A DNA stretch of 64,000 nucleotides from a virus, in the IMG/VR virus record IMGVR_UViG_3300002060_000001, positions 1 through 64,000 of that record; one strand, 5' to 3'. The translations under genes were made by a program, and so were the position numbers. The notes beneath the pieces are model-generated. The model did not search any database and was not told the origin of the DNA. It was given only the letters and a program-made list of their open reading frames with translations. This document shows, piece after piece, positions 1-64,000 of this stretch. The stretch's first letter is position 1. Every line of letters starts with the position of its first letter.

Positions 1-376
1 CCTTACCGTGATTTCGCTTTGCCAGATCAGCGGAATATGAGGACGTGATATACTGCAGATGATCGTCACCGCGAGGCCCCCATTCCCAGAGCGGCCAGAA
101 TGTCCCGCACATCATAGATTTCATCATTCCGGGCGGGACGTTGATCAGTAGATTGTCTATGAGGTCATTCGACATAGCCTCAAGATGTTCAGCCATTGCA
201 TCAAGCGCCCATCCAGTGGCTAGGTCTATAGACGGCTCAAGCTGTTCCCAGAATATCTTGATGAAATCCATAAGGCTTTCAGCGCATAGGGACTTTTCAA
301 GCAGATATTCGAACCGCTTGGGGTTGTGAGACGCAAAATCAACAACGTCTTGAGGACTGGGAAGTTCAAACGTCAA
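1..376 (-). CDS. terL: Terminase large subunit, N-terminal part (runs off the left edge)
   Basis: Hand translation of the minus strand from TTG (376-374) gives ...FIKIFWEQLEPSIDLATGWALDAMAEHLEAMSNDLIDNLLINVPPGMMKSMMCGTFWPLWEWG... This is the typical TerL N-terminal/P-loop region. It begins 2 nt after the terS stop. Confidence 0.7.
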   Translation of the reverse strand, partial: MTFELPSPQDVVDFASHNPKRFEYLLEKSLCAESLMDFIKIFWEQLEPSIDLATGWALDAMAEHLEAMSNDLIDNLLINVPPGMMKSMMCGTFWPLWEWGPRGDDHLQYITSSYSADLAKRNHGK

Positions 377-378
377 CG

Positions 379-1017
379 CTATTCCGGCTTATCGGGAAGG
401 CCCGCCTTACGATCATCAACCGCCTTGTTTTCTTCATCCCTGATCTTTCTCATCATTTCAAGATGCTCGCGCTTTTCCTTAGCGCTCATGCTTTCAACAT
501 CAAGGTCAGTGACTTCCTCAACTTTTTGCTCAACTTTCTTTTCGATATGCTGACGACGCTTATATTTTACGGGGTCAAGATTAGTGAGCGCGAACTGAAT
601 ACTGGACGAGTTGCCCTTACCCCCCAGAGCCGTTTTAAGGTTAGCTTTTTCATAGACTTGTTTCAGTCTTGAGCGATGTGCATGCGCTACCCGTAAAAAG
701 GGGGGAAATTCATCAAGCCACTTTTCACCAGTCGACTCGCTAATACCGAGCGCATCACATAGAGCCGCGAACGTCCAGACCGTCCCTTTCTTGATGCCAT
801 TGATACCGCTATCCGCGTCAGTGATTAAGTCCCAAGCCCTCTGAACAATAGCCGGATGGTACTTGTTTGGGCGTCCGCCTGTCGGTCCAGGGATGCCCCC
901 GTTCTCAAGTAGGTTCTTAGCCGCCTTGGCATATTTGGGGTCTTTCATAATATCATAGGCGGGCGGTTTACCCTTAGCCTTACGCTTTTTAGCCTGTGCA
1001 TCACGGTCTATTGTCAC
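379..1017 (-). CDS. terS: Terminase small subunit
   Basis: 212-aa ORF. GGRPNKYHPAIVQRAWDLI...FAALCDALGISESTGEKWL (HTH) is followed by a basic/coiled C-terminus, the classic TerS layout. It lies directly upstream of terL. Confidence 0.7.
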   Translation of the reverse strand: MTIDRDAQAKKRKAKGKPPAYDIMKDPKYAKAAKNLLENGGIPGPTGGRPNKYHPAIVQRAWDLITDADSGINGIKKGTVWTFAALCDALGISESTGEKWLDEFPPFLRVAHAHRSRLKQVYEKANLKTALGGKGNSSSIQFALTNLDPVKYKRRQHIEKKVEQKVEEVTDLDVESMSAKEKREHLEMMRKIRDEENKAVDDRKAGLPDKPE

Positions 1018-1044
1018 TGGGATCTCCTGTTATTCAGGATTTGC

Positions 1045-1275
1045 CTATCGTATTTTTTTGTTGAACGCAATCTCACGCCACCGCTCAATAGCCCCCTCCC
1101 TATAGGGGTCGGGCTCATTCTCGCGTGAGTTCTTATCAATGGGGCCGAATACCGGAACGAGTCTATCGTCCGCCGAGGGGCGTAACCCTAGCCATAATCT
1201 ATCAGATGTATCGTAGCCTAATGCGTAACTGCGCCCCAGTACCGTCACACCCCCGATATACCACCTAATTTTCAT
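1045..1275 (-). CDS. Hypothetical protein (76 aa)
   Basis: Uses the internal ATG at 1275 of the track ORF 1045-1395 (MKIRWYIGG...). The longer form would overlap the upstream gene. No family recognised. Confidence 0.4.
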   Translation of the reverse strand: MKIRWYIGGVTVLGRSYALGYDTSDRLWLGLRPSADDRLVPVFGPIDKNSRENEPDPYREGAIERWREIAFNKKIR

Positions 1276-1330
1276 CGCCGTCCTATTTATTAACAGAACC
1301 TTACGAAAAATAACCGCTGACGCAAGAGGT

Positions 1331-1585
1331 TTAAGGTATGTGATCCCACGGTCTGTTGTTTTCCTGAACCGTAATAGGGCCCAGACCCGCGTCACGCGCT
1401 ATAGCGTCTATCAGGAACCGCCCCCATAGCCTGTTGAGCAGATGAGGGTTCCGGCCACTCTTTTCAAACATCTTGATTGTTTTTGTGTACCGGGCGGGCG
1501 CGTTACGCCAATGCCACCGACAGACATAATCGTCCTTTGCCTTATCGGAACGGTCAGGACAGCCCAGAACCAGACATCTAGGCAT
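1331..1585 (-). CDS. Hypothetical small Cys/His-rich protein
   Basis: 84-aa ORF. The N-terminus CLVLGCPDRSDKAKDDYVCRWHW suggests Zn binding. It overlaps the upstream gene by 8 nt. Confidence 0.45.
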   Translation of the reverse strand: MPRCLVLGCPDRSDKAKDDYVCRWHWRNAPARYTKTIKMFEKSGRNPHLLNRLWGRFLIDAIARDAGLGPITVQENNRPWDHIP

Positions 1586-1943
1586 CTAGGCTTTCACGCC
1601 TCTTGATTGATTCCTGAACCTCATCCGCCTCAAGGGGCGTAAACTGAACCATTACCATGACCCAAATTATATTGTTCTCTTGAGGCATCTCCTTGACCTT
1701 GCCCTTCGTGGCCTGAAACTGAACCCCGTCCCTGATATGATTTAACAGGCTCGGCTCATCGACAAACCCACATGGCTTTAGCGTGAACGTACTGACCTCT
1801 ATAGATTTGAGTCCGTCATCCTGATATACCAAAGCCGCGCCCTCTGGCTCTTTCTCAATATTATCAAGATAGCGCCTCATAACCCGCAGGCTATCGGTCT
1901 TAGACACCAGTTCACAGACATATGTCGGTATCTTAGCCGTCAT
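1578..1943 (-). CDS. Hypothetical protein (121 aa)
   Basis: Internal ATG at 1943 (MTAKIPTYVCEL...) of track ORF 1578-2072. It overlaps the upstream gene end by 11 nt. Confidence 0.45.
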   Translation of the reverse strand: MTAKIPTYVCELVSKTDSLRVMRRYLDNIEKEPEGAALVYQDDGLKSIEVSTFTLKPCGFVDEPSLLNHIRDGVQFQATKGKVKEMPQENNIIWVMVMVQFTPLEADEVQESIKRRESLDA

Positions 1944-2478
1944 TGCGCTTTTTTCTTTCCTGCATGAAATCAACAACGCTTGAGGGCTTATCGCGCGGAT
2001 CAATCCCCAGTTTTTTATAAAGCTGTTCAATGTCAGCCGTCGTAGTGTGTTTTTTAAGGCTCTGACCGACACCGAAAAACATCTTATCCCAGACGCGACG
2101 CCAGTCAGTATCGGGAGACAGGCGTCCCGCGTGTATCAGGGATATAATTTTCTCAACCACATCATGGGCCATTTGGTCATTATCAGCCTTGAACTGATAA
2201 CCGTGATTAGCGGGCCGGAGCGTTTTGATGTCTTTAAATTTGTTTCCAGGCTTGAAAGGATGATCAGGGTCTAGGGCATAAACCATGAGTTCATGCGTTG
2301 CGCCCTCAAATTTAAAATCAGTTTTCATCCCGTGAATGGGTGTCGTGAGGTCATAGAGCCAGAACGTATATTGTGACCATAGAGGGTGAGCCCAAGCGGC
2401 TGTTATGACCCATGTGGCCTGATAGGCTTTATTCAGACGCGGCCCCTCAACATTCTTAAAGACAGTTTCGGTCAACAT
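1933..2478 (-). CDS. Hypothetical protein (181 aa)
   Basis: ATG at 2478 (MLTETVFKNVEG...) sits 1 nt after the stop of the upstream gene (TAAGATG). No family recognised. Confidence 0.5.
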   Translation of the reverse strand: MLTETVFKNVEGPRLNKAYQATWVITAAWAHPLWSQYTFWLYDLTTPIHGMKTDFKFEGATHELMVYALDPDHPFKPGNKFKDIKTLRPANHGYQFKADNDQMAHDVVEKIISLIHAGRLSPDTDWRRVWDKMFFGVGQSLKKHTTTADIEQLYKKLGIDPRDKPSSVVDFMQERKKRNDG

Positions 2479-2479
2479 C

Positions 2480-2755
2480 TTATTTCCTTTCAAGACACGC
2501 GGAACAAATCCAGTAAGGCGCGCCGTCATCCAGATGCTTTTCATCGGGGCCGGGGGCGGGTGATGTTCTTTCCATATAAACCCAGTCATGCGGACACTGT
2601 AACTGCAGGGCGGCTTTCATAATCGCGGGACGGCGGGCCTCCGCAACCATCTCATCAATAGACATTCCATCGGGATTTGTCCTGATTTCCTCATTCTCAA
2701 GGTCTATGCGCTTGTCCCTGATATAACCCAGAGGCATTTTGTTGCCGCTATCCAT
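2480..2755 (-). CDS. Hypothetical protein, possible Zn ribbon
   Basis: 91-aa ORF with CPHD...CSAC cysteine pairs. Same strand as, and tightly packed with, its neighbours. Confidence 0.45.
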   Translation of the reverse strand: MDSGNKMPLGYIRDKRIDLENEEIRTNPDGMSIDEMVAEARRPAIMKAALQLQCPHDWVYMERTSPAPGPDEKHLDDGAPYWICSACLERK

Positions 2756-2885
2756 TGTTCGTCACCCATTTAAAAATAAAATATATTGCGACGCACCATA
2801 TCAAGACTGCCACCGGAATAGCAATTTTGAGTGTTTTCCGAAGTCCCGCGCTTATCTGCGGACGATGATTGTCATTAGCCGACAC
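2748..2885 (-). CDS. Possible 45-aa single-pass membrane peptide
   Basis: Too short for the ORF track. A GTG start 2 nt after the dnaN stop gives VSANDNHRPQISAGLRKTLKIAIPVAVLIWCVAIYFIFKWVTNNG. Its stop overlaps the next ATG. Confidence 0.25.
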   Translation of the reverse strand: MSANDNHRPQISAGLRKTLKIAIPVAVLIWCVAIYFIFKWVTNNG

Positions 2886-2887
2886 CC

Positions 2888-4033
2888 CTAGACCCTCAAC
2901 GGCATGATGACAAAAAGACAGTCCTGATCCTCCTGATCAAGCAACAGGACGGGTGACGCGGGTCCGCTAAAGAACATTTCGGCGTCACGGCTTCCGATAA
3001 GCCCCAGAGCCTCTATCATATATTTTGAGTTCAGGCCTATATCGGTATTCTCACCCCCGAATGATGCCGAGACAACTTCATTCGCCTCACCTGTCTCGGA
3101 TGACCGGACATCTAGGCGAATTTCATCACTCGTGAGGGATAGCTTGATAGAGCGGGCCTTCTCTTTCGTTACCGTCGACACACGATCGATGGCGTCAGAC
3201 AAAATAGGACAATCAACCACTAGACGAGCATTTGAACGCGGGGGGATAACCCGCTCATAGTCAGGGAAAAACCCGTCAATGATTTTAGATGTCAGGGCGG
3301 CACTATGATGCTCAACACAAATCTTAGATTCCGTCACGGACATTTTGACCTGATCAGTGTCAGGGGACGAGTCAATCAAGCGCCTGATTTCCGCCGCCGC
3401 CTTACGGGGAATGATGACCCCCTCCATCCCGTCAGCGCCGTCAGGCAATGACATTGAGGCCTTTGCTAATCTGTGGCCGTCAGTTGCGACACACGTCAGT
3501 TGATCCTCTGTCTGGTGAAAATATATCCCATTCAGATAATAGCGCGTTTCCTCTGTTGAGATTGCGAACCGTGTTTTATCAATGAGGCGTTTCAGATCTC
3601 CCACCGTGAGGGTGAAATCATGCGCCTCACCCGTGTTCGTCATCTTTGGAAAATCGGCCGGCGGCAAGAGCGGTAGTTCAAAATTTGACCGCCCCGCGTT
3701 AATCTTAAGCCTAGCGCCATAAAAATCGCCGTCCTTTGGATTGTTTACCTCAACGCTGATAAGCGCCCCGTTAGGGAGTTTCCGGACAACATCATAGAGC
3801 GTCCGAGCCGGAACCGTGAATGACTTTTCATCCCCCTTGACCTCGATAGACTGAACCTCAAAAGTTTCCGTGATTTCAATATCAAGGTCAGTGGCAGTCA
3901 TAATCATGCTGTTGTCATCCCGCGCCTCAATCAAGACATTGCTCAAAATCGGAATAGTGTTGCGCTTTTCGACAACGCTCTGGGCTAGCTTCAGGGTGTC
4001 CATGAGGACTTTCTTTTCAACTTCGATTTTCAT
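2888..4033 (-). CDS. dnaN: DNA polymerase III beta sliding clamp (bacterial DnaN type)
   Basis: 381 aa, full-length DnaN-like. Diagnostic stretches: VVEKRNTIPILSNVLIEA...MTATDLDIEI...FPKM...RFAISTEETRYYLNGIYF...VATDGHRLA...IDGFFPDYERVIP...PVLL...FVIMPLRV. Confidence 0.95.
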   Translation of the reverse strand: MKIEVEKKVLMDTLKLAQSVVEKRNTIPILSNVLIEARDDNSMIMTATDLDIEITETFEVQSIEVKGDEKSFTVPARTLYDVVRKLPNGALISVEVNNPKDGDFYGARLKINAGRSNFELPLLPPADFPKMTNTGEAHDFTLTVGDLKRLIDKTRFAISTEETRYYLNGIYFHQTEDQLTCVATDGHRLAKASMSLPDGADGMEGVIIPRKAAAEIRRLIDSSPDTDQVKMSVTESKICVEHHSAALTSKIIDGFFPDYERVIPPRSNARLVVDCPILSDAIDRVSTVTKEKARSIKLSLTSDEIRLDVRSSETGEANEVVSASFGGENTDIGLNSKYMIEALGLIGSRDAEMFFSGPASPVLLLDQEDQDCLFVIMPLRV

Positions 4034-4175
4034 TATTCGCTTCCTTGAACGTATTGCGGAACGGGCCGCGGTGATAAAAACTTTTTTACAAACTTATAGT
4101 TACTGCGTGACAGAACAAGAGGGCGGCGCGGGTCTGCCTCCATTTGGGCTATAAGGTTATCTTTAGCGCGAGACA

Positions 4176-4856
4176 TCATAGAAACATATCCGGCTGTTCA
4201 TAGGCCTCCGATACACGCTGACACGCTATATCAAAGAACTTAGGGTCAATCTCAATGCCAGTCGCGGCCCTATTCATCTTTGTGGCCGCGACAAGCGTTG
4301 TTCCGGAACCCATATAGGGGTCAAGAATTGTGTCCTCTTTATCAAGATAGGATAGACACCACTGCATGACGGCTATCGGCTTTTGTGTCGGATGAACGGG
4401 CTTTTCGTTCTGTTCACTGTCCCGCACCATACCGTACCACCGATGATTTAAGCCCCTTATGGCTTTATCAAGATTTGTCCAGGCTAACTCGGCATGACCC
4501 TGATCCATTCGGGTGTTACCGTCAGCCTTAAACCAAACAAACCATGAGCGTGAGTTCGGAAGCTTATCCGCGTAACAGTTACCGCCCCACCAGATATGTT
4601 TATCGGCAAGCGGCAGGAATGGGCGCGGGTCAAAGTCCATATCTCCCGTGTCACCTATCAGTTGATCCTCTGGGCCAAAGTTCCGCTCCCTGACGGCGCT
4701 ATTCTTAGAGCCATGACGGGACGGCTTATAACCATAGCCATACGGTGGGTCCGCCACGATAGCCGTATGACGCGGAAAGTAAGGGTTTTTCACTATCTCA
4801 ACGCTGTCACCCAGAATAAGGCGGGACTTACCTATGATTTCCTCACGGATGATCAT
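4176..4856 (-). CDS. Beta-class N6-adenine/N4-cytosine DNA methyltransferase (CcrM-type fold)
   Basis: Motif IV DPPYG lies near the N-terminus and motif I DPYMGSGTT near the C-terminus. HPTQKPIAVMQWCL is also present. 226 aa. Confidence 0.9.
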   Translation of the reverse strand: MIIREEIIGKSRLILGDSVEIVKNPYFPRHTAIVADPPYGYGYKPSRHGSKNSAVRERNFGPEDQLIGDTGDMDFDPRPFLPLADKHIWWGGNCYADKLPNSRSWFVWFKADGNTRMDQGHAELAWTNLDKAIRGLNHRWYGMVRDSEQNEKPVHPTQKPIAVMQWCLSYLDKEDTILDPYMGSGTTLVAATKMNRAATGIEIDPKFFDIACQRVSEAYEQPDMFL

Positions 4857-5146
4857 GCAAACATATCCGGCGTGTCGGGACAGCGCGGAGCCGCGTCGTC
4901 ATCCGAGTCCTCATGGACAAAAGCCGTGCAAGTTGGTTTCCCGTCTGCGTTATACCGCCATTCCTCTGGATAATCCTCATGCTCAATGCTCTGTAACATC
5001 ATTGTCAGGCCCAGAATGGGACACGGTTCAGCGTCGTCGTCCTGAAAGTCCATTTTCTTACACTTTTCACAGAAAGCGGCCATAAAGATATCGCCTTCCG
5101 TGCCGCTTGACGGCTGATATTTTTTAATCTCATCCATTTTTATCAT
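4853..5146 (-). CDS. Hypothetical acidic Cys-containing protein
   Basis: Start chosen at MIKMDEIKK. The long track form overlaps the upstream gene. Cys pairs CEKC...C...C and an acidic tail. Confidence 0.45.
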   Translation of the reverse strand: MIKMDEIKKYQPSSGTEGDIFMAAFCEKCKKMDFQDDDAEPCPILGLTMMLQSIEHEDYPEEWRYNADGKPTCTAFVHEDSDDDAAPRCPDTPDMFA

Positions 5147-5498
5147 CCAGTTTAGGGTAAAGGTCTCCGCCGACAGGGCCGCGCATAGGCGGTACAGGCG
5201 GAATAGGCGGCGGCTTATCACCTATAAAGCGCAAGCAGACAGAATATTTAGACATCCTTTCTAACTGTTCCCCGCATTGCTTTACCCAGTGCTGATCCGC
5301 GCTTTCTTTGGCTGACGCGACGCAAGTCCTGAACATACGCTCACGGGCAAAGTGATCAATTTCCGTCCTGCATTTGGGTTCCTTAGATGGAAATTGAGGC
5401 GGGCCGCTGATTATAACTGCGGTTGTGGGAATAGCGACAAGGACAGCCCCCACGAATAGCGTCCATTTAAAAACGCGCTTTTTATCAGATGCGTCCAT
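5130..5498 (-). CDS. Hypothetical membrane-anchored protein
   Basis: From ATG at 5498 (MDASDKKRVFKWTLFVGAVLVAIPTTAVII...). One N-terminal TM helix and a Pro-rich C-terminus. Confidence 0.5.
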   Translation of the reverse strand: MDASDKKRVFKWTLFVGAVLVAIPTTAVIISGPPQFPSKEPKCRTEIDHFARERMFRTCVASAKESADQHWVKQCGEQLERMSKYSVCLRFIGDKPPPIPPVPPMRGPVGGDLYPKLDDKNG

Positions 5499-5527
5499 TC
5501 TTTTTCCTTTTGATAGATAGTGAGGCC

Positions 5528-5860
5528 TCACTGCGCGGCCCTTAATATAGTCAGGGCTTTATCCGCTCCGATGAGATTTATCAGGATGTTTAAGTCACGG
5601 TCACGAACCGACATAAGATACATTTCAGTCGGATAAACAGAGCGCGCCCTGTTAGGATTAACACGGATGCAACCCCGCTCTGATAGGGACATAACCAGTC
5701 GGTGAATACCTGACTTTGATGCTAAATTCATAGCATCCCGCATTTCATCATAGCTAGGGCTAAACCTATTCTCGGTGATGAACTTAACTATAAAATCCAT
5801 TAACTCAACTTGATGGGGTGTCATGCCCAGAAGCGGTTGATTTGACATAGCGCCTAACAT
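5528..5860 (-). CDS. LexA-type winged-helix DNA-binding protein lacking the S24 peptidase domain
   Basis: LTPHQVELMDFIVKFITENRFSPSYDEMRDAMNLASKSGIHRLVMSLSERGCIR matches the LexA N-terminal DNA-binding domain pattern. At only 110 aa there is no room for the Ser/Lys autocleavage domain. Confidence 0.6.
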   Translation of the reverse strand: MLGAMSNQPLLGMTPHQVELMDFIVKFITENRFSPSYDEMRDAMNLASKSGIHRLVMSLSERGCIRVNPNRARSVYPTEMYLMSVRDRDLNILINLIGADKALTILRAAQ

Positions 5861-6204
5861 TTGAGGCTATCCGACATCAAGCGAGTCTGCGAGACGTTCA
5901 GGTTATCAAAATAATCGGGATGCCACTGCGCTACCTCACCGACGCGCGTGTTCATCAAATCACTCGCCATGATGACGCCGTGCATAGCCCAACATAACTG
6001 AACATAATAGTGATGAATTGCCGCCTCAAGACGGATGGGTGGGGAGGCCTTGAGGCGGCGAGATAGCGGATTCCTCTGGGACGCAATCCGCTGATCTAAC
6101 TGTTTTTTAAACTCTTTAAAATCTTCCTGACGCCCAGTAAAACCAACGCCTTTGAACTTTTTGAGTGCGTTGATGTCGTCGCCATATGTGTTTGGATTTA
6201 TCAT
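5854..6204 (-). CDS. Hypothetical protein (116 aa)
   Basis: Track ORF, with ATGA-type overlaps at both ends. Confidence 0.5.
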   Translation of the reverse strand: MINPNTYGDDINALKKFKGVGFTGRQEDFKEFKKQLDQRIASQRNPLSRRLKASPPIRLEAAIHHYYVQLCWAMHGVIMASDLMNTRVGEVAQWHPDYFDNLNVSQTRLMSDSLKC

Positions 6205-6353
6205 TTTGATTGCTGTCCCGCCCGATAAGCCGCTTCAAGGGCCGATTTAATGTTCCAGACAGAGACATCATGGAAATCAAGCGAGTCGCTATTGCGCGTC
6301 TCAAGTGTCTCAATATCAAGTTCCTCTTTGGCTATGTCATCTAAAATTTGCAT
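6201..6353 (-). CDS. Hypothetical 50-aa protein
   Basis: Too short for the ORF track. GGAGAT is followed 4 nt later by ATG (6353-6351). Product: MQILDDIAKEELDIETLETRNSDSLDFHDVSVWNIKSALEAAYRAGQQSK. Its stop overlaps the next ATG (ATGA). Confidence 0.6.
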   Translation of the reverse strand: MQILDDIAKEELDIETLETRNSDSLDFHDVSVWNIKSALEAAYRAGQQSK

Positions 6354-6449
6354 CTTGATCTCCTAATCGGTGGACTTCATCGTCCTAAGATAATCACCTT
6401 AAATCATATTCGTGAGCCGCAGTCCAGTGAAATAACAAAAAAATGTTAT
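6354..6449 (-). promoter_or_regulatory. Promoter/leader cassette, copy A
   Basis: Minus-strand read: ATAACATTTTTTTGTTAT-TTCA-CTGGACTGCGG-17 nt-TTTAAG-...-AGGACGATGAAGTCCACC-GATTA-GGAGAT-CAAG-ATG. The same architecture occurs at 18625 and 52367. Confidence 0.6.
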
Positions 6450-6997
6450 TTTAATTTCTTGAGTTCATCAAATGGGCCTTCTTTCGCCCTCTGTGGCGTC
6501 TTTGGGAACCGCCTCTTATGCCATTCTCTGATCTGTCCATAGTTGACTTTACGGCTTATTGCCGCCGCATGACGGCATTGACCCGCGTCAAACATCCCTA
6601 TGTGGCATTCGTCTTTTGTCAGTTTCAGTTGATAGGCCAGAAAGTCATAACAGCGATGACGGGCCGATTGAGTGATAGTCCTGACCGCCAGATTGTCCCT
6701 AACACTTCCGGCATACGCGGGATCAAAAACGGCTTTTTTCCAGAGCGGATCAAAAGCACTATGGGCTATCTGACGCTCTTTCCGTAAAGCGGCATTCGCG
6801 GGACGGCCAAGCGGGCGGCCATTAGATTTATGGCTCCCGACATAGGCCTCACAGTTGTTACAATACCAATAAATCCCATCCTGCAGATCAGCCCGGTGCG
6901 GATATATAACCCGCCCCGTGACCTTACGGGCCTTCTGCGGGCAATGCATACAGATGGGCGCCTGAATGGGTTTCTTTTTGGTCTTTCTCTTAGTCAC
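6446..6997 (-). CDS. Zn-ribbon protein (DUF3268-like pattern)
   Basis: CMHCPQKA...IYPHRADL...YWYCNNCEAYVGSHK...PLGRPANAALRKERQIAHSAFDPLW...ECHIGMFD. I recognise this as the DUF3268-type phage Zn-ribbon family, from memory only. Confidence 0.5.
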   Translation of the reverse strand: MTKRKTKKKPIQAPICMHCPQKARKVTGRVIYPHRADLQDGIYWYCNNCEAYVGSHKSNGRPLGRPANAALRKERQIAHSAFDPLWKKAVFDPAYAGSVRDNLAVRTITQSARHRCYDFLAYQLKLTKDECHIGMFDAGQCRHAAAISRKVNYGQIREWHKRRFPKTPQRAKEGPFDELKKLK

Positions 6998-8111
6998 TCT
7001 TGAGGCTCAAAATTCTATCATATTGAGCCGCGGACTTGTCGGCTAGGAAATTCAATTCCTCACCATAGAGCGCGTCAAAGGCTTTCATTGAGATATTGCG
7101 TTTCCGATAGTCCTCAATGAGTGCGTCCGTGAACTCAACCCATTCCTTATCCGTCATATCGTCAGGATTTTGCGGGAACAGAACCTTATCATTTTTAGAT
7201 TTAGGCTCGTCTTTCGGGGCATCATCAAGAGGCTTACGACCTGTCTTTTTCTCACTGACGGGCTTATCGGCATCTTGGTCCGCCGCATTATCGGGCCTCT
7301 CATCAACCTTTTTTTCAGGCTCACGGCGTTCAGCCCGCCCGTCAATGACATTTCCGGCTGACCCCGCCGCCTTATCCGCCATATGCTGATTTAAGCGGTC
7401 GGCGGGCGTCTGGGCTTGTGTCGCGCTGAAATCGTACATCGTATCGTCACGACTAAAGACGTTCTGAACCTCACTGGATAGCGGGGCAAGTTTTGATGCG
7501 CGGCGGAGCGCCGTCTTGCGCCACATTTCACCCTCATGGGCCTTATTGAACCAAGGGCCGGAACGGGCTTTGACGGCGCTTTTAATGGCTAGGATTTCAT
7601 CCTTACCCATAACATCAAAATATTCACCGCCGTCTGTCGTTTTGACAAGCGCCCACGCACCTATCTTGTCACCGCGATTTTCAAGCGCCTGTTTATGGTG
7701 CAGATAAGTTTCTGTCCCGCGCTGAAAATCAAAATCATCATTCTTACAGATCAATCCAGTCTGAACGTCCTTGACCTCACCAGAATTACGCATCCGCTTG
7801 AGCAGTCCGCCGTACATCGGAATGTAAGTCGCACGGCCCTTAAAGGCTATGATAGCCGCCTCACGCTTACCGTCAGGGAATAGGCCGTCCATAGCGCACT
7901 GACGGAATGCTATCAGAAGTGACTTTTTGCCGTCAGCAGTCTTAAGGCAATCCATCAAATAATTGTCTGACTTAATCGCCCCGTTCATGGTTCGCAGAAA
8001 GCGCTCTGGGTCAACGCTTTCTGGTAAAAAGTCCGCAAGTTGATCCGCCGCGCTCTGAACGACGGGATGAAGGCTTTGCATAACCTTAGTTGAAATTTCA
8101 TTCTTAGCCAT
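6990..8111 (-). CDS. recT: RecT-family single-strand annealing protein with a long C-terminal extension
   Basis: ...AIIAFKGRATYIPMYGGLLKRMRNSGEVKDV...GAWALVKTTDGGEYFDVMGKDEILAI...GPWFNKAHEGEMWRKTALRRASKLAPLS. This is followed by about 130 aa of K/D/E/P-rich tail plus an extra helical domain. Confidence 0.85.
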   Translation of the reverse strand: MAKNEISTKVMQSLHPVVQSAADQLADFLPESVDPERFLRTMNGAIKSDNYLMDCLKTADGKKSLLIAFRQCAMDGLFPDGKREAAIIAFKGRATYIPMYGGLLKRMRNSGEVKDVQTGLICKNDDFDFQRGTETYLHHKQALENRGDKIGAWALVKTTDGGEYFDVMGKDEILAIKSAVKARSGPWFNKAHEGEMWRKTALRRASKLAPLSSEVQNVFSRDDTMYDFSATQAQTPADRLNQHMADKAAGSAGNVIDGRAERREPEKKVDERPDNAADQDADKPVSEKKTGRKPLDDAPKDEPKSKNDKVLFPQNPDDMTDKEWVEFTDALIEDYRKRNISMKAFDALYGEELNFLADKSAAQYDRILSLKSD

Positions 8112-8120
8112 ATTCGCCTC

Positions 8121-8873
8121 CTAAGCGCGGTTGACGAGTTCTTGACTCGCGGTGTGCATGACATCCTCATCAAAGTCTTGATTGAGAACCCACTTGATAT
8201 AGCCGAGATCAACCTCTGACCACTTTTTCCCAAAGTGTTTGCCGAAAGAAACTTTAGGCAGAACGGCGGGCTTACTGCTGATCTCAAGCATTTTTGAAAC
8301 AGACATTCGGGTCAGCATATCCTTAAACAAGTGAGCCGTCAGGACGGCATCCGGTAAAGCCCGATGAAGCTGACTATTAGCAAAGAAAGCCGGCCAGTCC
8401 GTATCTGTTCCGCGATGTAGATTAAGCCAGTAAAATAGCGCCGCGTTCTTATGGCTCGGCGCGTCTGGGAATAACGCAAGCGCAACCCGATAGGTATCAA
8501 TCCACGGCCCGTCAGCCGCCGTCAGTCCCTTGACATATTTTTCATCAAAGCGGCTGTTATGCGCTACATAATACTGTGGCTCCAGACCCAGAGATTTAGA
8601 CACGTTTCTGACCCCCTCATCTGCAGGAGGCGCGTCCTCAAGCATTTCGGGTGTAATGTGATGGATAGCCATAACCTCTGGCGGCATCACGGGATTGACG
8701 GGCTTAATGAGTGTCGAACCCCCATCCATGACCTGTATATCCCCGCGCGCGGGAAGTTCACCGTCTGACATCATGGGGATGAGAACAGGGACGGCTCCGA
8801 ACTCAACAATCTCACTGTCATCGTCCATTCCGTTTGTTTCAGTATCAATGACAAGCGCTTTTAAATTTGACAT
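8121..8873 (-). CDS. DEDDh 3'-5' exonuclease, ExoX-like
   Basis: Exo I motif LVIDTETNG, Exo II HNSRFDEKY, Exo III H..RALPDA. The C-terminal FGKHFGKKWSEVDLGYIKWVL resembles the ExoX C-terminal motif. Confidence 0.8.
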   Translation of the reverse strand: MSNLKALVIDTETNGMDDDSEIVEFGAVPVLIPMMSDGELPARGDIQVMDGGSTLIKPVNPVMPPEVMAIHHITPEMLEDAPPADEGVRNVSKSLGLEPQYYVAHNSRFDEKYVKGLTAADGPWIDTYRVALALFPDAPSHKNAALFYWLNLHRGTDTDWPAFFANSQLHRALPDAVLTAHLFKDMLTRMSVSKMLEISSKPAVLPKVSFGKHFGKKWSEVDLGYIKWVLNQDFDEDVMHTASQELVNRA

Positions 8874-8924
8874 TTTGCTCTCCTAAAAGATTGCCCCGTC
8901 GGGTCATCCGACGAGGCATTATTG

Positions 8925-9992
8925 TTATTCGGCTGTCGGTCTATCCAGACCCAGTACCTCATTGATCTTGACCTCCGGCATATCCTCAAGTTCATCCTGA
9001 TCCATGAGCCGCTTCCGGTAATAATCAGGAAGCCCGACATTCTGCGGCCCCTCAACGTACCCACCGAGATTTTTATCCCAGAGAGAATAACGCGGCCAGT
9101 GACCGTGACCCGCACCCTGATCCAGACACCATTTGATGCGGTCAAGTGCCATACGGTTTTGACGGACGCCCCACCAGATAGCATCATCCGAAATAGCCGC
9201 GATATTGTGAACATGAGAACCCGTCTTTTCCTGTGCGACAAGGAATGAGCTCTTAATCTCACGGCCCAGAACGCGCGCTATAGCCTCAATGGAAATAGCA
9301 AGTTGTTGATGATAGCCGTAATCACCCAGAGAACGGGAAATAGCACCCGATGAGGCATTCGCGACAGCCTTATAATCCCCTAGCATAACATCTGACGGAA
9401 TCACGTCAGGACGGTTTTTAACAAAAATTCCTGTCGCGGGGTCTTGATAAACAATCGTATGCTCAACCAAACCCTCAAGAAGCCCGTCTCGGATGAGCGG
9501 ATCAGTAGCCAGTTCAAGCGCCATATTCTTAAAGACCTCAACGTCCTTTTTGCCGACGATTGTTTTTCCTGCGTCTATCTGGGCCTGTTTCCAGGCTTTC
9601 TTGTATTGCAAAAATGAGCCATGCATATTCTGCTCATCGTCAACATAAGCGCCTTTATGACCCTCATTTGAGTTCCAGTTCTCAAATTCGTGATAGGCAA
9701 ATTGATCATCTGGCAAATCACGTTCAAGTAGGAAAGCATGAACCGCTTTTCCGAACCGCAGCGGCTCTGTTTCCTCTTGAGGTATTCGGTGTGGGTTATG
9801 GACAGAGCGTTCCCAGTATTTAGCCGGACAAGACTGTTGATTTGCCATAAGGCGCAGACCCGTACTTGAGACGGAATGACCTGTAAAAAGGTCAGGATCA
9901 CCATGATAGCGATCAATCGGAACCAGATAGACACCCGGCTCGCTAATTTGCTGTCCGGCCTCTATGGTCCGAACGGAGATATTCTGTGACAT
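8925..9992 (-). CDS. PD-(D/E)XK (RecB/Cas4-like) nuclease
   Basis: The ATG at 9992 has an upstream AAAGGAA; the track ORF uses a TTG at 10028. RPDVIPSDVMLGDYKAV is a D...(D/E)xK core. Its position beside RecT suggests the recombination exonuclease. Confidence 0.65.
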   Translation of the reverse strand: MSQNISVRTIEAGQQISEPGVYLVPIDRYHGDPDLFTGHSVSSTGLRLMANQQSCPAKYWERSVHNPHRIPQEETEPLRFGKAVHAFLLERDLPDDQFAYHEFENWNSNEGHKGAYVDDEQNMHGSFLQYKKAWKQAQIDAGKTIVGKKDVEVFKNMALELATDPLIRDGLLEGLVEHTIVYQDPATGIFVKNRPDVIPSDVMLGDYKAVANASSGAISRSLGDYGYHQQLAISIEAIARVLGREIKSSFLVAQEKTGSHVHNIAAISDDAIWWGVRQNRMALDRIKWCLDQGAGHGHWPRYSLWDKNLGGYVEGPQNVGLPDYYRKRLMDQDELEDMPEVKINEVLGLDRPTAE

Positions 9993-10063
9993 GGATGCGT
10001 TCCTTTTCTGTAGTTTTCGCGTCGCCAAGCATGACCGAAAGGGAAAACAGGGTCAAGGAACAA

Positions 10064-10081
10064 ATCACATTTTTTTGTTAT
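10064..10081 (+). promoter_or_regulatory. Palindrome-family box ATCACA-T6-TGTTAT in the divergent control region
   Basis: Member of the ATAACA-W6-TGTTAT family. It lies in the 10029-10121 gap between divergent operons. TTGACG at 10087-10092 follows. Confidence 0.45.
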
Positions 10082-10121
10082 TCCGATTGACGGGGCTATC
10101 CTTTTATGTAATTTGCGACTT

Positions 10122-10370
10122 ATGAAAACAGCTTATGATCTCTTAGAACGCGCCCGAAAACTGGCTCAAGACCCAGACAGCGGCATAACGATTGCAGACC
10201 TTTCCCGCGAGTCAGGAATCCATGATCCGACACTTCGCAATATGTTGCGCGAGGGACAGAAAAACAGAACACTTGATAATTTGGGCGAACTTGAAAAAGC
10301 CCTTGAAAAACTTGCGCCGGAACAACCGGACAAGGCCGAAGTTCCCGTGAGCGGCGAGAATAAGGACTAA
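10122..10370 (+). CDS. Small HTH-type regulator (putative)
   Basis: ATG at 10122 (MKTAYDLLERARKLAQDPDSGITIADLSRESGIHDPTLRNMLREG...). It is the first gene of the rightward operon. Confidence 0.5.
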   Translation: MKTAYDLLERARKLAQDPDSGITIADLSRESGIHDPTLRNMLREGQKNRTLDNLGELEKALEKLAPEQPDKAEVPVSGENKD

Positions 10371-10399
10371 TAAAACTCCCGCTCTGGAGACCTAAAACA

Positions 10400-10900
10400 A
10401 TGGCAAAATCTGTCGAAAAAGGAGCCGCGTCGTCTAATGCTGTAGATGACGAGACATTCCGCGCATTTGTGCGTTTAGCCGCAGAGGCAAACGAAGTATG
10501 CGAAAAAGCTAATTCAGCTAAAAAACGACTGCGTAAACAAATTAAAGCGGCGGGCATTCAGCTTGGCGACTTTGACGCTGTGATGAAAATGACTGACTGG
10601 GGACGTTCAGAGGTCAGAGAACATTTTGACCGCCGGACACTATACGCCAAATGGCTGAACCTTCCTGTGGGATCACAAGGCGAAATGTTTACAAGCGGGA
10701 GTGAAAACTCTGAAACAGGCGCAGAAACTCAAGGTGATGTCGTCTTTGCGAAAGCTTATCAAGCGGGTGTCATGGGTAAAGCCGCCGACTGCCCAGAGGA
10801 ATACCTTGATCAAAGCACTAAATGGGCCGAGGGCTATAAAGCCGGACAAGACAGTCTGGCTATGGAACTCATCAACAAAAACAAAGCAACGGCAGAATAA
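10400..10900 (+). CDS. Hypothetical protein (166 aa)
   Basis: Track ORF with an SD-like GGAGA 9 nt upstream of the ATG. There is only weak GapR/DUF2312-like resemblance in residues 18-90, which is not enough to call. Confidence 0.5.
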   Translation: MAKSVEKGAASSNAVDDETFRAFVRLAAEANEVCEKANSAKKRLRKQIKAAGIQLGDFDAVMKMTDWGRSEVREHFDRRTLYAKWLNLPVGSQGEMFTSGSENSETGAETQGDVVFAKAYQAGVMGKAADCPEEYLDQSTKWAEGYKAGQDSLAMELINKNKATAE

Positions 10901-11469
10901 TGACTGTCGCTATAGCGCTTGATACATCCTCAAGACGCACTGGCTATGTGAGGGGGCGGACCGATGGTTCCGGCCCCTTAACTATATCACACTTTGGCCT
11001 CAACCGTGAGGACAAGAATGATATCGGTGCAGGGATGGTTGAATTTAGAGAGGCCTTGAGGCCGCGCCTATCGGGTGTTGATATTATTTTCATGGAAAAA
11101 CCCGCGCTGCCCTTTGGAAAGCTGAACTATAACACACTCCGAATCCTATACGGGATTGCCGGAATGGTTGAGGTCATGGCGATCGATATGGGCATCCCGT
11201 GCTTTGATGTTGATAACGGAAAACACAAAAAGCTGATTTACGGTAAGGGTGGGGCTAAACCCGCCAATGCAGAAGAATTGGCCGCCGCTTGGGGTTTTGA
11301 GTGTCAGAATGACGATGAGGCTGACGCCGCCGGAGTATTCCTGCACAGTGTCAAAACCATGTATCCGGCTGACTTTCAACACTGGCTTGACATCAAAACT
11401 AATAGTCCGCGAGTTGATTTCATCAAGAAAGTAAAGGGCGGAAAAAAGGCTCAAAAGGTTCTAATTTAA
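10900..11469 (+). CDS. RuvC-like Holliday junction resolvase
   Basis: IALDTSSRRTGYV (Asp1), IIFMEKP (Glu), NDDEADAAGVFLH (Asp-Asp), 189 aa. Start via TAATG overlap. Confidence 0.7.
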   Translation: MTVAIALDTSSRRTGYVRGRTDGSGPLTISHFGLNREDKNDIGAGMVEFREALRPRLSGVDIIFMEKPALPFGKLNYNTLRILYGIAGMVEVMAIDMGIPCFDVDNGKHKKLIYGKGGAKPANAEELAAAWGFECQNDDEADAAGVFLHSVKTMYPADFQHWLDIKTNSPRVDFIKKVKGGKKAQKVLI

Positions 11470-11539
11470 CGAAACCGTTGCCAGAACAGCTTCTTTAGTC
11501 TAACCCCGCGAATGCGAAAACTAGACAAAAAGGAACAAT

Positions 11540-13021
11540 ATGTCAGGTATGCCCCACTCATTCGGCGTCGAGCAGTCACTGCTAGGCGCTTTAATTTTTG
11601 ACAATCAACAGATTGATCTGGTCGCGGATAAACTCTCCGAGGCCTCTTTTTTTGCCGAACAACATATCATTGTTTGGCGCGCGCTTCAGCAGATACGCCT
11701 TAAGGGCGGGATAGCTGACGCAAACACCCTTCTTGAATTTTTTGAGCGGGAAAATCAGTTAAAGAAAATCGGCGGCGATGAGTACCTAGCCCAGATGGTC
11801 AATAACGCGGCCCTTGAGCCTGAACTTGATGAATACACTGAAATTCTTGTTGACCTTCAACACCGCCGCGCGATGATCCGGATAGGACAGGCGCTTGAGG
11901 CTAGTTCCGTTAAACCTGAAATCGGTCAGGACTCATCCGATATAGCCGTCACGGCCCAGACGGAACTTTCTGCCATAATGATGGGAACAACCGTAAAGCC
12001 GGCCACAAATATCAAAGCCGGAATGAAAAAATATGTTCAAAAAGTCCGCGCGGGCAAAGAGGGAAATGTTGAATCCTGCCTATCGACGGGCTCTGAAGTT
12101 CTTAACCGCAGACTCGGCGGGGGTTTTTATAATTCAGACCTGATCATTCTCGCGGGGCGGCCCTCAATGGGTAAAACGCAACTGGCTCTGACGCTTCTTG
12201 AAAGTATGGCGTCAAGCGAGTCCGTGAAAGAGATTTCACAAGGTAAGAAAGCCCTAGTTCCGTTTTTCAGTCTTGAGATGGATGAGGAAAGTGTGTTCGG
12301 CAGAATGCTGACAACAAATAGTCATAAACGGTTCGGTAAACGGTACTCCTCACGGAAAATGCGCTCATATGACATCCCTGATCAACAGCTTGACGCCATA
12401 GAGGAACATCTTGAGGAATTGAGCGAAACAATGCTCATTGATGATCAGGGCGGGATCAAAATAAGAGATATGGAGGTCAGGTGTCTAAATATAGAACGGA
12501 CACACGGGCGGCCCATTGATGCTATCCTTGTGGATTATCTGCAAATCTTAACCGGAGCGCCCGATGACGTTAAGGCGGGTAAGACAGCAGAGGTCACGGG
12601 TATCTCTGCAGGGCTTAAGCGTCTGGCTAAACGCTTTGATGTCCCCGTTATCGCACTCGCTCAACTTAGCCGCGGTGTTGAAAGCCGTGATGATAAACGT
12701 CCTCAACTTTCAGATCTCCGAGATTCAGGCGCTATTGAGCAAGATGCGGATGTTGTGATGTTTGTCTATCGTGAGGCGTACTATCACGAGCGCGCTGAAC
12801 CAGACAGCTCAAGCGACAAACATCAAGCGTGGTCTGTGAAGCTTGAAAAGATCAGAAACGTGATGACGATCATAACCGCAAAACAGCGTCTCGGCCCCGT
12901 GGGTTCAGATGATATTTTCTGTGATGTATTCACCGGATATGTAGGGGACTGCAGTCCTACAGATATGCACGGCTCCGCCGCTCACAATGATCCCCGATGG
13001 TCTGGAAATAATCAGGCCTAG
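11540..13021 (+). CDS. dnaB: Replicative DNA helicase DnaB
   Basis: Walker A GRPSMGKTQLAL, FFSLEM, Walker B ILVDYLQIL, VIALAQLSRGVESRDDKRPQLSDLRDSGAIEQDADVVMFVYRE. Confidence 0.95.
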   Translation: MSGMPHSFGVEQSLLGALIFDNQQIDLVADKLSEASFFAEQHIIVWRALQQIRLKGGIADANTLLEFFERENQLKKIGGDEYLAQMVNNAALEPELDEYTEILVDLQHRRAMIRIGQALEASSVKPEIGQDSSDIAVTAQTELSAIMMGTTVKPATNIKAGMKKYVQKVRAGKEGNVESCLSTGSEVLNRRLGGGFYNSDLIILAGRPSMGKTQLALTLLESMASSESVKEISQGKKALVPFFSLEMDEESVFGRMLTTNSHKRFGKRYSSRKMRSYDIPDQQLDAIEEHLEELSETMLIDDQGGIKIRDMEVRCLNIERTHGRPIDAILVDYLQILTGAPDDVKAGKTAEVTGISAGLKRLAKRFDVPVIALAQLSRGVESRDDKRPQLSDLRDSGAIEQDADVVMFVYREAYYHERAEPDSSSDKHQAWSVKLEKIRNVMTIITAKQRLGPVGSDDIFCDVFTGYVGDCSPTDMHGSAAHNDPRWSGNNQA

Positions 13022-13154
13022 AAGGCGTTGAGCCCCGAACCTGACGGAACGGGGACTCTGCGAGAACTAAAACGATAAGGAACCGCTTTCGTAATATCCC
13101 TTTCGGGACTGTTACTGACTATCGGGTTTCTAAGGTAAAACAAAGGAAAAAAAC

Positions 13155-13385
13155 ATGAATATGCATCATTTTAACGTAGATATGGCCATAAAACATGGAT
13201 TAGTCATAGCTATCATCCTGCAATACATGAACGATTGTCAGGGAATGAACGGCGGCGAACCCCTATCTTTCAGCTATGATGAGCTCTGTAAAAAATTCTC
13301 ATATATTCCAAAAGGTGAGTTGAAATCCGCCATAACCTATATTTTTCATAAATCTTTAGGCCCAGTTCAGGTTGTTGTAAGATGA
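13155..13385 (+). CDS. Hypothetical protein (76 aa)
   Basis: Track ORF in an AT-rich stretch. Its stop overlaps the next start (ATGA). Confidence 0.45.
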   Translation: MNMHHFNVDMAIKHGLVIAIILQYMNDCQGMNGGEPLSFSYDELCKKFSYIPKGELKSAITYIFHKSLGPVQVVVR

Positions 13386-14317
13386 CTAATAAAACTGAAA
13401 TAGAGGTTGAAAGCCTAGACGAGCCATATGTGACCGTTCCGAACTCTTTTGTCCGTGGATCACTCTCATCAAATGCAAAAATATTGATGATCATGTTGAA
13501 GTCTCACTCTGAAAACTGGGTCTTTAATAAAAAACAAATTGGTAAATCACTTGAATGGGGTGAGGGGAAATTAACAAAGCACATCAAAGAACTTGAGGAC
13601 GCTAATCACCTTCACCGCCGTCAGCCTGTTTCAGAATCGGGCGCTATAATACCCGGTCCGTGGATATGGCAATTAAGCTATCAAGGAAAAGCCGGACGGT
13701 CTGAAAAATCCGCCCCCCCCAAAATCCGAGGGGCGGAAACTCCGAGGGTCGGAAAATCACCCCCCATAAGAAGAAAAAATATTAAGAAGCCAAATTCTAA
13801 GAATAATCCCCCCTCCCCCTTTGATAAATCTTTAGGATCATTTCACTACATGACAGAGGGTGAAAAGTATCCGATTCCCGATGAGTTTTATCCAGGGCGT
13901 GACATCAAAGATTATGCGCTTATAGATTTGAGAATATATCCTCAAGAATACCGAGATATTATTGTTAATTTTTCAGAGTATTGGCGCGATAGGTCTAAAA
14001 ATAAGAATGGTAAAAAGACACCGCGCGGATGGAAAGCTTGTCTCCGAACTTGGTTAAATAAAGAGGCGGTTTCATTAAAAGCTAAGTGGCGGGAACAACC
14101 GTTTGATTATAGGACTAAAGAAGAAGGCGGCGCGGCGGCGGTTCCGGATGACATTCAGGAATATGCCCCAGAATACTGGGAACTTCACGTCCGGCGTTAT
14201 TCTGATCAAGGTGACTGGACAGCCGTCGGGCCTAAGCCGGATGAGGCTGACTGCGTTGCGCCGGATGAAATCTTGCAAAAATATGGTTTTCCGATAAATA
14301 ACGAATCACAGGGGTAG
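13382..14317 (+). CDS. Replication initiator/organiser-like protein (wHTH N-terminus)
   Basis: The N-terminal YVTVPNSFVRGSLSSNAKILMIMLKSH...IGKSLEWGEGKLTKHIKELEDANHL is winged-helix-like. A low-complexity linker follows, and the C-terminal FSEYWRDRSKNKNGKKTPRGWKACLRTWLNKE is typical of phage replication organisers. The gene sits between dnaB and dnaG. Confidence 0.5.
   Translation: MTNKTEIEVESLDEPYVTVPNSFVRGSLSSNAKILMIMLKSHSENWVFNKKQIGKSLEWGEGKLTKHIKELEDANHLHRRQPVSESGAIIPGPWIWQLSYQGKAGRSEKSAPPKIRGAETPRVGKSPPIRRKNIKKPNSKNNPPSPFDKSLGSFHYMTEGEKYPIPDEFYPGRDIKDYALIDLRIYPQEYRDIIVNFSEYWRDRSKNKNGKKTPRGWKACLRTWLNKEAVSLKAKWREQPFDYRTKEEGGAAAVPDDIQEYAPEYWELHVRRYSDQGDWTAVGPKPDEADCVAPDEILQKYGFPINNESQG
13704..13767 (+). 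repeat. Four tandem 16-17-bp A-tract/G-rich repeats followed by an AT-rich tract
   Basis: AAAAATCCGCCCCCCCC / AAAATCCGAGGGGCGG / AAACTCCGAGGGTCGG / AAAATCACCCCCCAT. The two central copies are 14/16 identical. An AT-rich stretch at 13768-13810 follows. Confidence 0.6.
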
Positions 14318-14332
14318 AAAAGGCAAGGCTCT

Positions 14333-14905
14333 ATGAGCCTCTGGACAAATGATGAATTTGCGCTTGCGGTAAAGCTGACAAGTGTTCAAGGCCGCTCCTT
14401 TAGTGAAACCGCTGAAATCCTAACTCGTCACGGGTACAGTCAAAGAACCGTTGATGAAATTAAAGATAAGATAAAAAATGATGCCCCGACATCATGGGCT
14501 TTGATTGAGGAGGCCCGTCAAGCCCGTAAGGCGTCTGAAATATGTGGTGTTGCGGCCCCCGCGCCCAAGCGCCGTATGAAAGACGTCGGAGACGCTTTTG
14601 TAAATTTTATAGCTAGTCTTGAACCGGGTCTTTCAGAAGAAACCGTTTGTTGGCAGTCCCGTCAGGCTAGTTTTGATTGCAATATTACGGACACCCGTGT
14701 CGCGGCAGCGCGCGCCGGATATGTTTTGACCCCCGATGAGATTGAAGGGATTGCATATTATGAGGCTATAGCGAAAGATAAGTGCCTATGGCCTCTTGAT
14801 AATGGAAATGCTTGCGGGTCCGTCCGTGAGGTTGATAAATATTGCGGGGCTCATCATTGCCGCTCTTTGGGTGACTATCAAAGAAAAATGACTTTCACTT
14901 ATTAG
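14333..14905 (+). CDS. gcrA: GcrA-like cell-cycle regulator homologue
   Basis: N-terminal WTNDEFALAVKL...GRSFSETAEIL and C-terminal CLWPLDNGNACGS...YCGAHHC match the GcrA family layout (W-T-x-E...C-x-WP...C-G...C..H). Confidence 0.7.
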   Translation: MSLWTNDEFALAVKLTSVQGRSFSETAEILTRHGYSQRTVDEIKDKIKNDAPTSWALIEEARQARKASEICGVAAPAPKRRMKDVGDAFVNFIASLEPGLSEETVCWQSRQASFDCNITDTRVAAARAGYVLTPDEIEGIAYYEAIAKDKCLWPLDNGNACGSVREVDKYCGAHHCRSLGDYQRKMTFTY

Positions 14906-15569
14906 CGGCCCTTTCTCTCGCCTCATAACGGTTTTTGTCCTTATGGGCCTCTGTTGTTATAGCCCTTAAATTATTCGGCCCCCAGAACTCAATAAGTTCA
15001 AGAACTGGGATGTGACCGAAATCTCTATAAACCCTATAAAGCGGAATGATGTGATCAATTTGATATTGCCCATCAATAAGCTCCTCACCCGTTACTGAAC
15101 AAAATCCATCCTGACGGGTATAGAAAAAACTAGAATATTCATTCGGCGTCGACATAAGCGCGTAAGCCGCGGCGCATGCTTTATGCCAATATCCTGTTTT
15201 TGACTTTCCTGTTCCGTCCCAGTCGGTATGCCAACCCAGATTATAACGCACACCGCCGCACATAGGACATCCGGCCCCGTGACCGCCGTGATTAAATGGT
15301 TTTGGAAACTCCCTAAATAGTATTTTGTCCGGCCTTACAATAAGACCAGGCTCCCCAGTGTCCGGATGGCGCCAAGTGTAGCGGGATTGAGAACGCTTTC
15401 TGGGCCACTCAAATTTAGGCTCAAGTGTTTGCTTCTGCATAAGCGCTTTCATAAGGGCAAAGGCTCGCGCCGGATGACGATGCCAATACCGCTGAACCCG
15501 CAGTGACGGGGTATCAAAAGACATCACGGGGACGTTTTTGACTGCAGGGGGTTGAGTGGGTGATTCCAT
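14895..15569 (-). CDS. HNH endonuclease, inverted inside a plus-strand operon
   Basis: CPMCGG...IDHIIPLYRV...NNLRAITTEAHKDKN is an HNH core. It is the only minus-strand gene between 10122 and 27770. Confidence 0.75.
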   Translation of the reverse strand: MESPTQPPAVKNVPVMSFDTPSLRVQRYWHRHPARAFALMKALMQKQTLEPKFEWPRKRSQSRYTWRHPDTGEPGLIVRPDKILFREFPKPFNHGGHGAGCPMCGGVRYNLGWHTDWDGTGKSKTGYWHKACAAAYALMSTPNEYSSFFYTRQDGFCSVTGEELIDGQYQIDHIIPLYRVYRDFGHIPVLELIEFWGPNNLRAITTEAHKDKNRYEARERAANK

Positions 15570-15622
15570 CTAAATCTTATATCGCGGCAGATTTTTGTTG
15601 CAATGCCTCACGGAGTCGGCTT

Positions 15623-16942
15623 ATGGCTGACGACGCGAAAACTAAATCCATGAAAGGGAAAACCGCTATGAAAGCCGACCAGTCTTATAAAATCGTCAGC
15701 CTTATCGTTGAAAACATCAAAAACATCCGAGCCGTTGAAATTAAACCTGACGGGAATATGGTTGAAATAACGGGCCGTAATGGCGCGGGAAAAACATCAA
15801 TCCTAGATTCCATCTGGTGGGCGCTTGCCGGAAAAGGGCCCATTCAAGGCAAGCCTATCCGTGACGGTCAGGAAAAAGCCACCATTGAACTTAGTCTCGG
15901 CCCCGTCACGGTAACGCGGACGTTTACCGCCACAAAGACAGGCGGATATACGACATCTCTTATTCTTGAGGGTGTGGACGGCATGAAATATGACTCGCCG
16001 CAGTCTATCCTTAACGCGATTGTTGGAGATCTGACGTTTGATCCTCTGGCATTTACGCGGGAAAGCCCCAAGGAACAATTTGCTATGTTGCAAAAGTTCG
16101 TTGAGGGGTATGACTTTGATGACGCGGCCATGCGGCGAAAGAACTTTTACACGGAACGCACCGATGTGAATCGTCAGGCTAAAGCCCTTGAGACTAAAAT
16201 TCAGGGCATACCTGATTTACCAGAGGGTGAGGAAATCCTTGATCTTACGGCCCTGACGGCATCCTATCAAAAAGCTGTAGCGGATCAGCGTGAGGTTGAT
16301 GATAAAACCCGCCGTATCGCGTCTGCCGTTCAGGATATTGAGGACAGAACCTTTAAGGTTGCTCAATTAAAGAAAGAGATTGAAAAGCTTGAGGGTGAAA
16401 TGACGGGCCTTGAACGGATAGCCAAAATGACAGCCCCCGCGCCTATTGATATCGCGTCCATTGAGGCGGATATGGAAAAAGCCCAGTCACAAACTGAACT
16501 GGCGGCTGATCAGCGCCGCAAGAAAGAACAGTCAGCAGAACTGCTTGAGGTTCAATCTAGGTCCGCCGAATTAACGGCTAAAATTGAAACGATCGATGAG
16601 GAGCGTCAGAAAGCCATTCAGGAAAGCAAAATTCCCGTTCAGAACATCACATTCGGATTTGATGAAAAAGACAACGGCATTGTCATGCTTGACGGCGTAC
16701 CTTTTGAACAAGGTTCTGACGCTCAACAGTTGCGGGCCGCCATTGAAATAGCTATAGCGATGAACCCACAATTACGGGTCTGCCGCGTCCGAGACGGCTC
16801 CTTAATTGATGAGGATGGAATGAAAGCCCTTGCGGAATATGCTGAAAAACACGATTTCCAGATTTGGATTGAGCGGGTTGATACATCCGGCAAGTCTGGA
16901 ATTGTTATCGAGGACGGCGCACTGCTTAAACCTGACGCTTAA
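15623..16942 (+). CDS. SMC/SbcC/RecF-like AAA ATPase with a coiled-coil insert
   Basis: Start at ATG 15623, GGAG 7 nt upstream. VENIKNIRAVEI...ITGRNGAGKTSILDSIWWAL (Walker A), a central coiled coil, and C-terminal QLRAAIEIAIAM...VRDGSLIDEDG (signature/Walker B-like). Confidence 0.7.
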   Translation: MADDAKTKSMKGKTAMKADQSYKIVSLIVENIKNIRAVEIKPDGNMVEITGRNGAGKTSILDSIWWALAGKGPIQGKPIRDGQEKATIELSLGPVTVTRTFTATKTGGYTTSLILEGVDGMKYDSPQSILNAIVGDLTFDPLAFTRESPKEQFAMLQKFVEGYDFDDAAMRRKNFYTERTDVNRQAKALETKIQGIPDLPEGEEILDLTALTASYQKAVADQREVDDKTRRIASAVQDIEDRTFKVAQLKKEIEKLEGEMTGLERIAKMTAPAPIDIASIEADMEKAQSQTELAADQRRKKEQSAELLEVQSRSAELTAKIETIDEERQKAIQESKIPVQNITFGFDEKDNGIVMLDGVPFEQGSDAQQLRAAIEIAIAMNPQLRVCRVRDGSLIDEDGMKALAEYAEKHDFQIWIERVDTSGKSGIVIEDGALLKPDA

Positions 16943-16950
16943 GGCTCAAG

Positions 16951-18639
16951 ATGCCTAGATTTGATGACGGGTTTAAAGAACAAATCCGTGATGCGGTCAG
17001 GGTCAGCCAGATAGTTGAAAAACATGTTAAGCTGAAACGGTCAGGCCGAGAACTTGTCGGCCTGTCCCCGTTCACGAATGAAAAAACCCCTAGCTTTTAT
17101 GTAAATGACGCGAAACAGTTCTATCACTGTTTTTCATCTGGGATGCACGGAGATGTGTTTGCCTTTGTGATGGAACTGCAGGGAATGACGTTTCCAGAGT
17201 CGGTTGAGTATCTCGCGGGCATAGCGGGGCTTGAGATGCCGTCCTATACGCCTCAACAGCGTCAACAGGACGACAGACGCAAGCTTTTATTTGCCGCGCT
17301 TAACGATGCACAGGACTTTTTTGTTCACTCATTAAAGAGTGAGGGAGCGGCTATCGCGCGTGAATACTTGGCTCACAGAAAGATTGATGAGGGTTCGGTG
17401 TCTAAATGGGGTCTGGGGTACGCGCCGCTCGTGTCCTCATCCCTGCCAAGCGCCCTAAAGAAACACAAAAAGGATATTTTGATTGAGGCGGGGCTTATCC
17501 GTGAAAACGCGCGCGGAACCTATGGGTTCTATCGTAACCGCCTGACATTCCCGATACGGGACAGGCAGGGCCGCGTCACATCATTCGGCGCCCGTGCGCT
17601 TGAGGATGATCAAAAACCCAAATATGTGAACGGTCAAGAAAGTCCGGTATTTAGTAAATCAAAGAACCTCTATGGCCTTAATGTATCGAGCGCCGCTATT
17701 GGTCTGAACCGTCAGGCGAACGGATTGATTTTGTCAGAGGGCTATCTTGATGTCATAGCCCTAGACCGCGCCGGAATACCACTGGGCGTCGCGCCATTAG
17801 GGACATCCGTGACAGACGATCACCTGACGGAACTCTGGAGATGGGGGCCGGAGCCTATTATTTGTCTTGATGGTGACAAGGCGGGTTATCGTGCTGCGGG
17901 AAAGATTATTGAAAAAACACTTCCCCGAATAGGCGGCGGGCGAACCGTTATGTTCGCAAGACTGCCGTCAGGACAAGACCCTGACGATGTTTTGCGTCAA
18001 GGCGGCCCTGAAGCTCTAAAAGCAATATTAAAATCCCCCGTCCCGATGCCTCGCCTGATATGGGAACGTGAACTTAATGTTGAGAGAACCGACACCCCAG
18101 AGCGGCGCGCGGCTTTTAAGGCGCGGCTTAATGAGCATACGGCGCTCATCAAAGACAAAGACACCGCCCGTCATTATCGGGACGCCTTCTATAGGTGGAC
18201 GCGGGATCACTACAGGCGAGGGCAGAAAAATGCATCCCAGTCACTGCAATCCGGCGGTGTCATAGGTCATAGGGGTCTTGGGATTTTAGTCAGTTGCATT
18301 GACAACCCGGAAATCCTTGAGGAAATTGATGAACAGTTAATCATGGCCGAGTGGTCTCCTGAATGTAAGGCTATTTTTGACCTATTGTTTTCAGCTTATA
18401 TGAACAATCTTGAAATCAATCGTGACGTTATAGTTGATGGACTTCTGGTTGATATGAACACAAACGCGGCTGATATTCTGGAATCATACCCGCGCGGAAA
18501 ACAGATAGAAAAAAACGGACATCAATGGCGTTCAATCATAGATTCTGTTTATCTCTTGCGGAAGGATGAGCATAAACCAAAGACCCTTGCGGACGCTATG
18601 CGGGAACAAGGCATCAGACGCAGAATAACAAAAAAATAA
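16951..18639 (+). CDS. dnaG: DnaG-type primase with a degenerate zinc-binding motif
   Basis: SPFTNEKTPSFYVNDAKQFYHCFSSGMHGDVF aligns to the canonical CPFHNEKTPSF...YHCFGCGAHG. TOPRIM motifs EGYLDVIAL and CLDGDKAGYRAA are present. Confidence 0.9.
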   Translation: MPRFDDGFKEQIRDAVRVSQIVEKHVKLKRSGRELVGLSPFTNEKTPSFYVNDAKQFYHCFSSGMHGDVFAFVMELQGMTFPESVEYLAGIAGLEMPSYTPQQRQQDDRRKLLFAALNDAQDFFVHSLKSEGAAIAREYLAHRKIDEGSVSKWGLGYAPLVSSSLPSALKKHKKDILIEAGLIRENARGTYGFYRNRLTFPIRDRQGRVTSFGARALEDDQKPKYVNGQESPVFSKSKNLYGLNVSSAAIGLNRQANGLILSEGYLDVIALDRAGIPLGVAPLGTSVTDDHLTELWRWGPEPIICLDGDKAGYRAAGKIIEKTLPRIGGGRTVMFARLPSGQDPDDVLRQGGPEALKAILKSPVPMPRLIWERELNVERTDTPERRAAFKARLNEHTALIKDKDTARHYRDAFYRWTRDHYRRGQKNASQSLQSGGVIGHRGLGILVSCIDNPEILEEIDEQLIMAEWSPECKAIFDLLFSAYMNNLEINRDVIVDGLLVDMNTNAADILESYPRGKQIEKNGHQWRSIIDSVYLLRKDEHKPKTLADAMREQGIRRRITKK

Positions 18640-18722
18640 GATTTTACTGGACTGCGGGACATTCGCGTGTATATGGTGAAAATCTATCAGGGCGATGAAG
18701 CCCACCTGATTTGGAGATCAAT
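18625..18722 (+). promoter_or_regulatory. Promoter/leader cassette, copy B
   Basis: ATAACAAAAAAATAAGAT-TTTA-CTGGACTGCGG-16 nt-TATATG-...-AGGGCGATGAAGCCCACC-TGATTT-GGAGAT-CAAT-ATG. Confidence 0.6.
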
Positions 18723-18974
18723 ATGAAAAACTGGACATTCACAACAGATTTCAAACATATCATCAAAGTTTTTGATGAAAACGGTGAATTATGCGCCGAC
18801 TTTTGTCGTGACAGCAAAGAGGATGCATTCCGTCTTTTCGTCTGCGGGATGCATAGGTCTGCGACTATCGGCGGTCAGCGCTTTAGTCTTACTCATAAAA
18901 AAACAGGGGAAAAGATCATAGACGGCGGTTTAATATTCCCTGCGAAAATAGATAAGGTTTTAGGATTGAAATGA
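18723..18974 (+). CDS. Hypothetical protein (83 aa)
   Basis: ATG at 18723, 6 nt after GGAG. The track ORF uses an upstream TTG. First gene after cassette B. Confidence 0.55.
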   Translation: MKNWTFTTDFKHIIKVFDENGELCADFCRDSKEDAFRLFVCGMHRSATIGGQRFSLTHKKTGEKIIDGGLIFPAKIDKVLGLK

Positions 18975-19216
18975 GCATCAAAACAGAAATGACCAAAGAT
19001 GAGTTTCTTGAACTTAGAACATCTTTAGGCCTGACCCGTGAAGAGGCGGCCCTTGTTTTAAATGTCAAGGTAGACACTCTGCGTAAATGGGATGGGAATA
19101 AAGACCGTCATCGGCCTATGGGGCCGCACCCAACTGCAGTTATGTACTTACAGGCTATCGCTAATAATCCTGATTTTATTCCGCCTTTCTGGCCTGAACG
19201 ATTACTGGAGGACTGA
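18971..19216 (+). CDS. XRE-like HTH protein
   Basis: EFLELRTSLGLTREEAALVLNVKVDTLRKWDGN is a classic HTH_XRE pattern. ATGA overlap with the upstream gene. Confidence 0.6.
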   Translation: MSIKTEMTKDEFLELRTSLGLTREEAALVLNVKVDTLRKWDGNKDRHRPMGPHPTAVMYLQAIANNPDFIPPFWPERLLED

Positions 19217-19217
19217 T

Positions 19218-19436
19218 ATGTCAAAAGAACAGCAGGTTTTTCTTAAGGTAAAAGATAGCTCTTCGACAAGAACTGTTGACTGGCCATTTCGTGAAATCCC
19301 TCAAATGGGTGACACGGTTTATGTTTTAGGTGTGGCTTATCGTGTCATCAATCGCGATTTTAGAACTGACGATATCGTTGATGAAGGCGGGGAGCCATCT
19401 GTCCGCATTAATGTCTGGATGGAACCATATAAATGA
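19218..19436 (+). CDS. Hypothetical protein (72 aa)
   Basis: ATG at 19218 with GGAG at 19207-19210 (MSKEQQVFLKV...). The longer track ORF 19092-19436 would overlap the previous gene. Confidence 0.5.
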   Translation: MSKEQQVFLKVKDSSSTRTVDWPFREIPQMGDTVYVLGVAYRVINRDFRTDDIVDEGGEPSVRINVWMEPYK

Positions 19437-21448
19437 AAGTCGGTTCAATATGTTCAGGGATAGAGGCCGCCAGTCAGGCCGCGCCTGATAATTGGGAGTT
19501 TGCCTTTTTTAGTGAAATTGAGAAGTTTCCGTCAGCGGTTCTGGCTCATCACTATCCTGACATCCCTAATCTCGGTGATTTTACAACTATCAAGGCGGGT
19601 GACTGGAAAGATGTCACGCTTCTGTGCGGCGGCCCGCCGTGTCAAACTTTCTCTATTGCGGGAAACCGTGGCGGTCTTAATGATGACCGTGGAAACTTAA
19701 CCCTTGAATACGTGAGGATGATGCATGACTTCGCAGACAATGGACTTATTTGGGGACTCTATGAGAACGTCCCCGGAATCTTGTCAGACAAAACAAATGC
19801 CTTCGGAAGTTTCCTTTCAGGAATTGTCGGTGGAGACGCTCCCTTATGTCCGCCCGACGCCACATGGGGTGAGCTCACAGACGATGACGGACAGCCACTT
19901 GGAACCTTTGGTTGGCAACAGATCAAATGGCCCAGTCAAGGTATGGTTGAGGGGCCACGGGCACGGGCGGCATGGGATGTTCTCGACGCTCAATGGTTCG
20001 GGTTGGCGCAACGACGCAAGCGTGTGTTTGTTGTCATCAGTTTTGCAAAAGACCGTGATCCCGCAAAAGTATTATTTGAGCGGAAAGGCGTGTTTGGGAA
20101 TACTCCGCCGAGCCGAAAAGCGGGACAAAGACTTACCGGAAAACCTATGGAGAGCTCTGGCGACAGTAGTAACAAAATCGGTGTTGATGGGGATAGGGAT
20201 AATGGCGAAAAAGATGAAATCTCAATTATAGACAGGGCCGCCTTTAACCAAGGGGCAAACGCCCTTTATGATCCTAAAATTGAGATAGGTGACTTGATGC
20301 CCGCTCTTGTCGCGCGCGGCCCCCACGCTGTCGGTCATAAAGAACCTGTCGGCGCTAGAATGGTAGCGTTTGGAGAGTATGAAATTGATGAAACAGCCTC
20401 AACTATAAAAGCCAGAGACTATAAAGATGCGACTGACCTTATAGCTTTTTCAGCTAAAGACTATGGCGGTGATGCCACCGAAAACCTAGCGCCGACAATG
20501 CGCGCGGGAAGCCATGATAAAAGTCACGCAAATAGCGGAAACTGGGTTGCTATAGCCGTTCAAGATGGACGTGAGATTGAAAAGAAGCAAAACGGGCTTG
20601 GTGTCAACACAGATAATATTGCCTATACTTTAGATAAAGCCGCAACCCAAGCAGTTGCATTTAAACCATCACATTATACTCGCGGAAAAGATGGTAAACC
20701 GTCAGAGATAACACCCCCCCTGACGGCTGACGCCGATAAAGGAGATCAAGACCCTGTTGTTTTAGCTCCAACACATCAAGAACCTTACACGCTTGAAATT
20801 AGGGGGCGTGATAGTGGCCGAGAACTTGAATATCGTGATGACGGAACGGCTAATTCACTGCGGGCCTCATCTGGCGGACGGGACGGAATGGGTGTCGGTG
20901 CTGTCGCATTTTCTCAAAACCTACGTGATGAAGTTCGACTGCAGGGCGGTGATGGTCAAATAGCGGGAGCGCTATCAGCAAGCCCCGGAATGAAACAGTG
21001 GACTTATATAGCCCAGACAGACAAAAAGCCTGTTTATGAGGTTCATGGGATGGATAGTAGGGTTTCTTTTTTAAGGGATGATTTATGCGGGACTGTCACC
21101 GCCAGATACGGAACAGGCGGAAACAATATTCCTATTACGCTTGACTATACCCCTTACGCAGTCCGGCGTCTGACGCCTGTTGAGTGTGAACGCCTTATGG
21201 GTTTCCCTGATAATTTCACCTTAATTGATTACACGAGCCGCGCGTCAGAGGTAAAGATTGCCGAAGACGTTGAACGGTATGCTATCAGAATGGGGTATGA
21301 TACGCAGGACGAAAATGTCATTCGTATGTTTATGTGTCCTGACGGCCCGCGCTATAAGGCTCTGGGTAACAGTTGGGCCGTTCCTGTTGTTAAATGGATA
21401 TTTGACCGGATAGAGGCGCAAGAATCAGCGCTGCGGGCGGCGGCATGA
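19433..21448 (+). CDS. Giant C5-cytosine DNA methyltransferase with an oversized variable region
   Basis: Motif I SICSGIEA, IV GGPPCQTFSIAG, VI ENVPG, VIII QRRKRVFVV. About 370 aa of variable region follow, then RRLTPVECERLMGFPDNFT and YKALGNSWAVPVVKWI (IX/X). Confidence 0.9.
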   Translation: MKVGSICSGIEAASQAAPDNWEFAFFSEIEKFPSAVLAHHYPDIPNLGDFTTIKAGDWKDVTLLCGGPPCQTFSIAGNRGGLNDDRGNLTLEYVRMMHDFADNGLIWGLYENVPGILSDKTNAFGSFLSGIVGGDAPLCPPDATWGELTDDDGQPLGTFGWQQIKWPSQGMVEGPRARAAWDVLDAQWFGLAQRRKRVFVVISFAKDRDPAKVLFERKGVFGNTPPSRKAGQRLTGKPMESSGDSSNKIGVDGDRDNGEKDEISIIDRAAFNQGANALYDPKIEIGDLMPALVARGPHAVGHKEPVGARMVAFGEYEIDETASTIKARDYKDATDLIAFSAKDYGGDATENLAPTMRAGSHDKSHANSGNWVAIAVQDGREIEKKQNGLGVNTDNIAYTLDKAATQAVAFKPSHYTRGKDGKPSEITPPLTADADKGDQDPVVLAPTHQEPYTLEIRGRDSGRELEYRDDGTANSLRASSGGRDGMGVGAVAFSQNLRDEVRLQGGDGQIAGALSASPGMKQWTYIAQTDKKPVYEVHGMDSRVSFLRDDLCGTVTARYGTGGNNIPITLDYTPYAVRRLTPVECERLMGFPDNFTLIDYTSRASEVKIAEDVERYAIRMGYDTQDENVIRMFMCPDGPRYKALGNSWAVPVVKWIFDRIEAQESALRAAA

Positions 21449-22047
21449 TTTATACAGATTTCAGCAAAATACCGCTCTTTGGTTATAATATGATTATGGC
21501 TGATCCGCCTTGGGAATTTAAACTGCGGTCAGACAAAGGTGAGGATAAAAGCCCTCAAGCACAATATAACTGCATGCCGCTTGATGAAATCTGCTCAATG
21601 AATGTGGCTGATCTGGCGGCGGGGAATTGCCTCTTATGGCTCTGGGTCACGAACCCGATGATTGATCAAGGGCTTGATGTTTTGAGGGCTTGGGGCTTTC
21701 AATTCAAAACGGCCGGCACTTGGGTCAAGATGTCAAAGTCCTGGACCGCCGACGGATGGAAAGACGGCAAAGAGCCTAAATTGAATTTCGGGACAGGTTA
21801 TATTTTGCGTTCAGCAAATGAACCGTTTCTTATCGGGACAATGGGGGATAACGATACAAGCAAATCCGTCCGTTCAGCCATAAGGGGTGCAGTTAGGGAA
21901 CATAGTCGCAAGCCCGATGAGGCGTACCGCGAGGCCGAGCGTCTTTTACCGAGCGCTTATAGGCTTGATATGTTTAGCCGTGAGGAACGGCAGGGATGGG
22001 ATTCTTTTGGTTTTGAAGCAGGGAAGTTCAATGAAAAAATGCAATAA
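21445..22047 (+). CDS. MT-A70 family N6-adenine methyltransferase
   Basis: IMADPPWEF catalytic motif and CLLWLWVTNPM...WGFQFKT...HSRKPDE. 200 aa. Confidence 0.85.
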   Translation: MIYTDFSKIPLFGYNMIMADPPWEFKLRSDKGEDKSPQAQYNCMPLDEICSMNVADLAAGNCLLWLWVTNPMIDQGLDVLRAWGFQFKTAGTWVKMSKSWTADGWKDGKEPKLNFGTGYILRSANEPFLIGTMGDNDTSKSVRSAIRGAVREHSRKPDEAYREAERLLPSAYRLDMFSREERQGWDSFGFEAGKFNEKMQ

Positions 22048-22612
22048 ATGCGGGGTAGAAAAGCCTAACACTTCAGAGTTTTTTGCAAAAAACAAAACTT
22101 GTGTTGGGGGGCTAACAAGCACTTGCAAAAAATGCATTAATTACAGAACAAGCCAGTGGAAAAAAGAAAACAAAATTAAAATTACTGACTCTGAAGACTA
22201 TCATAAAAAAGCAAGAGAAAGAACCCAAAGACGGACAAAATGGTTAGCTGAAAATGAACCTATCGTCTATCAAGCGAAGGCATTACTGACCTCTCTGGGA
22301 GATCGCTGTAATAAAAACAATTTATTCCGTGATGATGTTTTTAAAACAAGAAAATATATTGCCGAATGGCTTGAGCGACAACCTAACTGTGAGTGCTGTA
22401 ACGTAAAGTTCAGCATAGGAAAAAAAGACAAAGGCAGGGCCCTTGATTCATCTCCCAGTTTAGACCGTTTCAATTTAAAGATAGGATACACTAAGGAAAA
22501 CACAAAACTGATATGTTGGCGCTGCAATAATATCAAAAGGAACTACACCCAACACGACCTCAAGCTAGTAGCGGAATGGATGGATAAGGTGGAGATTATT
22601 GATGAAAAATAA
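22031..22612 (+). CDS. HNH / endonuclease VII-like (His-Me finger) nuclease
   Basis: ATG at 22031 with a GGGAAG SD. N-terminal CNKCG...CKKC Zn finger; C-terminal CECC...SPSLDRFNLKIGYTKENTKLICWRCNNIKRN. Markedly AT-rich. Confidence 0.65.
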   Translation: MKKCNKCGVEKPNTSEFFAKNKTCVGGLTSTCKKCINYRTSQWKKENKIKITDSEDYHKKARERTQRRTKWLAENEPIVYQAKALLTSLGDRCNKNNLFRDDVFKTRKYIAEWLERQPNCECCNVKFSIGKKDKGRALDSSPSLDRFNLKIGYTKENTKLICWRCNNIKRNYTQHDLKLVAEWMDKVEIIDEK

Positions 22613-22967
22613 TCTTTCTAAGCGTGAATCTCTTAAAATATGGCACGAGGTCACAACTCATATCGTCAAAGAAAAAATAATCGATTTAAGTAATCGGCAG
22701 CTTTTTATTATTCTGGAAATCTATCTCTTTGACGGGCCGCATACGATTAAATCTCTGTCAGCATCAATGAACACTAGCAAGGCGGTTGTCGTGAGGGCTG
22801 TCGATACGTTGAGCCAAATAAACTTTTTAAAGAGACGGCCAGACCCTCGTGACAGGAGATCTGTTTTAATCGTGAGAACCGCGCAAGGATCAATTTATGT
22901 GAACTCACTTGGCGACCTCATATCTCAAAAAATGAACCTTAAAGATGATGAAAAGGGACAGCTATGA
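22602..22967 (+). CDS. MarR-family winged-helix regulator
   Basis: LSNRQLFIILEIY...HTIKSLSASMNTSKAVVVRAVDTLSQINFLKRRPDPRDRRSVLIVRTAQG is the MarR hallmark. Confidence 0.75.
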   Translation: MKNNLSKRESLKIWHEVTTHIVKEKIIDLSNRQLFIILEIYLFDGPHTIKSLSASMNTSKAVVVRAVDTLSQINFLKRRPDPRDRRSVLIVRTAQGSIYVNSLGDLISQKMNLKDDEKGQL

Positions 22968-23299
22968 CGATTACATATGATCCTAAAAAATGGACAGGGC
23001 GTTCTTGTCAGCGCTTTTTCCCTGTCCGGTTTAGAATAGGATTTGATCATCTGACCTTTTGTTATGGTCTGTTTTTCAGCGCCTTTCCCCGCCGGCGGGA
23101 TGAGATCAGAATAGGTGAACATATATTCAAATTCAGGATTAGAATTTTAATTAAAAAACCCGTCTGGCTTGTGATGAAATATGTTGAGGGTGACACTAAC
23201 GGCGGCGCCTATCAGGCCATTATAGACATTCCCGACACCATAAGAACATGGCGGGCTCACCGTTATCTCCGCAAACAATGGAAAAGAAAGGGTTTGTAA
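22964..23299 (+). CDS. Hypothetical basic protein (111 aa)
   Basis: ATGA overlap with the marR-like stop. The next ATG lies 2 nt after its own stop. Rich in R/K/F. No family recognised. Confidence 0.45.
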   Translation: MTITYDPKKWTGRSCQRFFPVRFRIGFDHLTFCYGLFFSAFPRRRDEIRIGEHIFKFRIRILIKKPVWLVMKYVEGDTNGGAYQAIIDIPDTIRTWRAHRYLRKQWKRKGL

Positions 23300-23300
23300 A

Positions 23301-24962
23301 ATGGCCGAAAGTGAATTGATTAAAAAACACCCCGTTCCCGATGAGGCTCTTGACGGCGATATCATAATCCTAGCCAAAAAAGGCGCGGGAAAGACTGTCA
23401 CGGGCAAGAACATCGTTGAGGATTTATTGTCTCAAGGTGAACAGGTTGTCGTCATAGACCCTCTATCTGTCTGGTGGGGGCTGAAATCAAGCCCTGACGG
23501 TAAATCTGACGGATTTCCGATAGCTATATTCGGCGGCCCGCGTGGTGACGTACCGCTAAACCTAGACGCCGCTATCCCTTTAGCGAAAACGCTTGTCAAA
23601 AATAACCTTCCGGCGGTCATTGATTTGTCTGAATGGCTTGAGGAGGATCAGTCCTCATTCCTATCAGGGTTCTTGTCTGAAATCTATCAGGGCAATAAAA
23701 AGCCGATATGGATAGTTCTTGAGGAGGCGCATGAGTTTGCGCCCCAGACGGCAAATAGCGGTCAACAACATGCCTGTCTGGCTATGGTTCGCCGGATAGC
23801 CAAAGGCGGACGGTCAAAAGGCATTCGTCTCATAGCTATTACGCAACGGAACGCTGAATTGCACAAATCAATCGTCAGCGGCGCGAGTACCGTCATCGCA
23901 ATGAAAACAACCGCCCCGCTTGATCAAGCCCCCATCCTGACGTGGTTCAAGGGTAACGGGGACAAAGAGTTCTCGGCTAAGGTCAAAGACGGTCTGGGTA
24001 AACTTAAACGAGGCGAGGCCTTTATAGGCGCTGCGGATCAGGACTTTTTTGAGAAGGTTCAGTTTCCCCTTAACGGTACGTTTGACAGTTCATCAACCCC
24101 CAAGCGTGGCGAGACGCGCGATGAGCCCACGACACTGGCTAAGATTGACCTGACGGACATCAAAGAGGCTTTAAAGCCCAAAGAGGAACCCAAGCCTGAA
24201 AAGACCGTCAGCGCGGGTTCAGCATCGGCCTCGCAGTTGAAAGCTGAATATGAACGCGGAAAGTCTGACGCCGAGGCCGCGTCTAAACAGGACATTCGTG
24301 TCGGAAAAGATATAGCCTTTCAAAGAGGCCGTGCGTTCGGCCATAAGGAGTGCCTTGAAAATTTAAAGGTTCTGACGGATGAGCCTCAACCTTATTCCCC
24401 TTATGATAGTGAGGAGATCACCTCTCCCATCATTTATGGTGAGATTAAAACTGGAACTGTTATGGTTTCAGATGAAATTATGGGTCTGACGGTTGATGTC
24501 AAAACCTTTGATAAGAAAGTCCCAACATCAAACAGTAAAAAGAACGTATTGGTCCGGGCCGCGGAACGGGTCTATCCTGCTAAACTTACATGGTCAGCGT
24601 TATGCGCGACGGACGGGCGGAAATCACGCGGCGGACATTTTAACGGACTTAAAAAGAAAGCGCTCGATAGCGGACTGATACGGGATGAGGGCGGCCTTGT
24701 CGTCCTGACTTATAATCCACTGCCCCCCGGCGCAGAAAATCGGCCGGCGGCTGATCTGCTTGAGGAAAAACTCCCGCAACCCGCCCGAAAGATGTTCAGC
24801 GCTATCAGGCGTCATCCTCAACGTACTTGGGAGGAGATAGCCGAAATATTAGAGGTTCAGCCTCGCGGCGGACACTGGAATAGCGGACGCGCCGTTTTAA
24901 GAAACAGCAATCTTATAGATGAGAGAGGAAATTCTGTTCAAATACATCCAGATTTGACTTGA
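23301..24962 (+). CDS. HerA/FtsK-superfamily (DUF87-like) P-loop ATPase fused to two C-terminal wHTH-like repeats
   Basis: Walker A AKKGAGKTVTG, VVVIDPLSVWWGL, Walker B IWIVLEEAHEFAP, GGRSKGIRLIAITQRN. The C-terminus carries two similar modules with RGGHFNG and RGGHWNSG. Confidence 0.7.
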   Translation: MAESELIKKHPVPDEALDGDIIILAKKGAGKTVTGKNIVEDLLSQGEQVVVIDPLSVWWGLKSSPDGKSDGFPIAIFGGPRGDVPLNLDAAIPLAKTLVKNNLPAVIDLSEWLEEDQSSFLSGFLSEIYQGNKKPIWIVLEEAHEFAPQTANSGQQHACLAMVRRIAKGGRSKGIRLIAITQRNAELHKSIVSGASTVIAMKTTAPLDQAPILTWFKGNGDKEFSAKVKDGLGKLKRGEAFIGAADQDFFEKVQFPLNGTFDSSSTPKRGETRDEPTTLAKIDLTDIKEALKPKEEPKPEKTVSAGSASASQLKAEYERGKSDAEAASKQDIRVGKDIAFQRGRAFGHKECLENLKVLTDEPQPYSPYDSEEITSPIIYGEIKTGTVMVSDEIMGLTVDVKTFDKKVPTSNSKKNVLVRAAERVYPAKLTWSALCATDGRKSRGGHFNGLKKKALDSGLIRDEGGLVVLTYNPLPPGAENRPAADLLEEKLPQPARKMFSAIRRHPQRTWEEIAEILEVQPRGGHWNSGRAVLRNSNLIDERGNSVQIHPDLT

Positions 24963-24964
24963 GA

Positions 24965-24982
24965 ATAACAATAAATTGTTAT
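24965..24982 (+). promoter_or_regulatory. Near-perfect 18-bp palindrome ATAACAATAAATTGTTAT
   Basis: TTGACT at 24953-24958 lies 17 nt upstream of TGTTAT, and TATAAT overlaps at 24979-24984. The box sits 38 nt upstream of the ATG at 25021. Confidence 0.55.
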
Positions 24983-25020
24983 AATGCCGAACTGCGAAAA
25001 CTAAAATTAAAGGAACTCAT

Positions 25021-25470
25021 ATGTCAGAATATGACGCTCACGCGACCGCTAAGACGGGCGAAACCACATTCACACTTCAAGCCGGAGACCCTTACGCTCA
25101 TGTTCTTACAGAGCTCTGGGCCGCGCTTATGGGTGACAATAAACCCATTATATCTGCTAGGTTTGGGGCAATAAGTCAGGCCCATAGCACTGAAATTGCA
25201 TCAGGAAATTCTTTCGGGAATGTTCAGACTGAAAAAGGTAAGGTCAAACTTGCTTATGAAACAGCCGAGCGGATGCGTGAACAGCGCCATGTAATTGATA
25301 ACCCTGAAAACAATGACCCCCCCAACATCAATGAGCGTTTGCTGTTCTCTCTTAGGGAAATCCTTGATCACGTAACTGACGGCGGGACAGAGGACGAAAA
25401 GCTTTTCAGTGATAAGGAGCGCGATATGGTTAAGCGCGCCCGCAAAACTGTTCTTGACGCAGAAGGGTAG
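25021..25470 (+). CDS. Hypothetical protein (149 aa)
   Basis: Track ORF with an AAAGGAAC SD-like sequence upstream. Confidence 0.5.
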   Translation: MSEYDAHATAKTGETTFTLQAGDPYAHVLTELWAALMGDNKPIISARFGAISQAHSTEIASGNSFGNVQTEKGKVKLAYETAERMREQRHVIDNPENNDPPNINERLLFSLREILDHVTDGGTEDEKLFSDKERDMVKRARKTVLDAEG

Positions 25471-25476
25471 GGCGTC

Positions 25477-25818
25477 ATGGTCGCTATAAATTTCACTAAA
25501 TTCGTTGATAAAGTTGAGGCCCGCGAAAAGCGGATGACTATAAGAAAAACTGCGCGCGGAAAGGTTGGGGATAAGGTTCAGCTATATACAGGCATGAGAA
25601 CATCTAACTGCCGTAAATTGATTAAAGATGACCCTGTTTTGACAGATATTTTTCCTATTGAAATTAACTCAAATGGGACGTTTTATAATCACCCGATAGA
25701 ATATCTTTATCAAAAAGACGGATTCCGTGATTTAGCTGATTTCCTAAACTTCTTCAATAAAACCTATGGACTGCCGTTCAGCGGCTTTGTTCATATTTGG
25801 GAGTGGGAGGGCGCATAA
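25477..25818 (+). CDS. ASCH/PUA-like domain protein (putative)
   Basis: FVDKVEAREKRMTIRKTARGKVGDKVQLYTGMR... fits the ASCH beta-barrel pattern (K-x-T-I-R then G-D...LY). Recognised by eye only. Confidence 0.5.
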   Translation: MVAINFTKFVDKVEAREKRMTIRKTARGKVGDKVQLYTGMRTSNCRKLIKDDPVLTDIFPIEINSNGTFYNHPIEYLYQKDGFRDLADFLNFFNKTYGLPFSGFVHIWEWEGA

Positions 25819-25819
25819 A

Positions 25820-26959
25820 ATGGGATTGCAGTGGTCTCCACAACAGCGTGAGGCGCTTGATCAAGTCGGTGACTGGCTTGAGCGGGCCGTCAAGGTCAAG
25901 AATTTTCAGAACAGTGATGTTCCTCAAGTTTTCTATCTGGGCGGCTATGCGGGAACAGGTAAATCAACCCTAGCCCGTTATCTGGCTGACAAACGCAAGA
26001 CTGTCTATGGCGCCTATACGGGCAAGGCCGCCGTCGTAATGCAAAAGTCAGGATGTGACGGGGCAAGCACACTTCATTCAACGATTTACAACGCCAAGCG
26101 TGACGGAATGACGGGGAAATATCGCTTTGTCTTTAACCATGATGGGCCGTGTAAATATTGTGATGTCATTGTCGTTGATGAAGTTTCAATGGTGGGTGAT
26201 AAAATCGGCTCTGACCTATTGAAATATAACAAGCCTGTTCTTGTTCTGGGTGATCCCGCGCAGCTTCCACCTATTAAATCCGGTGGATTCTTTACCGCCC
26301 GTGACCCTGATTTGATGCTTACTGAAATTCACCGTCAGGCTGAAAACAATCCTATCATCCGTCTGGCGGCTGAAGTGCGCGCGGGCGGCATCCCGACATA
26401 CGGTTCTTACGGACTGTCTGCCGTCATAGATACCGCTGAAATCACATCAAAAATGATCCTTGATGCTGATCAGGTTCTTGTCGGGCGCAACCGGACACGG
26501 GAACAATACAATGAACGCATCCGTGAACTCAAAAAGATAGAGCCGAAACTGCCGATTGTCGGTGATAGGCTTGTCTGTCTTAGGAATGATCACAATTTAG
26601 GAATATTCAACGGCGGAATATATAGAGTTGAAAAACTTGAGACGCCAGATGAGCCGCGCGACAAAGAACGGTGCGTTCGCCTTATCGTCCGTTCAGAGGA
26701 CTTTCCTGACGCTGATTTCGTTGATGTGACTGTTCGCAAGGAGTTTTTCACGGGCGGTCATCAGGACATATTCTGGAAAGAACTCATGGGACAACAGCAG
26801 TTCACATTCGGATATGCGCTGACGGTTCACAAAAGTCAGGGTTCACAATGGGATAATGTTGTCTTGTTTGATCAGTCTAAAGCTTTCGGGGATGAATGGT
26901 CTCGGTGGCTTTATACCGGAATAACACGCGCCGCTGAAAGGATCACAATAGTTCGATGA
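25820..26959 (+). CDS. RecD/Dda-like SF1 helicase
   Basis: Start at ATG 25820. Walker A GGYAGTGKSTL, Walker B VIVVDEVSMV, LVLGDPAQLPP, YALTVHKSQGSQWDNVVL. Confidence 0.85.
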   Translation: MGLQWSPQQREALDQVGDWLERAVKVKNFQNSDVPQVFYLGGYAGTGKSTLARYLADKRKTVYGAYTGKAAVVMQKSGCDGASTLHSTIYNAKRDGMTGKYRFVFNHDGPCKYCDVIVVDEVSMVGDKIGSDLLKYNKPVLVLGDPAQLPPIKSGGFFTARDPDLMLTEIHRQAENNPIIRLAAEVRAGGIPTYGSYGLSAVIDTAEITSKMILDADQVLVGRNRTREQYNERIRELKKIEPKLPIVGDRLVCLRNDHNLGIFNGGIYRVEKLETPDEPRDKERCVRLIVRSEDFPDADFVDVTVRKEFFTGGHQDIFWKELMGQQQFTFGYALTVHKSQGSQWDNVVLFDQSKAFGDEWSRWLYTGITRAAERITIVR

Positions 26960-27417
26960 TGTATTTACACTGCCCAGTAACAGACTGGCTTGAAATTAGA
27001 ACATCCCTTGAAGCCGGATTCGGAATGGAATTGCGCGACGGGTACTGGGATGATCAGGACTGGCTTGATGTCTATTTGTGGTGCGAGGGAGATCTGATTA
27101 AGGGCGGCGTGATAATGCTCAACACCCCCTATGGTGTCAGGCTGTTATCTAAAATCTGGGTTGAGCCTAAATTCAGAGGGACGGGTGTCGCCTCAAAGAT
27201 GTGGGCATTTATTGAAAAAGAATATGCGGAGTTTTTCTGGCGGTCACTCAAAGCAAATGAATGTGTCCCCTGGTATCTAAAAAACGCCACTAAGCATATT
27301 GAATACAGAGATCGTTATATCTATTTCAAATATGTCGAAAAAAACACCATTAAAGATTGTTACGAATTGGCTGTTTGGGCTTTTAACTTACCCTTTGATT
27401 TTGTGAGGACGGGATGA
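26956..27417 (+). CDS. GNAT-like acetyltransferase (putative)
   Basis: IWVEPKFRGTGVASKMWAFIEKE matches GNAT motif A (R-x-x-G-x-A acetyl-CoA loop). 153 aa. ATGA overlap with the helicase gene. Confidence 0.5.
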   Translation: MMYLHCPVTDWLEIRTSLEAGFGMELRDGYWDDQDWLDVYLWCEGDLIKGGVIMLNTPYGVRLLSKIWVEPKFRGTGVASKMWAFIEKEYAEFFWRSLKANECVPWYLKNATKHIEYRDRYIYFKYVEKNTIKDCYELAVWAFNLPFDFVRTG

Positions 27418-27770
27418 AACCCATTGTTATTATTGAAAGCCCCTATGCGGGGAATGTTGAATTGAACGTCCGCTATGCCCGCGCGGCCATGCGGGACAGC
27501 CTTATGAAAGGGGAAGCCCCTTTTGCGTCTCATCTGCTCTATACTCAAGAGGGCGTCCTTGATGACACCATTCCAGAGCAACGGACGCGCGGTATCGAGG
27601 CGGGGCTTGAGTTCACGCGAGTCGCGGACAGGGTTGCGGTTTACTGTGATCTAGGCGTCAGTGAGGGGATGAAGCTCGGCATCGATCGTCACGAAAAAAA
27701 CGGGACACCCGTTGAATTACGGTATGTCCCTGATTTTGAAACCTCAATAATGGATACGACGAACGATTAG
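27414..27770 (+). CDS. DUF4406 / nucleoside 2-deoxyribosyltransferase-like protein
   Basis: MKPIVIIESPYAGNVELNVRYARAAMRDSLMKGEAPFASHLLYTQ...GIEAG...VYCDLGVSEGMKLGI. This is a family pattern recalled from phage genomes. Confidence 0.55.
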   Translation: MKPIVIIESPYAGNVELNVRYARAAMRDSLMKGEAPFASHLLYTQEGVLDDTIPEQRTRGIEAGLEFTRVADRVAVYCDLGVSEGMKLGIDRHEKNGTPVELRYVPDFETSIMDTTND

Positions 27771-28450
27771 CGTGGCGTTATCGGTGATGTCACAGGGTAT
27801 GATTTACCGTCATACCAGTTCAAGTCAGCGCACCCAGACCGGACAAGCCATTGATTGAGGTTATGTCCGTTTTTCCAAACAATAACCAACGGACGCCCGA
27901 ACTTACCGGACTCATCCGCGAGGGTCTGGATAACAACCTCTGAACCGCCATATTTCAGCCAGTCCATAGGTATTTTCTGGATGTTCTCAAGATCACCGTC
28001 ACGGGGAACGAGTTCGTGATACATGACTTTTCTAGGGTAAAGTGTCGGATTTCCGCCTAGCCATGAGATCATTAAATCACGGCATTTAAAGCCTTGTGCG
28101 ACGTGTTCAGTGTCTATGGGCCGTCCGCGAAACTTCTTACTTCGGCTGCGCTTAATCTCATAAGCGTTTGTTCTGGCAAGCCTGACATTGATGTCCCGAC
28201 GCCAAAAATTGAAACCCAGATCAATGTCTATGTTCAGGGTGTCGGAATCATAGACCTGTTTAATAACGCCCCGATAAGTATAGATAGGCGTATGAATGGC
28301 CGCCGGATCACCCTCAAGGACAGACTGATAGTTTTCCTGCGGAATGGTTTGCGCGGATGCCGCGCTTGCCAGTGAAAAGACCGTGACGAATGCAAAAAGG
28401 ACGCCGATAAAGGCGCCCGTCAGATAGTGTTTAAGGTTCTGGTATTTCAT
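27767..28450 (-). CDS. Secreted staphylococcal-nuclease (SNase/thermonuclease)-like protein
   Basis: Start at ATG 28450 with a GGGAG SD. The signal peptide is MKYQNLKHYLTGAFIGVLFAFVTVFSLASAASAQ. VIKQVYDSDTLNIDI...INVRLARTNAYEIK is the SNase OB-fold motif. Confidence 0.6.
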   Translation of the reverse strand: MKYQNLKHYLTGAFIGVLFAFVTVFSLASAASAQTIPQENYQSVLEGDPAAIHTPIYTYRGVIKQVYDSDTLNIDIDLGFNFWRRDINVRLARTNAYEIKRSRSKKFRGRPIDTEHVAQGFKCRDLMISWLGGNPTLYPRKVMYHELVPRDGDLENIQKIPMDWLKYGGSEVVIQTLADESGKFGRPLVIVWKNGHNLNQWLVRSGCADLNWYDGKSYPVTSPITPR

Positions 28451-28880
28451 TTTTAGGTACTCCCGGTGCGTTAGGGTTAGCGGCATCAAGCCCTTTTTGA
28501 GTTTGAACCTGTCCGTCTTTCATTCCCAGATACCAATTTACGAGCTCTGTATATAACAGGCGTAGGTCATGGTATTGAGCGGACCAGTTGATAGCAACGC
28601 CAACGGACTCAATTCCCTCAATGTCGTCACTTCCGTCATCCTCAAGATATTCTTCAGAGAGAATAGCAACTTTGCGGGGAAACTTAGGCGGCAAGTCCTC
28701 AAGCGGCTGAATGACTGTTCTGCCGGGGAGATACTCTTTTTCAACAACGGTTTTGGTTTCGGTCTGAATAACCGTTTCCGGAACCTTGTTGTTATTTTTG
28801 GATTTTCCCAACCCTAGCGTTCCGCAAGAGGCGCTTGCCCCCGCGAACAATACAACGATTGCCGTTCTCATCTGTCGCAT
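28431..28880 (-). CDS. Outer-membrane lipoprotein, o-spanin candidate
   Basis: The signal and lipobox-like sequence VVLFAGASASC, and a start embedded in the 3' end of the preceding gene in another frame (89-nt overlap), give an overlapped spanin architecture. Confidence 0.5.
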   Translation of the reverse strand: MRQMRTAIVVLFAGASASCGTLGLGKSKNNNKVPETVIQTETKTVVEKEYLPGRTVIQPLEDLPPKFPRKVAILSEEYLEDDGSDDIEGIESVGVAINWSAQYHDLRLLYTELVNWYLGMKDGQVQTQKGLDAANPNAPGVPKNEIPEP

Positions 28881-29343
28881 TTTTCAACATCTCCTCAAAT
28901 TCATCTTTCAGATCATCAAAAGCGTCTGAATTGTTACTGCGTCCGGCGTTGATGGCGTTTATAGCCGTCTGGGTTGCCTGACGAGCGGCCCTTGTGTTCT
29001 CGCGCTCTGCCTTAAGAGCCTCTATGTGAGCCTTGTTTCTGGTGTCCTCAAGGCCCGTCAGACGGCGGTTCTCTTTTGAAACAGTTTCATTCGTCGCGCG
29101 ACAAGCGCTTAACGTAGATTTAAGGTTAGCCTCACTTTTGATAAAAGCATTGATGCGGGTCTGCATCTCCGCAACCTCAACGTCCCGCGATGAGACGCCT
29201 TTGTCATATTTGACGCTTCCATAGATAAAGCCGCCGATGATAAGCCCGACGGGCAAAAGTATTCCCGTAAGACCAACGGCGGCCTGCTGACGGCCCGATA
29301 GGCCGCCCATAACACCAGTTATAAGGGGGATTAAACCAAACAT
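28792..29343 (-). CDS. i-spanin candidate (N-terminal TM plus coiled coil)
   Basis: MFGLIPLITGVMGG...LLPVGLIIGGFIYG TM segment followed by a long helical/charged periplasmic part. Confidence 0.5.
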   Translation of the reverse strand: MFGLIPLITGVMGGLSGRQQAAVGLTGILLPVGLIIGGFIYGSVKYDKGVSSRDVEVAEMQTRINAFIKSEANLKSTLSACRATNETVSKENRRLTGLEDTRNKAHIEALKAERENTRAARQATQTAINAINAGRSNNSDAFDDLKDEFEEMLKNATDENGNRCIVRGGKRLLRNARVGKIQK

Positions 29344-29346
29344 GAT

Positions 29347-29511
29347 TTATTTGTGAAGTTGATGGTTGTTCCCATCTGTATTCCCACCGCCGCCAGAGCC
29401 AGAGCCCGAACCTGTACTGCGGCGCGATTTACTGGCTTTTATACGGCTATAAATGAAAGCCCCGAACAAGGCTAAAGCAAAAATAGGGATTAAAATTTCC
29501 AAGATTTCCAT
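29347..29511 (-). CDS. 54-aa single-TM peptide (holin/antiholin-like candidate)
   Basis: Too short for the ORF track. TTAGGAGATAGTC precedes the ATG. Product: MEILEILIPIFALALFGAFIYSRIKASKSRRSTGSGSGSGGGGNTDGNNHQLHK. Confidence 0.5.
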   Translation of the reverse strand: MEILEILIPIFALALFGAFIYSRIKASKSRRSTGSGSGSGGGGNTDGNNHQLHK

Positions 29512-29551
29512 GACTATCTCCTAAAATGGAAACTAGCCTTTAGCATAAAAC

Positions 29552-30343
29552 CTATTCTGTGTCTGCATCTATGATTCTAAGCCATAACTGACCCGCATCC
29601 GCGACAGGCGCGTAACGCTCATAAAACGGTCTATAATTTATCCTAGACCGCGTGACCATGACAGTTTTGCCGTCCCAGTCCCCAACAAGAGGGCATCCCA
29701 GTGTGTCTTTCGGCCAGTTTCCAGGATGCATTTGAATATAGGTGAACCCCGGAACCTTTAGCAATTCCATAATCCCGTACTTATGCCAGTTCCCGTCACG
29801 GAAATAGCGCGCGTGTTCATTGATAGCGCGCTGTCGGTCATGTTGTGTTGAGACTTGATATAGGCCGGCGGGGATAGCGGTCTTTCCGTAAATCTTAACC
29901 GCGTCAGGATTGTCGGGGTTACACATCCACGCAATTTCATCAAAGTTTGAATGATCATCCTTGAGATATGGCAATCTCGTGACATCCTCACAAATATAAC
30001 AAACGTGATCCCCCGCCTCTGTCGTGATTTCACCTATCTGTCCGGCGCTTGTTTGCAAAAGACCCCTTTTTAGGATCAGGAGCATTCTCATCTGGGATTG
30101 ATTAGCCATAGGTTTGTCTCTCATATTTGACGTTTTATTGTCGACAACCGATTTTGTGACTATCTCATTGTCCTCAATGGGCATTAAATCGTTCGTTATC
30201 GGTGAAATCCCGTCCGTCTGTGCGTTTTCTGCGGTTTTTGATACCACGGGTGCGGCGGACGGGGTTTCAATGGTTTTTGTGGGCACTTTACTGCGGCTTG
30301 CCGCCAAGGCGATTGCGCGCGCGATATTGGCCCAGAACTTCAT
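29552..30343 (-). CDS. DUF5675-like C-terminal domain protein (candidate cell-wall-acting enzyme)
   Basis: GKTAIPAGLYQV...ELLKVPGFTYIQMHPGNWPKDTLGCPLVG resembles the DUF5675 core (GKTAIPAG.Y...VPGF..I.IH.GN...T.GCI.VG). Confidence 0.5.
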   Translation of the reverse strand: MKFWANIARAIALAASRSKVPTKTIETPSAAPVVSKTAENAQTDGISPITNDLMPIEDNEIVTKSVVDNKTSNMRDKPMANQSQMRMLLILKRGLLQTSAGQIGEITTEAGDHVCYICEDVTRLPYLKDDHSNFDEIAWMCNPDNPDAVKIYGKTAIPAGLYQVSTQHDRQRAINEHARYFRDGNWHKYGIMELLKVPGFTYIQMHPGNWPKDTLGCPLVGDWDGKTVMVTRSRINYRPFYERYAPVADAGQLWLRIIDADTE

Positions 30344-30648
30344 TATCCGGCATCCGGTCTGAATAGCGGCTCTTGAACCATGATCACAACCGTCATCGGG
30401 TCAGTGTCATAGTCTGGTCCACACTCGGTTGTTGATGGATCTCCGTCATACGCGACATTGAGATTACGGGCCTCAAGGCGTCCCGTTCCTATCATGGCGT
30501 CGCGGGCGTCACAATTTGGTTGATAGCGCAGAATAGCCGTTTCGGCCTCATCTGTTGTTTCCTCAAGCCTAATTCCCGTCGGCTCTGGATAGCCCGCTTC
30601 CGTCAGGGTTGTCTTGATAAGACGAATGTCTTCATCTGTTAATTTCAT
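30343..30648 (-). CDS. Hypothetical acidic protein (101 aa)
   Basis: Track ORF with a strong SD TTTTAGGAGAC upstream. Confidence 0.5.
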   Translation of the reverse strand: MKLTDEDIRLIKTTLTEAGYPEPTGIRLEETTDEAETAILRYQPNCDARDAMIGTGRLEARNLNVAYDGDPSTTECGPDYDTDPMTVVIMVQEPLFRPDAG

Positions 30649-30683
30649 AATGGTCTCCTAAAATTAGCCTAAACGGCTCACTT

Positions 30684-30712
30684 TCTTAAACGGGAGACCC
30701 GCAATCTGTCAA
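30684..30712 (-). promoter_or_regulatory. Sigma70-like promoter candidate
   Basis: Minus-strand TTGACA (30712-30707), a 17-nt spacer, then TTAAGA (30689-30684), about 35 nt upstream of the ATG at 30648. Confidence 0.3.
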
Positions 30713-31101
30713 TTTTCAGCCAATGAGGCAAATGCACAGAAGTGAGGACGTTCTTGATGAGGCCATTCCAGAAGCGCGAGCTCAAGGTTAAGAGCAATAA
30801 TTTTTCCACCGCCACCGATAATAGAAACATTTGTCAGGTACTTACCCTCACCCGTCCGCAACGCATCCGCCGCCCAGTCGATAGGCTTATTGTGAATATG
30901 CTTAACTCCTTGGGGGATAAGAGACGCCAGACTTGTCCCGACCATAGAGCTCTCATCGCGGTTTGTGAGACGACAAAACCCTAAAGAGACACACCCTATC
31001 TTGTTGTCGGCGTCAATATGAATGACAGCCACATCCTCTGAAGCCAGAACAGCCGCGCCCAGTGATGCTCTAATTAAACCCCCGATATGTGGATCACTCA
31101 T
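30709..31101 (-). CDS. Stand-alone PAS-like domain protein (putative)
   Basis: AVLASEDVAVIHIDADNKIGCVSLGFCRLTNRDESSMVGTSLASLIPQGVKHIH... follows the PAS N-cap/beta-sheet pattern. 130 aa. Recognised by eye only. Confidence 0.35.
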   Translation of the reverse strand: MSDPHIGGLIRASLGAAVLASEDVAVIHIDADNKIGCVSLGFCRLTNRDESSMVGTSLASLIPQGVKHIHNKPIDWAADALRTGEGKYLTNVSIIGGGGKIIALNLELALLEWPHQERPHFCAFASLAEN

Positions 31102-31104
31102 AGC

Positions 31105-31536
31105 CTAGTCTCCTGTAGATGATTTCGGCGGGGCTTTTCTAACCGCCGTTGCGCCCGAATACATTTCAAGTCTGGCTTCAGCGCGCGCTAACTTTTCCGT
31201 AAGGTCAAGAACCTTAGCGCTTAATTCTTGAATTTTCGTTTCGAAGGCGTCCCACTTTTCCTTATTTTCAGTCTCAAGTTTTTCACGAACGTCATCCCGC
31301 TCTTCTTTCATTCGCTCGGCATCATTACGAGCCGGAATAACCATTCCGCGAAAAGTGAAAGCCACGCTTGATATAATGGCCGCAACAGCCAAAAGAACCG
31401 CACCCCCTGGGCCTTGTAAAACACCTGCTAACTCACCGAGATTTCCCGTTCTCTCAAGCAATAAAGTAACGATAGCCGTTACGCCGACGCCCCCGCCGAG
31501 AACTAGACTTCCGTTTCCTTTATTTTGATCGCTCAT
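31105..31536 (-). CDS. Two-TM membrane protein with a C-terminal coiled coil (holin-like candidate)
   Basis: Two hydrophobic segments, GGGVGVTAIVTLLL and AVLLAVAAIISSVAFTF, are followed by a charged helical tail. Confidence 0.4.
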   Translation of the reverse strand: MSDQNKGNGSLVLGGGVGVTAIVTLLLERTGNLGELAGVLQGPGGAVLLAVAAIISSVAFTFRGMVIPARNDAERMKEERDDVREKLETENKEKWDAFETKIQELSAKVLDLTEKLARAEARLEMYSGATAVRKAPPKSSTGD

Positions 31537-31603
31537 TTGAATCTCCAGCCCTTATAAAAATTTATACCCAATTCCCTGTTGCATAAAATTATTTCGTGTC
31601 AAA

Positions 31604-31630
31604 TAAAAAACCCCGCACAAAGGCGGGGCT
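31604..31630 (-). terminator. Rho-independent terminator
   Basis: Minus-strand CCCCGC-CTTTGT-GCGGGG followed by TTTTTTATTT, located 23 nt after the stop of 31653-31970. Confidence 0.7.
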
Positions 31631-31652
31631 TGAAATAAAATATCCTATGTAT

Positions 31653-31970
31653 TTATCCTGCAGGGTCAGGGGCCGGGCTTTGTTCCGGAGCGCTTAATTC
31701 TTGAAGCCGGATATTTTTTTCTGAAAACTTTTTCCCTAGAGTAAACTCAACAACCTGAACCGATTGAGAGAGTTCTTTAACCAAAGGAAGGCTTGGATCA
31801 AGTTGTGAAACTGCATATTTTGCCTCATCAAGACCGGCTTGAACCTTACTTATAATTTCACCGACAATAGGAATCATCATTTCCAAATCGGCCTTTTCTG
31901 TTTCCGAATTACGGCTGTCTATACTGACTTTTGCCGCATCAACTTTTTTCTGAATATCAGTCTTTGCCAT
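31653..31970 (-). CDS. Hypothetical protein (105 aa)
   Basis: Track ORF, helical and acidic, followed by a terminator. Confidence 0.5.
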   Translation of the reverse strand: MAKTDIQKKVDAAKVSIDSRNSETEKADLEMMIPIVGEIISKVQAGLDEAKYAVSQLDPSLPLVKELSQSVQVVEFTLGKKFSEKNIRLQELSAPEQSPAPDPAG

Positions 31971-31981
31971 TTGGCTCTCTC

Positions 31982-32299
31982 CTATTTTGGTTTTTTTGGG
32001 AATACCACGTCACTTGGATTATCACAAGATTTTGTTATATCGCGCAAAGTGTTACGATATTGATCGCGCCCCGCAAGCTGTTCTTTCGTTTTTCTGGCCC
32101 TATAGCTCACGTTATCCCAATAGTCTGTTTGAGCTAAAAGTTTTTTCGCTTTGGCCTTTATATCATTCGGGGTGACTTCAGCCGAATGTGACTCGCGAGC
32201 CTTTTCTGTTCTGCAAACATCACATCCATTTTTGCGGATGGTAAAGCTTGGCCTTTCTCTATCGCATTTAGGGCATTTTTTAATTTTATGTTTTGCCAT
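31982..32299 (-). CDS. Tail-fibre assembly chaperone-like protein with an N-terminal Zn ribbon
   Basis: CPKCDRE...CDVC is followed by QTDYWDNVSYRARKTKEQLAGRDQYRNTLRDITKSCDNPSDVVFPKKP. This matches the usual chaperone motif (dW...W..YR..LRDIt....P). It lies just downstream of the fibre gene. Confidence 0.55.
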   Translation of the reverse strand: MAKHKIKKCPKCDRERPSFTIRKNGCDVCRTEKARESHSAEVTPNDIKAKAKKLLAQTDYWDNVSYRARKTKEQLAGRDQYRNTLRDITKSCDNPSDVVFPKKPK

Positions 32300-32307
32300 A
32301 ATATTTC

Positions 32308-35300
32308 CTATTTAGGAATAACTTGAATCTTAGCCAATTCCCCATTTGGGGTGGCTGATCTAGTTCCTGATTGAGATTGCTCTTGATATACAACCTTATT
32401 TAAATCAGTGATGTCATTTCCATTATCTTCCTCAAGCCCAAAGCAGCCGAGAGACGCGCTATTTCTTATCGTTCCTGTCCATGTTTTAGAAACAAGCAAA
32501 ACATTTGAAAAGCTATATTGCTGATTTCCCTCACCGTGATTAGGATTTATCCCTAACTGAAAATGAGAGATATTGGTTGTTCCGCCATCAACCCAAGATG
32601 TCCCATCGTGAAACCAGACTCTTACGTTTATTGATCCGAAATATTCAAATGGGCCGCCGCCGCCACCGCCGAAAGGATCACCTTCACTAAATCCAAAAAT
32701 ATCAATATTTCCGCTACCATAAAACTTATAAACATCATTAGAAGCAGCGCTTGTGTTCGCCTTGGCAACCATATGATCTGGCCCCGCAGGAGATGTTGCG
32801 TTTGTGCTTTCCGTGACATTTGTCGGCGTTCCGGGGGACGTTATTTTTAAATCTGCGGTAAATCCGCTCAATGTTTTGTTGATGGCTCTAAGAACATAGC
32901 TCTCTCCAGAGGCTAAATTATCTAACCCCTCGGTGAAAAAGACGACATCATAATCACCAAGATCGAATCCGAAATTGATAGCCGTTCCGTCTGTTTCATA
33001 GAAAAACTCTGACCTTAAGGCCACCTGCCAAAGCGCATTAGATGGGCCGACAAAAATCCCCGCCTGTGCCTCAAGGGTAACATTCGCGCGGATTCTATCC
33101 CCCGTAACCTCAAGTGCGTTTCTATATCCGCCATCAGCAGGAACATATATTGCAAAAAGATCAGCCCCGAATGTTACAGATGAATATTCGACACCCGCAT
33201 TATCAAACGCCTCCATAGAGAAAAAGGCATCCGTTGACCCGACCCCAACTTCTCTAAAGAAACGAGCATATGACCCGTCTGGATTTATAACCACATCCCT
33301 TAATTCCGTGAGGCGCGATGTGGATAATCCGCTTTCGATCTTTAAAGATACCGTGTCAACTTGTCCGCCCACTTCTTGACGTATTACCTCAAAACCCCAC
33401 CTGATAAATTTAATTCCAGGACGGACGGCGATTAGGGCGCTCCCAAGCGCTTCTATCTCTTGAGAGGCTGATCCTGTTGATGTCGAAATAATACTGCCGA
33501 AAAACATTCTTCCGCCAACTGTCGCATAATTTCCATCAAGGGCTATACCGACGATTTGGCACAAAACATTTCCATCTGCCGGAAGCTGATTAACGATAAA
33601 GTCCGCCCGCGCATAAAATGCACTGTCTGGCGATACAGGAAAGACGCCTTTTTGATAACAAGTCGCGGATTGCGTTCTGCGCCAGACCCTACCGTTTGTT
33701 GCATCTTGTATAAAATCACCGCTATTAGCATCTGGCACAGTCGTGGGCGATCCGCCGTTAACATAAGTCCAATCTTCGGGAAATCTGAATGTTGACGGAA
33801 GCGTGTCATACATTCTGGCGTTAAGATTATTATACTGTGAAACACGCGAAGTGGTCTCATCCGAAAGGGATTGAGTTAATGCTGTCACGCTAGTTTCAGA
33901 TGCCGATATTCTTCCCTCAATATCTTCTATTGTTGGGATTAACTGGACACTCTCAATTTCATACCAATCTGGGCCACCCGACCAATTATAGAATGACATT
34001 GTTGCAAATTTTGTCCCCGCCGTAGGGATATAAATATATTCATCTTCTTCAATAGATGAGCCGGGGAACACCCCGTTGCTGACCATATCTTTTATAGAAC
34101 TTCTGCCTTGATGATACGAAAAATCCCCTAAGCCAACATGCGTGAAACCACTTCCAAGAGATGAGTTTCTTTCCTGCATTCTAACATAAAGCCCTACCGG
34201 ATTTGCAGTCGATGCCTTATGTCTAACTATAATTTTATATTTTAATTTATCATCAATCGGGATAGCGGGAAAACCGTAAGCAACATTTGTGTCAGGCGCG
34301 CCCCTTATTCCTAGAGTTCCTGTAGGAGAAAGATATATTTGACTTCTATTATTAATGCTTTCGACGCCCTCTATACCTGCAGGCTTGCCATCTTCAGCAA
34401 TTTCAGAAAAATTCCAATTATATAGAACCTGACTAGAGGCGCCTGAAATCGTATCAAATCTTGTCCGCAAAGAATCTGTATCTGATATTCTGGCTGATTG
34501 TTCATCCGCGACTGCAACCAAAGATGATTGAGCCAAAGCGTTCGCCTCAAAAGCGTCTGTGACATCTGTCATCAACCATTCGCTAATAAGAACTTCTGCG
34601 TCATTTGTTGATCCGGCTAGACATTTTAGCGCAGGACGAAAAAATTCACCTAAAACGGCTGTCGCGGATAAATCCCAAACACCCGCATCATGTTCAAAAA
34701 CACCCAAAGACGTACCTACGAAATTTGCTAATCCGAACCCAACCCTGCCTCCTGCGCTAGAATAATCACCATTATATCTATTGCCAATAAATTCAATTAT
34801 AGCGTCTCCGTTCTGACTAAGCTTTACGACCTTGCCTTTTATTTTAACGGATATTTTTCTTGTTTGACTGGATTGAATGTAATTTTCAGGAGCATCTGCT
34901 CTATATAAATTTGCCCCGCCGCCGCCGAGAGGCCCAAGGGCTCTCCATGCGTTCCCGATATCTGGATCAACGACAAACTGTGATTGAGGAGGCTCCCAAA
35001 AAACAGGATCATAAAACACTCTGGAATGACCCAAATCGCCTTGAGCGTTTTGAATATTAGCGGTTAATTTTGTATCTAAAGATGATCTGGCACTAGCGGC
35101 GTCAGCCTCAACCGTATCAACCCTACTATTGCTTGCCTTTGTCGAAATATCAGATTCGGCGGTTGTCACGCGAACCTCAAGATTTTGTAAATCCGTTACA
35201 TTGGCTTTCCCTGTTTCAACATTCGCCACACGGCTATCAAGAGCCGTGAAGTTTGTTTCATTTGTTCCTATCCGGCCATCAAGGGCAGTTATATCCGCAA

Positions 35301-38300
35301 CCCTAAGAGCATTATCCGCCGCCTGAACTTGCTGTAAAGTTGTTAAACTACCATCAATATCTTGTAGCCTTATAAGTCCAGACGAATAATCTAAATCCCA
35401 GTTATATAATCTAACTTCACCGCCATCAGCTATGGCCGACCCTCTTAAGACTTCCACGCCGAATCTTAAATATTTCATATCTGGCTTGGCTAGTTTTAGC
35501 GCCGCCATATTAGCGGGTGTAAGATAAAGCTTTAATTGAAAAGGCCCAACACTGGGCTGTATTACTCTGGCCCGAACATCATATCCGGCCATGAATATAC
35601 GTCCGGCTATTACGGAGCCAGTTTCATCAATAGCTATACCCATTATTTGGCAATACGCACTCCCCGGAACCTCTCCGTTTGTCGGAACGCTAACAACTTC
35701 ACCATTAAATGAAACTGATACTGGCTGATCTTCCGAGAAAGGAATTATCCGCTTTTCATATACCGTGCCCGTGTCATATGTCCCCGCATGATCGCCATAG
35801 TTTGTATTTGTGAGGTTGAAATCCCAATCGTTTCCGATGTCTGTCCCGTCTTGATTTCCCCATTCTTCACGAATGAGAAAGTCAGTCGGGCCGCGGTTTC
35901 CAATTCTAACACTAAGACTGCCTATGGCCTGTGATCTTGTTAATGCCTCTGTAGATATGGCGCTATCAACGTAAGTTATGTTTGCCTTACCGCTTATGTC
36001 CGTTTCTAAAGTTCCGACACGGCTATCAATAGAGGTGATATTTCCCTGCGCTGTAGTGATGTCTGATTGCGCCGCAGAGATTAAACCATTTGCTGTATTT
36101 ATTTGCGCTTGAAGGTTTGCTGAAGCTGCAGATAAATTTTGTTGAGTTTGGGTTTCAAGCGCCGTGAGATCGCTATCTATCTGGGCTAAGTTAGCCGTCA
36201 AAGTAATTAAATTTTGTTCTGACTGCGTGATGGCTGTCTGGGCCGCAGGGTCTAAGTCCTGAAGGCTTAGGGGCCGCCCTATAGTTCTATCCCACAAAGG
36301 GCTTGCTAAATTACTAGGCAAAACAGTAATGGCCGCCGGATTAGATGACCTAACATCCATATATGCTGTTCTTACAAAATAAGAACCCGCATCTGTAATA
36401 ATCTGTTCACGCCTAGATGATTGACCTATTAAAACAGCCCCCGGAATATCCGTCGGAACCCCTTTAAATATTTCATATTTAAATGGTCTGACATCCGCCG
36501 GAATATCCCACTGAAGCCAGGTTTGCATAGATTCGTTGTCCGATTGAACAGTTAGGTTAGTAACCTCTGGAAGCGCTTGCGTGCCCGCAACAAGAGAGAA
36601 TGACTGCTCTGTCCATCCACCCGTTCTATTCAAACTATCAACAGGGCGAACTCTGACGTTTAGATCACCAGATGAAATAGCAACAAAGTCACGTCCATTT
36701 TCATCATTTCCATCAAGCCGGGTGTAACCTTCCGAATCCTCACTTCTGACCTCAACGTCATATCTTGAAACTCTCGGATCAGGCGAAAGACCCCAACTTA
36801 TCCGCACTGACGGGACACTGCTATCGCCGTCAATCTTTTGAAACTCAAGAATAGAGATTGACCCGTCTGGAACTTCCACAAGCGCACCTGACGGCAAATC
36901 TGTATATGTTTCGGGTTCAATATTTATATCAAGTTCAACGCGCGCATAACTGTTTGGATCGTGAGACTCTGCGCGCAAGAGACTTCCCATTTCGCGGTCA
37001 TCTGCCCCCTGAACACGGAATTGACGCAAGGAAATCTGATCACTTTCAAGTCCCCATATGCCATCAACGACAGGAACAGCGCTTAAGGGACTGTCGACTG
37101 ACAAAACGCTATGATGATCTTCACCATCAACCTGAACAACCGTGTTCCCCGTTACGGTTCTTATTTCCGTCGAACCGTCAGGCATAATGACATTGATTGT
37201 GAAAGTTGCTCCCGTTGTCGTGACAACACGGTCAAGAGTTAAGGATGTGGTTGTTGCGGCGGCCAAGCGTCCGCCCATACTATTAACTGTATAGCGATCA
37301 TCGTGAACCTTTACGATACGCCCGACACCCGTGAAATCTTGATCAGGTCCGACAGGGATATTAGCGTTACGGCCTTTAGAAGCTTGATCTTCAAGTTCCC
37401 ACCGAGCCATACGGACAGCCTGACCGACAGAGGGAGCGCCCCAAGCGGTGACTTCCTTTGTCTCAAATCCTATTTTCTGAATGAGATCATTGTCAGGCTC
37501 AATGTGAGGCGTCAAATTATACCCGTCCTCAATATTATTCCACCAGACGATAACTGCACTAAACTGATCCGCCGACTCTTTCTCATCATATGAGATTCTA
37601 TCCTCACCAGTGTTTGCCGGAACAATAATAGGTTTATTTTCATCAAGTTCAGGGCGATCCTGCGTAACGGTCAGGCCGTCACTTCCCCAGAAAACCGCAC
37701 CGCGAAATACTGACGCAACCATATTGAAAAGCTTAATCGCTTGAGCTCTTGTTTGAATAACAGCCGAAAGGCGATAGCGGGCTTCCATTCCGCCCTTGCC
37801 GTCAGGAACTTGTTCAGCGCAATATTTTGACGCCTCATAGAAAGACCAAGGATCAACGCGGCCCTGCGTAAGCTGTCCGGCCCCATAAAAATCATTCGTC
37901 GCTAAGTCATAAAGACACCACGCGGGGCAGTCAGAATATACAGTCTTGAATGTCCCGTCCCACTGGCCCGTATAGGTACGCGCGACAGGGTCAAAGTTCG
38001 TCGGAACTTTAATGTGAACGCCGCGCCAGTGATAAGAGCGCTTTTTAACCTGACTGCCAAGCTGTTTAAGATTAACCGTCAGTCCGACGTGAGCAACGCC
38101 GGGCCAGTTCAGTTTGACATCCGTGACCTCTGTCACGAAATCAAGATAGGTATCGTCTTGAATATTGGCCGCAGGAGTGTCGCCTGAATTTCGCGTGACA
38201 CGAATATCCCAAGGAGCACCGCCTGCCGGAAGGTTTACCGCATAGTCTCTCTGATAAGCAGATGTGCATTTCCCGCTAAAATAAGCATTACGCGCGCCCG

Positions 38301-39372
38301 TAAAAATACTGGTATAACCGCCACCATCTGACTGAAGTTCAATATCGCATTCGACTTGATGATATTTCAGATCTCCGTTTGTGGCATCTTGTTTATATAG
38401 AGACTGCAAGCGAAGTGTTACGCGCGCGCTATCTGTGTCCTCATCTGTAATTGTGTGAACAATGGGGCCACCCGCTTGACTGATTTGGATGCCCTTATTG
38501 ATTGTCGCCTCTTGACCCGGAAAACCCTCAATATAGGACTGGTTCTCGTCACCGTTTCTGACATCAATGGCAAAGCCCGGAAAGTTTAGGGAGCCATCAT
38601 CATTTTGAACAGCCGTTCCGTCAAGCGCAACGGATTTAAGACCGTCCACAAGACCCTCATTGTGTCCGACGCCGATAACCTCGATAGTTCTGACAATAGC
38701 GTTTGACTGCAGTGTGTTGGGGTCTTCTTGAGCCGCGCGCGCTTGCCCGCCGCCGCTTTTACCGCCTTTGTTTAAAGAGGCCCATCCCTCTGTCCAGTAA
38801 CGCCGCCCGCCGGGGCCAACATCATAGCCGTCTGTTCCATTGCCAGTACCGAAGCCGCTGACAGGTTGATCAACTATTTGAACACCTGACGAAACAACAA
38901 CGGAACCCGTCACGACTTCCCCGTAAATTACAGGGCCGACGTGACCTTGAGCAATACGGTTGGCGGCACGGTCAGCAATAGCAGAAGCGCGCTCATCTGT
39001 GGATTCCCTGTCATTAGGGTCAGGCGCATCTGGAACAGGAATAGCGAGCGCAATCGTGACCGCGGCGGCTGAAACAACAAGGGCCCCGATAAGGATAGCC
39101 GCGCCGATTTCAATACCTGCAACAGAACCCACGGGGCCGATGTGCATTGTGTCCGCCCGCCCGAACGGAAAACGGAAAGTCCGGATGTCAGCCGGACGAG
39201 TACGCCCCTTGCGAGACGTGAAAAACTCCCACCGACCTGTCTTGAGACGATAGTTAAACATCGGAAAATTCGCCTGTAGGGCGCGGACCGCCTCTGCGGG
39301 GGATTTAACGTCAAACTTATGAGTTTTCCCAAACTCTTTCGCTAAAGCGCCATATAATCGGATGGTTTTCAA
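32308..39372 (-). CDS. Central tail fibre / host-specificity protein: gpI-like N-terminus fused to a gpJ-like core and a long modular C-terminal fibre
   Basis: 2354 aa. The N-terminal MKTIRLYGALAKEFGKTHKFDVKSPAEAVRALQANFP is gpI-like. QGHVGPVIYG and NDFYGAGQ...YCAEQVPDGKGGMEARYRLSAVI...LFNMVASVFRGAVFW are gpJ-like. The C-terminal approximately 1350 aa contain coiled coils and repeated beta-sandwich modules. Confidence 0.9.
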   Translation of the reverse strand: MKTIRLYGALAKEFGKTHKFDVKSPAEAVRALQANFPMFNYRLKTGRWEFFTSRKGRTRPADIRTFRFPFGRADTMHIGPVGSVAGIEIGAAILIGALVVSAAAVTIALAIPVPDAPDPNDRESTDERASAIADRAANRIAQGHVGPVIYGEVVTGSVVVSSGVQIVDQPVSGFGTGNGTDGYDVGPGGRRYWTEGWASLNKGGKSGGGQARAAQEDPNTLQSNAIVRTIEVIGVGHNEGLVDGLKSVALDGTAVQNDDGSLNFPGFAIDVRNGDENQSYIEGFPGQEATINKGIQISQAGGPIVHTITDEDTDSARVTLRLQSLYKQDATNGDLKYHQVECDIELQSDGGGYTSIFTGARNAYFSGKCTSAYQRDYAVNLPAGGAPWDIRVTRNSGDTPAANIQDDTYLDFVTEVTDVKLNWPGVAHVGLTVNLKQLGSQVKKRSYHWRGVHIKVPTNFDPVARTYTGQWDGTFKTVYSDCPAWCLYDLATNDFYGAGQLTQGRVDPWSFYEASKYCAEQVPDGKGGMEARYRLSAVIQTRAQAIKLFNMVASVFRGAVFWGSDGLTVTQDRPELDENKPIIVPANTGEDRISYDEKESADQFSAVIVWWNNIEDGYNLTPHIEPDNDLIQKIGFETKEVTAWGAPSVGQAVRMARWELEDQASKGRNANIPVGPDQDFTGVGRIVKVHDDRYTVNSMGGRLAAATTTSLTLDRVVTTTGATFTINVIMPDGSTEIRTVTGNTVVQVDGEDHHSVLSVDSPLSAVPVVDGIWGLESDQISLRQFRVQGADDREMGSLLRAESHDPNSYARVELDINIEPETYTDLPSGALVEVPDGSISILEFQKIDGDSSVPSVRISWGLSPDPRVSRYDVEVRSEDSEGYTRLDGNDENGRDFVAISSGDLNVRVRPVDSLNRTGGWTEQSFSLVAGTQALPEVTNLTVQSDNESMQTWLQWDIPADVRPFKYEIFKGVPTDIPGAVLIGQSSRREQIITDAGSYFVRTAYMDVRSSNPAAITVLPSNLASPLWDRTIGRPLSLQDLDPAAQTAITQSEQNLITLTANLAQIDSDLTALETQTQQNLSAASANLQAQINTANGLISAAQSDITTAQGNITSIDSRVGTLETDISGKANITYVDSAISTEALTRSQAIGSLSVRIGNRGPTDFLIREEWGNQDGTDIGNDWDFNLTNTNYGDHAGTYDTGTVYEKRIIPFSEDQPVSVSFNGEVVSVPTNGEVPGSAYCQIMGIAIDETGSVIAGRIFMAGYDVRARVIQPSVGPFQLKLYLTPANMAALKLAKPDMKYLRFGVEVLRGSAIADGGEVRLYNWDLDYSSGLIRLQDIDGSLTTLQQVQAADNALRVADITALDGRIGTNETNFTALDSRVANVETGKANVTDLQNLEVRVTTAESDISTKASNSRVDTVEADAASARSSLDTKLTANIQNAQGDLGHSRVFYDPVFWEPPQSQFVVDPDIGNAWRALGPLGGGGANLYRADAPENYIQSSQTRKISVKIKGKVVKLSQNGDAIIEFIGNRYNGDYSSAGGRVGFGLANFVGTSLGVFEHDAGVWDLSATAVLGEFFRPALKCLAGSTNDAEVLISEWLMTDVTDAFEANALAQSSLVAVADEQSARISDTDSLRTRFDTISGASSQVLYNWNFSEIAEDGKPAGIEGVESINNRSQIYLSPTGTLGIRGAPDTNVAYGFPAIPIDDKLKYKIIVRHKASTANPVGLYVRMQERNSSLGSGFTHVGLGDFSYHQGRSSIKDMVSNGVFPGSSIEEDEYIYIPTAGTKFATMSFYNWSGGPDWYEIESVQLIPTIEDIEGRISASETSVTALTQSLSDETTSRVSQYNNLNARMYDTLPSTFRFPEDWTYVNGGSPTTVPDANSGDFIQDATNGRVWRRTQSATCYQKGVFPVSPDSAFYARADFIVNQLPADGNVLCQIVGIALDGNYATVGGRMFFGSIISTSTGSASQEIEALGSALIAVRPGIKFIRWGFEVIRQEVGGQVDTVSLKIESGLSTSRLTELRDVVINPDGSYARFFREVGVGSTDAFFSMEAFDNAGVEYSSVTFGADLFAIYVPADGGYRNALEVTGDRIRANVTLEAQAGIFVGPSNALWQVALRSEFFYETDGTAINFGFDLGDYDVVFFTEGLDNLASGESYVLRAINKTLSGFTADLKITSPGTPTNVTESTNATSPAGPDHMVAKANTSAASNDVYKFYGSGNIDIFGFSEGDPFGGGGGGPFEYFGSINVRVWFHDGTSWVDGGTTNISHFQLGINPNHGEGNQQYSFSNVLLVSKTWTGTIRNSASLGCFGLEEDNGNDITDLNKVVYQEQSQSGTRSATPNGELAKIQVIPK

Positions 39373-39449
39373 AGTATAGCTCCAAGGCTCATCACAGTTG
39401 ATGAGTTTATCCTGTAGCGTAAACCGTTAATCGCGGCAATGCAGGGATG

Positions 39450-40262
39450 TTAAAGATGAATAATAGACGAATGACTAGGATCAGGACGAACAAATATAGG
39501 GTCATATTTAAGCCACCTATGAATTGTTTCAATTTTAGCCTTTGACCTTGGGGCATAGGGTTCACGGGCTGTCGGGTGATGATAAAACAAATCATTCCCC
39601 TCATAGACCCCCGCGTGATTGTGAGTTTCAGAGCGTATTTTAAAAAGAACACCGTCCCCCCGTTGAACATCCGCAGCGTCAACGCGCCGGAATCCTGCTT
39701 TCTCAAATCCCTCAAGATATAGATTTTGATTGAGTTTTTTTCCCCACCATTCCCAGTCACGGACAAATTGAGCAATAAGGTAGCGATAGCCGTCTGTTTT
39801 AAGATACCAGTCCCTAATCCCCTCATAGCAGTCCGTTATCCCGTGTTGAAAGCCGCGGTCTATCAGGTCAGGGCGTTCAAGTTGATCCCCCCATAGCGCA
39901 ACCCGTGACGCGGCCCTGCGATAAACACCCAGAACGCCGAACGGGACATCCATATCAATTTGCGACTGCATATCGGGCGCGGACGGACAGAAGGGCGCGT
40001 CGGGGTGGCTATGAATAAGCGCATCAATCTCGTCATTCATCATTAAGCGCTGAAATGTCTCTTTGTCAGGAATAGCCACCTTTTTGGGGTCAAGGAATCC
40101 GCCCTCACCGTCAGGAACGCGGGACGCTATATTCTCAAGCGGGATATAACGATTTCCTGATATGACGCCGATTGACTCTTCCGGGTATCGTTCAACGGCA
40201 TCACGCCGGATAGCGTCCTCAATTTCGCGTGGCATGAGGTCAGTGCGCTTGATAAGCCTCAT
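39450..40262 (-). CDS. Tail tip protein K-like (JAB/MPN plus NlpC/P60)
   Basis: JAMM motif ALIHSHPDAPFCPSAPDM, then the NlpC/P60 Cys motif GITDCYEGIRDWY and HNHAGVY. Confidence 0.85.
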   Translation of the reverse strand: MRLIKRTDLMPREIEDAIRRDAVERYPEESIGVISGNRYIPLENIASRVPDGEGGFLDPKKVAIPDKETFQRLMMNDEIDALIHSHPDAPFCPSAPDMQSQIDMDVPFGVLGVYRRAASRVALWGDQLERPDLIDRGFQHGITDCYEGIRDWYLKTDGYRYLIAQFVRDWEWWGKKLNQNLYLEGFEKAGFRRVDAADVQRGDGVLFKIRSETHNHAGVYEGNDLFYHHPTAREPYAPRSKAKIETIHRWLKYDPIFVRPDPSHSSIIHL

Positions 40263-41014
40263 TAGCGTAACCGGACGCGCTCAAGCCCTGGAAAGGCCAG
40301 AAACGGCAGAACAGCATTCTGCCCGAACCTATCTTTGCAATTACGCAAGAAAAATCCGCATCTATCCTCTGATTTGGCCGTGACGACATTGCCCTCAACA
40401 TCAAAATAATCTGTTCCGGCATAAGGACAGGAGACTTTCTCATAATTGAAGCTATCCGTAGCCGCGTTATAGGTTCTATAGGTGTGCTGACAATTTTCAC
40501 GGATAAGCACAATACGGGGAATTTTAGAGTTCGGGCGATCGATGGGCGTTCTCAATTCCCACTGAATGACCTCAACGCCCTCAATCTCACCCTCAAGGGA
40601 TATTCTGTTGACCTCATAATAATCAATGGGTTCATGCTGATTCCCGTCCGCGTCAGGGTTTGGGGTTGTCCCATCGGCAAGGAAATCAAGATAAACCGCA
40701 TAGGTCTGAATACGCTTAAACGGTGCGCGCCTGAACCCATCACAAGACTGGACAAATGGGGTGAAAACACGATTGACGTTAGCGACGCCCCATAGGGGCC
40801 GCGGCAATGTTGTCCCGCCTTGTTTCCATCCGGATGTCTTTAGGGGCCAAGGTGAATAAACATTTCCGTCAAAACTGACGCTTTGTGCGCCCTCATCACC
40901 CAGATAGAGACGGACATATCCTTGATTCCATTGAGTTAGGTCAATTTCATAAAGCGTGATGTCCTCACCTAAGTCTAGGCTCTGAACGTGTTCTCTGATA
41001 GGCGGATGTGGCAT
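40262..41014 (-). CDS. Minor tail protein L-like
   Basis: Position between M-like and K-like genes. ITLYEIDLT...VRLY and a C-terminal four-Cys cluster (ENCQH, SCPY, RCGFFLRNC) as in Fe-S-binding gpL. Confidence 0.7.
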   Translation of the reverse strand: MPHPPIREHVQSLDLGEDITLYEIDLTQWNQGYVRLYLGDEGAQSVSFDGNVYSPWPLKTSGWKQGGTTLPRPLWGVANVNRVFTPFVQSCDGFRRAPFKRIQTYAVYLDFLADGTTPNPDADGNQHEPIDYYEVNRISLEGEIEGVEVIQWELRTPIDRPNSKIPRIVLIRENCQHTYRTYNAATDSFNYEKVSCPYAGTDYFDVEGNVVTAKSEDRCGFFLRNCKDRFGQNAVLPFLAFPGLERVRLR

Positions 41015-41371
41015 TTAAGACCCATTTCGGAAATCTTGACCCATTTGAACCTGAACTGATCCGGTGTCGAATGAATCCTCTGGATAATCAATTCCCAGAG
41101 TAGAGCCGATGACACGGAATTTCAATGGGGCTGTTTTCCCCGGCGGCGTCCAGTTCACAGCCCCTCCCGCAAGGGTATCAAAAAAGTCCTCAATTATATT
41201 GGTTTGATCCCACGTCAGTTGGTTCCACGTCCAGACCCAAGTCTGTTTTTTGGCGTTCTGACCCTTTGACCCTGTCGCGGCATAGCGTTCCGCATAACGA
41301 AATTCCTTTAGCCCCAAGTCTTTAACAAGACGAGCGGATGAAAGTTGAATATCTGGAAATGCTATAGCCAT
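41015..41371 (-). CDS. Minor tail protein M-like
   Basis: 118 aa, directly after the tape measure. The call is mainly positional. Confidence 0.5.
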   Translation of the reverse strand: MAIAFPDIQLSSARLVKDLGLKEFRYAERYAATGSKGQNAKKQTWVWTWNQLTWDQTNIIEDFFDTLAGGAVNWTPPGKTAPLKFRVIGSTLGIDYPEDSFDTGSVQVQMGQDFRNGS

Positions 41372-44300
41372 TAGCCTGTCTTTCCGAATTTAGTGTCAAG
41401 GAAACCATTAGGCCGTGACTCGCGTTTCATCAATTCCATCACCATACCCTCAACCGCGGCCTTACCGAGATCACGGGCGTTTTCTCTTGTTGAGCCTTCC
41501 GGAACCGAAATATGAACACCGCCAAAGTGATAATTCGCGCCCGATGACCCATTTCCGTTCGCGGCGCGGCGCGGCGGCGCGGTAGTACGTGACGGCCCGC
41601 TAGGCATACCGCCGTTACGGAATTGAGGAAGTTCACCGTGTTGGTTCAAATACTCAAGGATAGGCAAGTTACGGCGCGTTGAGTCGGCGTTGACGATATA
41701 TTCACCGCGCGAGATACGAATAAGGTTTGCGTCCTCACGGGGGCCGCCGACACCGCCCATAAGACCGGGTGCTCCCTCTGGGACAGGAAGGCCGCCGTCT
41801 CTGAAGTTAGCCCCTCTGATAGTTGAGAAAATAGACGCCGCACTGGCCGCCACGCGCGCGTACTCAACAAGATTAAGCGGAAACCCTAATTCATTAGCCC
41901 GCGCCAAGCCTTGCGCGATACTGACCGTCGCTTGAGCAACCGCAAACGCCTTTTGTGTCGCAAGCATGATTTTATAGATGCCTGACTGCTCACCCGCGCT
42001 GTCACGCAGTACGCCGGCGATTGAACCAAATATATCACTCGTCGCGCCTAACTGTATTTGTAAGCCGTCAAGCAAGATATTATTCTGATCCTTGATTGAT
42101 TGATCAAGAATAGCTTTTTTGCGTTCCGCGAACTCAATCTCGGTTAATTCCTCTGCCTCACGGGCCTGACGAATAAGTTCAAGACGTTCTTGTGTCTGTT
42201 GACGGATGCGTTCATTTTCATCACCGACGCCGAGTTCATTGGCCCCGAAGCCGAAAAGAGTTTGACTAGAACCATCATCCGTCCCGCCGCCCTCTTGCTG
42301 ACGAAGCTGTTGCTCTGTCCGTCGACGGCGCTGTTCTGCCTCACTCAAGCCAAGCTGATCGCCGCCGTCAGAATTTAACTGACGATCAAGAGACAGAATA
42401 TCATCACCGAACTGACTGTTTTGAAGTTCACGATTATATTGCGCTAAGGTCAGCTTACCCTCTTGATAGAGTGCAATAAGCGAACGCATATCCGCCTTAG
42501 CCTCTTCTGCAGGATCATGGGCCGCGCGCATAATACGGTTGCGGCGCTCCATTTCATCATTGAGTTCAACAGACGCCCGAACCCATCCGAGTTCAGTGTC
42601 CGTCAATTCACGCTCAAGCTGATTTTGAAGTCTCAATATTTCAGTCGCAACCCGTGCCTCTGTCCCTATTTTGGATAACAGGAACGACTCGTCATCAAGC
42701 GCATCAAGGCGATCATTGATGATCCGGCTGTCCCTGACGGCTTGCTGTTCCTCAATAAGTGCGCGGATGCGGTTTCTCTGGGGCGCTGATAGACCTAAAA
42801 GCGCCTCCCGTTCGGCATCATAGATAGCGGCCAGAATTTCCGCCTCACGGCCATTCTCGCCCAGAAGCTTTGTCTCTTGTTGAATATCCGAGATACGCTG
42901 AATCTGTGCTTGATTGTCGTTTGCCACTTGTTGAAGCCTCAATTCAGCATCAACACGATTTTTCTCATCTGCTGTGAGCTCACGTTCAAGCTTACTGGCA
43001 AACTCGCGAACGCCATTAGCCCGTTCCTGCGCGGCCTCATTAAGACCTATGGCCGCCGTCAGTCCCTTGAGGGACGCAAGTTCTGTTTCAAAATCGCGCG
43101 CAAGGGAGGGTACGGTTCCGCCTCCGCCGCCGCCAGAACCGCTGTCGTCAGCAGTTGCGCTTAACCCGGCCTCAATTCTTTTCAGCGCCTCTTTCTGTCT
43201 CAAAAGCCTGTCATTCGCCTCAAGTTCCTCAACATTGATTTTCGATAATAACTGAAACCGCTCAAGTTGCTTTTTGCTAAGACCCTCTTCGGCCTTTGAT
43301 AAATCTCTCAAGCTTTGAAGTTCATCGTCAAAGGCTTTCTGAAGTTCCTGATCAGAGCGTTGTTCAAAAATCTGTAGGTTTCCGAGTTCACCGAATTGAG
43401 TGCTTGTCCGGCTAGGGGTTCGTCTGCCCGTGTCCTTGAGGGTATTTATCCCTGCCTCTTTTGCAAGATCACCCGCTGTGCGTCTATTGAGTTCAGCCTG
43501 TTCAATTTGAGCAGACAGAACATCCTTATAGGATTTCAGCAATTCTTTATTTTTGCTGATACGCCCTTTAATTGAATTTATCTCGATAAGAGCCGCATCC
43601 TGCGCCGCCGGCCCGATATCCTCAAGACCCTCTTTGTATTCTTTGACTCGCTTATTAAGGAGACTTTGGTCTTTCTCGATACGGGCTGTTGTCGCGCTAT
43701 ATCCCGCGATAGCTTTATCAGCCTCACCCAGAAAGTCAGGGATCTCCTCTGTTTCTTTTCTTAAGAGGAAAAACGCCGCCGCCATAGCCGTTATGGCAAT
43801 TCCGACAGGATTGACCGCCAGAGCCAATAAGGCCGCCCCCAGACCGCGAGCCGCAACCCCCGCGCCTATCATGGCGACACTGCTTAATCTCAACATAGCT
43901 GTCTTTGCAAAGAACGCTTTCGTGCTTGCGATAGTTGTTGCCAGTAAGGTACTTTGCGCCGCCGCCGTTATGGCAATTTGAGCCGTATAGGCCACAAGGC
44001 CGATGACAAAGATGTCTATATTTTCAGCCGCAAAACGGAACGCCCCCGCTATACCATTGAATATATCCGTCAGGGCATCCGTAACGCCCGCTTCACCGAC
44101 AGCCAGAACAAGACCCTGAATTGCTGACTTAGCGGCCAGAATAGCGCCGTTCAGGTTGTCATCCATAGTATTGGCAACACGTTCGGCAGTGCCGGCCGCA
44201 TTATCAAGCTCCCTCGTCATATCCTGAATGTCAGGGATAGCTTTAGAAAGAACGTCAAAGGCGGGTCCGCCACGCTGACCAAATGCCTCAAGGGCTTGTC

Positions 44301-45114
44301 CTGTTGTGATTCCGCCTTTCTCAAGCGCCTCAAGAGCGCCCGCCAGACCGACGCTTGAAATCTTAACGTCATCAACACTGACGCCCAGTTCATTAAGGAT
44401 GTCTCGCGTTGCCTTTGTGGGACTCTCAAGTTCAGCCAGAACGCGGTTCAGGCCCGTACCCGCCCGGCTTCCCTGCAGACCCGCGTTTGATAGCGCGCCG
44501 ATAGCGGCTGTTGTTTCCTCAATGCTGACGCCCAATCCTGACGCAATAGGGGCCGCGAACGATAGCGCGTTCCCTAATTGCGCGACGGATGTGTTACTGC
44601 TATTTGCCGCCAAAGCCAAAACGTCAACGACTCGCCCCGTTTCCGCAACCTCAAGACCAAATCCCTGCAGGGCGTTTGACGCAATATCAGCCGCCCGCCC
44701 TAGTCCGAGTCCGCCCGCTTGCGCGAGTTGAAGCGTCCCATCGATCGTCCCCAGAACCTCATTAGCGTTAAAGCCCGCGCGCGCAAGAAAGGTCATCCCC
44801 TCGGCGGCCTGTTTAGCGCTAAAGCGTGTCGTCGTACCCAGTGACTGGGCGCGTTTTTGCAATAATGAAAACTCTTTGTCAGTCGCGCGAGATACCGCTC
44901 GGACGGTTGACATCTCTTGACTGAAATCTGCAAGCAGACCAATGCCGCGCCCGATACCCGCCCCGATAGCGGCGCCGCCGAATAATCCTAGAAGAAGCCC
45001 TTGTGTTTTTTTGCCCTCGGAACGTATTCCCCGAAGTTCACCCTTAATGCGCCGTGAGCCGGACACGACGTTAGCGGGATTAAGCCTGACATCAATGGGA
45101 TATGTAGCGGCCAC
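41371..45114 (-). CDS. Tail tape measure protein
   Basis: 1247 aa. Contains the motif AAKQAAEGMTFLARAGFNANEVLGTIDGTLQLAQAGGLGLGRAADIASNALQGFGL, TM-like Ala/Gly stretches and long coiled coils. Confidence 0.9.
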   Translation of the reverse strand: MAATYPIDVRLNPANVVSGSRRIKGELRGIRSEGKKTQGLLLGLFGGAAIGAGIGRGIGLLADFSQEMSTVRAVSRATDKEFSLLQKRAQSLGTTTRFSAKQAAEGMTFLARAGFNANEVLGTIDGTLQLAQAGGLGLGRAADIASNALQGFGLEVAETGRVVDVLALAANSSNTSVAQLGNALSFAAPIASGLGVSIEETTAAIGALSNAGLQGSRAGTGLNRVLAELESPTKATRDILNELGVSVDDVKISSVGLAGALEALEKGGITTGQALEAFGQRGGPAFDVLSKAIPDIQDMTRELDNAAGTAERVANTMDDNLNGAILAAKSAIQGLVLAVGEAGVTDALTDIFNGIAGAFRFAAENIDIFVIGLVAYTAQIAITAAAQSTLLATTIASTKAFFAKTAMLRLSSVAMIGAGVAARGLGAALLALAVNPVGIAITAMAAAFFLLRKETEEIPDFLGEADKAIAGYSATTARIEKDQSLLNKRVKEYKEGLEDIGPAAQDAALIEINSIKGRISKNKELLKSYKDVLSAQIEQAELNRRTAGDLAKEAGINTLKDTGRRTPSRTSTQFGELGNLQIFEQRSDQELQKAFDDELQSLRDLSKAEEGLSKKQLERFQLLSKINVEELEANDRLLRQKEALKRIEAGLSATADDSGSGGGGGGTVPSLARDFETELASLKGLTAAIGLNEAAQERANGVREFASKLERELTADEKNRVDAELRLQQVANDNQAQIQRISDIQQETKLLGENGREAEILAAIYDAEREALLGLSAPQRNRIRALIEEQQAVRDSRIINDRLDALDDESFLLSKIGTEARVATEILRLQNQLERELTDTELGWVRASVELNDEMERRNRIMRAAHDPAEEAKADMRSLIALYQEGKLTLAQYNRELQNSQFGDDILSLDRQLNSDGGDQLGLSEAEQRRRRTEQQLRQQEGGGTDDGSSQTLFGFGANELGVGDENERIRQQTQERLELIRQAREAEELTEIEFAERKKAILDQSIKDQNNILLDGLQIQLGATSDIFGSIAGVLRDSAGEQSGIYKIMLATQKAFAVAQATVSIAQGLARANELGFPLNLVEYARVAASAASIFSTIRGANFRDGGLPVPEGAPGLMGGVGGPREDANLIRISRGEYIVNADSTRRNLPILEYLNQHGELPQFRNGGMPSGPSRTTAPPRRAANGNGSSGANYHFGGVHISVPEGSTRENARDLGKAAVEGMVMELMKRESRPNGFLDTKFGKTG

Positions 45115-45130
45115 GGGGGTCTCCGGTTAT

Positions 45131-45981
45131 TTAAGACCCACCCCCTGTAACACGGGTTTGCGCTGTGCGATAGGCCGCATCAACGTCTCTTATACATTCC
45201 CAGAATAGGGGCCATATTTCCTCAAGGTGTCCCCGTTGAACGAACCACTGACGCGCTACTGACCATCTGACATCACCATCCGGTGAACGATCTGACGTTA
45301 AATCCCAGTAAGCATCAAGGATAAATTGAGCGCCGTCAGGCATATCGGGCGGATTGTCGAACCAGTGCCCCTCTTTTCTGGTCCGACCTTTTTTTTCACC
45401 CTGTTCAACGCTATAGCCCTCTTTTTGGTACTTAGCCTGCCAGGTTATGACGGCTGCGAGGACTTTCCCAACGTCTGACCCTCTTCAACATCCTCATCTT
45501 GATCTTCGTTCTCAAGTTCAATGAGGTCATCCATAGTTAGGCCACCATCCTCATTTTCATCCTCATCAAGACCCATGACAAAATTATCCGGATCATTAAG
45601 CCAAGCCATAAGGCGGTCAAAAATCCAGTGAGGAATAGACTGCAGGAACTTAAGAGCGCGAGTGCTATTGAACTCAATGGGCTTGCCCTTTGTGTCCGTC
45701 ATGTTCTCATCCCAACCGACAAGACAATAGCGCGCAACAAGAAGCTGATTTTGCTGACGTAACGCCTTAATGGACTTGACGGTTGTTGTGCGGCTTGACG
45801 AGCGGTTCTTACGAGCCTTTTTACTGGATAGCTTTAAGAGGGCCGCGGCATAGTCTTTGTTGTCCTCTGTAGCGGGGCGGAAGTGGCACGTCGGCTGTGT
45901 CAGCAATTCGCTGAACGTGTAGGGCTTGGTCGATTTACTATCAACGGCAAGGTCTGCGGAAAGATGGTCAAACATTGACAT
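45131..45981 (-). CDS. Tail assembly chaperone GT-like fusion made by -1 programmed frameshift (about 283 aa)
   Basis: The -1 frame is open from just upstream of the slippery heptamer at 45469-45463 down to the stop at 45131. It contains track ORF 45131-45343. Synteny is lambda-like: V, G, GT, H. Confidence 0.7.
45445..45981 (-). CDS. Tail assembly chaperone G-like (zero-frame product)
   Basis: 178-aa acidic ORF between the tail tube and tape measure genes. It ends ...TLGKSSQPS just after the slippery site. Confidence 0.75.
   Translation of the reverse strand: MSMFDHLSADLAVDSKSTKPYTFSELLTQPTCHFRPATEDNKDYAAALLKLSSKKARKNRSSSRTTTVKSIKALRQQNQLLVARYCLVGWDENMTDTKGKPIEFNSTRALKFLQSIPHWIFDRLMAWLNDPDNFVMGLDEDENEDGGLTMDDLIELENEDQDEDVEEGQTLGKSSQPS
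45463..45469 (-). promoter_or_regulatory. Slippery heptamer G GGA AAG (-1 frameshift site)
   Basis: Minus strand ...ACG TTG GGA AAG TCC... After a -1 slip it reads GGG AAA GTC CTC GCA ... The heptamer is identical to the lambda G/GT one. Confidence 0.75.
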
Positions 45982-46017
45982 AACGGGGTCTCCATAATTT
46001 TATAATGACCCCTATTT

Positions 46018-46035
46018 GTCTTATTTTTTTGTTAT
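46018..46035 (-). promoter_or_regulatory. Palindrome-family box (minus strand ATAACAAAAAAATAAGAC)
   Basis: 17/18 identical to the box of cassette B. It lies 36 nt upstream of the ATG at 45981. Confidence 0.45.
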
Positions 46036-46043
46036 GCACAACC

Positions 46044-46088
46044 CCAAAGAAAAACCCGCCTTGGCTCTGTGAGGAAACAAGACGGGCT
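46044..46088 (-). terminator. Strand-specific rho-independent terminator after the tail tube gene
   Basis: Minus-strand GCCCGTCTTG-14-nt loop-CAAGGCGGGT then TTTTTCTTT. The two G-U pairs make the stem stable only in the minus-strand RNA. Confidence 0.65.
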
Positions 46089-46163
46089 TTCCCGCTCAAT
46101 ACCCGGTGAAACTTACGTCACACCATCCGTTGAGCTCTCTCCGTGGGTTATGCTATATCCCTA

Positions 46164-47660
46164 CTATGAACAGGGGCGTGGTGGCAAGACCGGAAACATT
46201 GAAATTTCAATGCTTGTCCCGTCAATGTCATCATGGAACGCCGAACCCGTTGAATTGATGGTGACACTTTCGTTTTCAGGCCAAGCGCGATCTCCGCCCT
46301 CAAGGGTCATCTGTGGAACATGGAAATAAATCCCGCCGTCATCATTCCAGAATGGCAGACGTAGACTGACGGGCTTGTCACACCGGATGCGCTCAATAAC
46401 ATCACCGTCCGTAAATAGCGCCGTTGCCTCTGTCGTGACCGCAAGATCACTAAGGTTCAGTTGAGCGGCTTTGATTTGTCCCAGAACCTTACGGGCCGAG
46501 ATACCGTTTGAAATCGTCAATGACAGGCTATCAAAGTCCGTCATCAAGCCCGACTCATCAATATCATCAATAGACAGGCGGATCAGGTCAGTGGATGTGC
46601 TGTATTCCTGCGTCGCGTTATAGGGCGCGGCGTCACTTTCGCCGGCGGCCTGTGTCGTTGATGGGTTGTTTGTGATAGAGCCAATAAAGCCGAATGACAC
46701 CTCAACAAAGCCGTCCTTTTGAACATCGAGGCTAAGAGCGTCACAAGCGTTATCGAGGGCATATTCGTGAATGGTTGGGTTTCCATTCTCAAATACTGTC
46801 TTGAGGCCGAACATATAGTAGCGGCGTAAGAAGTTGGCGTGGTCGACAGAATAGTTACGGATGTAAGGGCCGAAAAGAATATCAACCGATATTCCTGCGC
46901 CCGTTTCAGCCGTATAGGGCTGATCACGTTTAGCGAGGGTCAACTTATTGGTTGCGATAGCCGTGATCTGTGCAAAGCCCTTGTTTTCATCCTCATTGAA
47001 TGAATTAACGTCATCAACGCCACCGATATAGATGAACTGACCGACAACCAGACCCAAGGCCGAGAGGTCAAGAGCAGTTGATGTGAGGTTTTGATCAGCG
47101 TCAATCTGTAAATCACCCGAAGCGCCTCTGACACCCGCGATATAGATTTCAGCGCGTCGATTAGAGGCCACGGACTCAACCGTCATATTAGGAAGCGTGA
47201 TAGATGTCGCGCCGCCCGCAACAGCGCCGCCGAGAATACGGTGTCCGTTGTTTGACTGGGTTTTAAAGCCCTTGATGCCGATAATGGTTTGACCGTTGAT
47301 CATCTGGGATGCTGAACCCGCAGGAATTGCCGGAACCGTTACGCCCGTGCCTGTCGCGGCTGTTGAGACGAAATATGACGGACCCGCCGCCAAGCCCATA
47401 ACAAAGCCCTGGCTGAATTGAAGTGTGCTATCAAAATCAAGCGGCGCCGTAAATTCAACCGTACTGTCAACGGACTGTGTTTTTTTCTTACGCATATTAC
47501 GGTTACGGCTGATCCGTGTCGGCTCACTTTTGGTAAACGTGTTACCGAAAGATGAAATCTCTGAACGCTCAACGATACGCCAGTCGGGGGTTGCGGGGAG
47601 TGTTCCGGTGAAACCTGTCTGAACTGCATATGTCAGTTCGCTATTGTTTGTATCGGCCAT
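46164..47660 (-). CDS. Major tail (tube) protein, large form
   Basis: 498 aa. It sits immediately upstream of the G/GT chaperones and is followed by a terminator, as expected for a highly expressed gene. The call is mainly positional. Confidence 0.55.
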   Translation of the reverse strand: MADTNNSELTYAVQTGFTGTLPATPDWRIVERSEISSFGNTFTKSEPTRISRNRNMRKKKTQSVDSTVEFTAPLDFDSTLQFSQGFVMGLAAGPSYFVSTAATGTGVTVPAIPAGSASQMINGQTIIGIKGFKTQSNNGHRILGGAVAGGATSITLPNMTVESVASNRRAEIYIAGVRGASGDLQIDADQNLTSTALDLSALGLVVGQFIYIGGVDDVNSFNEDENKGFAQITAIATNKLTLAKRDQPYTAETGAGISVDILFGPYIRNYSVDHANFLRRYYMFGLKTVFENGNPTIHEYALDNACDALSLDVQKDGFVEVSFGFIGSITNNPSTTQAAGESDAAPYNATQEYSTSTDLIRLSIDDIDESGLMTDFDSLSLTISNGISARKVLGQIKAAQLNLSDLAVTTEATALFTDGDVIERIRCDKPVSLRLPFWNDDGGIYFHVPQMTLEGGDRAWPENESVTINSTGSAFHDDIDGTSIEISMFPVLPPRPCS

Positions 47661-47681
47661 TGGCTTTCCTTTCGGGGTTCC

Positions 47682-48104
47682 TTATTTGATTTCCCTGTAT
47701 ACGAAAAAGGCGTCAGTTAGCAAGACCTTATAGCGACCCTTGTTATCCTTACCTGTTTCGCGCGTGTGAACTGCTGAAAAACGACACCCAAAACCCTCAA
47801 GTGAGCGGCCTTCAAACATATTTTCAATGATAGTTGAAACCTCATCACCGCGTTCCGTACCCTCATCGGGCGGCAGATGTGTCCGGACAATGATATGACC
47901 GACACGCTCATAGCGGTTCATGCCCGCGCCTCTTAGGCCTATCAGGCGTCCCGGCGAGTGTTGAATGATAAGCTGACACCATTCTTTCTCTTTGATCATA
48001 GGTTCCGTGGAATTATCCGGCAGGACGTATTTTAAGCCGTCTGGGATCTCCTTTTCAAAGCGCGCACAAATTGCCTCTTTGAAATCATTTTTGTGATTAC
48101 TCAT
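47682..48104 (-). CDS. Tail terminator / completion protein (positional)
   Basis: 140 aa between the gp10-like gene and the tube gene. Confidence 0.4.
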   Translation of the reverse strand: MSNHKNDFKEAICARFEKEIPDGLKYVLPDNSTEPMIKEKEWCQLIIQHSPGRLIGLRGAGMNRYERVGHIIVRTHLPPDEGTERGDEVSTIIENMFEGRSLEGFGCRFSAVHTRETGKDNKGRYKVLLTDAFFVYREIK

Positions 48105-48105
48105 G

Positions 48106-48510
48106 CTATATCCCCGAACTTCGCTTACTTATAGCGGTATTAATCGCCAGTTGAACAAATCCCGCCGGAGCCTGTGGGCTATGGCCGTCATTGAGTCTGC
48201 CTATATACGGAACATTGTTTGAAATATAGAATGGCCCGTGATCAGCGCGGTAAGACACCGCTAACCTAAAGAGCTCACCTTGATTCTGTGAAGCCCGTCC
48301 GGCTGACGCCCCCGCAGATGGTTCAACGATAGATAGGTTTTCACGATAAGGGGCGTTTATTTTGGGAACATAGTTCGCGCGCGCCCATCCGAGGTCTATC
48401 GGTGTAAATTCGATAAGCGTTGCCTGAATTTCAAGCGCCAACTTACCTATTTCCCGACCGACAAACTCGTCCATATCGTCAATGACAATTTCAAGTTTGT
48501 CGGTCGGCAT
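48106..48510 (-). CDS. HK97 gp10-like head-tail joining protein
   Basis: FVGREIGKLALEIQATLIEFTPIDLGWARANYVP resembles the gp10-family P-V-D-T-G-x-L-R motif region. Confidence 0.5.
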   Translation of the reverse strand: MPTDKLEIVIDDMDEFVGREIGKLALEIQATLIEFTPIDLGWARANYVPKINAPYRENLSIVEPSAGASAGRASQNQGELFRLAVSYRADHGPFYISNNVPYIGRLNDGHSPQAPAGFVQLAINTAISKRSSGI

Positions 48511-48524
48511 AGTCTAATAGGCGC

Positions 48525-49082
48525 TTATGCGCCTTCAGCGTCGTCTTGAGCCGCGTCAGCGTTTTCAGCTAAATCAGAAGCGGGGTTAAGAACGTCTTCC
48601 ACATCACCGACATCTGTCTCATCAACGGTTTGCGTTTCTGCGGTGTCAACCTCATCCGCGCCCGTTTCGGCGTTATTGGCTGTTTCGTCAACCTGTTCAG
48701 CCGTTTCTTCAACGTCAGTGTCATCATCCTCACTGCCTGAACCGTCAGCATCAGCCGCCGCAACAAGGTCAGCAAGTTTAGCCTGTAGGGTTTCAACCCT
48801 CATAGACTTTGTGGCCTTACCGCCGAGTTCTTTGATTTTAGCAATCAAATCCTCTTTCTCGTCCGCTTTAGGCGCTACGTCGACGGGCTGATACTCGTCT
48901 TTATATTCTGCGCGGCCAGAGGCCCAGAGGCGACGGCGAAACGGCTCTTCTGTGATTTTATGATCAATAACTTCACCTTTATGAATAACGGTGTCGTTTG
49001 TGTGGATAGGGCGTAGGGCCGCTACGATAGGACGTTTGTCATCATAGTCGCGGCGATCTCTAATACGGTTTTTACGTGGCAT
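48525..49082 (-). CDS. Hypothetical head-associated protein with a HeH/SAP-like motif and an extremely acidic tail
   Basis: LIAKIKELGGKATKSMRVETLQAKLADL is a Rho-N/HeH-like helix pair. The last approximately 75 aa are D/E/T/A-rich with no K or R. Confidence 0.5.
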   Translation of the reverse strand: MPRKNRIRDRRDYDDKRPIVAALRPIHTNDTVIHKGEVIDHKITEEPFRRRLWASGRAEYKDEYQPVDVAPKADEKEDLIAKIKELGGKATKSMRVETLQAKLADLVAAADADGSGSEDDDTDVEETAEQVDETANNAETGADEVDTAETQTVDETDVGDVEDVLNPASDLAENADAAQDDAEGA

Positions 49083-49104
49083 TTTAGTTCTCCAGTTTGG
49101 GTTT

Positions 49105-49138
49105 AAAAAAAGCCCCGCCAGAATGCACGGGCGAGGCT
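49105..49138 (-). terminator. Rho-independent terminator after the major capsid gene
   Basis: Minus-strand AGCCTCGCC-loop-GGCGGGGCT followed by TTTTTTTAAA. Confidence 0.65.
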
Positions 49139-49166
49139 AAAAGTCAATTCTCTCTAAATTAGCGCC

Positions 49167-50171
49167 TTAGAGGGTTCCGGTCGCGTTAAAGAACACGCCC
49201 AGTTCAGCGGACACAAGCTTTTGAGCATATGCATCATCAATGATCTTGAAGTCTGTCAATTCAAGATTAGCGCGGTGTTTACGCATCCGCATACCCGCCT
49301 CTGAATAAACTTTCCAAGTAAAGTTATAGCCTGACGCCGCAACGCGCTTGCCCGGACGGGGCGGCGTGTGGGTCAAGAGACAACCGTTGTTCATAATGAA
49401 ATCGTTGCTGATTTCAGCCGCGCCCTCATTAGCACTATTCTCAACCGCAAAGCCGACGTGAATTTCATCGACTTCAAAGAGAGACTTAAGGTGATCCATT
49501 GTGACCTTGGCGGGTCCGGATGTCTGACCATGATCAACACGGTCAACGATTTCCGGATGCTCAAGCAGAACGTCCTTCGTGTCCCAGTCAATGGTCATTG
49601 TGTTCAACAGAATACCAGTGCGGCGCAGAACGTCCTTACGGGCTTTCTTTACGTCCTTGATAGGCGTCGAGGCGTCATCTGACCAACGGCGGAACTGACC
49701 CGCCGCAGGAGCCGTGCCGACACCCGCATAGTTGTGTTGCCAGACACCCGGCTTAAAGAAACCGTCATTGAATGAGCGTTCGCGGCGTAACTTGGCTTGT
49801 AACCAGAGGAAATGCGTCGCGTCCATGTTCCAATCAAGGAGTTCATCCATATCAACGTCATCCTCATCCGTAAGACCCGTCATAAGGGCGTAGATTTCGA
49901 GCAAGAATGGGACTTTGTTATAATCAAAGCCGGCGATAGTCGGTGCGGCTCCGCGCGCGCGTTTCGCCATATGGATGCGGTTCATTTCACCGAGCGGGAT
50001 TTCATAATAGAAATCTGTCGATTTGCTTACGCCGACAGGACGGAACACTTTGTCCGCAATAAAAGCGTTATCGCTCTGGTTATAGGCCAGAAGGATATTA
50101 GTCAGAGCCTTATCGGTGTGGCGATTTGTGCGAATCGCTACCGGCGAGGCTGTCTTTTTGAGGTTAAACAT
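49167..50171 (-). CDS. Major capsid protein (lambda gpE-like family)
   Basis: 334 aa. It follows a decoration-like gene and precedes the connector genes. The N-terminal LLAYNQSDNAFIADKVFRPVGVSKSTDFYYEIP pattern is typical of the gpE-like family. Confidence 0.75.
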   Translation of the reverse strand: MFNLKKTASPVAIRTNRHTDKALTNILLAYNQSDNAFIADKVFRPVGVSKSTDFYYEIPLGEMNRIHMAKRARGAAPTIAGFDYNKVPFLLEIYALMTGLTDEDDVDMDELLDWNMDATHFLWLQAKLRRERSFNDGFFKPGVWQHNYAGVGTAPAAGQFRRWSDDASTPIKDVKKARKDVLRRTGILLNTMTIDWDTKDVLLEHPEIVDRVDHGQTSGPAKVTMDHLKSLFEVDEIHVGFAVENSANEGAAEISNDFIMNNGCLLTHTPPRPGKRVAASGYNFTWKVYSEAGMRMRKHRANLELTDFKIIDDAYAQKLVSAELGVFFNATGTL

Positions 50172-50211
50172 GTGTCGTCCTTTCGTTTAACGGTTTCGGT
50201 TCAGCTTCGCC

Positions 50212-50592
50212 TTAAGCGACTGTGCCGCGTGGGAAGAATTGAATGGCGATATATTCGTCAACCGCGTCAGCCGTTGTCAGCGCAGTACCGACAATGTTTT
50301 GACCCGTTGTTGCATTAACGAATTTACCGTTTGCGTCAGTTGTCACATCACCAAGCGAAACTGCCGCGCCGGCCTTAACGGCCACAATAGCGCCATTAGG
50401 AATAGCGCCCTGAATAGCCTCACCGACAAATGTCGCGGGGGCCATAGTGATGAAATTAGGAACGGTATTCGCGGCGGCGGGTGTCACCTGTGCGGATGCG
50501 TTCATTGTAACAGCGATACCACGATCCAAGTCTGCGGCTGCTGAATAAACCGTAACACTGACGGCCTTATCGTAATTGGCTTTATGGCTCAT
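50212..50592 (-). CDS. Head decoration protein (DUF2190-like)
   Basis: 126 aa, Ala/Gly/Val-rich beta protein directly upstream of the capsid gene. Confidence 0.55.
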   Translation of the reverse strand: MSHKANYDKAVSVTVYSAAADLDRGIAVTMNASAQVTPAAANTVPNFITMAPATFVGEAIQGAIPNGAIVAVKAGAAVSLGDVTTDANGKFVNATTGQNIVGTALTTADAVDEYIAIQFFPRGTVA

Positions 50593-50660
50593 GGTTAGCT
50601 CCTGTTTTGCCTTTTAAGTTAATCCCCCGCCGAATGACGGGGAACTGGGGGGGTTAGTGT

Positions 50661-51905
50661 TTACTCGTCGTCCGCAATGGTTCCGAGTGTTTGGGCGTAA
50701 AGTTCACGCCCTGCTTCTGTTTTCAAGACCTCAAGATAGCCGATTTCCTCGGTTGTCTTGTGTTCAGCCGCGTAAGCCTTAGCCATTTTCTCGATTTTAT
50801 CGGAAGCATCTTCGGCGTCGGCTTTACTGACGCGGCCTGACGGTTCGTAATCGTCTGAATTCGCGCCATTGGCGGCCTCAAGCATTTCAAATGCCTGTTT
50901 GCGGATGTCTTTGTCCTCAATAGCATCAAGAGCGCCGACAACAGCTTTGCGAACTTCAGGCTTGCCCGGAAGCTTATCAAGACGATCAGCCATTTTCTCA
51001 ATGCGCGCGTTTGTTGCCGCGGCCTTGTCGATTTTGGCGTTTTTCTCAAGTGTTTTCATCCGCTTTGCCATTGCGACAAGCGCCGGATCAGCAGACTTAC
51101 GAATTTCAATCCCGTCAATTACGTGAATAACTGGGTCTGTTTCGTTCGCCTTAGAGATAGCCGCGTCACGGTCATCACTATCAAGAGCAAGGAAAGTGTC
51201 TTGATCATCCGCCTCAAGCGTATCGTAATGCGCTTTTTGAATGGCGGACAGGCCGATAATGGACTCGGCCTTTGCAAGCCGCTTAGTCATTTCCTCTGAC
51301 TCTTTCTTGTTTTTCTTTTTCTTGTCATCGTCATCCGGATAGTCGGCTTTTTGAATGGCAAGAGCGCCTTCCTCTGGCAATAGGCCAACAACGTCAAGCG
51401 CGATAGCCGCCTTTCGGATAGCCGCGTGATCGTCGTCACCCCAGTCCTTGGCGTCATCCGTGCCGAATTTGGCAATCAGACCCACTAGGCCAGCGGTCGT
51501 TAAAAGTAGTGATTTTTTCAAAACCATTGGTTTATCTCCATTTGGGTTAAGCGATTTGGTAACGCCTTCAATGTCATGCCTGTGACTTAAAGCGTCGCCA
51601 ATTGCAAGTGTGCCATCTTCTTTGATTATCCAGGGGTGAGCGTGGCCGTCCTCATCCCCTTCTCCTCGTACCCAACTGGTCATTCCACCAGTCAGATGAT
51701 TTCCGTCCCAGTCAATCATATCAATGATATGAGCATGACCGTCATGGGATGTTGTCATTCTTACGTTTTTGCCAATAACTCTGCTCTTTTTGGGGTCGTG
51801 GCGTTTCATAATTGTTGCTGTCGCGCCCGGTTGAGCGGGGCGGTCAACCGCGCTGATCTCGGAGATCTTAATAACTTTCAAATGACGCTTTACACCTTTA
51901 GGCAC
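50661..51905 (-). CDS. Scaffolding-type protein with a His-rich N-terminal region
   Basis: 414 aa. ISEISAVDRPAQPGA motif, two DGHAH repeats, then a long charged coiled-coil C-terminal half. It lies between the protease-like and decoration genes. Confidence 0.5.
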   Translation of the reverse strand: MPKGVKRHLKVIKISEISAVDRPAQPGATATIMKRHDPKKSRVIGKNVRMTTSHDGHAHIIDMIDWDGNHLTGGMTSWVRGEGDEDGHAHPWIIKEDGTLAIGDALSHRHDIEGVTKSLNPNGDKPMVLKKSLLLTTAGLVGLIAKFGTDDAKDWGDDDHAAIRKAAIALDVVGLLPEEGALAIQKADYPDDDDKKKKNKKESEEMTKRLAKAESIIGLSAIQKAHYDTLEADDQDTFLALDSDDRDAAISKANETDPVIHVIDGIEIRKSADPALVAMAKRMKTLEKNAKIDKAAATNARIEKMADRLDKLPGKPEVRKAVVGALDAIEDKDIRKQAFEMLEAANGANSDDYEPSGRVSKADAEDASDKIEKMAKAYAAEHKTTEEIGYLEVLKTEAGRELYAQTLGTIADDE

Positions 51906-52317
51906 TGGCTATCTCCTCAACGTCAATTTCAGAGCCGCCGATACTAAAGCCCGTATAGGTTCCGTCTTTGAACTTCTGCAGGACATCATCTTTTTCAGGT
52001 TTGAACCCTACAAGCAGTCCCGTCCGGTTAGTGTCAATGCCGAGAGATTTTGCAATCTCTGTCGTAAGTGGGAATAAGAACGGATAGCCACCGACTCTAT
52101 CCTCACCGTGATCCCCCTGTCCGTGCATATCCCACGCTTGATTGCTATTCTCACTGAAATCAAGCGCAGCCTTGAGCATAGTCCCCTCTGGAATGTGATC
52201 ATCCTGAAGGTCAAAATGGGGTTCGCCGTTTTCTTTACAGACAATCGCAAAGCCAAACACAACGCCCAGTTCCTCACTGACTTTCAGTATTTGTGATGTC
52301 GCAAGCTGTTTTGTCAC
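51898..52317 (-). CDS. XkdF-like putative prohead serine protease domain protein
   Basis: GTG start. EELGVVFGFAIVCKENGEPHFDLQDDHIPEGTMLKAALDF...DMHGQGD...GFSIGG resembles the XkdF / Peptidase_S78_2 pattern. Confidence 0.55.
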   Translation of the reverse strand: MTKQLATSQILKVSEELGVVFGFAIVCKENGEPHFDLQDDHIPEGTMLKAALDFSENSNQAWDMHGQGDHGEDRVGGYPFLFPLTTEIAKSLGIDTNRTGLLVGFKPEKDDVLQKFKDGTYTGFSIGGSEIDVEEIASA

Positions 52318-52366
52318 TAAAAAACTCCTATTAAAATCGCTGTTGCATAGGTTTTAAGTCTTAGCA

Positions 52367-52463
52367 ATCGTATTTTTCTGTTATTTTTCTCTGGACTGCG
52401 GTGTTTTTCCATGATTTATAGGTATTGTCTTAGGGCGATGAAGCCCACCTAGCGGAGATGACA
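52367..52463 (+). promoter_or_regulatory. Promoter/leader cassette, copy C
   Basis: ATCGTATTTTTCTGTTAT-TTTTCT-CTGGACTGCGG-17 nt-TTTATA-...-AGGGCGATGAAGCCCACC-TAGC-GGAGAT-GACA-ATG. Confidence 0.6.
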
Positions 52464-52799
52464 ATGACTAAAAACTACATGAAACAATTTTCAGATTTTG
52501 ATAACGCGGATGTTTTTGAGACTATTCTTGAGGGTTTAAAGCCTCACGGCTTTGATGACGGCTCATGGCGTAACGACTCATGCCCAAGCGTAGGGCGTGA
52601 AATTAAGGACGGTGATTATATCTCTGTCTTTGTTGATTACAAAAACCCAGACCTAGCAGAGTTTCCAGAGGACAGAAAAAGCGGTCAAATGAAAGTCATC
52701 ACTATTTATTCCCAAGTCGATGACACAACTTTTCAAACTGACGACACTGCAGAAGCCGTTTCAAAGGCTATTGAAATCTTTACAAGTCAGTCAGCGTAA
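52464..52799 (+). CDS. Hypothetical acidic protein (111 aa)
   Basis: ATG at 52464 chosen by analogy with cassettes A and B (GGAGAT, 4 nt, ATG). The track ORF starts 6 nt earlier. Confidence 0.55.
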   Translation: MTKNYMKQFSDFDNADVFETILEGLKPHGFDDGSWRNDSCPSVGREIKDGDYISVFVDYKNPDLAEFPEDRKSGQMKVITIYSQVDDTTFQTDDTAEAVSKAIEIFTSQSA

Positions 52800-53065
52800 T
52801 GTCAGAGGTCAAGATACTCGGCAAAGCTTTCGCCGCCGTCCTCAAGGAATGGCTGACGGATGAGCAGTTTCAGGAAATGAAAGACTGGAACGGTCAGAAC
52901 AGAGACAACCCGTGTTGTGCGTCCCATGATTACTGTGACGCTAATATTGCTATGCACGAGGCTTTTCTGAAAACAGGGATAGCGAAAACAGAGGATGAGA
53001 TATTTAACAATATCACACTCTGGAACGGGGCATGGGCTCACGCGCGTCAGGAGGGTTTGATATGA
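52799..53065 (+). CDS. Hypothetical protein (88 aa)
   Basis: TAATG overlap with the upstream gene. Contains the motif CCASHDYCDANIAMHEAF. Confidence 0.5.
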   Translation: MSEVKILGKAFAAVLKEWLTDEQFQEMKDWNGQNRDNPCCASHDYCDANIAMHEAFLKTGIAKTEDEIFNNITLWNGAWAHARQEGLI

Positions 53066-53316
53066 TACCACCTGACCGCAATGAAACTGACATCCTCAAA
53101 ATGCGGTCTTACTTTTACGCCAAGATGCGGGAAAAGGATGACCCAGAGCGGAGCCGACGGATTTGGAATATCCAGAAAATACGGTGGAACCGCATAACCG
53201 ATAATGGGCGAAAGATGCCTCATTATGGGCTTCCTAAACAGGAAGTCAGAACCGTGACTAAGACCGTTGAGAGACTTAAAATCATCGTCCGTCACATTGA
53301 AATACGCGAGAATTAA
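53062..53316 (+). CDS. Hypothetical basic protein (84 aa)
   Basis: ATG at 53062 with an ATGA overlap (MIPPDRNETDILK...). Confidence 0.45.
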   Translation: MIPPDRNETDILKMRSYFYAKMREKDDPERSRRIWNIQKIRWNRITDNGRKMPHYGLPKQEVRTVTKTVERLKIIVRHIEIREN

Positions 53317-53329
53317 ACAGGAGACACTT

Positions 53330-53734
53330 ATGTCAAAACACGCACCACGAAAGCCTGACCCTATTGATGTTCATGTGGGAACACAAATCAGGCTCCGCCG
53401 TCAGGCATTAAAGATGAGCCAAGAAAAATTAGGGGACGCTTTAGGCATCACCTTTCAACAGGTTCAAAAATATGAGCGCGGGGACAACCGAGTCAGCGCA
53501 AGCCGTCTGCACAAGACAGCCGCCACCTTGAGAACGCCCGTTCAGGATTTCTTTCCTGCAGATAACGGGGAACAGAAAGCGCCCGCTAAACAAGCCGTTG
53601 CTATTCAGGATTTCATTTCAAGCACTAACGGCGTTAAGTTCGCAGAGGCTCTGTCAAAGATACCCCGTCGGATGGAAACTGAACTCTTAGCCCTCATCCG
53701 CGTGATGGGTAAATCTAAGCAACCTGTAGCATGA
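53330..53734 (+). CDS. XRE-family HTH transcriptional regulator (alphaproteobacterial type)
   Basis: ATG at 53330, 6 nt after GGAG. DVHVGTQIRLRRQALKMSQEKLGDALGITFQQVQKYERGDNRVSASRL is the conserved alpha-type XRE core. Confidence 0.8.
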   Translation: MSKHAPRKPDPIDVHVGTQIRLRRQALKMSQEKLGDALGITFQQVQKYERGDNRVSASRLHKTAATLRTPVQDFFPADNGEQKAPAKQAVAIQDFISSTNGVKFAEALSKIPRRMETELLALIRVMGKSKQPVA

Positions 53735-53916
53735 AACTGACAAACATCCGTCCGCTTGGGCGGTTTGTGAATCCCGAAACAGGGCGGCCAGTCAACGTCA
53801 AGAAAGGGCGTCGGGTTGGGCGCTCTGTTGACATTCGGTTTTATCTTTATCGAGGTAAGCGACAAATCATAAATGACGCTGAATTTTATCGTGACTGGAA
53901 ACGCCATGATGCCTGA
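53731..53916 (+). CDS. Hypothetical basic protein (61 aa)
   Basis: Track ORF with an ATGA overlap. Confidence 0.4.
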   Translation: MKLTNIRPLGRFVNPETGRPVNVKKGRRVGRSVDIRFYLYRGKRQIINDAEFYRDWKRHDA

Positions 53917-53969
53917 ACAAAAAGCCGCCTATGTGAACTCTCAAGCTGTCTGCGTTATAGGTGAGTAAA

Positions 53970-54152
53970 ATGAATCCTAAACACGATAAGCACATCACTT
54001 TAGTCTTAACGGCTGAAGAGGCGCGTTCTGTTCAGGCCGCTTGCGCTTCCCAGATTGTAAAAAATCCAAAGTCACCTATGCTGCCTAAATGGATAGGCTT
54101 GACCAATAAAATCAAGTCTCAAATTGCTCAACATGAAAGGGTAAAAAGATGA
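53970..54152 (+). CDS. Hypothetical protein (60 aa)
   Basis: ATG at 53970, 5 nt after AGGTGAG. The track ORF uses the GTG at 53961. Confidence 0.45.
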   Translation: MNPKHDKHITLVLTAEEARSVQAACASQIVKNPKSPMLPKWIGLTNKIKSQIAQHERVKR

Positions 54153-54334
54153 CAGAACCAACACCAGAGCAGAGGTTCAGCGGCATAAAGGGCGCTATCA
54201 TCAATGCCAATAAGAGCGCGAACCGGATTGAGTTCGACGGACCTAACTTTCAAACAGAGGTCACTGATCTGGCGTCTCGCCTTGAACTTATTGCCGGACA
54301 CCTAAGAACCTTAGCAAAAGACACTAGCGCGTAA
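54149..54334 (+). CDS. Hypothetical protein (61 aa)
   Basis: Track ORF with an ATGA overlap. Confidence 0.45.
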   Translation: MTEPTPEQRFSGIKGAIINANKSANRIEFDGPNFQTEVTDLASRLELIAGHLRTLAKDTSA

Positions 54335-54348
54335 CAATAAATTGTTAT
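54331..54348 (+). promoter_or_regulatory. Palindrome-family box GTAACAATAAATTGTTAT upstream of ssb
   Basis: 17/18 identical to the box at 24965. It lies 37 nt upstream of the ssb ATG. Confidence 0.5.
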
Positions 54349-54385
54349 AGCAAGACAAAATAACGAGCCAAATACAGGAGACCTC

Positions 54386-54877
54386 ATGGCCGGATCACTC
54401 AACAAAGTTCAACTTATCGGCAATCTGGGTAAAGACCCAGAGGTCAGATCATTCGATAACGGCGGGAAAATCTGTAACTTTTCTATCGCTACGTCAGAAA
54501 CATGGAAAGATAAGCAGACGGGAGATAAAAAAGAGCGCACCGAATGGCATAACATCACCATCACGGGTGACGGGCTTGTCGGGGTCTGTGAGCGTTACCT
54601 GAAAAAAGGCTCTAAGGTCTATATTGAGGGCAAGATGAAAACCCGCAAATGGCAAGACCGTGACGGTAACGATCGATGGACAACGGAAGTTGTTGTCGGA
54701 TTCGGCGGTCAAATGCTCATGCTTGGCGGAAATGACAGTTCCGGCGGCGGCAATCGTCAGGGTCAGCGCTCAAGTGATTATAACCAAGGCTATAGCGGCG
54801 ACGGGAATAATAACGGTGGCGGAAATCAGGGCGGGGCCAGTCAGGACTTTGACCTTGATGACGAAATTCCATTCTAG
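54386..54877 (+). CDS. ssb: Single-stranded DNA-binding protein
   Basis: [17 protein letters not shown]...TEWHNI OB fold, a Gly/Asn/Gln-rich linker and the canonical C-terminal tip DLDDEIPF. Confidence 0.95.
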
Positions 54878-54886
54878 GAGGTAAAT

Positions 54887-55054
54887 ATGGAATCTATACT
54901 ATCAAAAATATCACGGGAATTACGTGACGCCTTTACGGGCGGTTCAGACCGAAACACTGATAAGGAGCGCGCCCGCACCATTCGGGAACTCACGGATTAT
55001 ATCGGAAGGCTTGAGACTAGAATAAAGAAGCTTGAGGACAAAGATCAGGCTTAA
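54887..55054 (+). CDS. Hypothetical 55-aa coiled-coil protein
   Basis: Too short for the ORF track. AGGAGG is followed 5 nt later by the ATG. Product: MESILSKISRELRDAFTGGSDRNTDKERARTIRELTDYIGRLETRIKKLEDKDQA. Confidence 0.55.
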   Translation: MESILSKISRELRDAFTGGSDRNTDKERARTIRELTDYIGRLETRIKKLEDKDQA

Positions 55055-55080
55055 CTCTATAGACTATATTATAGTAAGAT

Positions 55081-55106
55081 AGGCGGGGAAAGCCCCGCCT
55101 TTTTTA
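55081..55106 (+). terminator. Rho-independent terminator
   Basis: GGCGGGG-AAAG-CCCCGCC followed by TTTTTTATT. Confidence 0.8.
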
Positions 55107-55364
55107 TTGCTCGGCTTGATACTTTAAGGCCGCTATCGCCTGATCAATCGCTATGTCTATATGACATTGACCGTGATGATTAAGCGTCCGGAACTCTTTA
55201 GTGTGGGTTTCAGGAAACGGCTCACGGATATGAGCGGCCTCCCGCGTTGCCCCGTACCCCCTGACGCCTGGTTTCAGTTTACCAGTCGGGAAATAACAGG
55301 AATCTATCTTAGCGTGATGTAGGACACGCGCGAGCCTCAAGACCCGCTTATCGTTCCTATCCAT
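55104..55364 (-). CDS. Hypothetical protein (86 aa)
   Basis: Track ORF, His-rich. Confidence 0.45.
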   Translation of the reverse strand: MDRNDKRVLRLARVLHHAKIDSCYFPTGKLKPGVRGYGATREAAHIREPFPETHTKEFRTLNHHGQCHIDIAIDQAIAALKYQAEQ

Positions 55365-55366
55365 GA

Positions 55367-55759
55367 CTAAGCGACCTTAGTGACGAATTTAGACACCGCG
55401 TAAAACTCTTGAGCCCAGTCCGGCCCCATATATTCCGCAACCTCAAGCCAGTAATGTTTTTGATCAACTGGCATTGTCCCTGTCTCATTTGTTGAACCCA
55501 TAGAGTTCATTATGAGTCGAGCAAGAGCCCGTGGATGAATAACTCCTTGATGAGTTGTCCTTAAGGCTCTTAAGGCATCGTTTTTATCTTTTTCAGACAT
55601 ATCTTGCAGGTCAGGAATATCGTTCTCTGTCGGACAGCTATCCTGCCAATCCTTAAACGCCTCAAGCATATCAAGATGATTTTGTTGTTCGATGTTTTTG
55701 TAATGATCTGAACTTGCGTCCATAAAATCTGTGGGCTTACCGCCCTTATATTTAAGCAT
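55367..55759 (-). CDS. Hypothetical protein (130 aa)
   Basis: Track ORF. The SD-like ATAGGAGCC ends 4 nt upstream of the ATG. Confidence 0.5.
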   Translation of the reverse strand: MLKYKGGKPTDFMDASSDHYKNIEQQNHLDMLEAFKDWQDSCPTENDIPDLQDMSEKDKNDALRALRTTHQGVIHPRALARLIMNSMGSTNETGTMPVDQKHYWLEVAEYMGPDWAQEFYAVSKFVTKVA

Positions 55760-55847
55760 CTAAGGCTCCTATAGGTATCGTTAAAGGTAAGCGCGATTTA
55801 ACCCGCGCATTGACAACCAAGCGGATTTGATGTCAGCAGTCAAGATG

Positions 55848-55865
55848 ATTACATTTTATTGTTAT
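55848..55865 (+). promoter_or_regulatory. Palindrome-family box ATTACATTTTATTGTTAT
   Basis: In the divergent gap 55760-55863, with TTGACA at 55810-55815 upstream. It overlaps the first ATG of the ParB-methyltransferase ORF. Confidence 0.4.
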
Positions 55866-57123
55866 GAAAGGACACCGGATGTCTAAAGAATGGCCCGCCG
55901 CTAAGATTTACAAACGAAAGCTATCGAGCCTCACGGGCTATGAGCGCAATTCCCGAACTCACTCTGACGCGCAGATTGAACAGCTTATGGCGTCAATCAA
56001 AGAGTGGGGGTGGACAATGCCCATATTGATTGATGAGAACAATATGATCATAGCGGTTCACGGGCGCGCGCAAGCCGCAGAAAGGCTTGGGATTGAAACC
56101 GTCCCCGTGATGATAGCCAAAGGATGGTCTGACGCTCAAAAGCGGGCCTATGTGATAGCTGATAACAAACTCGCCCTGAACGCCGGATGGGATGAGGATA
56201 TTTTGTCAGAGGAAATGGCCGCCCTTGAGGATATGGACTTTGACGTTGACCTTCTGGGTTTTGATGATCTTGAAATGTCAGGCCTAAGCCCTCAAGGCCC
56301 AGAGGAACCCGAAAAGGAAGCCCCTGAATATCAGGAAAAAGCCATAACGGTTCTGGGTGAAATTTGGGAATGCGGCCGGCACCGGGTGATGTGCGGTGAC
56401 GGGACAAGCGAAGAGGATCTCCTGAAATTGCTCAACGGGGCTGACGTTGATTGCCTCTATACGGACCCACCCTATGGAATATCTATTGTCAGCGGCGGCG
56501 GTAAGGTTGGAGGCGGCGGCCCTTTCGGCGGTATCAAAAAGGGAAAAGTTGGCGGCGCTAATATTGTCGAGTCATCAAACTTTGCACCCGTGATGGGTGA
56601 CGGCTCTATAGATGTAGCGGTTGCGGCGATTGAACTTATCAAGAAAATTGATCCCGCGGTTCAAATTATCTGGGGCGGGAACTATTACGCTAATCATCTT
56701 GAGAACTCATCCTGTTGGATTGTCTGGGATAAACAGAACACGGGAAATTTCGCTGACTGTGAACTCGCGTGGACAAATCAAAAGACTGCTGTCCGTAAAT
56801 TCGCCCATATGTGGAACGGAATGCTCAAGGCATCCGAGCGGGGCGTCAAGCGCGTTCACCCCACCCAGAAGCCTATAGCGCTTGCGGAATGGTGTCTTGA
56901 GCAATATGCGGGCCAATGTGAGACGGTTCTTGACCTCTTTACGGGTTCCGGCTCAACACTTTTGGGATGCGAGTCAGCCGATAAGCGCGGTTATATGATG
57001 GAACTGTCCCCTAACTATATCGATATCATCGTGAAACGGTGGCAGGACTATACGGGTCAGAAAGCCGTTCTCGCGGGTACTGACAAAACCTTTAATCAGA
57101 TTGAAAAAGAGCGCGCGGAATAA
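55864..57123 (+). CDS. ParB-like nuclease domain fused to a beta-class N6/N4 DNA methyltransferase
   Basis: The N-terminal YERNSRTHSDAQIEQLMASIKEWGWTMPILIDE...HGRAQAAERLGIETVPV is ParB/Srx-like. TDPPYG, HPTQKPIALAEWCL and DLFTGSGST are methyltransferase motifs. An alternative start at 55879 follows AAAGGA. Confidence 0.9.
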   Translation: MKGHRMSKEWPAAKIYKRKLSSLTGYERNSRTHSDAQIEQLMASIKEWGWTMPILIDENNMIIAVHGRAQAAERLGIETVPVMIAKGWSDAQKRAYVIADNKLALNAGWDEDILSEEMAALEDMDFDVDLLGFDDLEMSGLSPQGPEEPEKEAPEYQEKAITVLGEIWECGRHRVMCGDGTSEEDLLKLLNGADVDCLYTDPPYGISIVSGGGKVGGGGPFGGIKKGKVGGANIVESSNFAPVMGDGSIDVAVAAIELIKKIDPAVQIIWGGNYYANHLENSSCWIVWDKQNTGNFADCELAWTNQKTAVRKFAHMWNGMLKASERGVKRVHPTQKPIALAEWCLEQYAGQCETVLDLFTGSGSTLLGCESADKRGYMMELSPNYIDIIVKRWQDYTGQKAVLAGTDKTFNQIEKERAE

Positions 57124-57126
57124 ACG

Positions 57127-57144
57127 ATTGCAAAAAAATGTTAT
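57127..57144 (+). promoter_or_regulatory. Palindrome-family box ATTGCAAAAAAATGTTAT
   Basis: It lies just after the ParB-methyltransferase stop and before the terminator. No plus-strand gene follows. Confidence 0.35.
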
Positions 57145-57216
57145 TGCGATATATCTGAAATTCCCATCAAGATAATCTAAGCAGCGCCCCTGTCCGGATT
57201 ATTCGGGAAAACGAAA

Positions 57217-57250
57217 GGGTCAGACGTTCATTCCCCGTCTGACCCTTTTT
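57217..57250. terminator. Bidirectional rho-independent terminator
   Basis: GGGTCAGACG-9-nt loop-CGTCTGACCC, flanked by ACGAAA upstream and TTTTTCT downstream, between convergent genes. Confidence 0.8.
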
Positions 57251-57691
57251 CTATGGATCATTGGCCGGCGGGTTGTTCTGAATAGGCTTTGTCTGCATAT
57301 TAGCCGCGCGCGCGTGATCACGTCCGTCCCTGATAGCCTGTTCTGTTTCCGCAGAAAGCGGCGCCGCCGTTGAGGCGAAAGCCAGTGATAATTCACGTTC
57401 AAAGAATATTCCAGGCGTGGGCCTGACTCGTCCGATAAAGTTACCGTTTGAGGATGAGCGCTCACCCGTCCCCGTGAACTCGGCCTCATAGTTGTTGGTC
57501 AGCGTTATCGTGAGGGCATCCTGTCCCGCCCCGATTGTCTGCTGACCGCCCGCCGTGATGATGGTGTCAAAGACTATGCCCTCTTCTGAAGCCTCAATCG
57601 TGCGGATTTCCGTCCGCACGAGCGGGACATCTAGGACATTAGCGTCAAAGATTACAAGGCGCTCTATCCAGTCGACTGACTGAACAAACAC
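57251..57691 (-). CDS. Hypothetical virion-associated protein (146 aa)
   Basis: Track ORF, last gene of the fibre-like cluster. Confidence 0.45.
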   Translation of the reverse strand: MFVQSVDWIERLVIFDANVLDVPLVRTEIRTIEASEEGIVFDTIITAGGQQTIGAGQDALTITLTNNYEAEFTGTGERSSSNGNFIGRVRPTPGIFFERELSLAFASTAAPLSAETEQAIRDGRDHARAANMQTKPIQNNPPANDP

Positions 57692-57693
57692 AT

Positions 57694-59136
57694 CTATGCA
57701 TCCGAGTTACGGATAGCCGAGGCCGAGATACCAGAGCCGCCGATTGTGCCGGGAACGTCAAAAGGAACAATATTCGCACCGCCGTTACGCAGACGTGACA
57801 GAACAAAAATCGGAACCGTCTGAATGATCGTCGTTGAAACAGTACCGCTTGTGGCGGCTGTTTCATCAATGAATGGAACAAACGCATTATCCGCAGCCGT
57901 ATAGTTCTGACCTAGTGTTCCCGTGAGGGTAAAGGTTGAACCGCTAAAGCTTGAGTAAGGAATAGCGTCATAAGACGTTCCGTTCCAGACGCGCACAATA
58001 CCGCTGACTGGGTGATCTGCCCCGATAGGGGTTGTGACAACAAGAGTACCGTTTCCGGCATTGTTACCCGCCGCAAGTGCAAACTCATCAACCTGAATAG
58101 GTCCGCCTAAAGTTGCTGTCCGGAAAATACCAACGCGGTCTCCAGAAACAACACCCGTCATGCTGACCGGAACTGTATTCGGCGGTGTCTGGGCTTGGTT
58201 CGAGTCATCACGTCCGATAAAGTTCTGTGCAAACTCGGCGTCAAAGCCCGTAAAATAAACGCCCTGCGCGCCCGTGATGTTACCGCCCGCGAATGTCGCA
58301 AGGGGTGAACCCGGAATAGGTGTATAGAGCGGGTCAGCGAGACGATAGAACTGTCCAGGCTCCCCATCAATAACAAGAGCAGAGCCGTCACGGTTAGCGT
58401 ATTGTAGGGCTTGATAAACCTCAATAGGCGTCCGGCTATTGGCAACCGCAACCCGAATATCATAGTTTTGAGGTCCGTTTCCGTTATTGGCGTCGGAACT
58501 AAAGTTTCCTGACGTGATAGTCAGGTCAGCAAGGATGAGGGCATAAGCCGCCGCTTGAGCGGCATCAACATTCGCGTCATTACCTGGCCCCAAGAAGACG
58601 GTTGTTTCGCCGCCCGCTGATACGTTGACCGCAAGGTCTGAATAAACATTTCCGAGCCCACGAGTGAAGAACCGGATGTCACCCCCCGCAATATCAGCAC
58701 CGCCCGTGCGAACAAGAACTAGGAATGAAAGACTGTCTGTGACGGTATTCCCTGACGGGACAGGTAGATCAACGCGCGTTCCGCCCTGATCCATATAAAC
58801 GTCAGCCACAAAAGGTTGAACAAGGAACTGGAGGTCAATACCGGAATAACGGGTATCGCCGCCGTCCTGCGTAATAGAACCGCCTGTAATGAACTGCGCG
58901 GAAGCCGCATCAATGTTCAGCCCGTTAATAAACGTGATAGCTGTATCGGTCTGACGTGTCGCTAGGTTGGGTTGTAGGATGTCATTGATGTCATCCCCGA
59001 CGGCTGTCGGATCGTCCGCTAGGTCTTGAATGGCCCGATAGGCTTGCATGAGTGTGTAGCGCGTCGCACCACTCGTGTGACGCAAATCATATGCGGCGCC
59101 GTTTTTTGTGATACTGAAATCGTCAAAGAAAGCCAT
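57694..59136 (-). CDS. Fibre/structural-like protein (480 aa)
   Basis: Gly/Thr/Asn/Ala-rich beta-type composition. Adjacent to the beta-helix protein. No family recognised. Confidence 0.5.
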   Translation of the reverse strand: MAFFDDFSITKNGAAYDLRHTSGATRYTLMQAYRAIQDLADDPTAVGDDINDILQPNLATRQTDTAITFINGLNIDAASAQFITGGSITQDGGDTRYSGIDLQFLVQPFVADVYMDQGGTRVDLPVPSGNTVTDSLSFLVLVRTGGADIAGGDIRFFTRGLGNVYSDLAVNVSAGGETTVFLGPGNDANVDAAQAAAYALILADLTITSGNFSSDANNGNGPQNYDIRVAVANSRTPIEVYQALQYANRDGSALVIDGEPGQFYRLADPLYTPIPGSPLATFAGGNITGAQGVYFTGFDAEFAQNFIGRDDSNQAQTPPNTVPVSMTGVVSGDRVGIFRTATLGGPIQVDEFALAAGNNAGNGTLVVTTPIGADHPVSGIVRVWNGTSYDAIPYSSFSGSTFTLTGTLGQNYTAADNAFVPFIDETAATSGTVSTTIIQTVPIFVLSRLRNGGANIVPFDVPGTIGGSGISASAIRNSDA

Positions 59137-59210
59137 TTTGAACCCTTATATTGGAAATGCTGTTCTTTTGCCCGTAACAGATAGAAAAACATTCCACAAG
59201 CGGCCCTGCG

Positions 59211-61820
59211 CTATTCATCTAAAATTTGATTTACGCTTCCCGTGAAACCCGTGGCTAAAAGGGTCACAACATTCTCAACCGTTTGATAGTAAGGCGGGGA
59301 ACTTGAGTTCCGGACACGATATAGCATTTCCATATCGCCCTCATAATTCAGAGAAAAGACAAACGGGTCTGTTGTCGCAATACCGTTAAATATTACATCC
59401 CCCGCCGTATATGTCCCGACAGTCTCATTAGCCCTGACCATAACCTGACTGCCGCTGATCACATTCGTCAACGTGAAATCAACCTGATCAATCGGGTAAA
59501 GATTGGCCGTCTGATCCGCTAGGGTTGTGTCCGTATAGATGACAAACGCCTGCATATTTGTCTGTGTACCCGTGGCGGTGATACGGTATTTCAACCGAAT
59601 ACCGTCAACCATATTTGTTATTCCGGTTCTGGTTGAGGGGTCACGGACATCAAGCCAAGTCCCGTTATATCCTGATCCGGTGTCATACTGCATTTCAACC
59701 GTCACGTTCGCGCCCCATTGATCAGTCCCGTCCGCGACTGTTGTTGTGGCTCTGGCTAAGGTTGGGGCCGTATTACGGAAAGCCGTATGACCCAAGGCCA
59801 CATAGGGCATCTCAATGATGAACTGATCACCGGACACCATATCAACGTCACCGTCTTTCGTGAACTTAGGATTTCCCGACACAATCTCAATGGGCCTATC
59901 CTCACTGCCGGGACACATACTGCAGAAGAAATAACCCCTTGTGTCCGACTCAAAAATATCACCCGTATTAGAGCCCGCCGTTCCCACAAGGTCAGTTTCC
60001 AAGCCTGTCGTTGAGCCTAGATTTCCTGATCCGCCATGAAGCCCTCGGAAAGTTGTATCAATGCCGTCAGGTTCAATCTCGCCATTATACTCACCTGAAC
60101 AATTTTGAACTAAGACGTTTTTACAAGTTCCACTGGCGACAAAGACAAATTCATTCGACGTCCCTCTATTCTGCCAACACCTTGAAATGGTGATGTTTGA
60201 ACAAAGCCCCGACACACTAGCAAACTCTTCCCCTTGAGTTCCGGCTTGACCCTCATTATCAAACTTATCATCAATGAAGTGAAATCCCCGAACCTCAACA
60301 TTAGAAACGTCCGTGATAACAACCTTACTGTCATCCGGAACCGAGCCTTGTAAAACTTCCCATCCCGTAACTTTAATATTATTAGAACCGGACGTAATGA
60401 ACATCTGGTCATTGTTGGCGACAGAGCCGTCTAAGTTTCTCTGTGTCTTGAGAAGTTTAATATCGCCGTTAAATGATGCATTGATATAAAACTGTGTCCC
60501 GATGACGACAAAATCATAGAATGTAAAATTGCTGACCCTTAGAAGTTCCGCTTCCTCAAGGTTGGTTGCTGAAATTTGAATACACCGCTTATAGTCAACA
60601 TTAAGAGAGGTCTGGCCACCGAACTGTGTTGTTTCCGCAGCGTTGTGCAGAGACATCACCAGACAGTCACGAATGTCTGCCCCGCTAACAAGGTCAACGA
60701 TAGGGGGGACGGAACGAGAGTCGCTTCGAGTGTTTCCCTCAATTTCATTGACCCAGATGCAATGATCATATGTCACGCGGGACAGCGCTCCATAGACCCC
60801 GAAATTCAGGTTAGCCGCGCAATAAGAGGCTTGAAAGATGCCGCCAAGGTTATCTTCGAAATAGGCCGAACCCATAGACACACCATGAAAATAACAGTCC
60901 CCGCCGTTTACCGTCTCTAATTCATATTTACCTGTTCCGCCCGCGACCCATGATGACGCGCCCGTGGGAAATAGCGTTGTGGTTGATGTTGCGAAATGAA
61001 CCATAGGCACTCTAATCCGCGCCCCGCTAGGCGGGATGAACCCGTTTGTTCCGTTTCCGAATAACAGTGAGTTTGACCCATAGGCTTGCTCAAATCCAAA
61101 GCCCGCTATACCAGAGCCTAAAGTTGACAGTCCGTTGACGGAGTTTTGTCTCGCATTGGCAAATTCTTGAAAGACCCCAGTTTCAAGAACGTCTGCCCCG
61201 TTAGCCTGTCCGTTCCATGACTTTTGATAATCTGGGCCGCTATTGTCCTGAAGGGTATGAAGTTCGATTGCGTCATTATTTGCCAGTGATCCCGTCAAGA
61301 ACCTCACAACCATATAGCCCGAAGTGACATCTCCGACGACTTCCGTAATCCGGCCATGAACATCATTGTCACTTGTTTTAAACACCCAGTCACCGACAGC
61401 GGGCGCTACCCCAGAGCCGTTATCATAATTTATACGCCGGCCTGTCTCGACCCATACGCCGCTAAAAACGTCAGCGTCTATAGGTGAGGGTGAAAAGTAA
61501 GATGAACAGTCAAAGGTCTGATTTGCGTTTCCGTTACTTGTCGTGGGAAACTCCCACCAACCTAAAGAGGTTCTAAAAACACCCGCGCCGTTGACGTTTA
61601 TTTCCTCATTCTGCTCACCCGCCCAGACAATAGGGTTCGTGGCATTCTCACCATCAAGAAACAGTTCGCCGTCATTGATGCTAACTTGACCGATAAGCTT
61701 AGTGGGGGACTGGCTGACCGTCAGAACAGCGCCCCCATTGATAGTGATATTTTGACCGTTATTCAGCCCGGCCTCAACCGCTGTCATATTAGCGCTACTG
61801 GTTATCGTTTGGTTTGCCAT
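59211..61820 (-). CDS. Right-handed beta-helix (pectate-lyase-fold-like) tailspike / polysaccharide depolymerase candidate
   Basis: 869 aa with many short repeats of the type N-I-x-V/I-x-G / C-x-N-V-x-V-x-N-C (NITINGG, NIKVTGW, NVEVRGF, NITISRC, NVLVQNC). Asn/Gly/Thr-rich. Confidence 0.6.
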   Translation of the reverse strand: MANQTITSSANMTAVEAGLNNGQNITINGGAVLTVSQSPTKLIGQVSINDGELFLDGENATNPIVWAGEQNEEINVNGAGVFRTSLGWWEFPTTSNGNANQTFDCSSYFSPSPIDADVFSGVWVETGRRINYDNGSGVAPAVGDWVFKTSDNDVHGRITEVVGDVTSGYMVVRFLTGSLANNDAIELHTLQDNSGPDYQKSWNGQANGADVLETGVFQEFANARQNSVNGLSTLGSGIAGFGFEQAYGSNSLLFGNGTNGFIPPSGARIRVPMVHFATSTTTLFPTGASSWVAGGTGKYELETVNGGDCYFHGVSMGSAYFEDNLGGIFQASYCAANLNFGVYGALSRVTYDHCIWVNEIEGNTRSDSRSVPPIVDLVSGADIRDCLVMSLHNAAETTQFGGQTSLNVDYKRCIQISATNLEEAELLRVSNFTFYDFVVIGTQFYINASFNGDIKLLKTQRNLDGSVANNDQMFITSGSNNIKVTGWEVLQGSVPDDSKVVITDVSNVEVRGFHFIDDKFDNEGQAGTQGEEFASVSGLCSNITISRCWQNRGTSNEFVFVASGTCKNVLVQNCSGEYNGEIEPDGIDTTFRGLHGGSGNLGSTTGLETDLVGTAGSNTGDIFESDTRGYFFCSMCPGSEDRPIEIVSGNPKFTKDGDVDMVSGDQFIIEMPYVALGHTAFRNTAPTLARATTTVADGTDQWGANVTVEMQYDTGSGYNGTWLDVRDPSTRTGITNMVDGIRLKYRITATGTQTNMQAFVIYTDTTLADQTANLYPIDQVDFTLTNVISGSQVMVRANETVGTYTAGDVIFNGIATTDPFVFSLNYEGDMEMLYRVRNSSSPPYYQTVENVVTLLATGFTGSVNQILDE

Positions 61821-62069
61821 TTAATCAGAGCCCTTTACATGATAGCAATTTTCTCTTTCGCAGACTCTGATTTGTTCCACAACCCTAGTGCGATAACCGC
61901 TTTCTTGAGTTACATAGCGCTCGGATTTTCTTATTCGATAGATATGAGCGGGCGCGGGCTCTTTAAGATAATTCGTGCCGCAAATTGAACAGGCATCACA
62001 GACGGCGGGTTCCTTTGGGCCTGTCCAGACCTGTTCACCGCATTTGCAGATATATTCCTTATCATCCAT
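61821..62069 (-). CDS. Small Zn-ribbon protein (82 aa)
   Basis: Start via TAATG overlap (MDDKEYICKCGEQ...CDACSICG...). The stop abuts the next ATG. Confidence 0.5.
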   Translation of the reverse strand: MDDKEYICKCGEQVWTGPKEPAVCDACSICGTNYLKEPAPAHIYRIRKSERYVTQESGYRTRVVEQIRVCERENCYHVKGSD

Positions 62070-62569
62070 TATCCATACACCAGTTCTGTTCTGTCCGGCC
62101 ATGCTGCGTCAAGGTCATCCTTAGTGGGGTTGTTGCCGATTGATGCCCTTTGGGCTTGTGACGTGAGGCGAACTTGTCTTTCAACTTTCCAGTCATCCCC
62201 GTCATCCCAACCGAAATAAAAATATGTTGGGTCTGTCTCATCAAGTAGATCAGGCCGCGGCAAGAATCCCCCCGATACCGTGAGGGTCAGGTAATCTTCT
62301 TGAGCGCTTAAAGCCAATGATGCCCCGCCCTCTGTCCGCAACAGGCCGTCTTGTCCATTTGTCCCGAATAGCAATGACGGGATCTGTGCGCCCGTAACGT
62401 CACCCGTGCCTGACCCGCCGCCGATTATACTGCCGGGCAGGATTTGAGCATAGAACGTAGGGATAAGCTGAACCTCAACGGTCATCTGGGCCGCAGGGTC
62501 AAGCGTCAGATCTCCCGCAACCGCGCTATAGAGGAACGCGGAAACGCTATATGTGGGTAAAAGCTTCAT
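62069..62569 (-). CDS. Hypothetical structural protein (166 aa)
   Basis: Track ORF, tightly packed in the cluster. Confidence 0.45.
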   Translation of the reverse strand: MKLLPTYSVSAFLYSAVAGDLTLDPAAQMTVEVQLIPTFYAQILPGSIIGGGSGTGDVTGAQIPSLLFGTNGQDGLLRTEGGASLALSAQEDYLTLTVSGGFLPRPDLLDETDPTYFYFGWDDGDDWKVERQVRLTSQAQRASIGNNPTKDDLDAAWPDRTELVYG

Positions 62570-62905
62570 CTATGTACCGCCGCCCGTCGGCCCCCAGATG
62601 ATTTCAAATTCTGTTGTGTCTGTTGATATGACCGTGCCTTCAGGCGCGGGAGCCGTGAACTCAATATCAATGAAAGCGCGTCCGACGGGCCATTCACTGG
62701 TATCACCGGACTTGATGCGGCACTTACGTTGTGCGGCGTCTATCCATTCAAACGTCAGATCATCAATGAGGGCATATTGATCATCCCTAACTTGTGATGC
62801 GCCTGTCCATCCCGTTAAGTCACCGACTTCCTGACCGTCATAGCGTTTGACCGTAACCTGTCCTGAAAAATCGAATGTATCGCCGCGCTTGAATTTAAGT
62901 TTCAT
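62570..62905 (-). CDS. BppU-N/Ig-like adaptor domain protein (putative)
   Basis: KFKRGDTFDFSGQVT...LTGWTGASQVRD...FEW...VGRAFIDIEFT follows the beta-sandwich pattern of baseplate upper protein N-domains. Confidence 0.4.
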   Translation of the reverse strand: MKLKFKRGDTFDFSGQVTVKRYDGQEVGDLTGWTGASQVRDDQYALIDDLTFEWIDAAQRKCRIKSGDTSEWPVGRAFIDIEFTAPAPEGTVISTDTTEFEIIWGPTGGGT

Positions 62906-62960
62906 AACCGCCTCCTGTTGTTTCTGTATTCAACAGAAGGCGCTTTGTAAATGCAGAGCC

Positions 62961-63164
62961 TTAAGCCGCCCGCATCCGGATAGAGCCGTCAGGGCGATAG
63001 TTGACGTTCCGTCCCATAGATTTAGTAAATGACTTTTTTCCGCCAACTATAGTCATAAGAGCCTGACCGCCGCCCTTGCCGTTTTCAAAGTAATCATAAA
63101 TCGCATCAATGTCTTTATCAGAAAGCCTTGTGGCGTTAGCGTCTTTTAGGGTTGTTCTCGGCAT
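62961..63164 (-). CDS. Hypothetical protein (67 aa)
   Basis: ATG at 63164 after AAAGGAAC (MPRTTLKDANATRL...). The track ORF starts 30 nt earlier. Confidence 0.45.
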   Translation of the reverse strand: MPRTTLKDANATRLSDKDIDAIYDYFENGKGGGQALMTIVGGKKSFTKSMGRNVNYRPDGSIRMRAA

Positions 63165-63187
63165 TTTAGGTTCCTTTCGACTGGACA

Positions 63188-63205
63188 ATAACAATTTATT
63201 GTGAT
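63188..63205 (-). promoter_or_regulatory. Palindrome-family box (minus strand ATCACAATAAATTGTTAT)
   Basis: 23 nt upstream of the ATG at 63164. Near-identical to the boxes at 24965 and 54331. Confidence 0.5.
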
Positions 63206-63320
63206 TATGGTCTATCGGGCGGTCAGGTTCTCGTCAAGACCCCCTCAAATAACTTACACGAGGCGCTCTATAGTCACACTGAACGCGCGTCAGCCCGCGT
63301 GATCAGACGTATAGATAGAA

Positions 63321-63358
63321 AACCCCGTCCTTGCCCCACATGATGACGGGGTTTTTTA
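63321..63358. terminator. Hairpin terminator, usable in both orientations
   Basis: AACCCCGTC-15-nt loop-GACGGGGTT followed by TTTTTATT on the plus strand. AGAAAA upstream gives a U-tract on the minus strand. Confidence 0.6.
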
Positions 63359-63407
63359 TTCGCAGGATTTGACCGTGTTTTGATGCTCTATGGGATGTCC
63401 ATTGAAT

Positions 63408-63458
63408 TTATGCACAAATGCGGGGGTTTTATGCACAGAACGGCCCGTTTTATGCACT
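63408..63458 (+). repeat. Three DnaA-box-like direct repeats at exact 21-bp spacing
   Basis: TTATGCACA at 63408-63416, TTATGCACA at 63429-63437 and TTATGCACT at 63450-63458. They are flanked by GATGTCCA at 63394-63401 and 63462-63469. Confidence 0.7.
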
Positions 63459-63483
63459 TTCGATGTCCACTAAGATTTAACCG

Positions 63484-64000
63484 CTATTTGATCCTAAGCG
63501 TCCTGATACAACGGCAGTTGATCACATTACCCGCAACGGCTGACTTATCCCCCGGATAGAATATCGTCCCAAGGCTGTTTTCCCACGGCTCACCGTGAGC
63601 CCGCTTTGTCTTATGAAGCTCTTGATGGGGGTCACGCTGACGCCCGTCCTGTCCGGTCAACCACTGATAGACAATATCATCCTCATTGACGGCCCCGCTT
63701 AAAATCGCCTCATCGATCGCATTATTTTGACCATCATGAACCGCGTGTAACGCCTCCGTGCGCGCAATGGTGACGGCCCTATAGGCGAGTGAACGCTGAC
63801 GATAGCGCTCAACCATGTTTTCTATCTCGGCTGACGTGAGGGTCTTTTCACCCCGCAGGGCGCGCCTGATCGTTCTGTCAAAGCGTTTATCGCGCAATTT
63901 ACGGGTCAGGGCCTCCCGTTGAGCGCGAGTCGGTACGTCATCGGCCCCTATGCGCTGCAACAGCTTACGGTAATTTTGAACCGCCAGTTGTTGATGTTCT
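63484..64000 (-). CDS. Phage Mu F / SPP1 gp7-like head morphogenesis protein, C-terminal part (ORF open to the right edge)
   Basis: ...RTEALHAVHDGQ...WLTGQDGRQRDPHQELHKTKRAHGEPW...YPGDKSAVAGNVINCRCI is the MuF C-terminal motif. The frame stays open through 63961-64000. Confidence 0.8.
   Translation of the reverse strand, partial: EHQQLAVQNYRKLLQRIGADDVPTRAQREALTRKLRDKRFDRTIRRALRGEKTLTSAEIENMVERYRQRSLAYRAVTIARTEALHAVHDGQNNAIDEAILSGAVNEDDIVYQWLTGQDGRQRDPHQELHKTKRAHGEPWENSLGTIFYPGDKSAVAGNVINCRCIRTLRIK

Follow-up and report, generated by a model that had tools for sequence, protein, structure and literature searches.

The question raised by this locus is whether a phage C5-cytosine DNA methyltransferase whose variable region is greatly enlarged reads one DNA target or several of them. 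The gene is located at positions 19433..21448 (plus strand) of the window, i.e., the whole stretch of 64,000 nucleotides that was analysed (positions 1 to 64,000 of the IMG/VR virus record IMGVR_UViG_3300002060_000001), and its product, a protein of 671 aa, belongs to the Dmt-type family. The open reading frame was taken from the ORF list, and the protein matched both PF00145 (Pfam profile search: 1.4e-31, in three stretches, 110.6 bits vs. a cut-off of 22) and TIGR00675 (NCBIfam profile search: 1.1e-34, 120.6 vs. a cut-off of 100.65). The same 671-aa gene has also been called on the public ENA contig k119_318031. An overlapping ORF (19725-20231, plus strand), lying in another frame within the C5 gene, was treated as spurious.

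The catalytic motifs are all present and arranged in the canonical order: motif IV (PPCQ, aa 68-71, nt 19634-19645, including the PCQ with the nucleophilic Cys), motif VI (ENV, aa 111-113, nt 19763-19771), motif VIII (QRRKRVFVV, aa 193-201, nt 20009-20035, with QxRxR represented by QRRKR at 193-197), motif IX (RRLTPVECERLMGFP, aa 578-592, nt 21164-21208, with RxLTxxE represented by RRLTPVE at 578-584), and motif X (GNSWAVPV, aa 645-652, nt 21365-21388, with GNS at 645-647). The N-terminal catalytic part, embedding motifs I-VIII (19433..20035, plus strand), was delimited on the basis of the motifs and of the alignment to HhaI and HaeIII, and its pLDDT is mostly 88-98; the C-terminal part, with motifs IX and X (21164..21388, plus strand), was placed by motif positions and by the same HhaI/HaeIII alignment, and AlphaFold2 modelled the two motifs with a pLDDT of >=93. 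In the alignment of relatives, every family-invariant column is retained in the 671-aa protein. Two lineage-specific insertions interrupt these parts. The first one (aa 143-166, 19859..19930, plus strand), between motifs VI and VIII, has an occupancy of ~0-20% and its profile was found in 5/120 relatives; the second one (aa 603-634, 21239..21334, plus strand), between motifs IX and X, has an occupancy of ~10%, is shared by 6/120 relatives and is helical, being modelled as two helices with a pLDDT of 73-81. Occupancies come from aligning the family globally with MAFFT (2213 columns); the alignment served this purpose only, because the variable region is unreliable there. The gene product is an intact, active-looking phage C5-cytosine DNA methyltransferase, whose methyl transfer itself is predicted.

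The C5 gene belongs to a tailed-phage replication module, where it adjoins a second methyltransferase gene, of the MT-A70 family (N6-adenine type; 21445..22047, plus strand; PF05063 at 2.9e-28). The two genes share 4 nt at the 3' end of the C5 gene and therefore probably form one unit. No near-identical DNA was found in known phages. The named nearest relatives are proteins of Ochrobactrum, Brucella, Sinorhizobium, Rhizobium, and Litorimonas, and the capsid is nearest to those of Rhizobium phages (~34%); the alphaproteobacterial phage proposed by the initial annotation is a plausible source, for a contig that is itself metagenomic.

The interval between motifs VIII and IX spans aa 202-577 (376 aa, nt 20036-21163), in agreement with the coordinates and the enlargement first described for this protein; in phmmer alignments, the same interval measures ~105 aa in HaeIII (164 to 269) and ~96 aa in HhaI (174 to 270), two enzymes with the same catalytic motifs, one T-L and one small folded domain within these ~100 aa. 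The protein is not a unique outlier in size: among 157 full-length relatives, 20 exceed it in the length of this region. An unrelated domain inside the insert was rejected, Pfam and NCBIfam giving the methyltransferase only. It is known that, in crystallised C5 enzymes, the T-L core marks the target-recognition domains (TRDs) and represents the centre of the DNA-contacting loops, that the DNA contacts of HhaI and HaeIII fall within ~20 residues around T-L, and that monospecific enzymes have a single T-L, located 10-50 aa ahead of motif IX (PMC2413257, PMC2790894). In the 671-aa protein, nine T-L-like cores are present, eight of which were retrieved by a relaxed pattern (the ninth being YTLDK), with a spacing of ~22-44 aa. 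Even though both patterns were picked after inspection of the sequence, the eight relaxed matches compare with 1.19 expected from shuffles (0/5000 of which reached 8), and the three matches to the strict pattern [AGSP]T[ILVM][KRT]A[RG] with 0.004 expected. The catalytic sequence (326 aa) contains only two matches to the relaxed pattern. The cassettes are enriched ~7-fold for the T-L core. The recurring signature is thus real and TRD-like, the T-L core being that of the crystallised enzymes and of each tandem TRD of the Bacillus-phage enzymes that were retrieved. The five strings quoted in its favour were all found, starting at aa 322, 353, 397, 473, and 553.

Where five modules at a spacing of 50-90 aa had been proposed, the variable region is instead filled with ~9 distinct cassettes of 29-45 aa, eight of which contain at least one T-L-like core. 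Their boundaries were placed by eye, and the iterated profiles drift somewhat (as an example, that of cassette E matches upstream of cassette A). Cassette A (aa 203-240; 20039..20152; plus strand, like all the following ones) corresponds to the block after motif VIII (DPAKVLFE...TPPSRKAG) and its profile was found in 120/120 relatives; the T-L part that comes next in the relatives (VAPTISAR..GGGGLGTD) is degenerate in the 671-aa protein. Cassette B (aa 266-300, IDRAAFNQGANALYDPKIE..MPALVARGPHAV; 20228..20332) was found by its own profile in 7/120 relatives and by short BLAST in 19 (median identity 71%). Cassettes C and D embed the first two of the five strings: C (aa 309-337, RMVAFGEYEIDETASTIKARDYKDATDLI; 20357..20443) is matched by the generic module profile with iE 6.8e-08, by its own profile in 45/120 relatives, and has a median identity of 79% in 81 relatives, while D (aa 338-376, AFSAKDYGGDATENLAPTMRAGSHDKSHANSGNWVAIAV; 20444..20560) is matched by the generic profile with iE 2.4e-11, by its own in 77/120 relatives, and represents the biggest cluster of an unbiased census, with 143 instances. 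The third string belongs to cassette E (aa 377-410, ..KKQNGLGVNTDNIAYTLDKAATQAVAF; 20561..20662; own profile in 54/120 relatives). It is followed by cassette F (aa 411-446, KPSHYTRGKDGKPSEITPPLTADADKGDQDPVVLAP; 20663..20770), whose own profile retrieved 23/120 relatives and short BLAST 97, with a median identity of 79% and a best one of 94% (P0378). Cassette G (aa 449-493; 20777..20911; own profile in 65/120 relatives) contains two cores, PYTLEIRG and ANSLRASSGG, the second one being the fourth string, and the generic profile matches its residues 466-489. Cassette H (aa 494-526, SQNLRDEVRLQGGDGQIAGALSASPGMKQWTYI; 20912..21010), which was absent from the initial annotation, has its own profile in 66/120 relatives, an alignment occupancy of ~80%, and a median identity of 72%. 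Lastly, cassette I (aa 538-572, ..DDLCGTVTARYGTGGNNIPITL; 21044..21148) carries the fifth string and is matched by the generic profile with iE 0.012. This profile misses five of the nine T-L-like cores; among the five sites originally taken as modules it matches four, the one missed being AYTLDKAATQ, though this string lies in the family-recurrent cassette E. The cassettes are short beside a whole crystallised TRD, an observation that counts against a multispecific reading.

The comparison of the protein with itself disclosed a weak internal similarity (16 windows at or above threshold vs. 2.3 in shuffles), the best pair being cassettes G and C (EYEIDETASTIKAR against EYRDDGTANSLRAS, score 31); hence, the cassettes are not copies of one repeat. 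At the DNA level, two short pairs of direct repeats only are present in the gene, i.e., the chance level, which speaks against a recent duplication.

The family is very large and comprises phage and prophage proteins, including phage P1 Dmt, the relatives belonging to phages of Proteobacteria and Actinobacteria. Each cassette profile matches its own position alone in the protein plus a different subset of relatives (from 7 to 77 of 120 for cassettes B-H). As many as 77 architectures exist among 120 proteins and the order of the cassettes is not fixed. Using the variable region alone as a query, 2724 representative clusters were retrieved, all of them as partial matches; 136 of the 138 that were checked carry the catalytic motifs of the family, and among these checked matches the cassettes were confined to the VIII-IX interval of C5 methyltransferases. 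Where present, the cassettes are 60-80% identical vs. 51% for the N-terminal core, and cassette identity exceeds core identity in 57/59 proteins for C, 50/51 for F, and 55/57 for H. The nearest relative differs from cassette to cassette. Cassette sharing is independent of core relatedness; as examples, P0004 has a core identity of 83% and two cassettes in common with the 671-aa protein, and P0241 a core identity of 41% and five cassettes. It is on individual examples of this kind that the independence rests: core identity and the number of shared cassettes are negatively correlated (rho -0.47), but sampling explains part of this value, the two match sets having been chosen differently. Being distinct, conserved, and exchanged, the cassettes fit what would be expected of independent recognition units.

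These data also bear on the idea that a single TRD is active and that the rest are relics, with cassette I (and perhaps H) alone reading DNA, the others being inactive pseudo-TRDs that earlier recombination left behind and the enzyme monospecific. The core of cassette I (T554) lies 24 aa before R578 and is the sole one at the canonical distance of 10-50 aa from motif IX; this T-V core can be likened to T250-L251 in HhaI and T237-V238 in HaeIII (PMC2413257). The other T-L cores are extra, a point in favour of more than one target; in favour of relics, the T-L part of cassette A is gone from the 671-aa protein. Inactive "pseudo" TRDs were reportedly described in Bacillus-phage enzymes by Lange et al. 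in 1991. Nevertheless, relics ought to decay faster than the core, whereas the upstream cassettes are the better conserved part of these proteins, and the active TRDs of the Bacillus enzymes are likewise far from motif IX, so that this explanation appears unlikely.

Multispecific C5 methyltransferases of the Bacillus-phage type (M.SPRI, M.Phi3TI, M.Rho11sI, M.H2I, and M.SPBetaI, together with M.BssHII and M.BceSV) share with the 671-aa protein the condition of phage-borne orphan enzyme and the enlarged VIII-IX region, in which several different T-L-bearing blocks are arranged in tandem (PMC8936443, PMC12707154). In both groups, the blocks have been recombined among relatives. The variable region is longer here (376 aa vs. 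212-276 aa in SPR, rho11s, and H2) and contains more matches to the relaxed T-L pattern (8 vs. 2-3 in three Bacillus multispecific enzymes), and the cassettes appear shorter than the Bacillus blocks. The TRD modules of the latter are said, after Trautner et al. in 1996, to be contiguous, non-overlapping, differing blocks of roughly 40-50 aa; the 29-45 aa of the cassettes, whose boundaries were set by eye, are at or below this size. BLASTP aligned the protein with the Bacillus enzymes over motifs I-VI (35%) and motif IX only, with nothing significant in the variable region, and the lists of the top 120 homologs of the 671-aa protein and of a Bacillus enzyme do not overlap. In profile-profile comparisons, the module profile of the family aligned with Bacillus TRD segments in the T-L register (P = 5.5e-5), cassette E with the conserved Bacillus segment KEDDEPAFTVNTIDRHGVA (P = 2.4e-5, probability 75%), and cassettes C and D with Bacillus TRD segments at P of about 2-3e-3, which points to a weak similarity at the level of the modules. 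Other differences concern the conserved helical segment following motif VIII in the Bacillus enzymes, which has no equivalent in the 671-aa protein and its family, and the hosts, the Dmt-type relatives being found in Proteobacteria and Actinobacteria and not in Firmicutes. Moreover, multispecificity has been demonstrated for the Bacillus enzymes, whereas for the 671-aa protein it is a prediction.

The prediction of the structure had been suggested as a check for discrete modules. None of them was folded by AlphaFold2, the segment from aa 232 to aa 560 having a pLDDT <50 and almost no secondary structure. A control run at the same alignment depth on a genuine Bacillus multispecific enzyme (P0121) gave one confidently modelled TRD (311-350), against none in the 671-aa protein, and scores of 27-57 over 251-310 and 351-440; because its outcome was nearly the same, the check is uninformative. 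Taken by themselves, the low pLDDT, the composition of the variable region (11% Gly, 10% Asp, and only 25% hydrophobic residues), and the lack of Pfam or PDB matches for the insert (the generic cassette profile had no match in PDB at E <= 10) would agree with a disordered linker rich in Gly and Asp, or with a region for protein interactions, in which the T-L look-alike would be a short linear motif and no recognition array would exist. However, the genuine multispecific control resembles the protein in its AlphaFold2 outcome and in composition, the composition matching that of the rho11s TRD region; besides, the strong conservation of the cassettes, their confinement to the interval between motifs VIII and IX, the enrichment of the T-L core, and its in-register alignment with Bacillus TRDs all argue against a linker, which is considered very unlikely.

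The absence of independent folds in the model is also compatible with a composite recognition domain, where the cassettes would be sub-TRD units (a hairpin or a loop) jointly forming one or two surfaces; the enzyme would then be mono- or bispecific, or relaxed, and the exchange of cassettes would tune one specificity without adding any. Several features are in line with this possible, if rather doubtful, organization: the smallest family members have a variable region of 162 aa and keep 3-4 T-L-like cores (counted by eye), the cassettes are much shorter than the 96-105 aa of the VIII-IX interval of HhaI and HaeIII, cassette G has two cores, the family is devoid of the helical scaffold mentioned above, and HhaI-type recognition requires two loops (PMC2790894). 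On the other hand, the content and the order of the cassettes vary almost freely and their sharing is unlinked to core relatedness, a pattern that co-adapted parts of a single surface would hardly be expected to show; furthermore, since the N-TL/TL/C-TL contact set fits ~20 residues (PMC2413257), one cassette can in principle hold the full set.

Within the Dmt-type group, represented by P1 Dmt (C5 half) and by the Dmt-annotated proteins of Salmonella phage SJ46 and Sinorhizobium phage NV1.1.1, the phage P1 dmt product shows 45% identity over 64% of the query and contains cassettes A (2.6e-15) and C (2.4e-20). The group shares with the 671-aa protein the block after motif VIII (DPAxVLFE...PPSR), a variable region built in cassette style, and an adenine methyltransferase partner. 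The variable region of P1 is only 173 aa long, with 3-4 cassettes, and in P1 a Dam-type domain (PF02086) is joined to the C5 part, whereas the C5 protein of the window has no PF02086 and its partner is encoded by the separate MT-A70 gene; many relatives are C5-Dam fusions (PF00145 + PF02086) and many others are standalone proteins. The P1 record annotates the C5 activity only as "perhaps at C5 cytosine". The literature search yielded no characterised member of the family, the C5 half of P1 Dmt included; nor did it return anything on the C5 activity of this protein or on multispecific enzymes from outside Firmicutes, all the multispecific C5 methyltransferases retrieved coming from Bacillus-type phages or prophages.

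The reading preferred here, to which a probability of roughly one half is assigned, is that the variable region is a tandem array of TRD-like cassettes and that the enzyme may be a multispecific C5 methyltransferase. The ~9 different short cassettes come from a large pool exchanged among phages; they would represent autonomous TRDs, giving the enzyme more than one target. A single cassette at a time might dock onto the catalytic domain and motif IX, completing the recognition surface, so that one polypeptide could methylate several unrelated targets, in the manner of the multispecific Bacillus-phage enzymes. Alongside the MT-A70 adenine methyltransferase, the C5 enzyme might shield phage DNA during its replication from several restriction systems of the host. 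Autonomy of every cassette as a TRD would make nearly all of the family multispecific, given the 3-4 cores of its smallest members, which is a strong claim.

A broader and more tentative proposal, regarded as doubtful at present, is that the Dmt-type enzymes of phages of Proteobacteria and Actinobacteria might constitute a very large unrecognised multispecific class, the enzyme of the window methylating at least five unrelated motifs. In that event, dozens of mini-TRD cassettes of ~30-45 aa would form a shuffled pool, the number of motifs would exceed that of any characterised C5 methyltransferase, and the family would provide minimal DNA-recognition modules in the form of a natural combinatorial library. 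If the cassette arrays act like the Bacillus ones, phages of Gram-negative bacteria and actinobacteria would commonly possess a broad anti-restriction based on methylation, and a role would emerge for the unexplained C5 half of P1 Dmt. C5 target recognition would have its smallest natural units in the cassettes, and units of this size would aid both the prediction of specificity from sequence and the engineering of targeted methylases. The interpretation of methylomes would be affected as well, since one prophage gene could explain many 5mC motifs.

The C5-cytosine DNA methyltransferase gene of the window (positions 19433-21448, plus strand) is one intact ORF of 671 aa; the same gene is called on the public metagenomic contig ENA ERZ27298442 k119_318031 (71.4 kb), and four contigs carry the 671-aa protein. 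The product matches the Pfam profile PF00145 (1.4e-31, in three stretches) and TIGR00675 (1.1e-34), and its catalytic motifs follow the canonical order: IV (PPCQ, aa 68-71), VI (ENV, aa 111-113), VIII (QRRKRVFVV, aa 193-201), IX (RRLTPVECERLMGFP, aa 578-592) and X (GNSWAVPV, aa 645-652). The protein is thus a predicted C5-cytosine methyltransferase. Two insertions are rare among 120 relatives: one of 24 aa between motifs VI and VIII (ATWGELTDDDGQPLGTFGWQQIKW, aa 143-166, nt 19859-19930, plus strand), present in only five, and one of 32 aa between motifs IX and X (aa 603-634, nt 21239-21334, plus strand), present in only six and modelled as two helices (pLDDT 73-81).

Between motifs VIII and IX lie 376 aa (aa 202-577, nt 20036-21163), in agreement with the variable region of about 370 aa and the position proposed in the initial annotation. 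According to phmmer alignments, HhaI has about 96 aa and HaeIII about 105 aa between these two motifs; in the multispecific enzymes of Bacillus phages used for comparison, the distance is 212-276 aa. The five signature strings previously quoted were all found, starting at aa 322, 353, 397, 473 and 553; however, the estimate of five modules at 50-90-aa intervals was an undercount. The relaxed T-L core pattern [AGSPYNC][TSAP][ILMV]x[AI] occurs eight times in the variable region (1.19 expected; none of 5000 shuffles gave eight) and only twice in the catalytic sequence (326 aa), and the addition of YTLDK brings the total to nine cores, 22-44 aa apart. The strict signature occurs three times versus 0.004 expected in shuffles. 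Since both patterns were chosen with the sequence already seen, this enrichment is indicative rather than a formal test.

When the variable regions of relatives were inspected side by side, about nine types of short blocks (cassettes) could be discerned: A (aa 203-240), B (266-300), C (309-337), D (338-376), E (377-410), F (411-446), G (449-493), H (494-526) and I (538-572). Most of them end in a hydrophobic 'VAF/IAF'-like element. Every cassette other than A, whose T-L part is lost from the window protein, contains one or more T-L-like cores. Four of these cores, namely those of C, D and I and the second one of G, are picked up by a generic module profile; the remaining five were called by family recurrence and inspection. 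Self-comparison of the protein revealed weak internal similarity and no DNA repeats were found within the gene, so the units are not copies of each other; within the protein, each individual cassette profile matches its own position only.

Searches with the full-length protein retrieved more than 7800 relatives (E ≤ 1e-10; 384-920 aa), the annotated phage members including P1 Dmt (a C5-Dam fusion) and the proteins of Salmonella phage SJ46 and Sinorhizobium phage NV1.1.1; many more are encoded by phages of Vibrio, Caulobacter, Burkholderia, Mycobacterium and Gordonia. Their variable regions range from 162 to 491 aa (median 263), and 20 of 157 full-length relatives exceed the window protein in this length; at least eight relaxed cores were found in only four of the 157, the family median being three. 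Even the smallest relatives contain three or four cores, which would favour a composite recognition domain assembled from sub-TRD (target-recognition domain) units, a reading that we consider possible, if on the doubtful side.

Using the variable region as sole query against 1.84 billion representative proteins, 2724 clusters were matched (E ≤ 1e-3), all of them partially, in one to five stretches each, none spanning the whole array. The catalytic motifs of the Dmt-type family are present in 136 of 138 new matches and the other two are fragments, so the cassettes appear confined to C5 methyltransferases. This restriction, together with their conservation and the T-L enrichment, makes it very improbable that the region is a linker with no role in recognition.

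The distribution of the cassettes points to exchange among relatives. Among the 120 relatives, the profiles match A in 120, B in 7, C in 45, D in 77, E in 54, F in 23, G in 65, H in 66 and I in 71 (iterated profiles drifting somewhat, e.g., 'E' matches upstream of A), with a different subset of relatives for each cassette, 77 distinct architectures and no fixed order. The nearest relative also differs for each cassette, and sharing is not tied to the relatedness of the core: the relative P0004 (83% core identity) has only D and H in common with the window protein, while P0241 (41%) has C, E, F, G and H, and no relative shares more than five of the eight cassettes tested (B to I). Where present, cassettes show a median identity of 60-80% versus 51% for the N-terminal catalytic domain, in a short-BLAST comparison that favours the more similar copies. 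An unbiased census of T-L windows yielded 45 clusters, many missing from the window protein, and window-type cassettes cover a median of 44% of the relatives' variable regions, indicating that the pool of cassettes is large.

It is known that a T-L dipeptide forms the centre of two recognition loops (T250-L251 in HhaI, T237-V238 in HaeIII), that DNA-contacting residues follow the pattern NNN-x10-TL-x3-CCC, and that monospecific enzymes have a single T-L 10-50 aa upstream of motif IX (PMC2413257, PMC2790894). With 29-45 aa, each cassette has room for this contact set, and only cassette I lies at the canonical distance (T554, 24 aa before R578). It is unlikely that a single TRD is active and the other cassettes are relics, given that the upstream ones are strongly conserved.

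SPR, rho11s and H2 contain tandem ..Y...G(I/L)(S/A)(P/T)T(L/I)T(T/S)..G.G blocks. In profile-profile comparisons, the generic module aligns in register with these Bacillus T-L blocks (P = 5.5e-5, probability 66%), cassette E matches the conserved Bacillus segment KEDDEPAFTVNTIDRHGVA (P = 2.4e-5, probability 75%) and C and D match the T-L blocks at P ~2-3e-3; the other cassettes gave no such match to the Bacillus enzymes. By BLASTP, only motifs I-VI (35%) and motif IX are common to the window protein and the Bacillus-phage enzymes; the likeness is thus architectural and motif-level, and on sequence grounds the protein is placed outside the Bacillus family of multispecific enzymes.

The AlphaFold2 model (109-sequence alignment) is confident in the catalytic parts, while aa 232-560 have pLDDT below 50 and almost no secondary structure. 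The generic cassette profile had no match in the PDB and no other Pfam domain was found inside the insert. As a control, the genuine multispecific enzyme P0121 (98% identical to M.Rho11sI; gene at 459-1970 of locus L002) was modelled at the same alignment depth: its catalytic parts are confident, but 311-350 is the sole T-L segment scoring 72-84, and segments 251-310 and 351-440, holding the other two T-L cores, score 27-57. AlphaFold2 thus gives low scores to established tandem TRDs as well, so that such scores say little against them. That one module is docked in the control model and none here may stem from the much noisier alignment of the window family (2213 vs 1333 columns). The control model itself fits the docking of a single module at a time, and recommends caution in judging tandem TRDs by pLDDT.

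The window is a tailed phage, with a DnaB-like helicase (11540-13021), a helicase loader (13382-14317), a primase (16951-18639), a Dda-like helicase (25766-26959) and, on the minus strand, a tape measure protein (41371-45114), a major head protein (49167-50171), a 2354-aa ORF of the structural region (32308-39372), presumably a tail or host-recognition protein, and an 869-aa ORF (59211-61820) with no PHROG family at E ≤ 1e-5. The capsid has its closest counterparts in Rhizobium phages (~34% identity), and Ochrobactrum, Brucella, Sinorhizobium, Rhizobium and Litorimonas are the named sources of the nearest methyltransferase relatives; the host may plausibly be an alphaproteobacterium.

Downstream on the plus strand, a 200-aa MT-A70-family (N6-adenine type) methyltransferase (21445-22047; no NCBIfam match) overlaps the C5 stop by 4 nt. 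It is followed by a Cys-rich, endonuclease-VII-like protein of ~190 aa (22040-22612; PHROG endonuclease VII and endonuclease families, ~5e-16; no Pfam match), perhaps a nuclease partner or an endonuclease of the homing type, by an adjoining MarR-type winged-helix regulator (22599-22967; Pfam matches on the public contig) and, in the replication block, by a 553-aa protein (23301-24962) with weak P-loop-type PHROG matches (terminase large subunit, FtsK/SpoIIIE-like) and none in Pfam. The C5 and MT-A70 genes probably form a two-methylase unit, parallel to the fused Dmt of P1 (L004, the P1 locus used, 1483-3747; C5 domain in the N-terminal half, Dam in the C-terminal half). The 173-aa variable region of Dmt is of the same cassette type, with A, C and other T-L blocks, and its record reports GATC adenine methylation 'and perhaps' C5 cytosine methylation.

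In the literature searched, the multispecific C5 enzymes are SPR, phi3T, rho11s, H2, SPbeta, BssHII and BceSV, with none found beyond Bacillus-type phages and prophages, and no work on the Dmt-type family was found that deals with its cassette architecture or its C5 specificity. The principle of tandem-TRD multispecificity is already known; the Dmt-type family, its cassette repertoire and its scale appear to be undescribed so far. The best explanation, to which we assign a probability of about one half, is that tandem autonomous mini-TRD cassettes on a Dmt-type core would make this enzyme a multispecific anti-restriction methylase.

Follow-up and report, generated by a model that had tools for sequence, protein, structure and literature searches.

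A conserved dyad-symmetric box at gene borders and early promoters of an uncultured marine phage, with a candidate regulator

The window, the whole 64,000-nucleotide stretch of DNA analysed here, belongs to an uncultured marine phage in which a conserved 18-bp box with two-fold symmetry borders genes, including at promoters. The box is a real, non-random and conserved site. Most probably a small regulator encoded by the phage docks there, a prediction that we derive from sequence comparison. Control by a phage regulator with repeated operators is a well-known principle, and the finding extends this understanding without changing it: as an element the box is of a familiar type, in a phage group that has not been studied. 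For this group, known from metagenomes alone, it provides a first regulatory map with six promoters that are probably early, a regulator gene predicted to be leaderless and a candidate pairing of regulator and operator.

Sequence and distribution of the box

A preliminary description of this DNA had claimed eleven copies of a palindrome, ATAACA-W6-TGTTAT, and listed ten. Each of the ten sequences was recovered where it had been placed and on the strand given; the other good match, at 32021–32038, lies inside an ORF. The description had proposed shuffled controls and a comparison of coding with intergenic frequency, and both came out in favour of the motif. With up to three mismatches allowed, the pattern matches the window 10 times, against a mean of 1.08 and a maximum of 5 in 100 dinucleotide shuffles. 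A symmetrised weight matrix gives 11 matches of at least 12 bits where 1.36 are expected, a count that is circular because the matrix was derived from the very sites counted; the test of location is not circular. Ten of these 11 matches touch non-coding DNA, which accounts for 7.65% of positions (binomial P = 7e-11), so that coding and intergenic frequencies are not equal, and intergenic DNA alone contains 9 box matches compared with 0.20 in composition-preserving shuffles.

The consensus is AT-N3-A-W6-T-N3-AT, with information content that is symmetric and confined to ~20 bp. The core is almost always pure A/T, and the inner three bases of each arm differ between copies of one genome. The box has the dyad symmetry of Cro-CI-type operators (14–18 bp). 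Its A7/T7 core is found both ways round relative to orthologous promoters; AATAAATT occurs in three copies, all in the same orientation (n = 3). Many copies lie in short intergenic gaps across the window as well as at promoters, a dispersal of the stoperator type. The copies are listed below as unstranded features, with the sequences of 46018, 63188 read on the minus strand.

10064–10081, unstranded, ATCACATTTTTTTGTTAT: box common to P_L and P_R, the early promoters that stand back to back; 8 phages have an orthologous box at this place
6432–6449, unstranded, ATAACAAAAAAATGTTAT: box of cassette A, 5 nt upstream of TGGACT (6421–6426, minus strand)
18625–18642, unstranded, ATAACAAAAAAATAAGAT: hybrid box of cassette B; it overlaps the stop codon of the primase gene, and TGGACT (18648–18653) follows after 5 nt
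52367–52384, unstranded, ATCGTATTTTTCTGTTAT: box of cassette C, located in a divergent region; TGGACT (52392–52397) follows after 7 nt
55848–55865, unstranded, ATTACATTTTATTGTTAT: box 13 nt before the ATG of the ParB-methylase gene (55879; the true start)
24965–24982, unstranded, ATAACAATAAATTGTTAT: box within TTGACT(24954–24959)-17-TGTTAT, overlapping TGTTATAAT
54331–54348, unstranded, GTAACAATAAATTGTTAT: box 37 nt before the SSB start, with promoter geometry on neither side
63188–63205, unstranded (minus-strand reading), ATCACAATAAATTGTTAT: box 23 nt before the ATG at 63164
46018–46035, unstranded (minus-strand reading), ATAACAAAAAAATAAGAC: hybrid box in the late operon, in the gap between the tail-tube and tail-chaperone genes
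57127–57144, unstranded, ATTGCAAAAAAATGTTAT: box-like copy after the ParB-methylase stop codon, reading TTGCAA-16-TATATC
32021–32038, unstranded, ATCACAAGATTTTGTTAT: extra copy, uncertain, within ORF 31982–32299, 39 nt in from its 3' end

A further, weak match at 13332 is probably due to chance.

The rule that TGTTAT is always the half nearer to the downstream gene does not survive: 18625 and 46018 show TAAGAT or TAAGAC toward the gene, the rule is meaningless for perfect palindromes, and at 55848 the sole promoter-type geometry points the opposite way. There, TTGACT (55838–55843, minus strand) lies 4 nt off the other side of the box, a promoter-type arrangement for the leftward genes 55367–55759. 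The two proposed classes of distance to the start codon roughly apply to four sites (36–40 nt) and to the three cassettes (73–80 nt), and do not cover 55848 (13 nt) and 63188 (23 nt).

Promoter geometry and conservation in related phages

The principal position of the box is 3–7 nt upstream of a sigma-70-type −35 hexamer (TTGACN or TGGACT), and in the order box, 3–7 nt, −35, 16–18 nt, −10 the box spans about −41 to −58. An exact TTGAC, 3–7 nt past the box edge and pointing away from it, is present on 13 of 64 box sides (0.44 expected), and a −35/−10 score of at least 9 is reached in 14 of 60 box orientations, against a background of 2.95%. For six window promoters and their orthologs the box lies between −40 and −60. 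Five of the 11 window copies (24965, 54331, 46018, 63188 and 57127) have no −35/−10 at the expected offset. Scans with a sigma-70 consensus showed no overall enrichment of E. coli-type promoters in the window; the promoters are detectable only through the fixed offset from the box together with comparison between phages. In the cassettes of the window's clade the −35/−10 register is ambiguous, with either TGGACT at 5–7 nt or TTCACT-17-TATGAT abutting the box. The placement upstream of the −35, the most regular feature of the box, had not figured in the preliminary description, whose view of the box as a regulatory, predicted protein-binding site tied to promoters is supported.

The two divergent early promoters share the box at 10064:

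10087–10114, plus strand, P_R: −35 TTGACG (10087–10092), 16-nt spacer, −10 TAATTT (10109–10114)
10028–10056, minus strand, P_L: −35 TTGACC (10051–10056), 17-nt spacer, −10 CATGCT (10028–10033)

At P_R an ATG follows 7 nt after the −10 with no Shine-Dalgarno (SD) sequence, so the mRNA would be leaderless. All 8 phages have TTGACN at P_R and a box-to-ATG distance of 40–43 nt. P_L drives the exonuclease/RNase T/RecT operon, and in the relatives a leftward −35 lies 5–7 nt from the other edge of the box. A single box is placed 5–7 nt upstream of both divergent −35 hexamers in 8 phages. The −35 hexamers of P_R and P_L are near-consensus, and the −35/−10 elements adjacent to the box fit the Caulobacter RpoD consensus TTGaCgS / GCtANAWC (PMC8144410).

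Box 24965 has no −35/−10 downstream of it; a TAAAAT occurs 20 nt past this box. Box 63188 starts 3 nt past the −10 element of what may be a promoter, TTGACG(63232–63237)-17-TAGACC(63209–63214), and would therefore cover the transcription start. TTGAC pointing into a box occurs 7 times against 3.6 expected, so that boxes over a core promoter have no statistical support as a class; a class of boxes downstream of promoters was likewise dropped as not significant. A 'Class II activator' geometry at 24965 was dropped because the same reading fails at 63188, 54331 and 46018.

The box is kept at orthologous positions in eight related uncultured phages. Across the P_R footprint of 8 phages, mean pairwise identity reaches 0.87 in the −35, 0.61 in the box and 0.60 in the −10, and only 0.30–0.35 in the gap, the spacer, the discriminator and the flanks; the box is thus conserved to the same degree as the −10, whereas the spacers have drifted. 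At P_R none of the 8 phages departs from C3, and G/T at box position 16 is clade-specific. One relative, L028, keeps a dyad (ATCGCA..GGCGAT) at the P_R place without the A-tract and with a G-containing core, AAGTATTG. Orthologs of the cassette A box occur at L020:4851 and L022:4353 and in intergenic sequences of L023 and L024; the identical 18-mer of cassette B is present at the corresponding site in L020 and L021; and the cassette C ortholog, L017:8912, lies 6 nt upstream of TGGACA. Box 46018 has its ortholog in the corresponding gap (L017:1512), and a box lies at the place equivalent to 63188, after a MuF-like gene (L016:4050). The box-like copy at 57127 aligns with the −35 and spacer of an L016 promoter, not with an L016 box.

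Boxes are enriched, at orthologous gene borders, in L016 (4 against 0.08 expected), L017 (3 against 0.34) and L020 and L021 (3 each against ~0.5); the most distant relatives, L023 and L024, have recognisable boxes at orthologous sites only. Four unrelated phages (L018, L019, L032 and L033) contain none. INPHARED held no close relative by DNA or by the small HTH protein described below, and its best capsid and DnaB matches are at most ~35% identical. An exact-box scan of IMG/VR gave 14 unrelated contigs with a single chance copy each. Relatives were not found by a single-protein capsid scan of IMG/VR, by an IMG/VR scan with P0249 or by scans of JGI metagenomes and GTDB genomes, and there were no prophage relatives in 185,579 species genomes. 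The host of the phage group is probably an alphaproteobacterium, as pointed to by the box-adjacent promoter sequences and by DnaB homologs.

Candidate binder and alternative explanations

The preliminary description had named five HTH proteins as possible binders (at 10122, 5528, 22602, 53330 and 18971). One of them stands out:

10122–10370, plus strand, gene for a small HTH protein of 82 aa: first gene of the rightward early operon, in a Cro-like position

The gene lies directly 3' of the box in 8/8 phages, and its family, with ~8 members among 1.84 billion representative proteins, is clade-restricted like the box. The protein matches Pfam HTH_3 at 19.1 bits, under the 23-bit cut-off, and HTH_26 also weakly. 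Its AlphaFold model has four helices (pLDDT 66). Neither fold nor sequence searches gave a PDB match, and there is no significant similarity to Cro or CI. Where residue 40 of the putative recognition helix is Arg, position 4 of the half-site is G in 14/14 half-sites; where it is N, S or I, position 4 is G in 17/48 and mostly T. Because this covariation is in essence a single division between two clades, its p-value makes the support look stronger than it is. The 10122 protein appears the best candidate among the five because it is present in every box-bearing relative, is always beside a box and has a recognition helix that co-varies with the half-site. The resulting prediction of specificity pairs Arg versus N/S/I at residue 40 with G versus T at box positions 16 and 3, and the regulator-operator pairing can be checked with synthetic DNA and one small purified protein, with no need to cultivate phage or host. 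We give about an even chance to the reading that the box is an operator for this protein as a dimer, controlling early transcription and probably turning early promoters down.

Two alternatives assign the box to the host. An UP-element-like box would be bound at its A/T core, at −46 to −52, by the alpha-CTDs of host RNA polymerase and would strengthen early promoters with no dedicated regulator. Strong phage early promoters frequently have UP elements, and the core of the box is A/T in nearly every copy. The box at about −41 to −58 also falls exactly within the UP-element window of −40 to −60 (PMC2613000). Conservation, however, resides not in the core but in the symmetric arms (AT..A / T..AT), with their fixed C/G; the L028 dyad does without an A-tract; the half-site shifts by clade together with a phage protein; and the copies that lack a downstream promoter, as well as boxes 24965 and 63188 overlapping a −10 or start site, show that the element is not confined to the UP position of promoters. 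We regard this explanation as quite unlikely. Slightly harder to credit is an alphaproteobacterial transcription factor or nucleoid protein recruited by the phage to its early promoters. A host factor at −50 would be sensible, as immediate-early promoters fire before any phage protein exists, and the flanking −35/−10 are of the RpoD type (PMC8144410). Against it, the inner arm bases differ between copies of a single genome, as the sites of a host regulon would not usually do, and a phage protein tracks the half-site variation. The box also shows no match to the sites of CtrA, LexA, IHF, FixK/FNR and Fur/Zur. LexA sites have the consensus GTTC-N7-GTTC, or elsewhere CTGT-N8-ACAG and GAAC-N4-GTTC, and the Zur site, TGTTAT..ATAACA, has its half-sites arranged opposite to those of the box. 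The IHF consensus, WATCAANNNNTTR, has at least two mismatches in every box copy inspected. Sites of IHF, CtrA, Fis, CRP, LacI and Zur, compared by eye as consensus sequences, were set aside for misfits of arrangement or spacing.

Another phage regulator is a slim prospect as the binder, although the four remaining candidates, a protein with a LexA DNA-binding domain (5528–5860), a MarR protein (22599–22967), an XRE protein (53267–53734) and the 18971 HTH protein, are all credible DNA-binding proteins. The LexA-like protein is conserved in 4/5 of the relatives whose early region is covered, and its gene belongs to the cassette A operon, under box control. Its recognition helix, however, does not follow the box, being identical in the window and L022 despite differing boxes and different in L024 despite a box identical to that of L022. 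The box-bearing BBAY60 is absent from the best 80 of 99 IMG/VR loci with a LexA-like homolog, among which BBAY80 is the top match; 79 unrelated phage loci with LexA-like homologs (586 kb) show no box enrichment (4 matches against 12.6, and 78 against 78.8 for a generalised pattern), and the box sequences do not fit the LexA consensus. The site of the MarR-family protein OhrR, TACAATT-AATTGTA, is similar to the AACAAT..ATTGTT core found in four box copies. No homologs of the MarR, XRE or 18971 proteins were detected in the sequenced parts of the relatives that were read, and none of the three is a paralog of the small HTH protein. It is highly improbable that the box is itself a core promoter element, whether a TGTTAT −10, an extended −10 (TGnTAT) or a promoter for a phage-modified polymerase. 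Several copies lie 23–40 nt before a start codon, and the TTGACT-17-TGTTAT promoter proposed at 24965 is indeed there, with TGTTATAAT as a perfect TGnTATAAT. As a general −10 the proposal fails, because no −35 is conserved upstream of the boxes; the three bases past TAT, the key −7 T included, are unconserved, and the extended −10 is perfect at 24965 only. At 55848, where the box ends 13 nt before the ATG, the start site would land in the Shine-Dalgarno sequence, and symmetric conservation would leave the left arm without a role. The idea of a phage-specific promoter element also conflicts with the host-type −35/−10 that flank the box, and a phage RNA polymerase promoter was dropped because the scan of ~70 of 86 ORFs yielded neither a phage RNA polymerase nor a sigma factor. 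Nor did these ORFs include an integrase or a large repressor; a homolog of the window's 869-aa protein carries an Ig-like surface domain. A T4-late-type element, TATAAATA, was dropped since a 6/8 resemblance exists in three copies only and there is no gp55-like gene, and a ParB/parS site and a methylase target were dropped because their sequences are unlike the box. A hairpin in RNA or DNA, as a weak terminator, processing site or cruciform, is scarcely credible. Perfect copies could make an AU stem of 6–7 bp, but MFEs range from 0 to −4.7 kcal/mol with half of the copies unfolded (MFE 0), arm positions 3–5 are complementary in just 42–62% of copies, and a hybrid ATAACA..TAAGAT, unable to pair, is conserved identically in three phages; as a general explanation the hairpin is refuted by this folding and arm-pairing analysis. 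Neither Rfam nor tRNA scans gave a match in the window, and Rfam found nothing in the BBAY60 leader insert.

Proposed mode of action and likeness to known systems

If the box is the operator of the 82-aa protein, a two-fold-symmetric, dimeric protein would bind it and so control phage early transcription. The box would act just upstream of host-type (sigma-70 / alphaproteobacterial RpoD) promoters, where RNA polymerase alpha-CTDs usually contact DNA. One box, set between the two divergent −35 hexamers, would serve both P_L, for the recombination genes, and P_R, for the regulator and replication genes, and cassettes A, B and C would have boxes ahead of their internal early promoters. The protein, encoded by the first gene of P_R and presumably translated from a leaderless mRNA, would once made occupy all boxes and turn down the early promoters, its own included. 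Repression would act through occupancy of the alpha-CTD/UP-element position, and at boxes 24965, 55848 and 63188, over a −10 or transcription start, polymerase would be blocked directly; the within-operon copies 46018 and 54331 and the copy at 57127 fall outside this scheme. We somewhat favour repression over activation because the −35 hexamers of P_R and P_L are near-consensus and because repression alone fits every class of site. The sign is uncertain, since a site upstream of the −35 is unusual for a repressor and usual for an activator or UP element.

A more far-reaching version of this proposal strikes us as rather unlikely. Here an orphan, leaderless, Cro-like family of 82-aa proteins, found only in one uncultured clade of siphoviruses with probably alphaproteobacterial hosts, would govern all early expression. 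It would do so from one dyad site, which every early promoter would have at the alpha-CTD/UP position (centre about −49.5), with one copy serving two promoters and the site re-used in late operons. It would work by competing with or recruiting alpha subunits, not by −35/−10 occlusion, and its specificity would reside in a single Arg-to-G contact switched between sub-clades. If true, the geometry of regulation in this scheme would set it apart from the lambda, P1 and L5 paradigms.

The operator reading has its closest positional counterpart in the lambdoid phages (lambda, 434 and P22), where likewise a small HTH protein, Cro, is the first rightward early gene, followed by replication genes, and the leftward operon has exo/RecT-type genes. 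The dyad sites of O_R/O_L are of 17–18 bp with an AT-rich centre, and Cro-like autoregulation is implied here also. The differences are several. Lambdoids have three tandem operators, which lie over the −35/−10, whereas the window phage has one site there, upstream of both −35 hexamers; it has no cI-like gene between the promoters and ~ten further copies dispersed over its genome. The core had been likened to 434/P22 operators, but their ACAA-N6-TTGT half-sites never occur in the boxes, four copies having ACAA-N4-TTGT and the others neither.

The repressors C1 of phage P1 and that of Streptomyces phage phiC31 bind a site of ~17 bp at a dozen or more places in the genome, often at operon starts; the P1 sites are asymmetric, those of phiC31 are conserved inverted repeats, and both phages are temperate. 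The window phage shares with them the dispersal of sites; there is no sequence or protein similarity, and the geometry relative to the −35 differs. Mu Mor/C, P2 Ogr and phi29 p4 have a dyad site just upstream of the −35 region at several middle or late promoters, which have a poor −35 and depend on the activator. In the window phage, by contrast, the −35 is near-consensus, and one of the promoters with a box drives the earliest gene, that of the regulator itself.

Stoperators of cluster A mycobacteriophages (L5 gp71) are asymmetric 13-mers in more than 20 copies, oriented with transcription and bound by a monomer with two DNA-binding domains (PMC9283540). The box, in contrast, is dyad-symmetric, is present in ~11 copies with no clear orientation rule and has an 82-aa candidate binder. 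L5-type phages are temperate and have this two-domain repressor, whereas the window phage shows no sign of lysogeny, with no integrase found among the ORFs scanned. Both systems place one short site at promoters and in intergenic gaps within operons, and boxes 46018 and 54331 are placed like L5 stoperators.

Box copies at gene borders

The window contains all ten tabulated copies of the 18-bp box (ATAACA-W6-TGTTAT) at the coordinates claimed. The preliminary description gave the copy number as eleven with ten tabulated, and we found one extra match, at 32021. The original pattern has 10 matches in the window against 1.08 expected. With a weight matrix, 10 of the 11 matches touch non-coding DNA, which accounts for 7.65% of window positions (P = 7e-11). 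Intergenic DNA holds 9 of these matches against 0.20 in shuffled sequence; the boxes are thus not a by-product of AT-richness. Conservation is symmetric, limited to ~20 bp of the box, and strongest at positions 1, 2, 6, 13, 17 and 18 (AT-N3-A-W6-T-N3-AT). The rule that the TGTTAT half always faces the downstream gene is broken at 18625 and 46018; the two classes of box-to-ATG distance roughly hold, with two exceptions.

Extra box copy
32021-32038, inside the 3' end of ORF 31982-32299, good match

A minus-strand GTGACG-18-CAAAAT begins 7 nt beyond the 32021 copy; this may be chance, or an internal promoter serving 31653-31970.

The phage is a siphovirus with a ~71 kb genome (metagenome assembly ENA ERZ27298442), of which the window covers 64 kb. 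The cultured-phage collection holds no close relative, and relatives are known only as metagenome contigs: L016 and L020 (~85% protein identity), the BBAY60 phage (L017, L021, L029 and L031; ~62%), L022, L023 (BBAY80) and L024 (~53-55%), and the short contigs L027 and L028. Boxes are enriched over expectation in L016 (4 vs 0.08), L017 (3 vs 0.34), L020 (3 vs 0.54) and L021 (3 vs 0.51); none occur in the unrelated phages L018 and L019 or the distant capsid relatives L032 and L033. The relatives' boxes lie at gene borders equivalent to those in the window.

Borders with an orthologous box
Divergent exonuclease / small-HTH region
Primase stop codon
Gap 3' of the DUF3268 gene
Tail-tube/chaperone gap
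Gap 3' of the MuF-like gene
3' end of the ParB-methylase gene

Three phages share the very same hybrid copy, ATAACA-A7-TAAGAT, at the primase site. More distant phages keep the palindrome at equivalent positions with changed arms: ATCTTA..TAAGAT in L022 and L024, ATCTCG..TGAGAT in L023, and ATCGCA..GGCGAT in L028.

Position relative to early promoters

In aligned orthologous regions all phages share the box, 3-7 nt, a -35 hexamer (TTGACN, TGGACT or TTGCAW), 16-18 nt and a -10-like hexamer. From this conserved architecture, the box covers approximately -41 to -58 of what read as host-type early promoters. An exact TTGAC directed away from the box, 3-7 nt outside its edge, occurs on 13 of 64 box sides (0.44 expected), and 14 of 60 box orientations reach a combined -35/-10 score of at least 9 (background 2.95%). 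In the divergent region a single box (10064) lies between the back-to-back promoters P_R (rightward) and P_L (leftward), 5-7 nt from either -35. At P_R, compared across eight phages, the mean pairwise identity reaches 0.87 in the -35, 0.61 in the box and 0.60 in the -10; it stays at 0.30-0.35 in the spacer, the discriminator, the gap and the flanks. All eight place the ATG 40-43 nt from the box. Taken together, the box is symmetric, conserved and specific to this clade, and it keeps a fixed position ahead of early promoters. The window-clade cassettes allow a second register, TTCACT-17-TATGAT, in which the box abuts the -35; the box centre moves ~5 bp and the conclusion on box position is unaffected.

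Two arrangements follow the -10. In one, the small HTH gene starts 7-9 nt on, without a Shine-Dalgarno sequence; in the other, a short leader with a conserved hairpin and a Shine-Dalgarno sequence precedes the gene. In the window (10109-10124) the small HTH ATG lies 7 nt past the -10, Shine-Dalgarno absent, a layout found in 8/8 phages; its mRNA is apparently leaderless.

Several other readings of the box do not hold up. It is not a hairpin: arm positions 3-5 are complementary in just 42-62% of copies, and the folding energy is zero for half. Nor is it simply an UP element, although it falls within the UP window of -40 to -60 (PMC2613000): the conserved bases belong to the arms, C3 never varies at P_R, L028 lacks an A-tract, and at five window copies no promoter stands at the expected offset. 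TGTTAT does not serve as a general -10, since the sequence 5' of the box shows no conservation and the bases 3' of TAT vary. Of the 86 window ORFs ~70 were scanned, and none matched an RNA polymerase, a sigma factor or an integrase; the absence of a polymerase among them argues against the proposed phage-specific promoter element. The suggested likeness to 434/P22 operators found no support.

A candidate binder and its proposed action

Within the sequenced parts of the relatives, only two candidate regulators track the box through the family, a protein with a LexA DNA-binding domain and the small HTH. The former (5528-5860, minus strand; 110 aa, LexA DNA-binding domain alone, no protease domain) is disfavoured. 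The window and L022 have different boxes yet share one recognition helix in this protein; L024 has the same box as L022 but a different helix. Homologs are frequent in IMG/VR (99 loci, on many unrelated viral contigs). Among the best 80 of these 99 loci BBAY80 is the top match and the box-bearing BBAY60 is absent, and boxes are not enriched at 79 unrelated phage loci that carry a homolog (586 kb).

The small HTH (10122-10370; 82 aa) is present in 8/8 phages, each time directly 3' of the box-bearing P_R. Its family has just ~eight small members in 1.84 billion representative proteins and is therefore as clade-restricted as the box. The helix-turn-helix is predicted at residues 24-47, a weak assignment (below the Pfam cut-off, model pLDDT 66, no structural match). 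Where residue 40 is Arg, half-site position 4 is G in 14/14 half-sites; where it is N, S or I, position 4 is G in 17/48 and T in 28/48. Arg-G is a classical protein-DNA contact. This covariation favours the small HTH as binder, and is supportive rather than proof because it amounts to effectively one split between two clades. The comparisons indicate that the box is real and functional, and the preliminary description's operator of a phage HTH protein is the best reading; we infer that a dimer of the 10122 product is the probable binder.

Recombination genes lie in the leftward operon; the rightward operon opens with the small regulator and continues with replication genes. Since this layout copies the lambdoid early region minus cI, the small HTH would by analogy be Cro-like. 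Repression, giving autoregulation and early shut-off, is favoured because the -35 hexamers are already near-consensus and because it is the sole sign compatible with copies over a -10 or likely start site. Box 24965, within TTGACT-17-TGTTAT, overlaps TGTTATAAT and covers a -10; box 63188 begins 3 nt past the -10 of TTGACG-17-TAGACC and covers the likely start site. If it represses, the small HTH may displace α-CTDs from the A/T core at the -50 boxes. Activation by the small HTH from -50, under the same operator model, is a serious possibility that we judge somewhat short of probable. The intra-operon copies 46018 (kept in BBAY60) and 54331, and copy 57127, fall outside the operator model. Their placement resembles L5-type stoperators, a functional analogy at most because those are asymmetric, monomer-bound and orientation-dependent (PMC9283540). 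The operator-regulator pair would be a new example of a familiar type, from a clade of phages so far unstudied, and its geometry would be somewhat unusual.

Probable host, gene content and leader RNAs

The window encodes a sliding clamp, DnaB, DnaG, RecT with an exonuclease, lambda-like tail genes and four DNA methyltransferases (N6/N4, C5, MT-A70, and a ParB-N-domain fused to an N6/N4 methylase).

DNA methyltransferase genes
4176-4856 (-)
19433-21448 (+)
21445-22047 (+)
55879-57123 (+)

Beyond phage relatives, the sequences nearest to DnaB are cellular, from marine Alphaproteobacteria (Hyphomonadaceae, Maricaulaceae, Caulobacterales). The relatives' -35/-10 elements (e.g. TTGACGC ... GCTATCGC) match the Caulobacter RpoD consensus, TTGaCgS / GCtANAWC (PMC8144410), in agreement with the alphaproteobacterial host that DnaB suggests. 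The 869-aa and 480-aa proteins of 59211-61820 (-) and 57694-59136 (-), presumably virion proteins, have no Pfam/PHROG matches and are kept in BBAY60 (41% and 76% identity), the larger BBAY60 one matching an Ig-like surface domain. An early protein without a Pfam match (10900-11469, +), among the clade's best conserved (54-83% identity), has motifs D-x-S...E...DEAD-A that by eye suggest a RuvC-like nuclease. The BBAY60 large terminase (L021 1274-3778, -; 834 aa) has LAGLIDADG/Hom_end matches and probably contains an intein or homing-endonuclease insertion.

Leader hairpins (GGGC-GATGAA-GCCC, then ACC)
6372-6385 (-)
18690-18703 (+)
52433-52446 (+)

The leader hairpin, also present in L016 and L020-L024, lies 5-10 nt upstream of the Shine-Dalgarno sequence of the first gene past each cassette promoter. 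Its stem shows compensatory changes (GGAC..GTCC, GGGT..ACCC), its loop is a conserved RWTGAM, and Rfam gave no match; these features suggest an RNA site for a protein, similar to boxB/nut or serving as a translational operator. In BBAY60 the cassette B leader (L021 17290-17510) has an extra ~200-nt GC-rich insert, matching no Rfam family, between promoter and conserved hairpin. Downstream of the window's ParB-methylase gene (57128-57250), an orphan promoter-like TTGCAA-16-TATATC precedes ~100 nt with a very stable fold (-36.5 kcal/mol, z = -5.7), a stem-loop plus a 14-bp symmetric terminator. In L016 the homologous leader stands ahead of a 171-aa gene that is missing from the window. Possible identities for the window element are a small RNA and a remnant leader with a bidirectional terminator.
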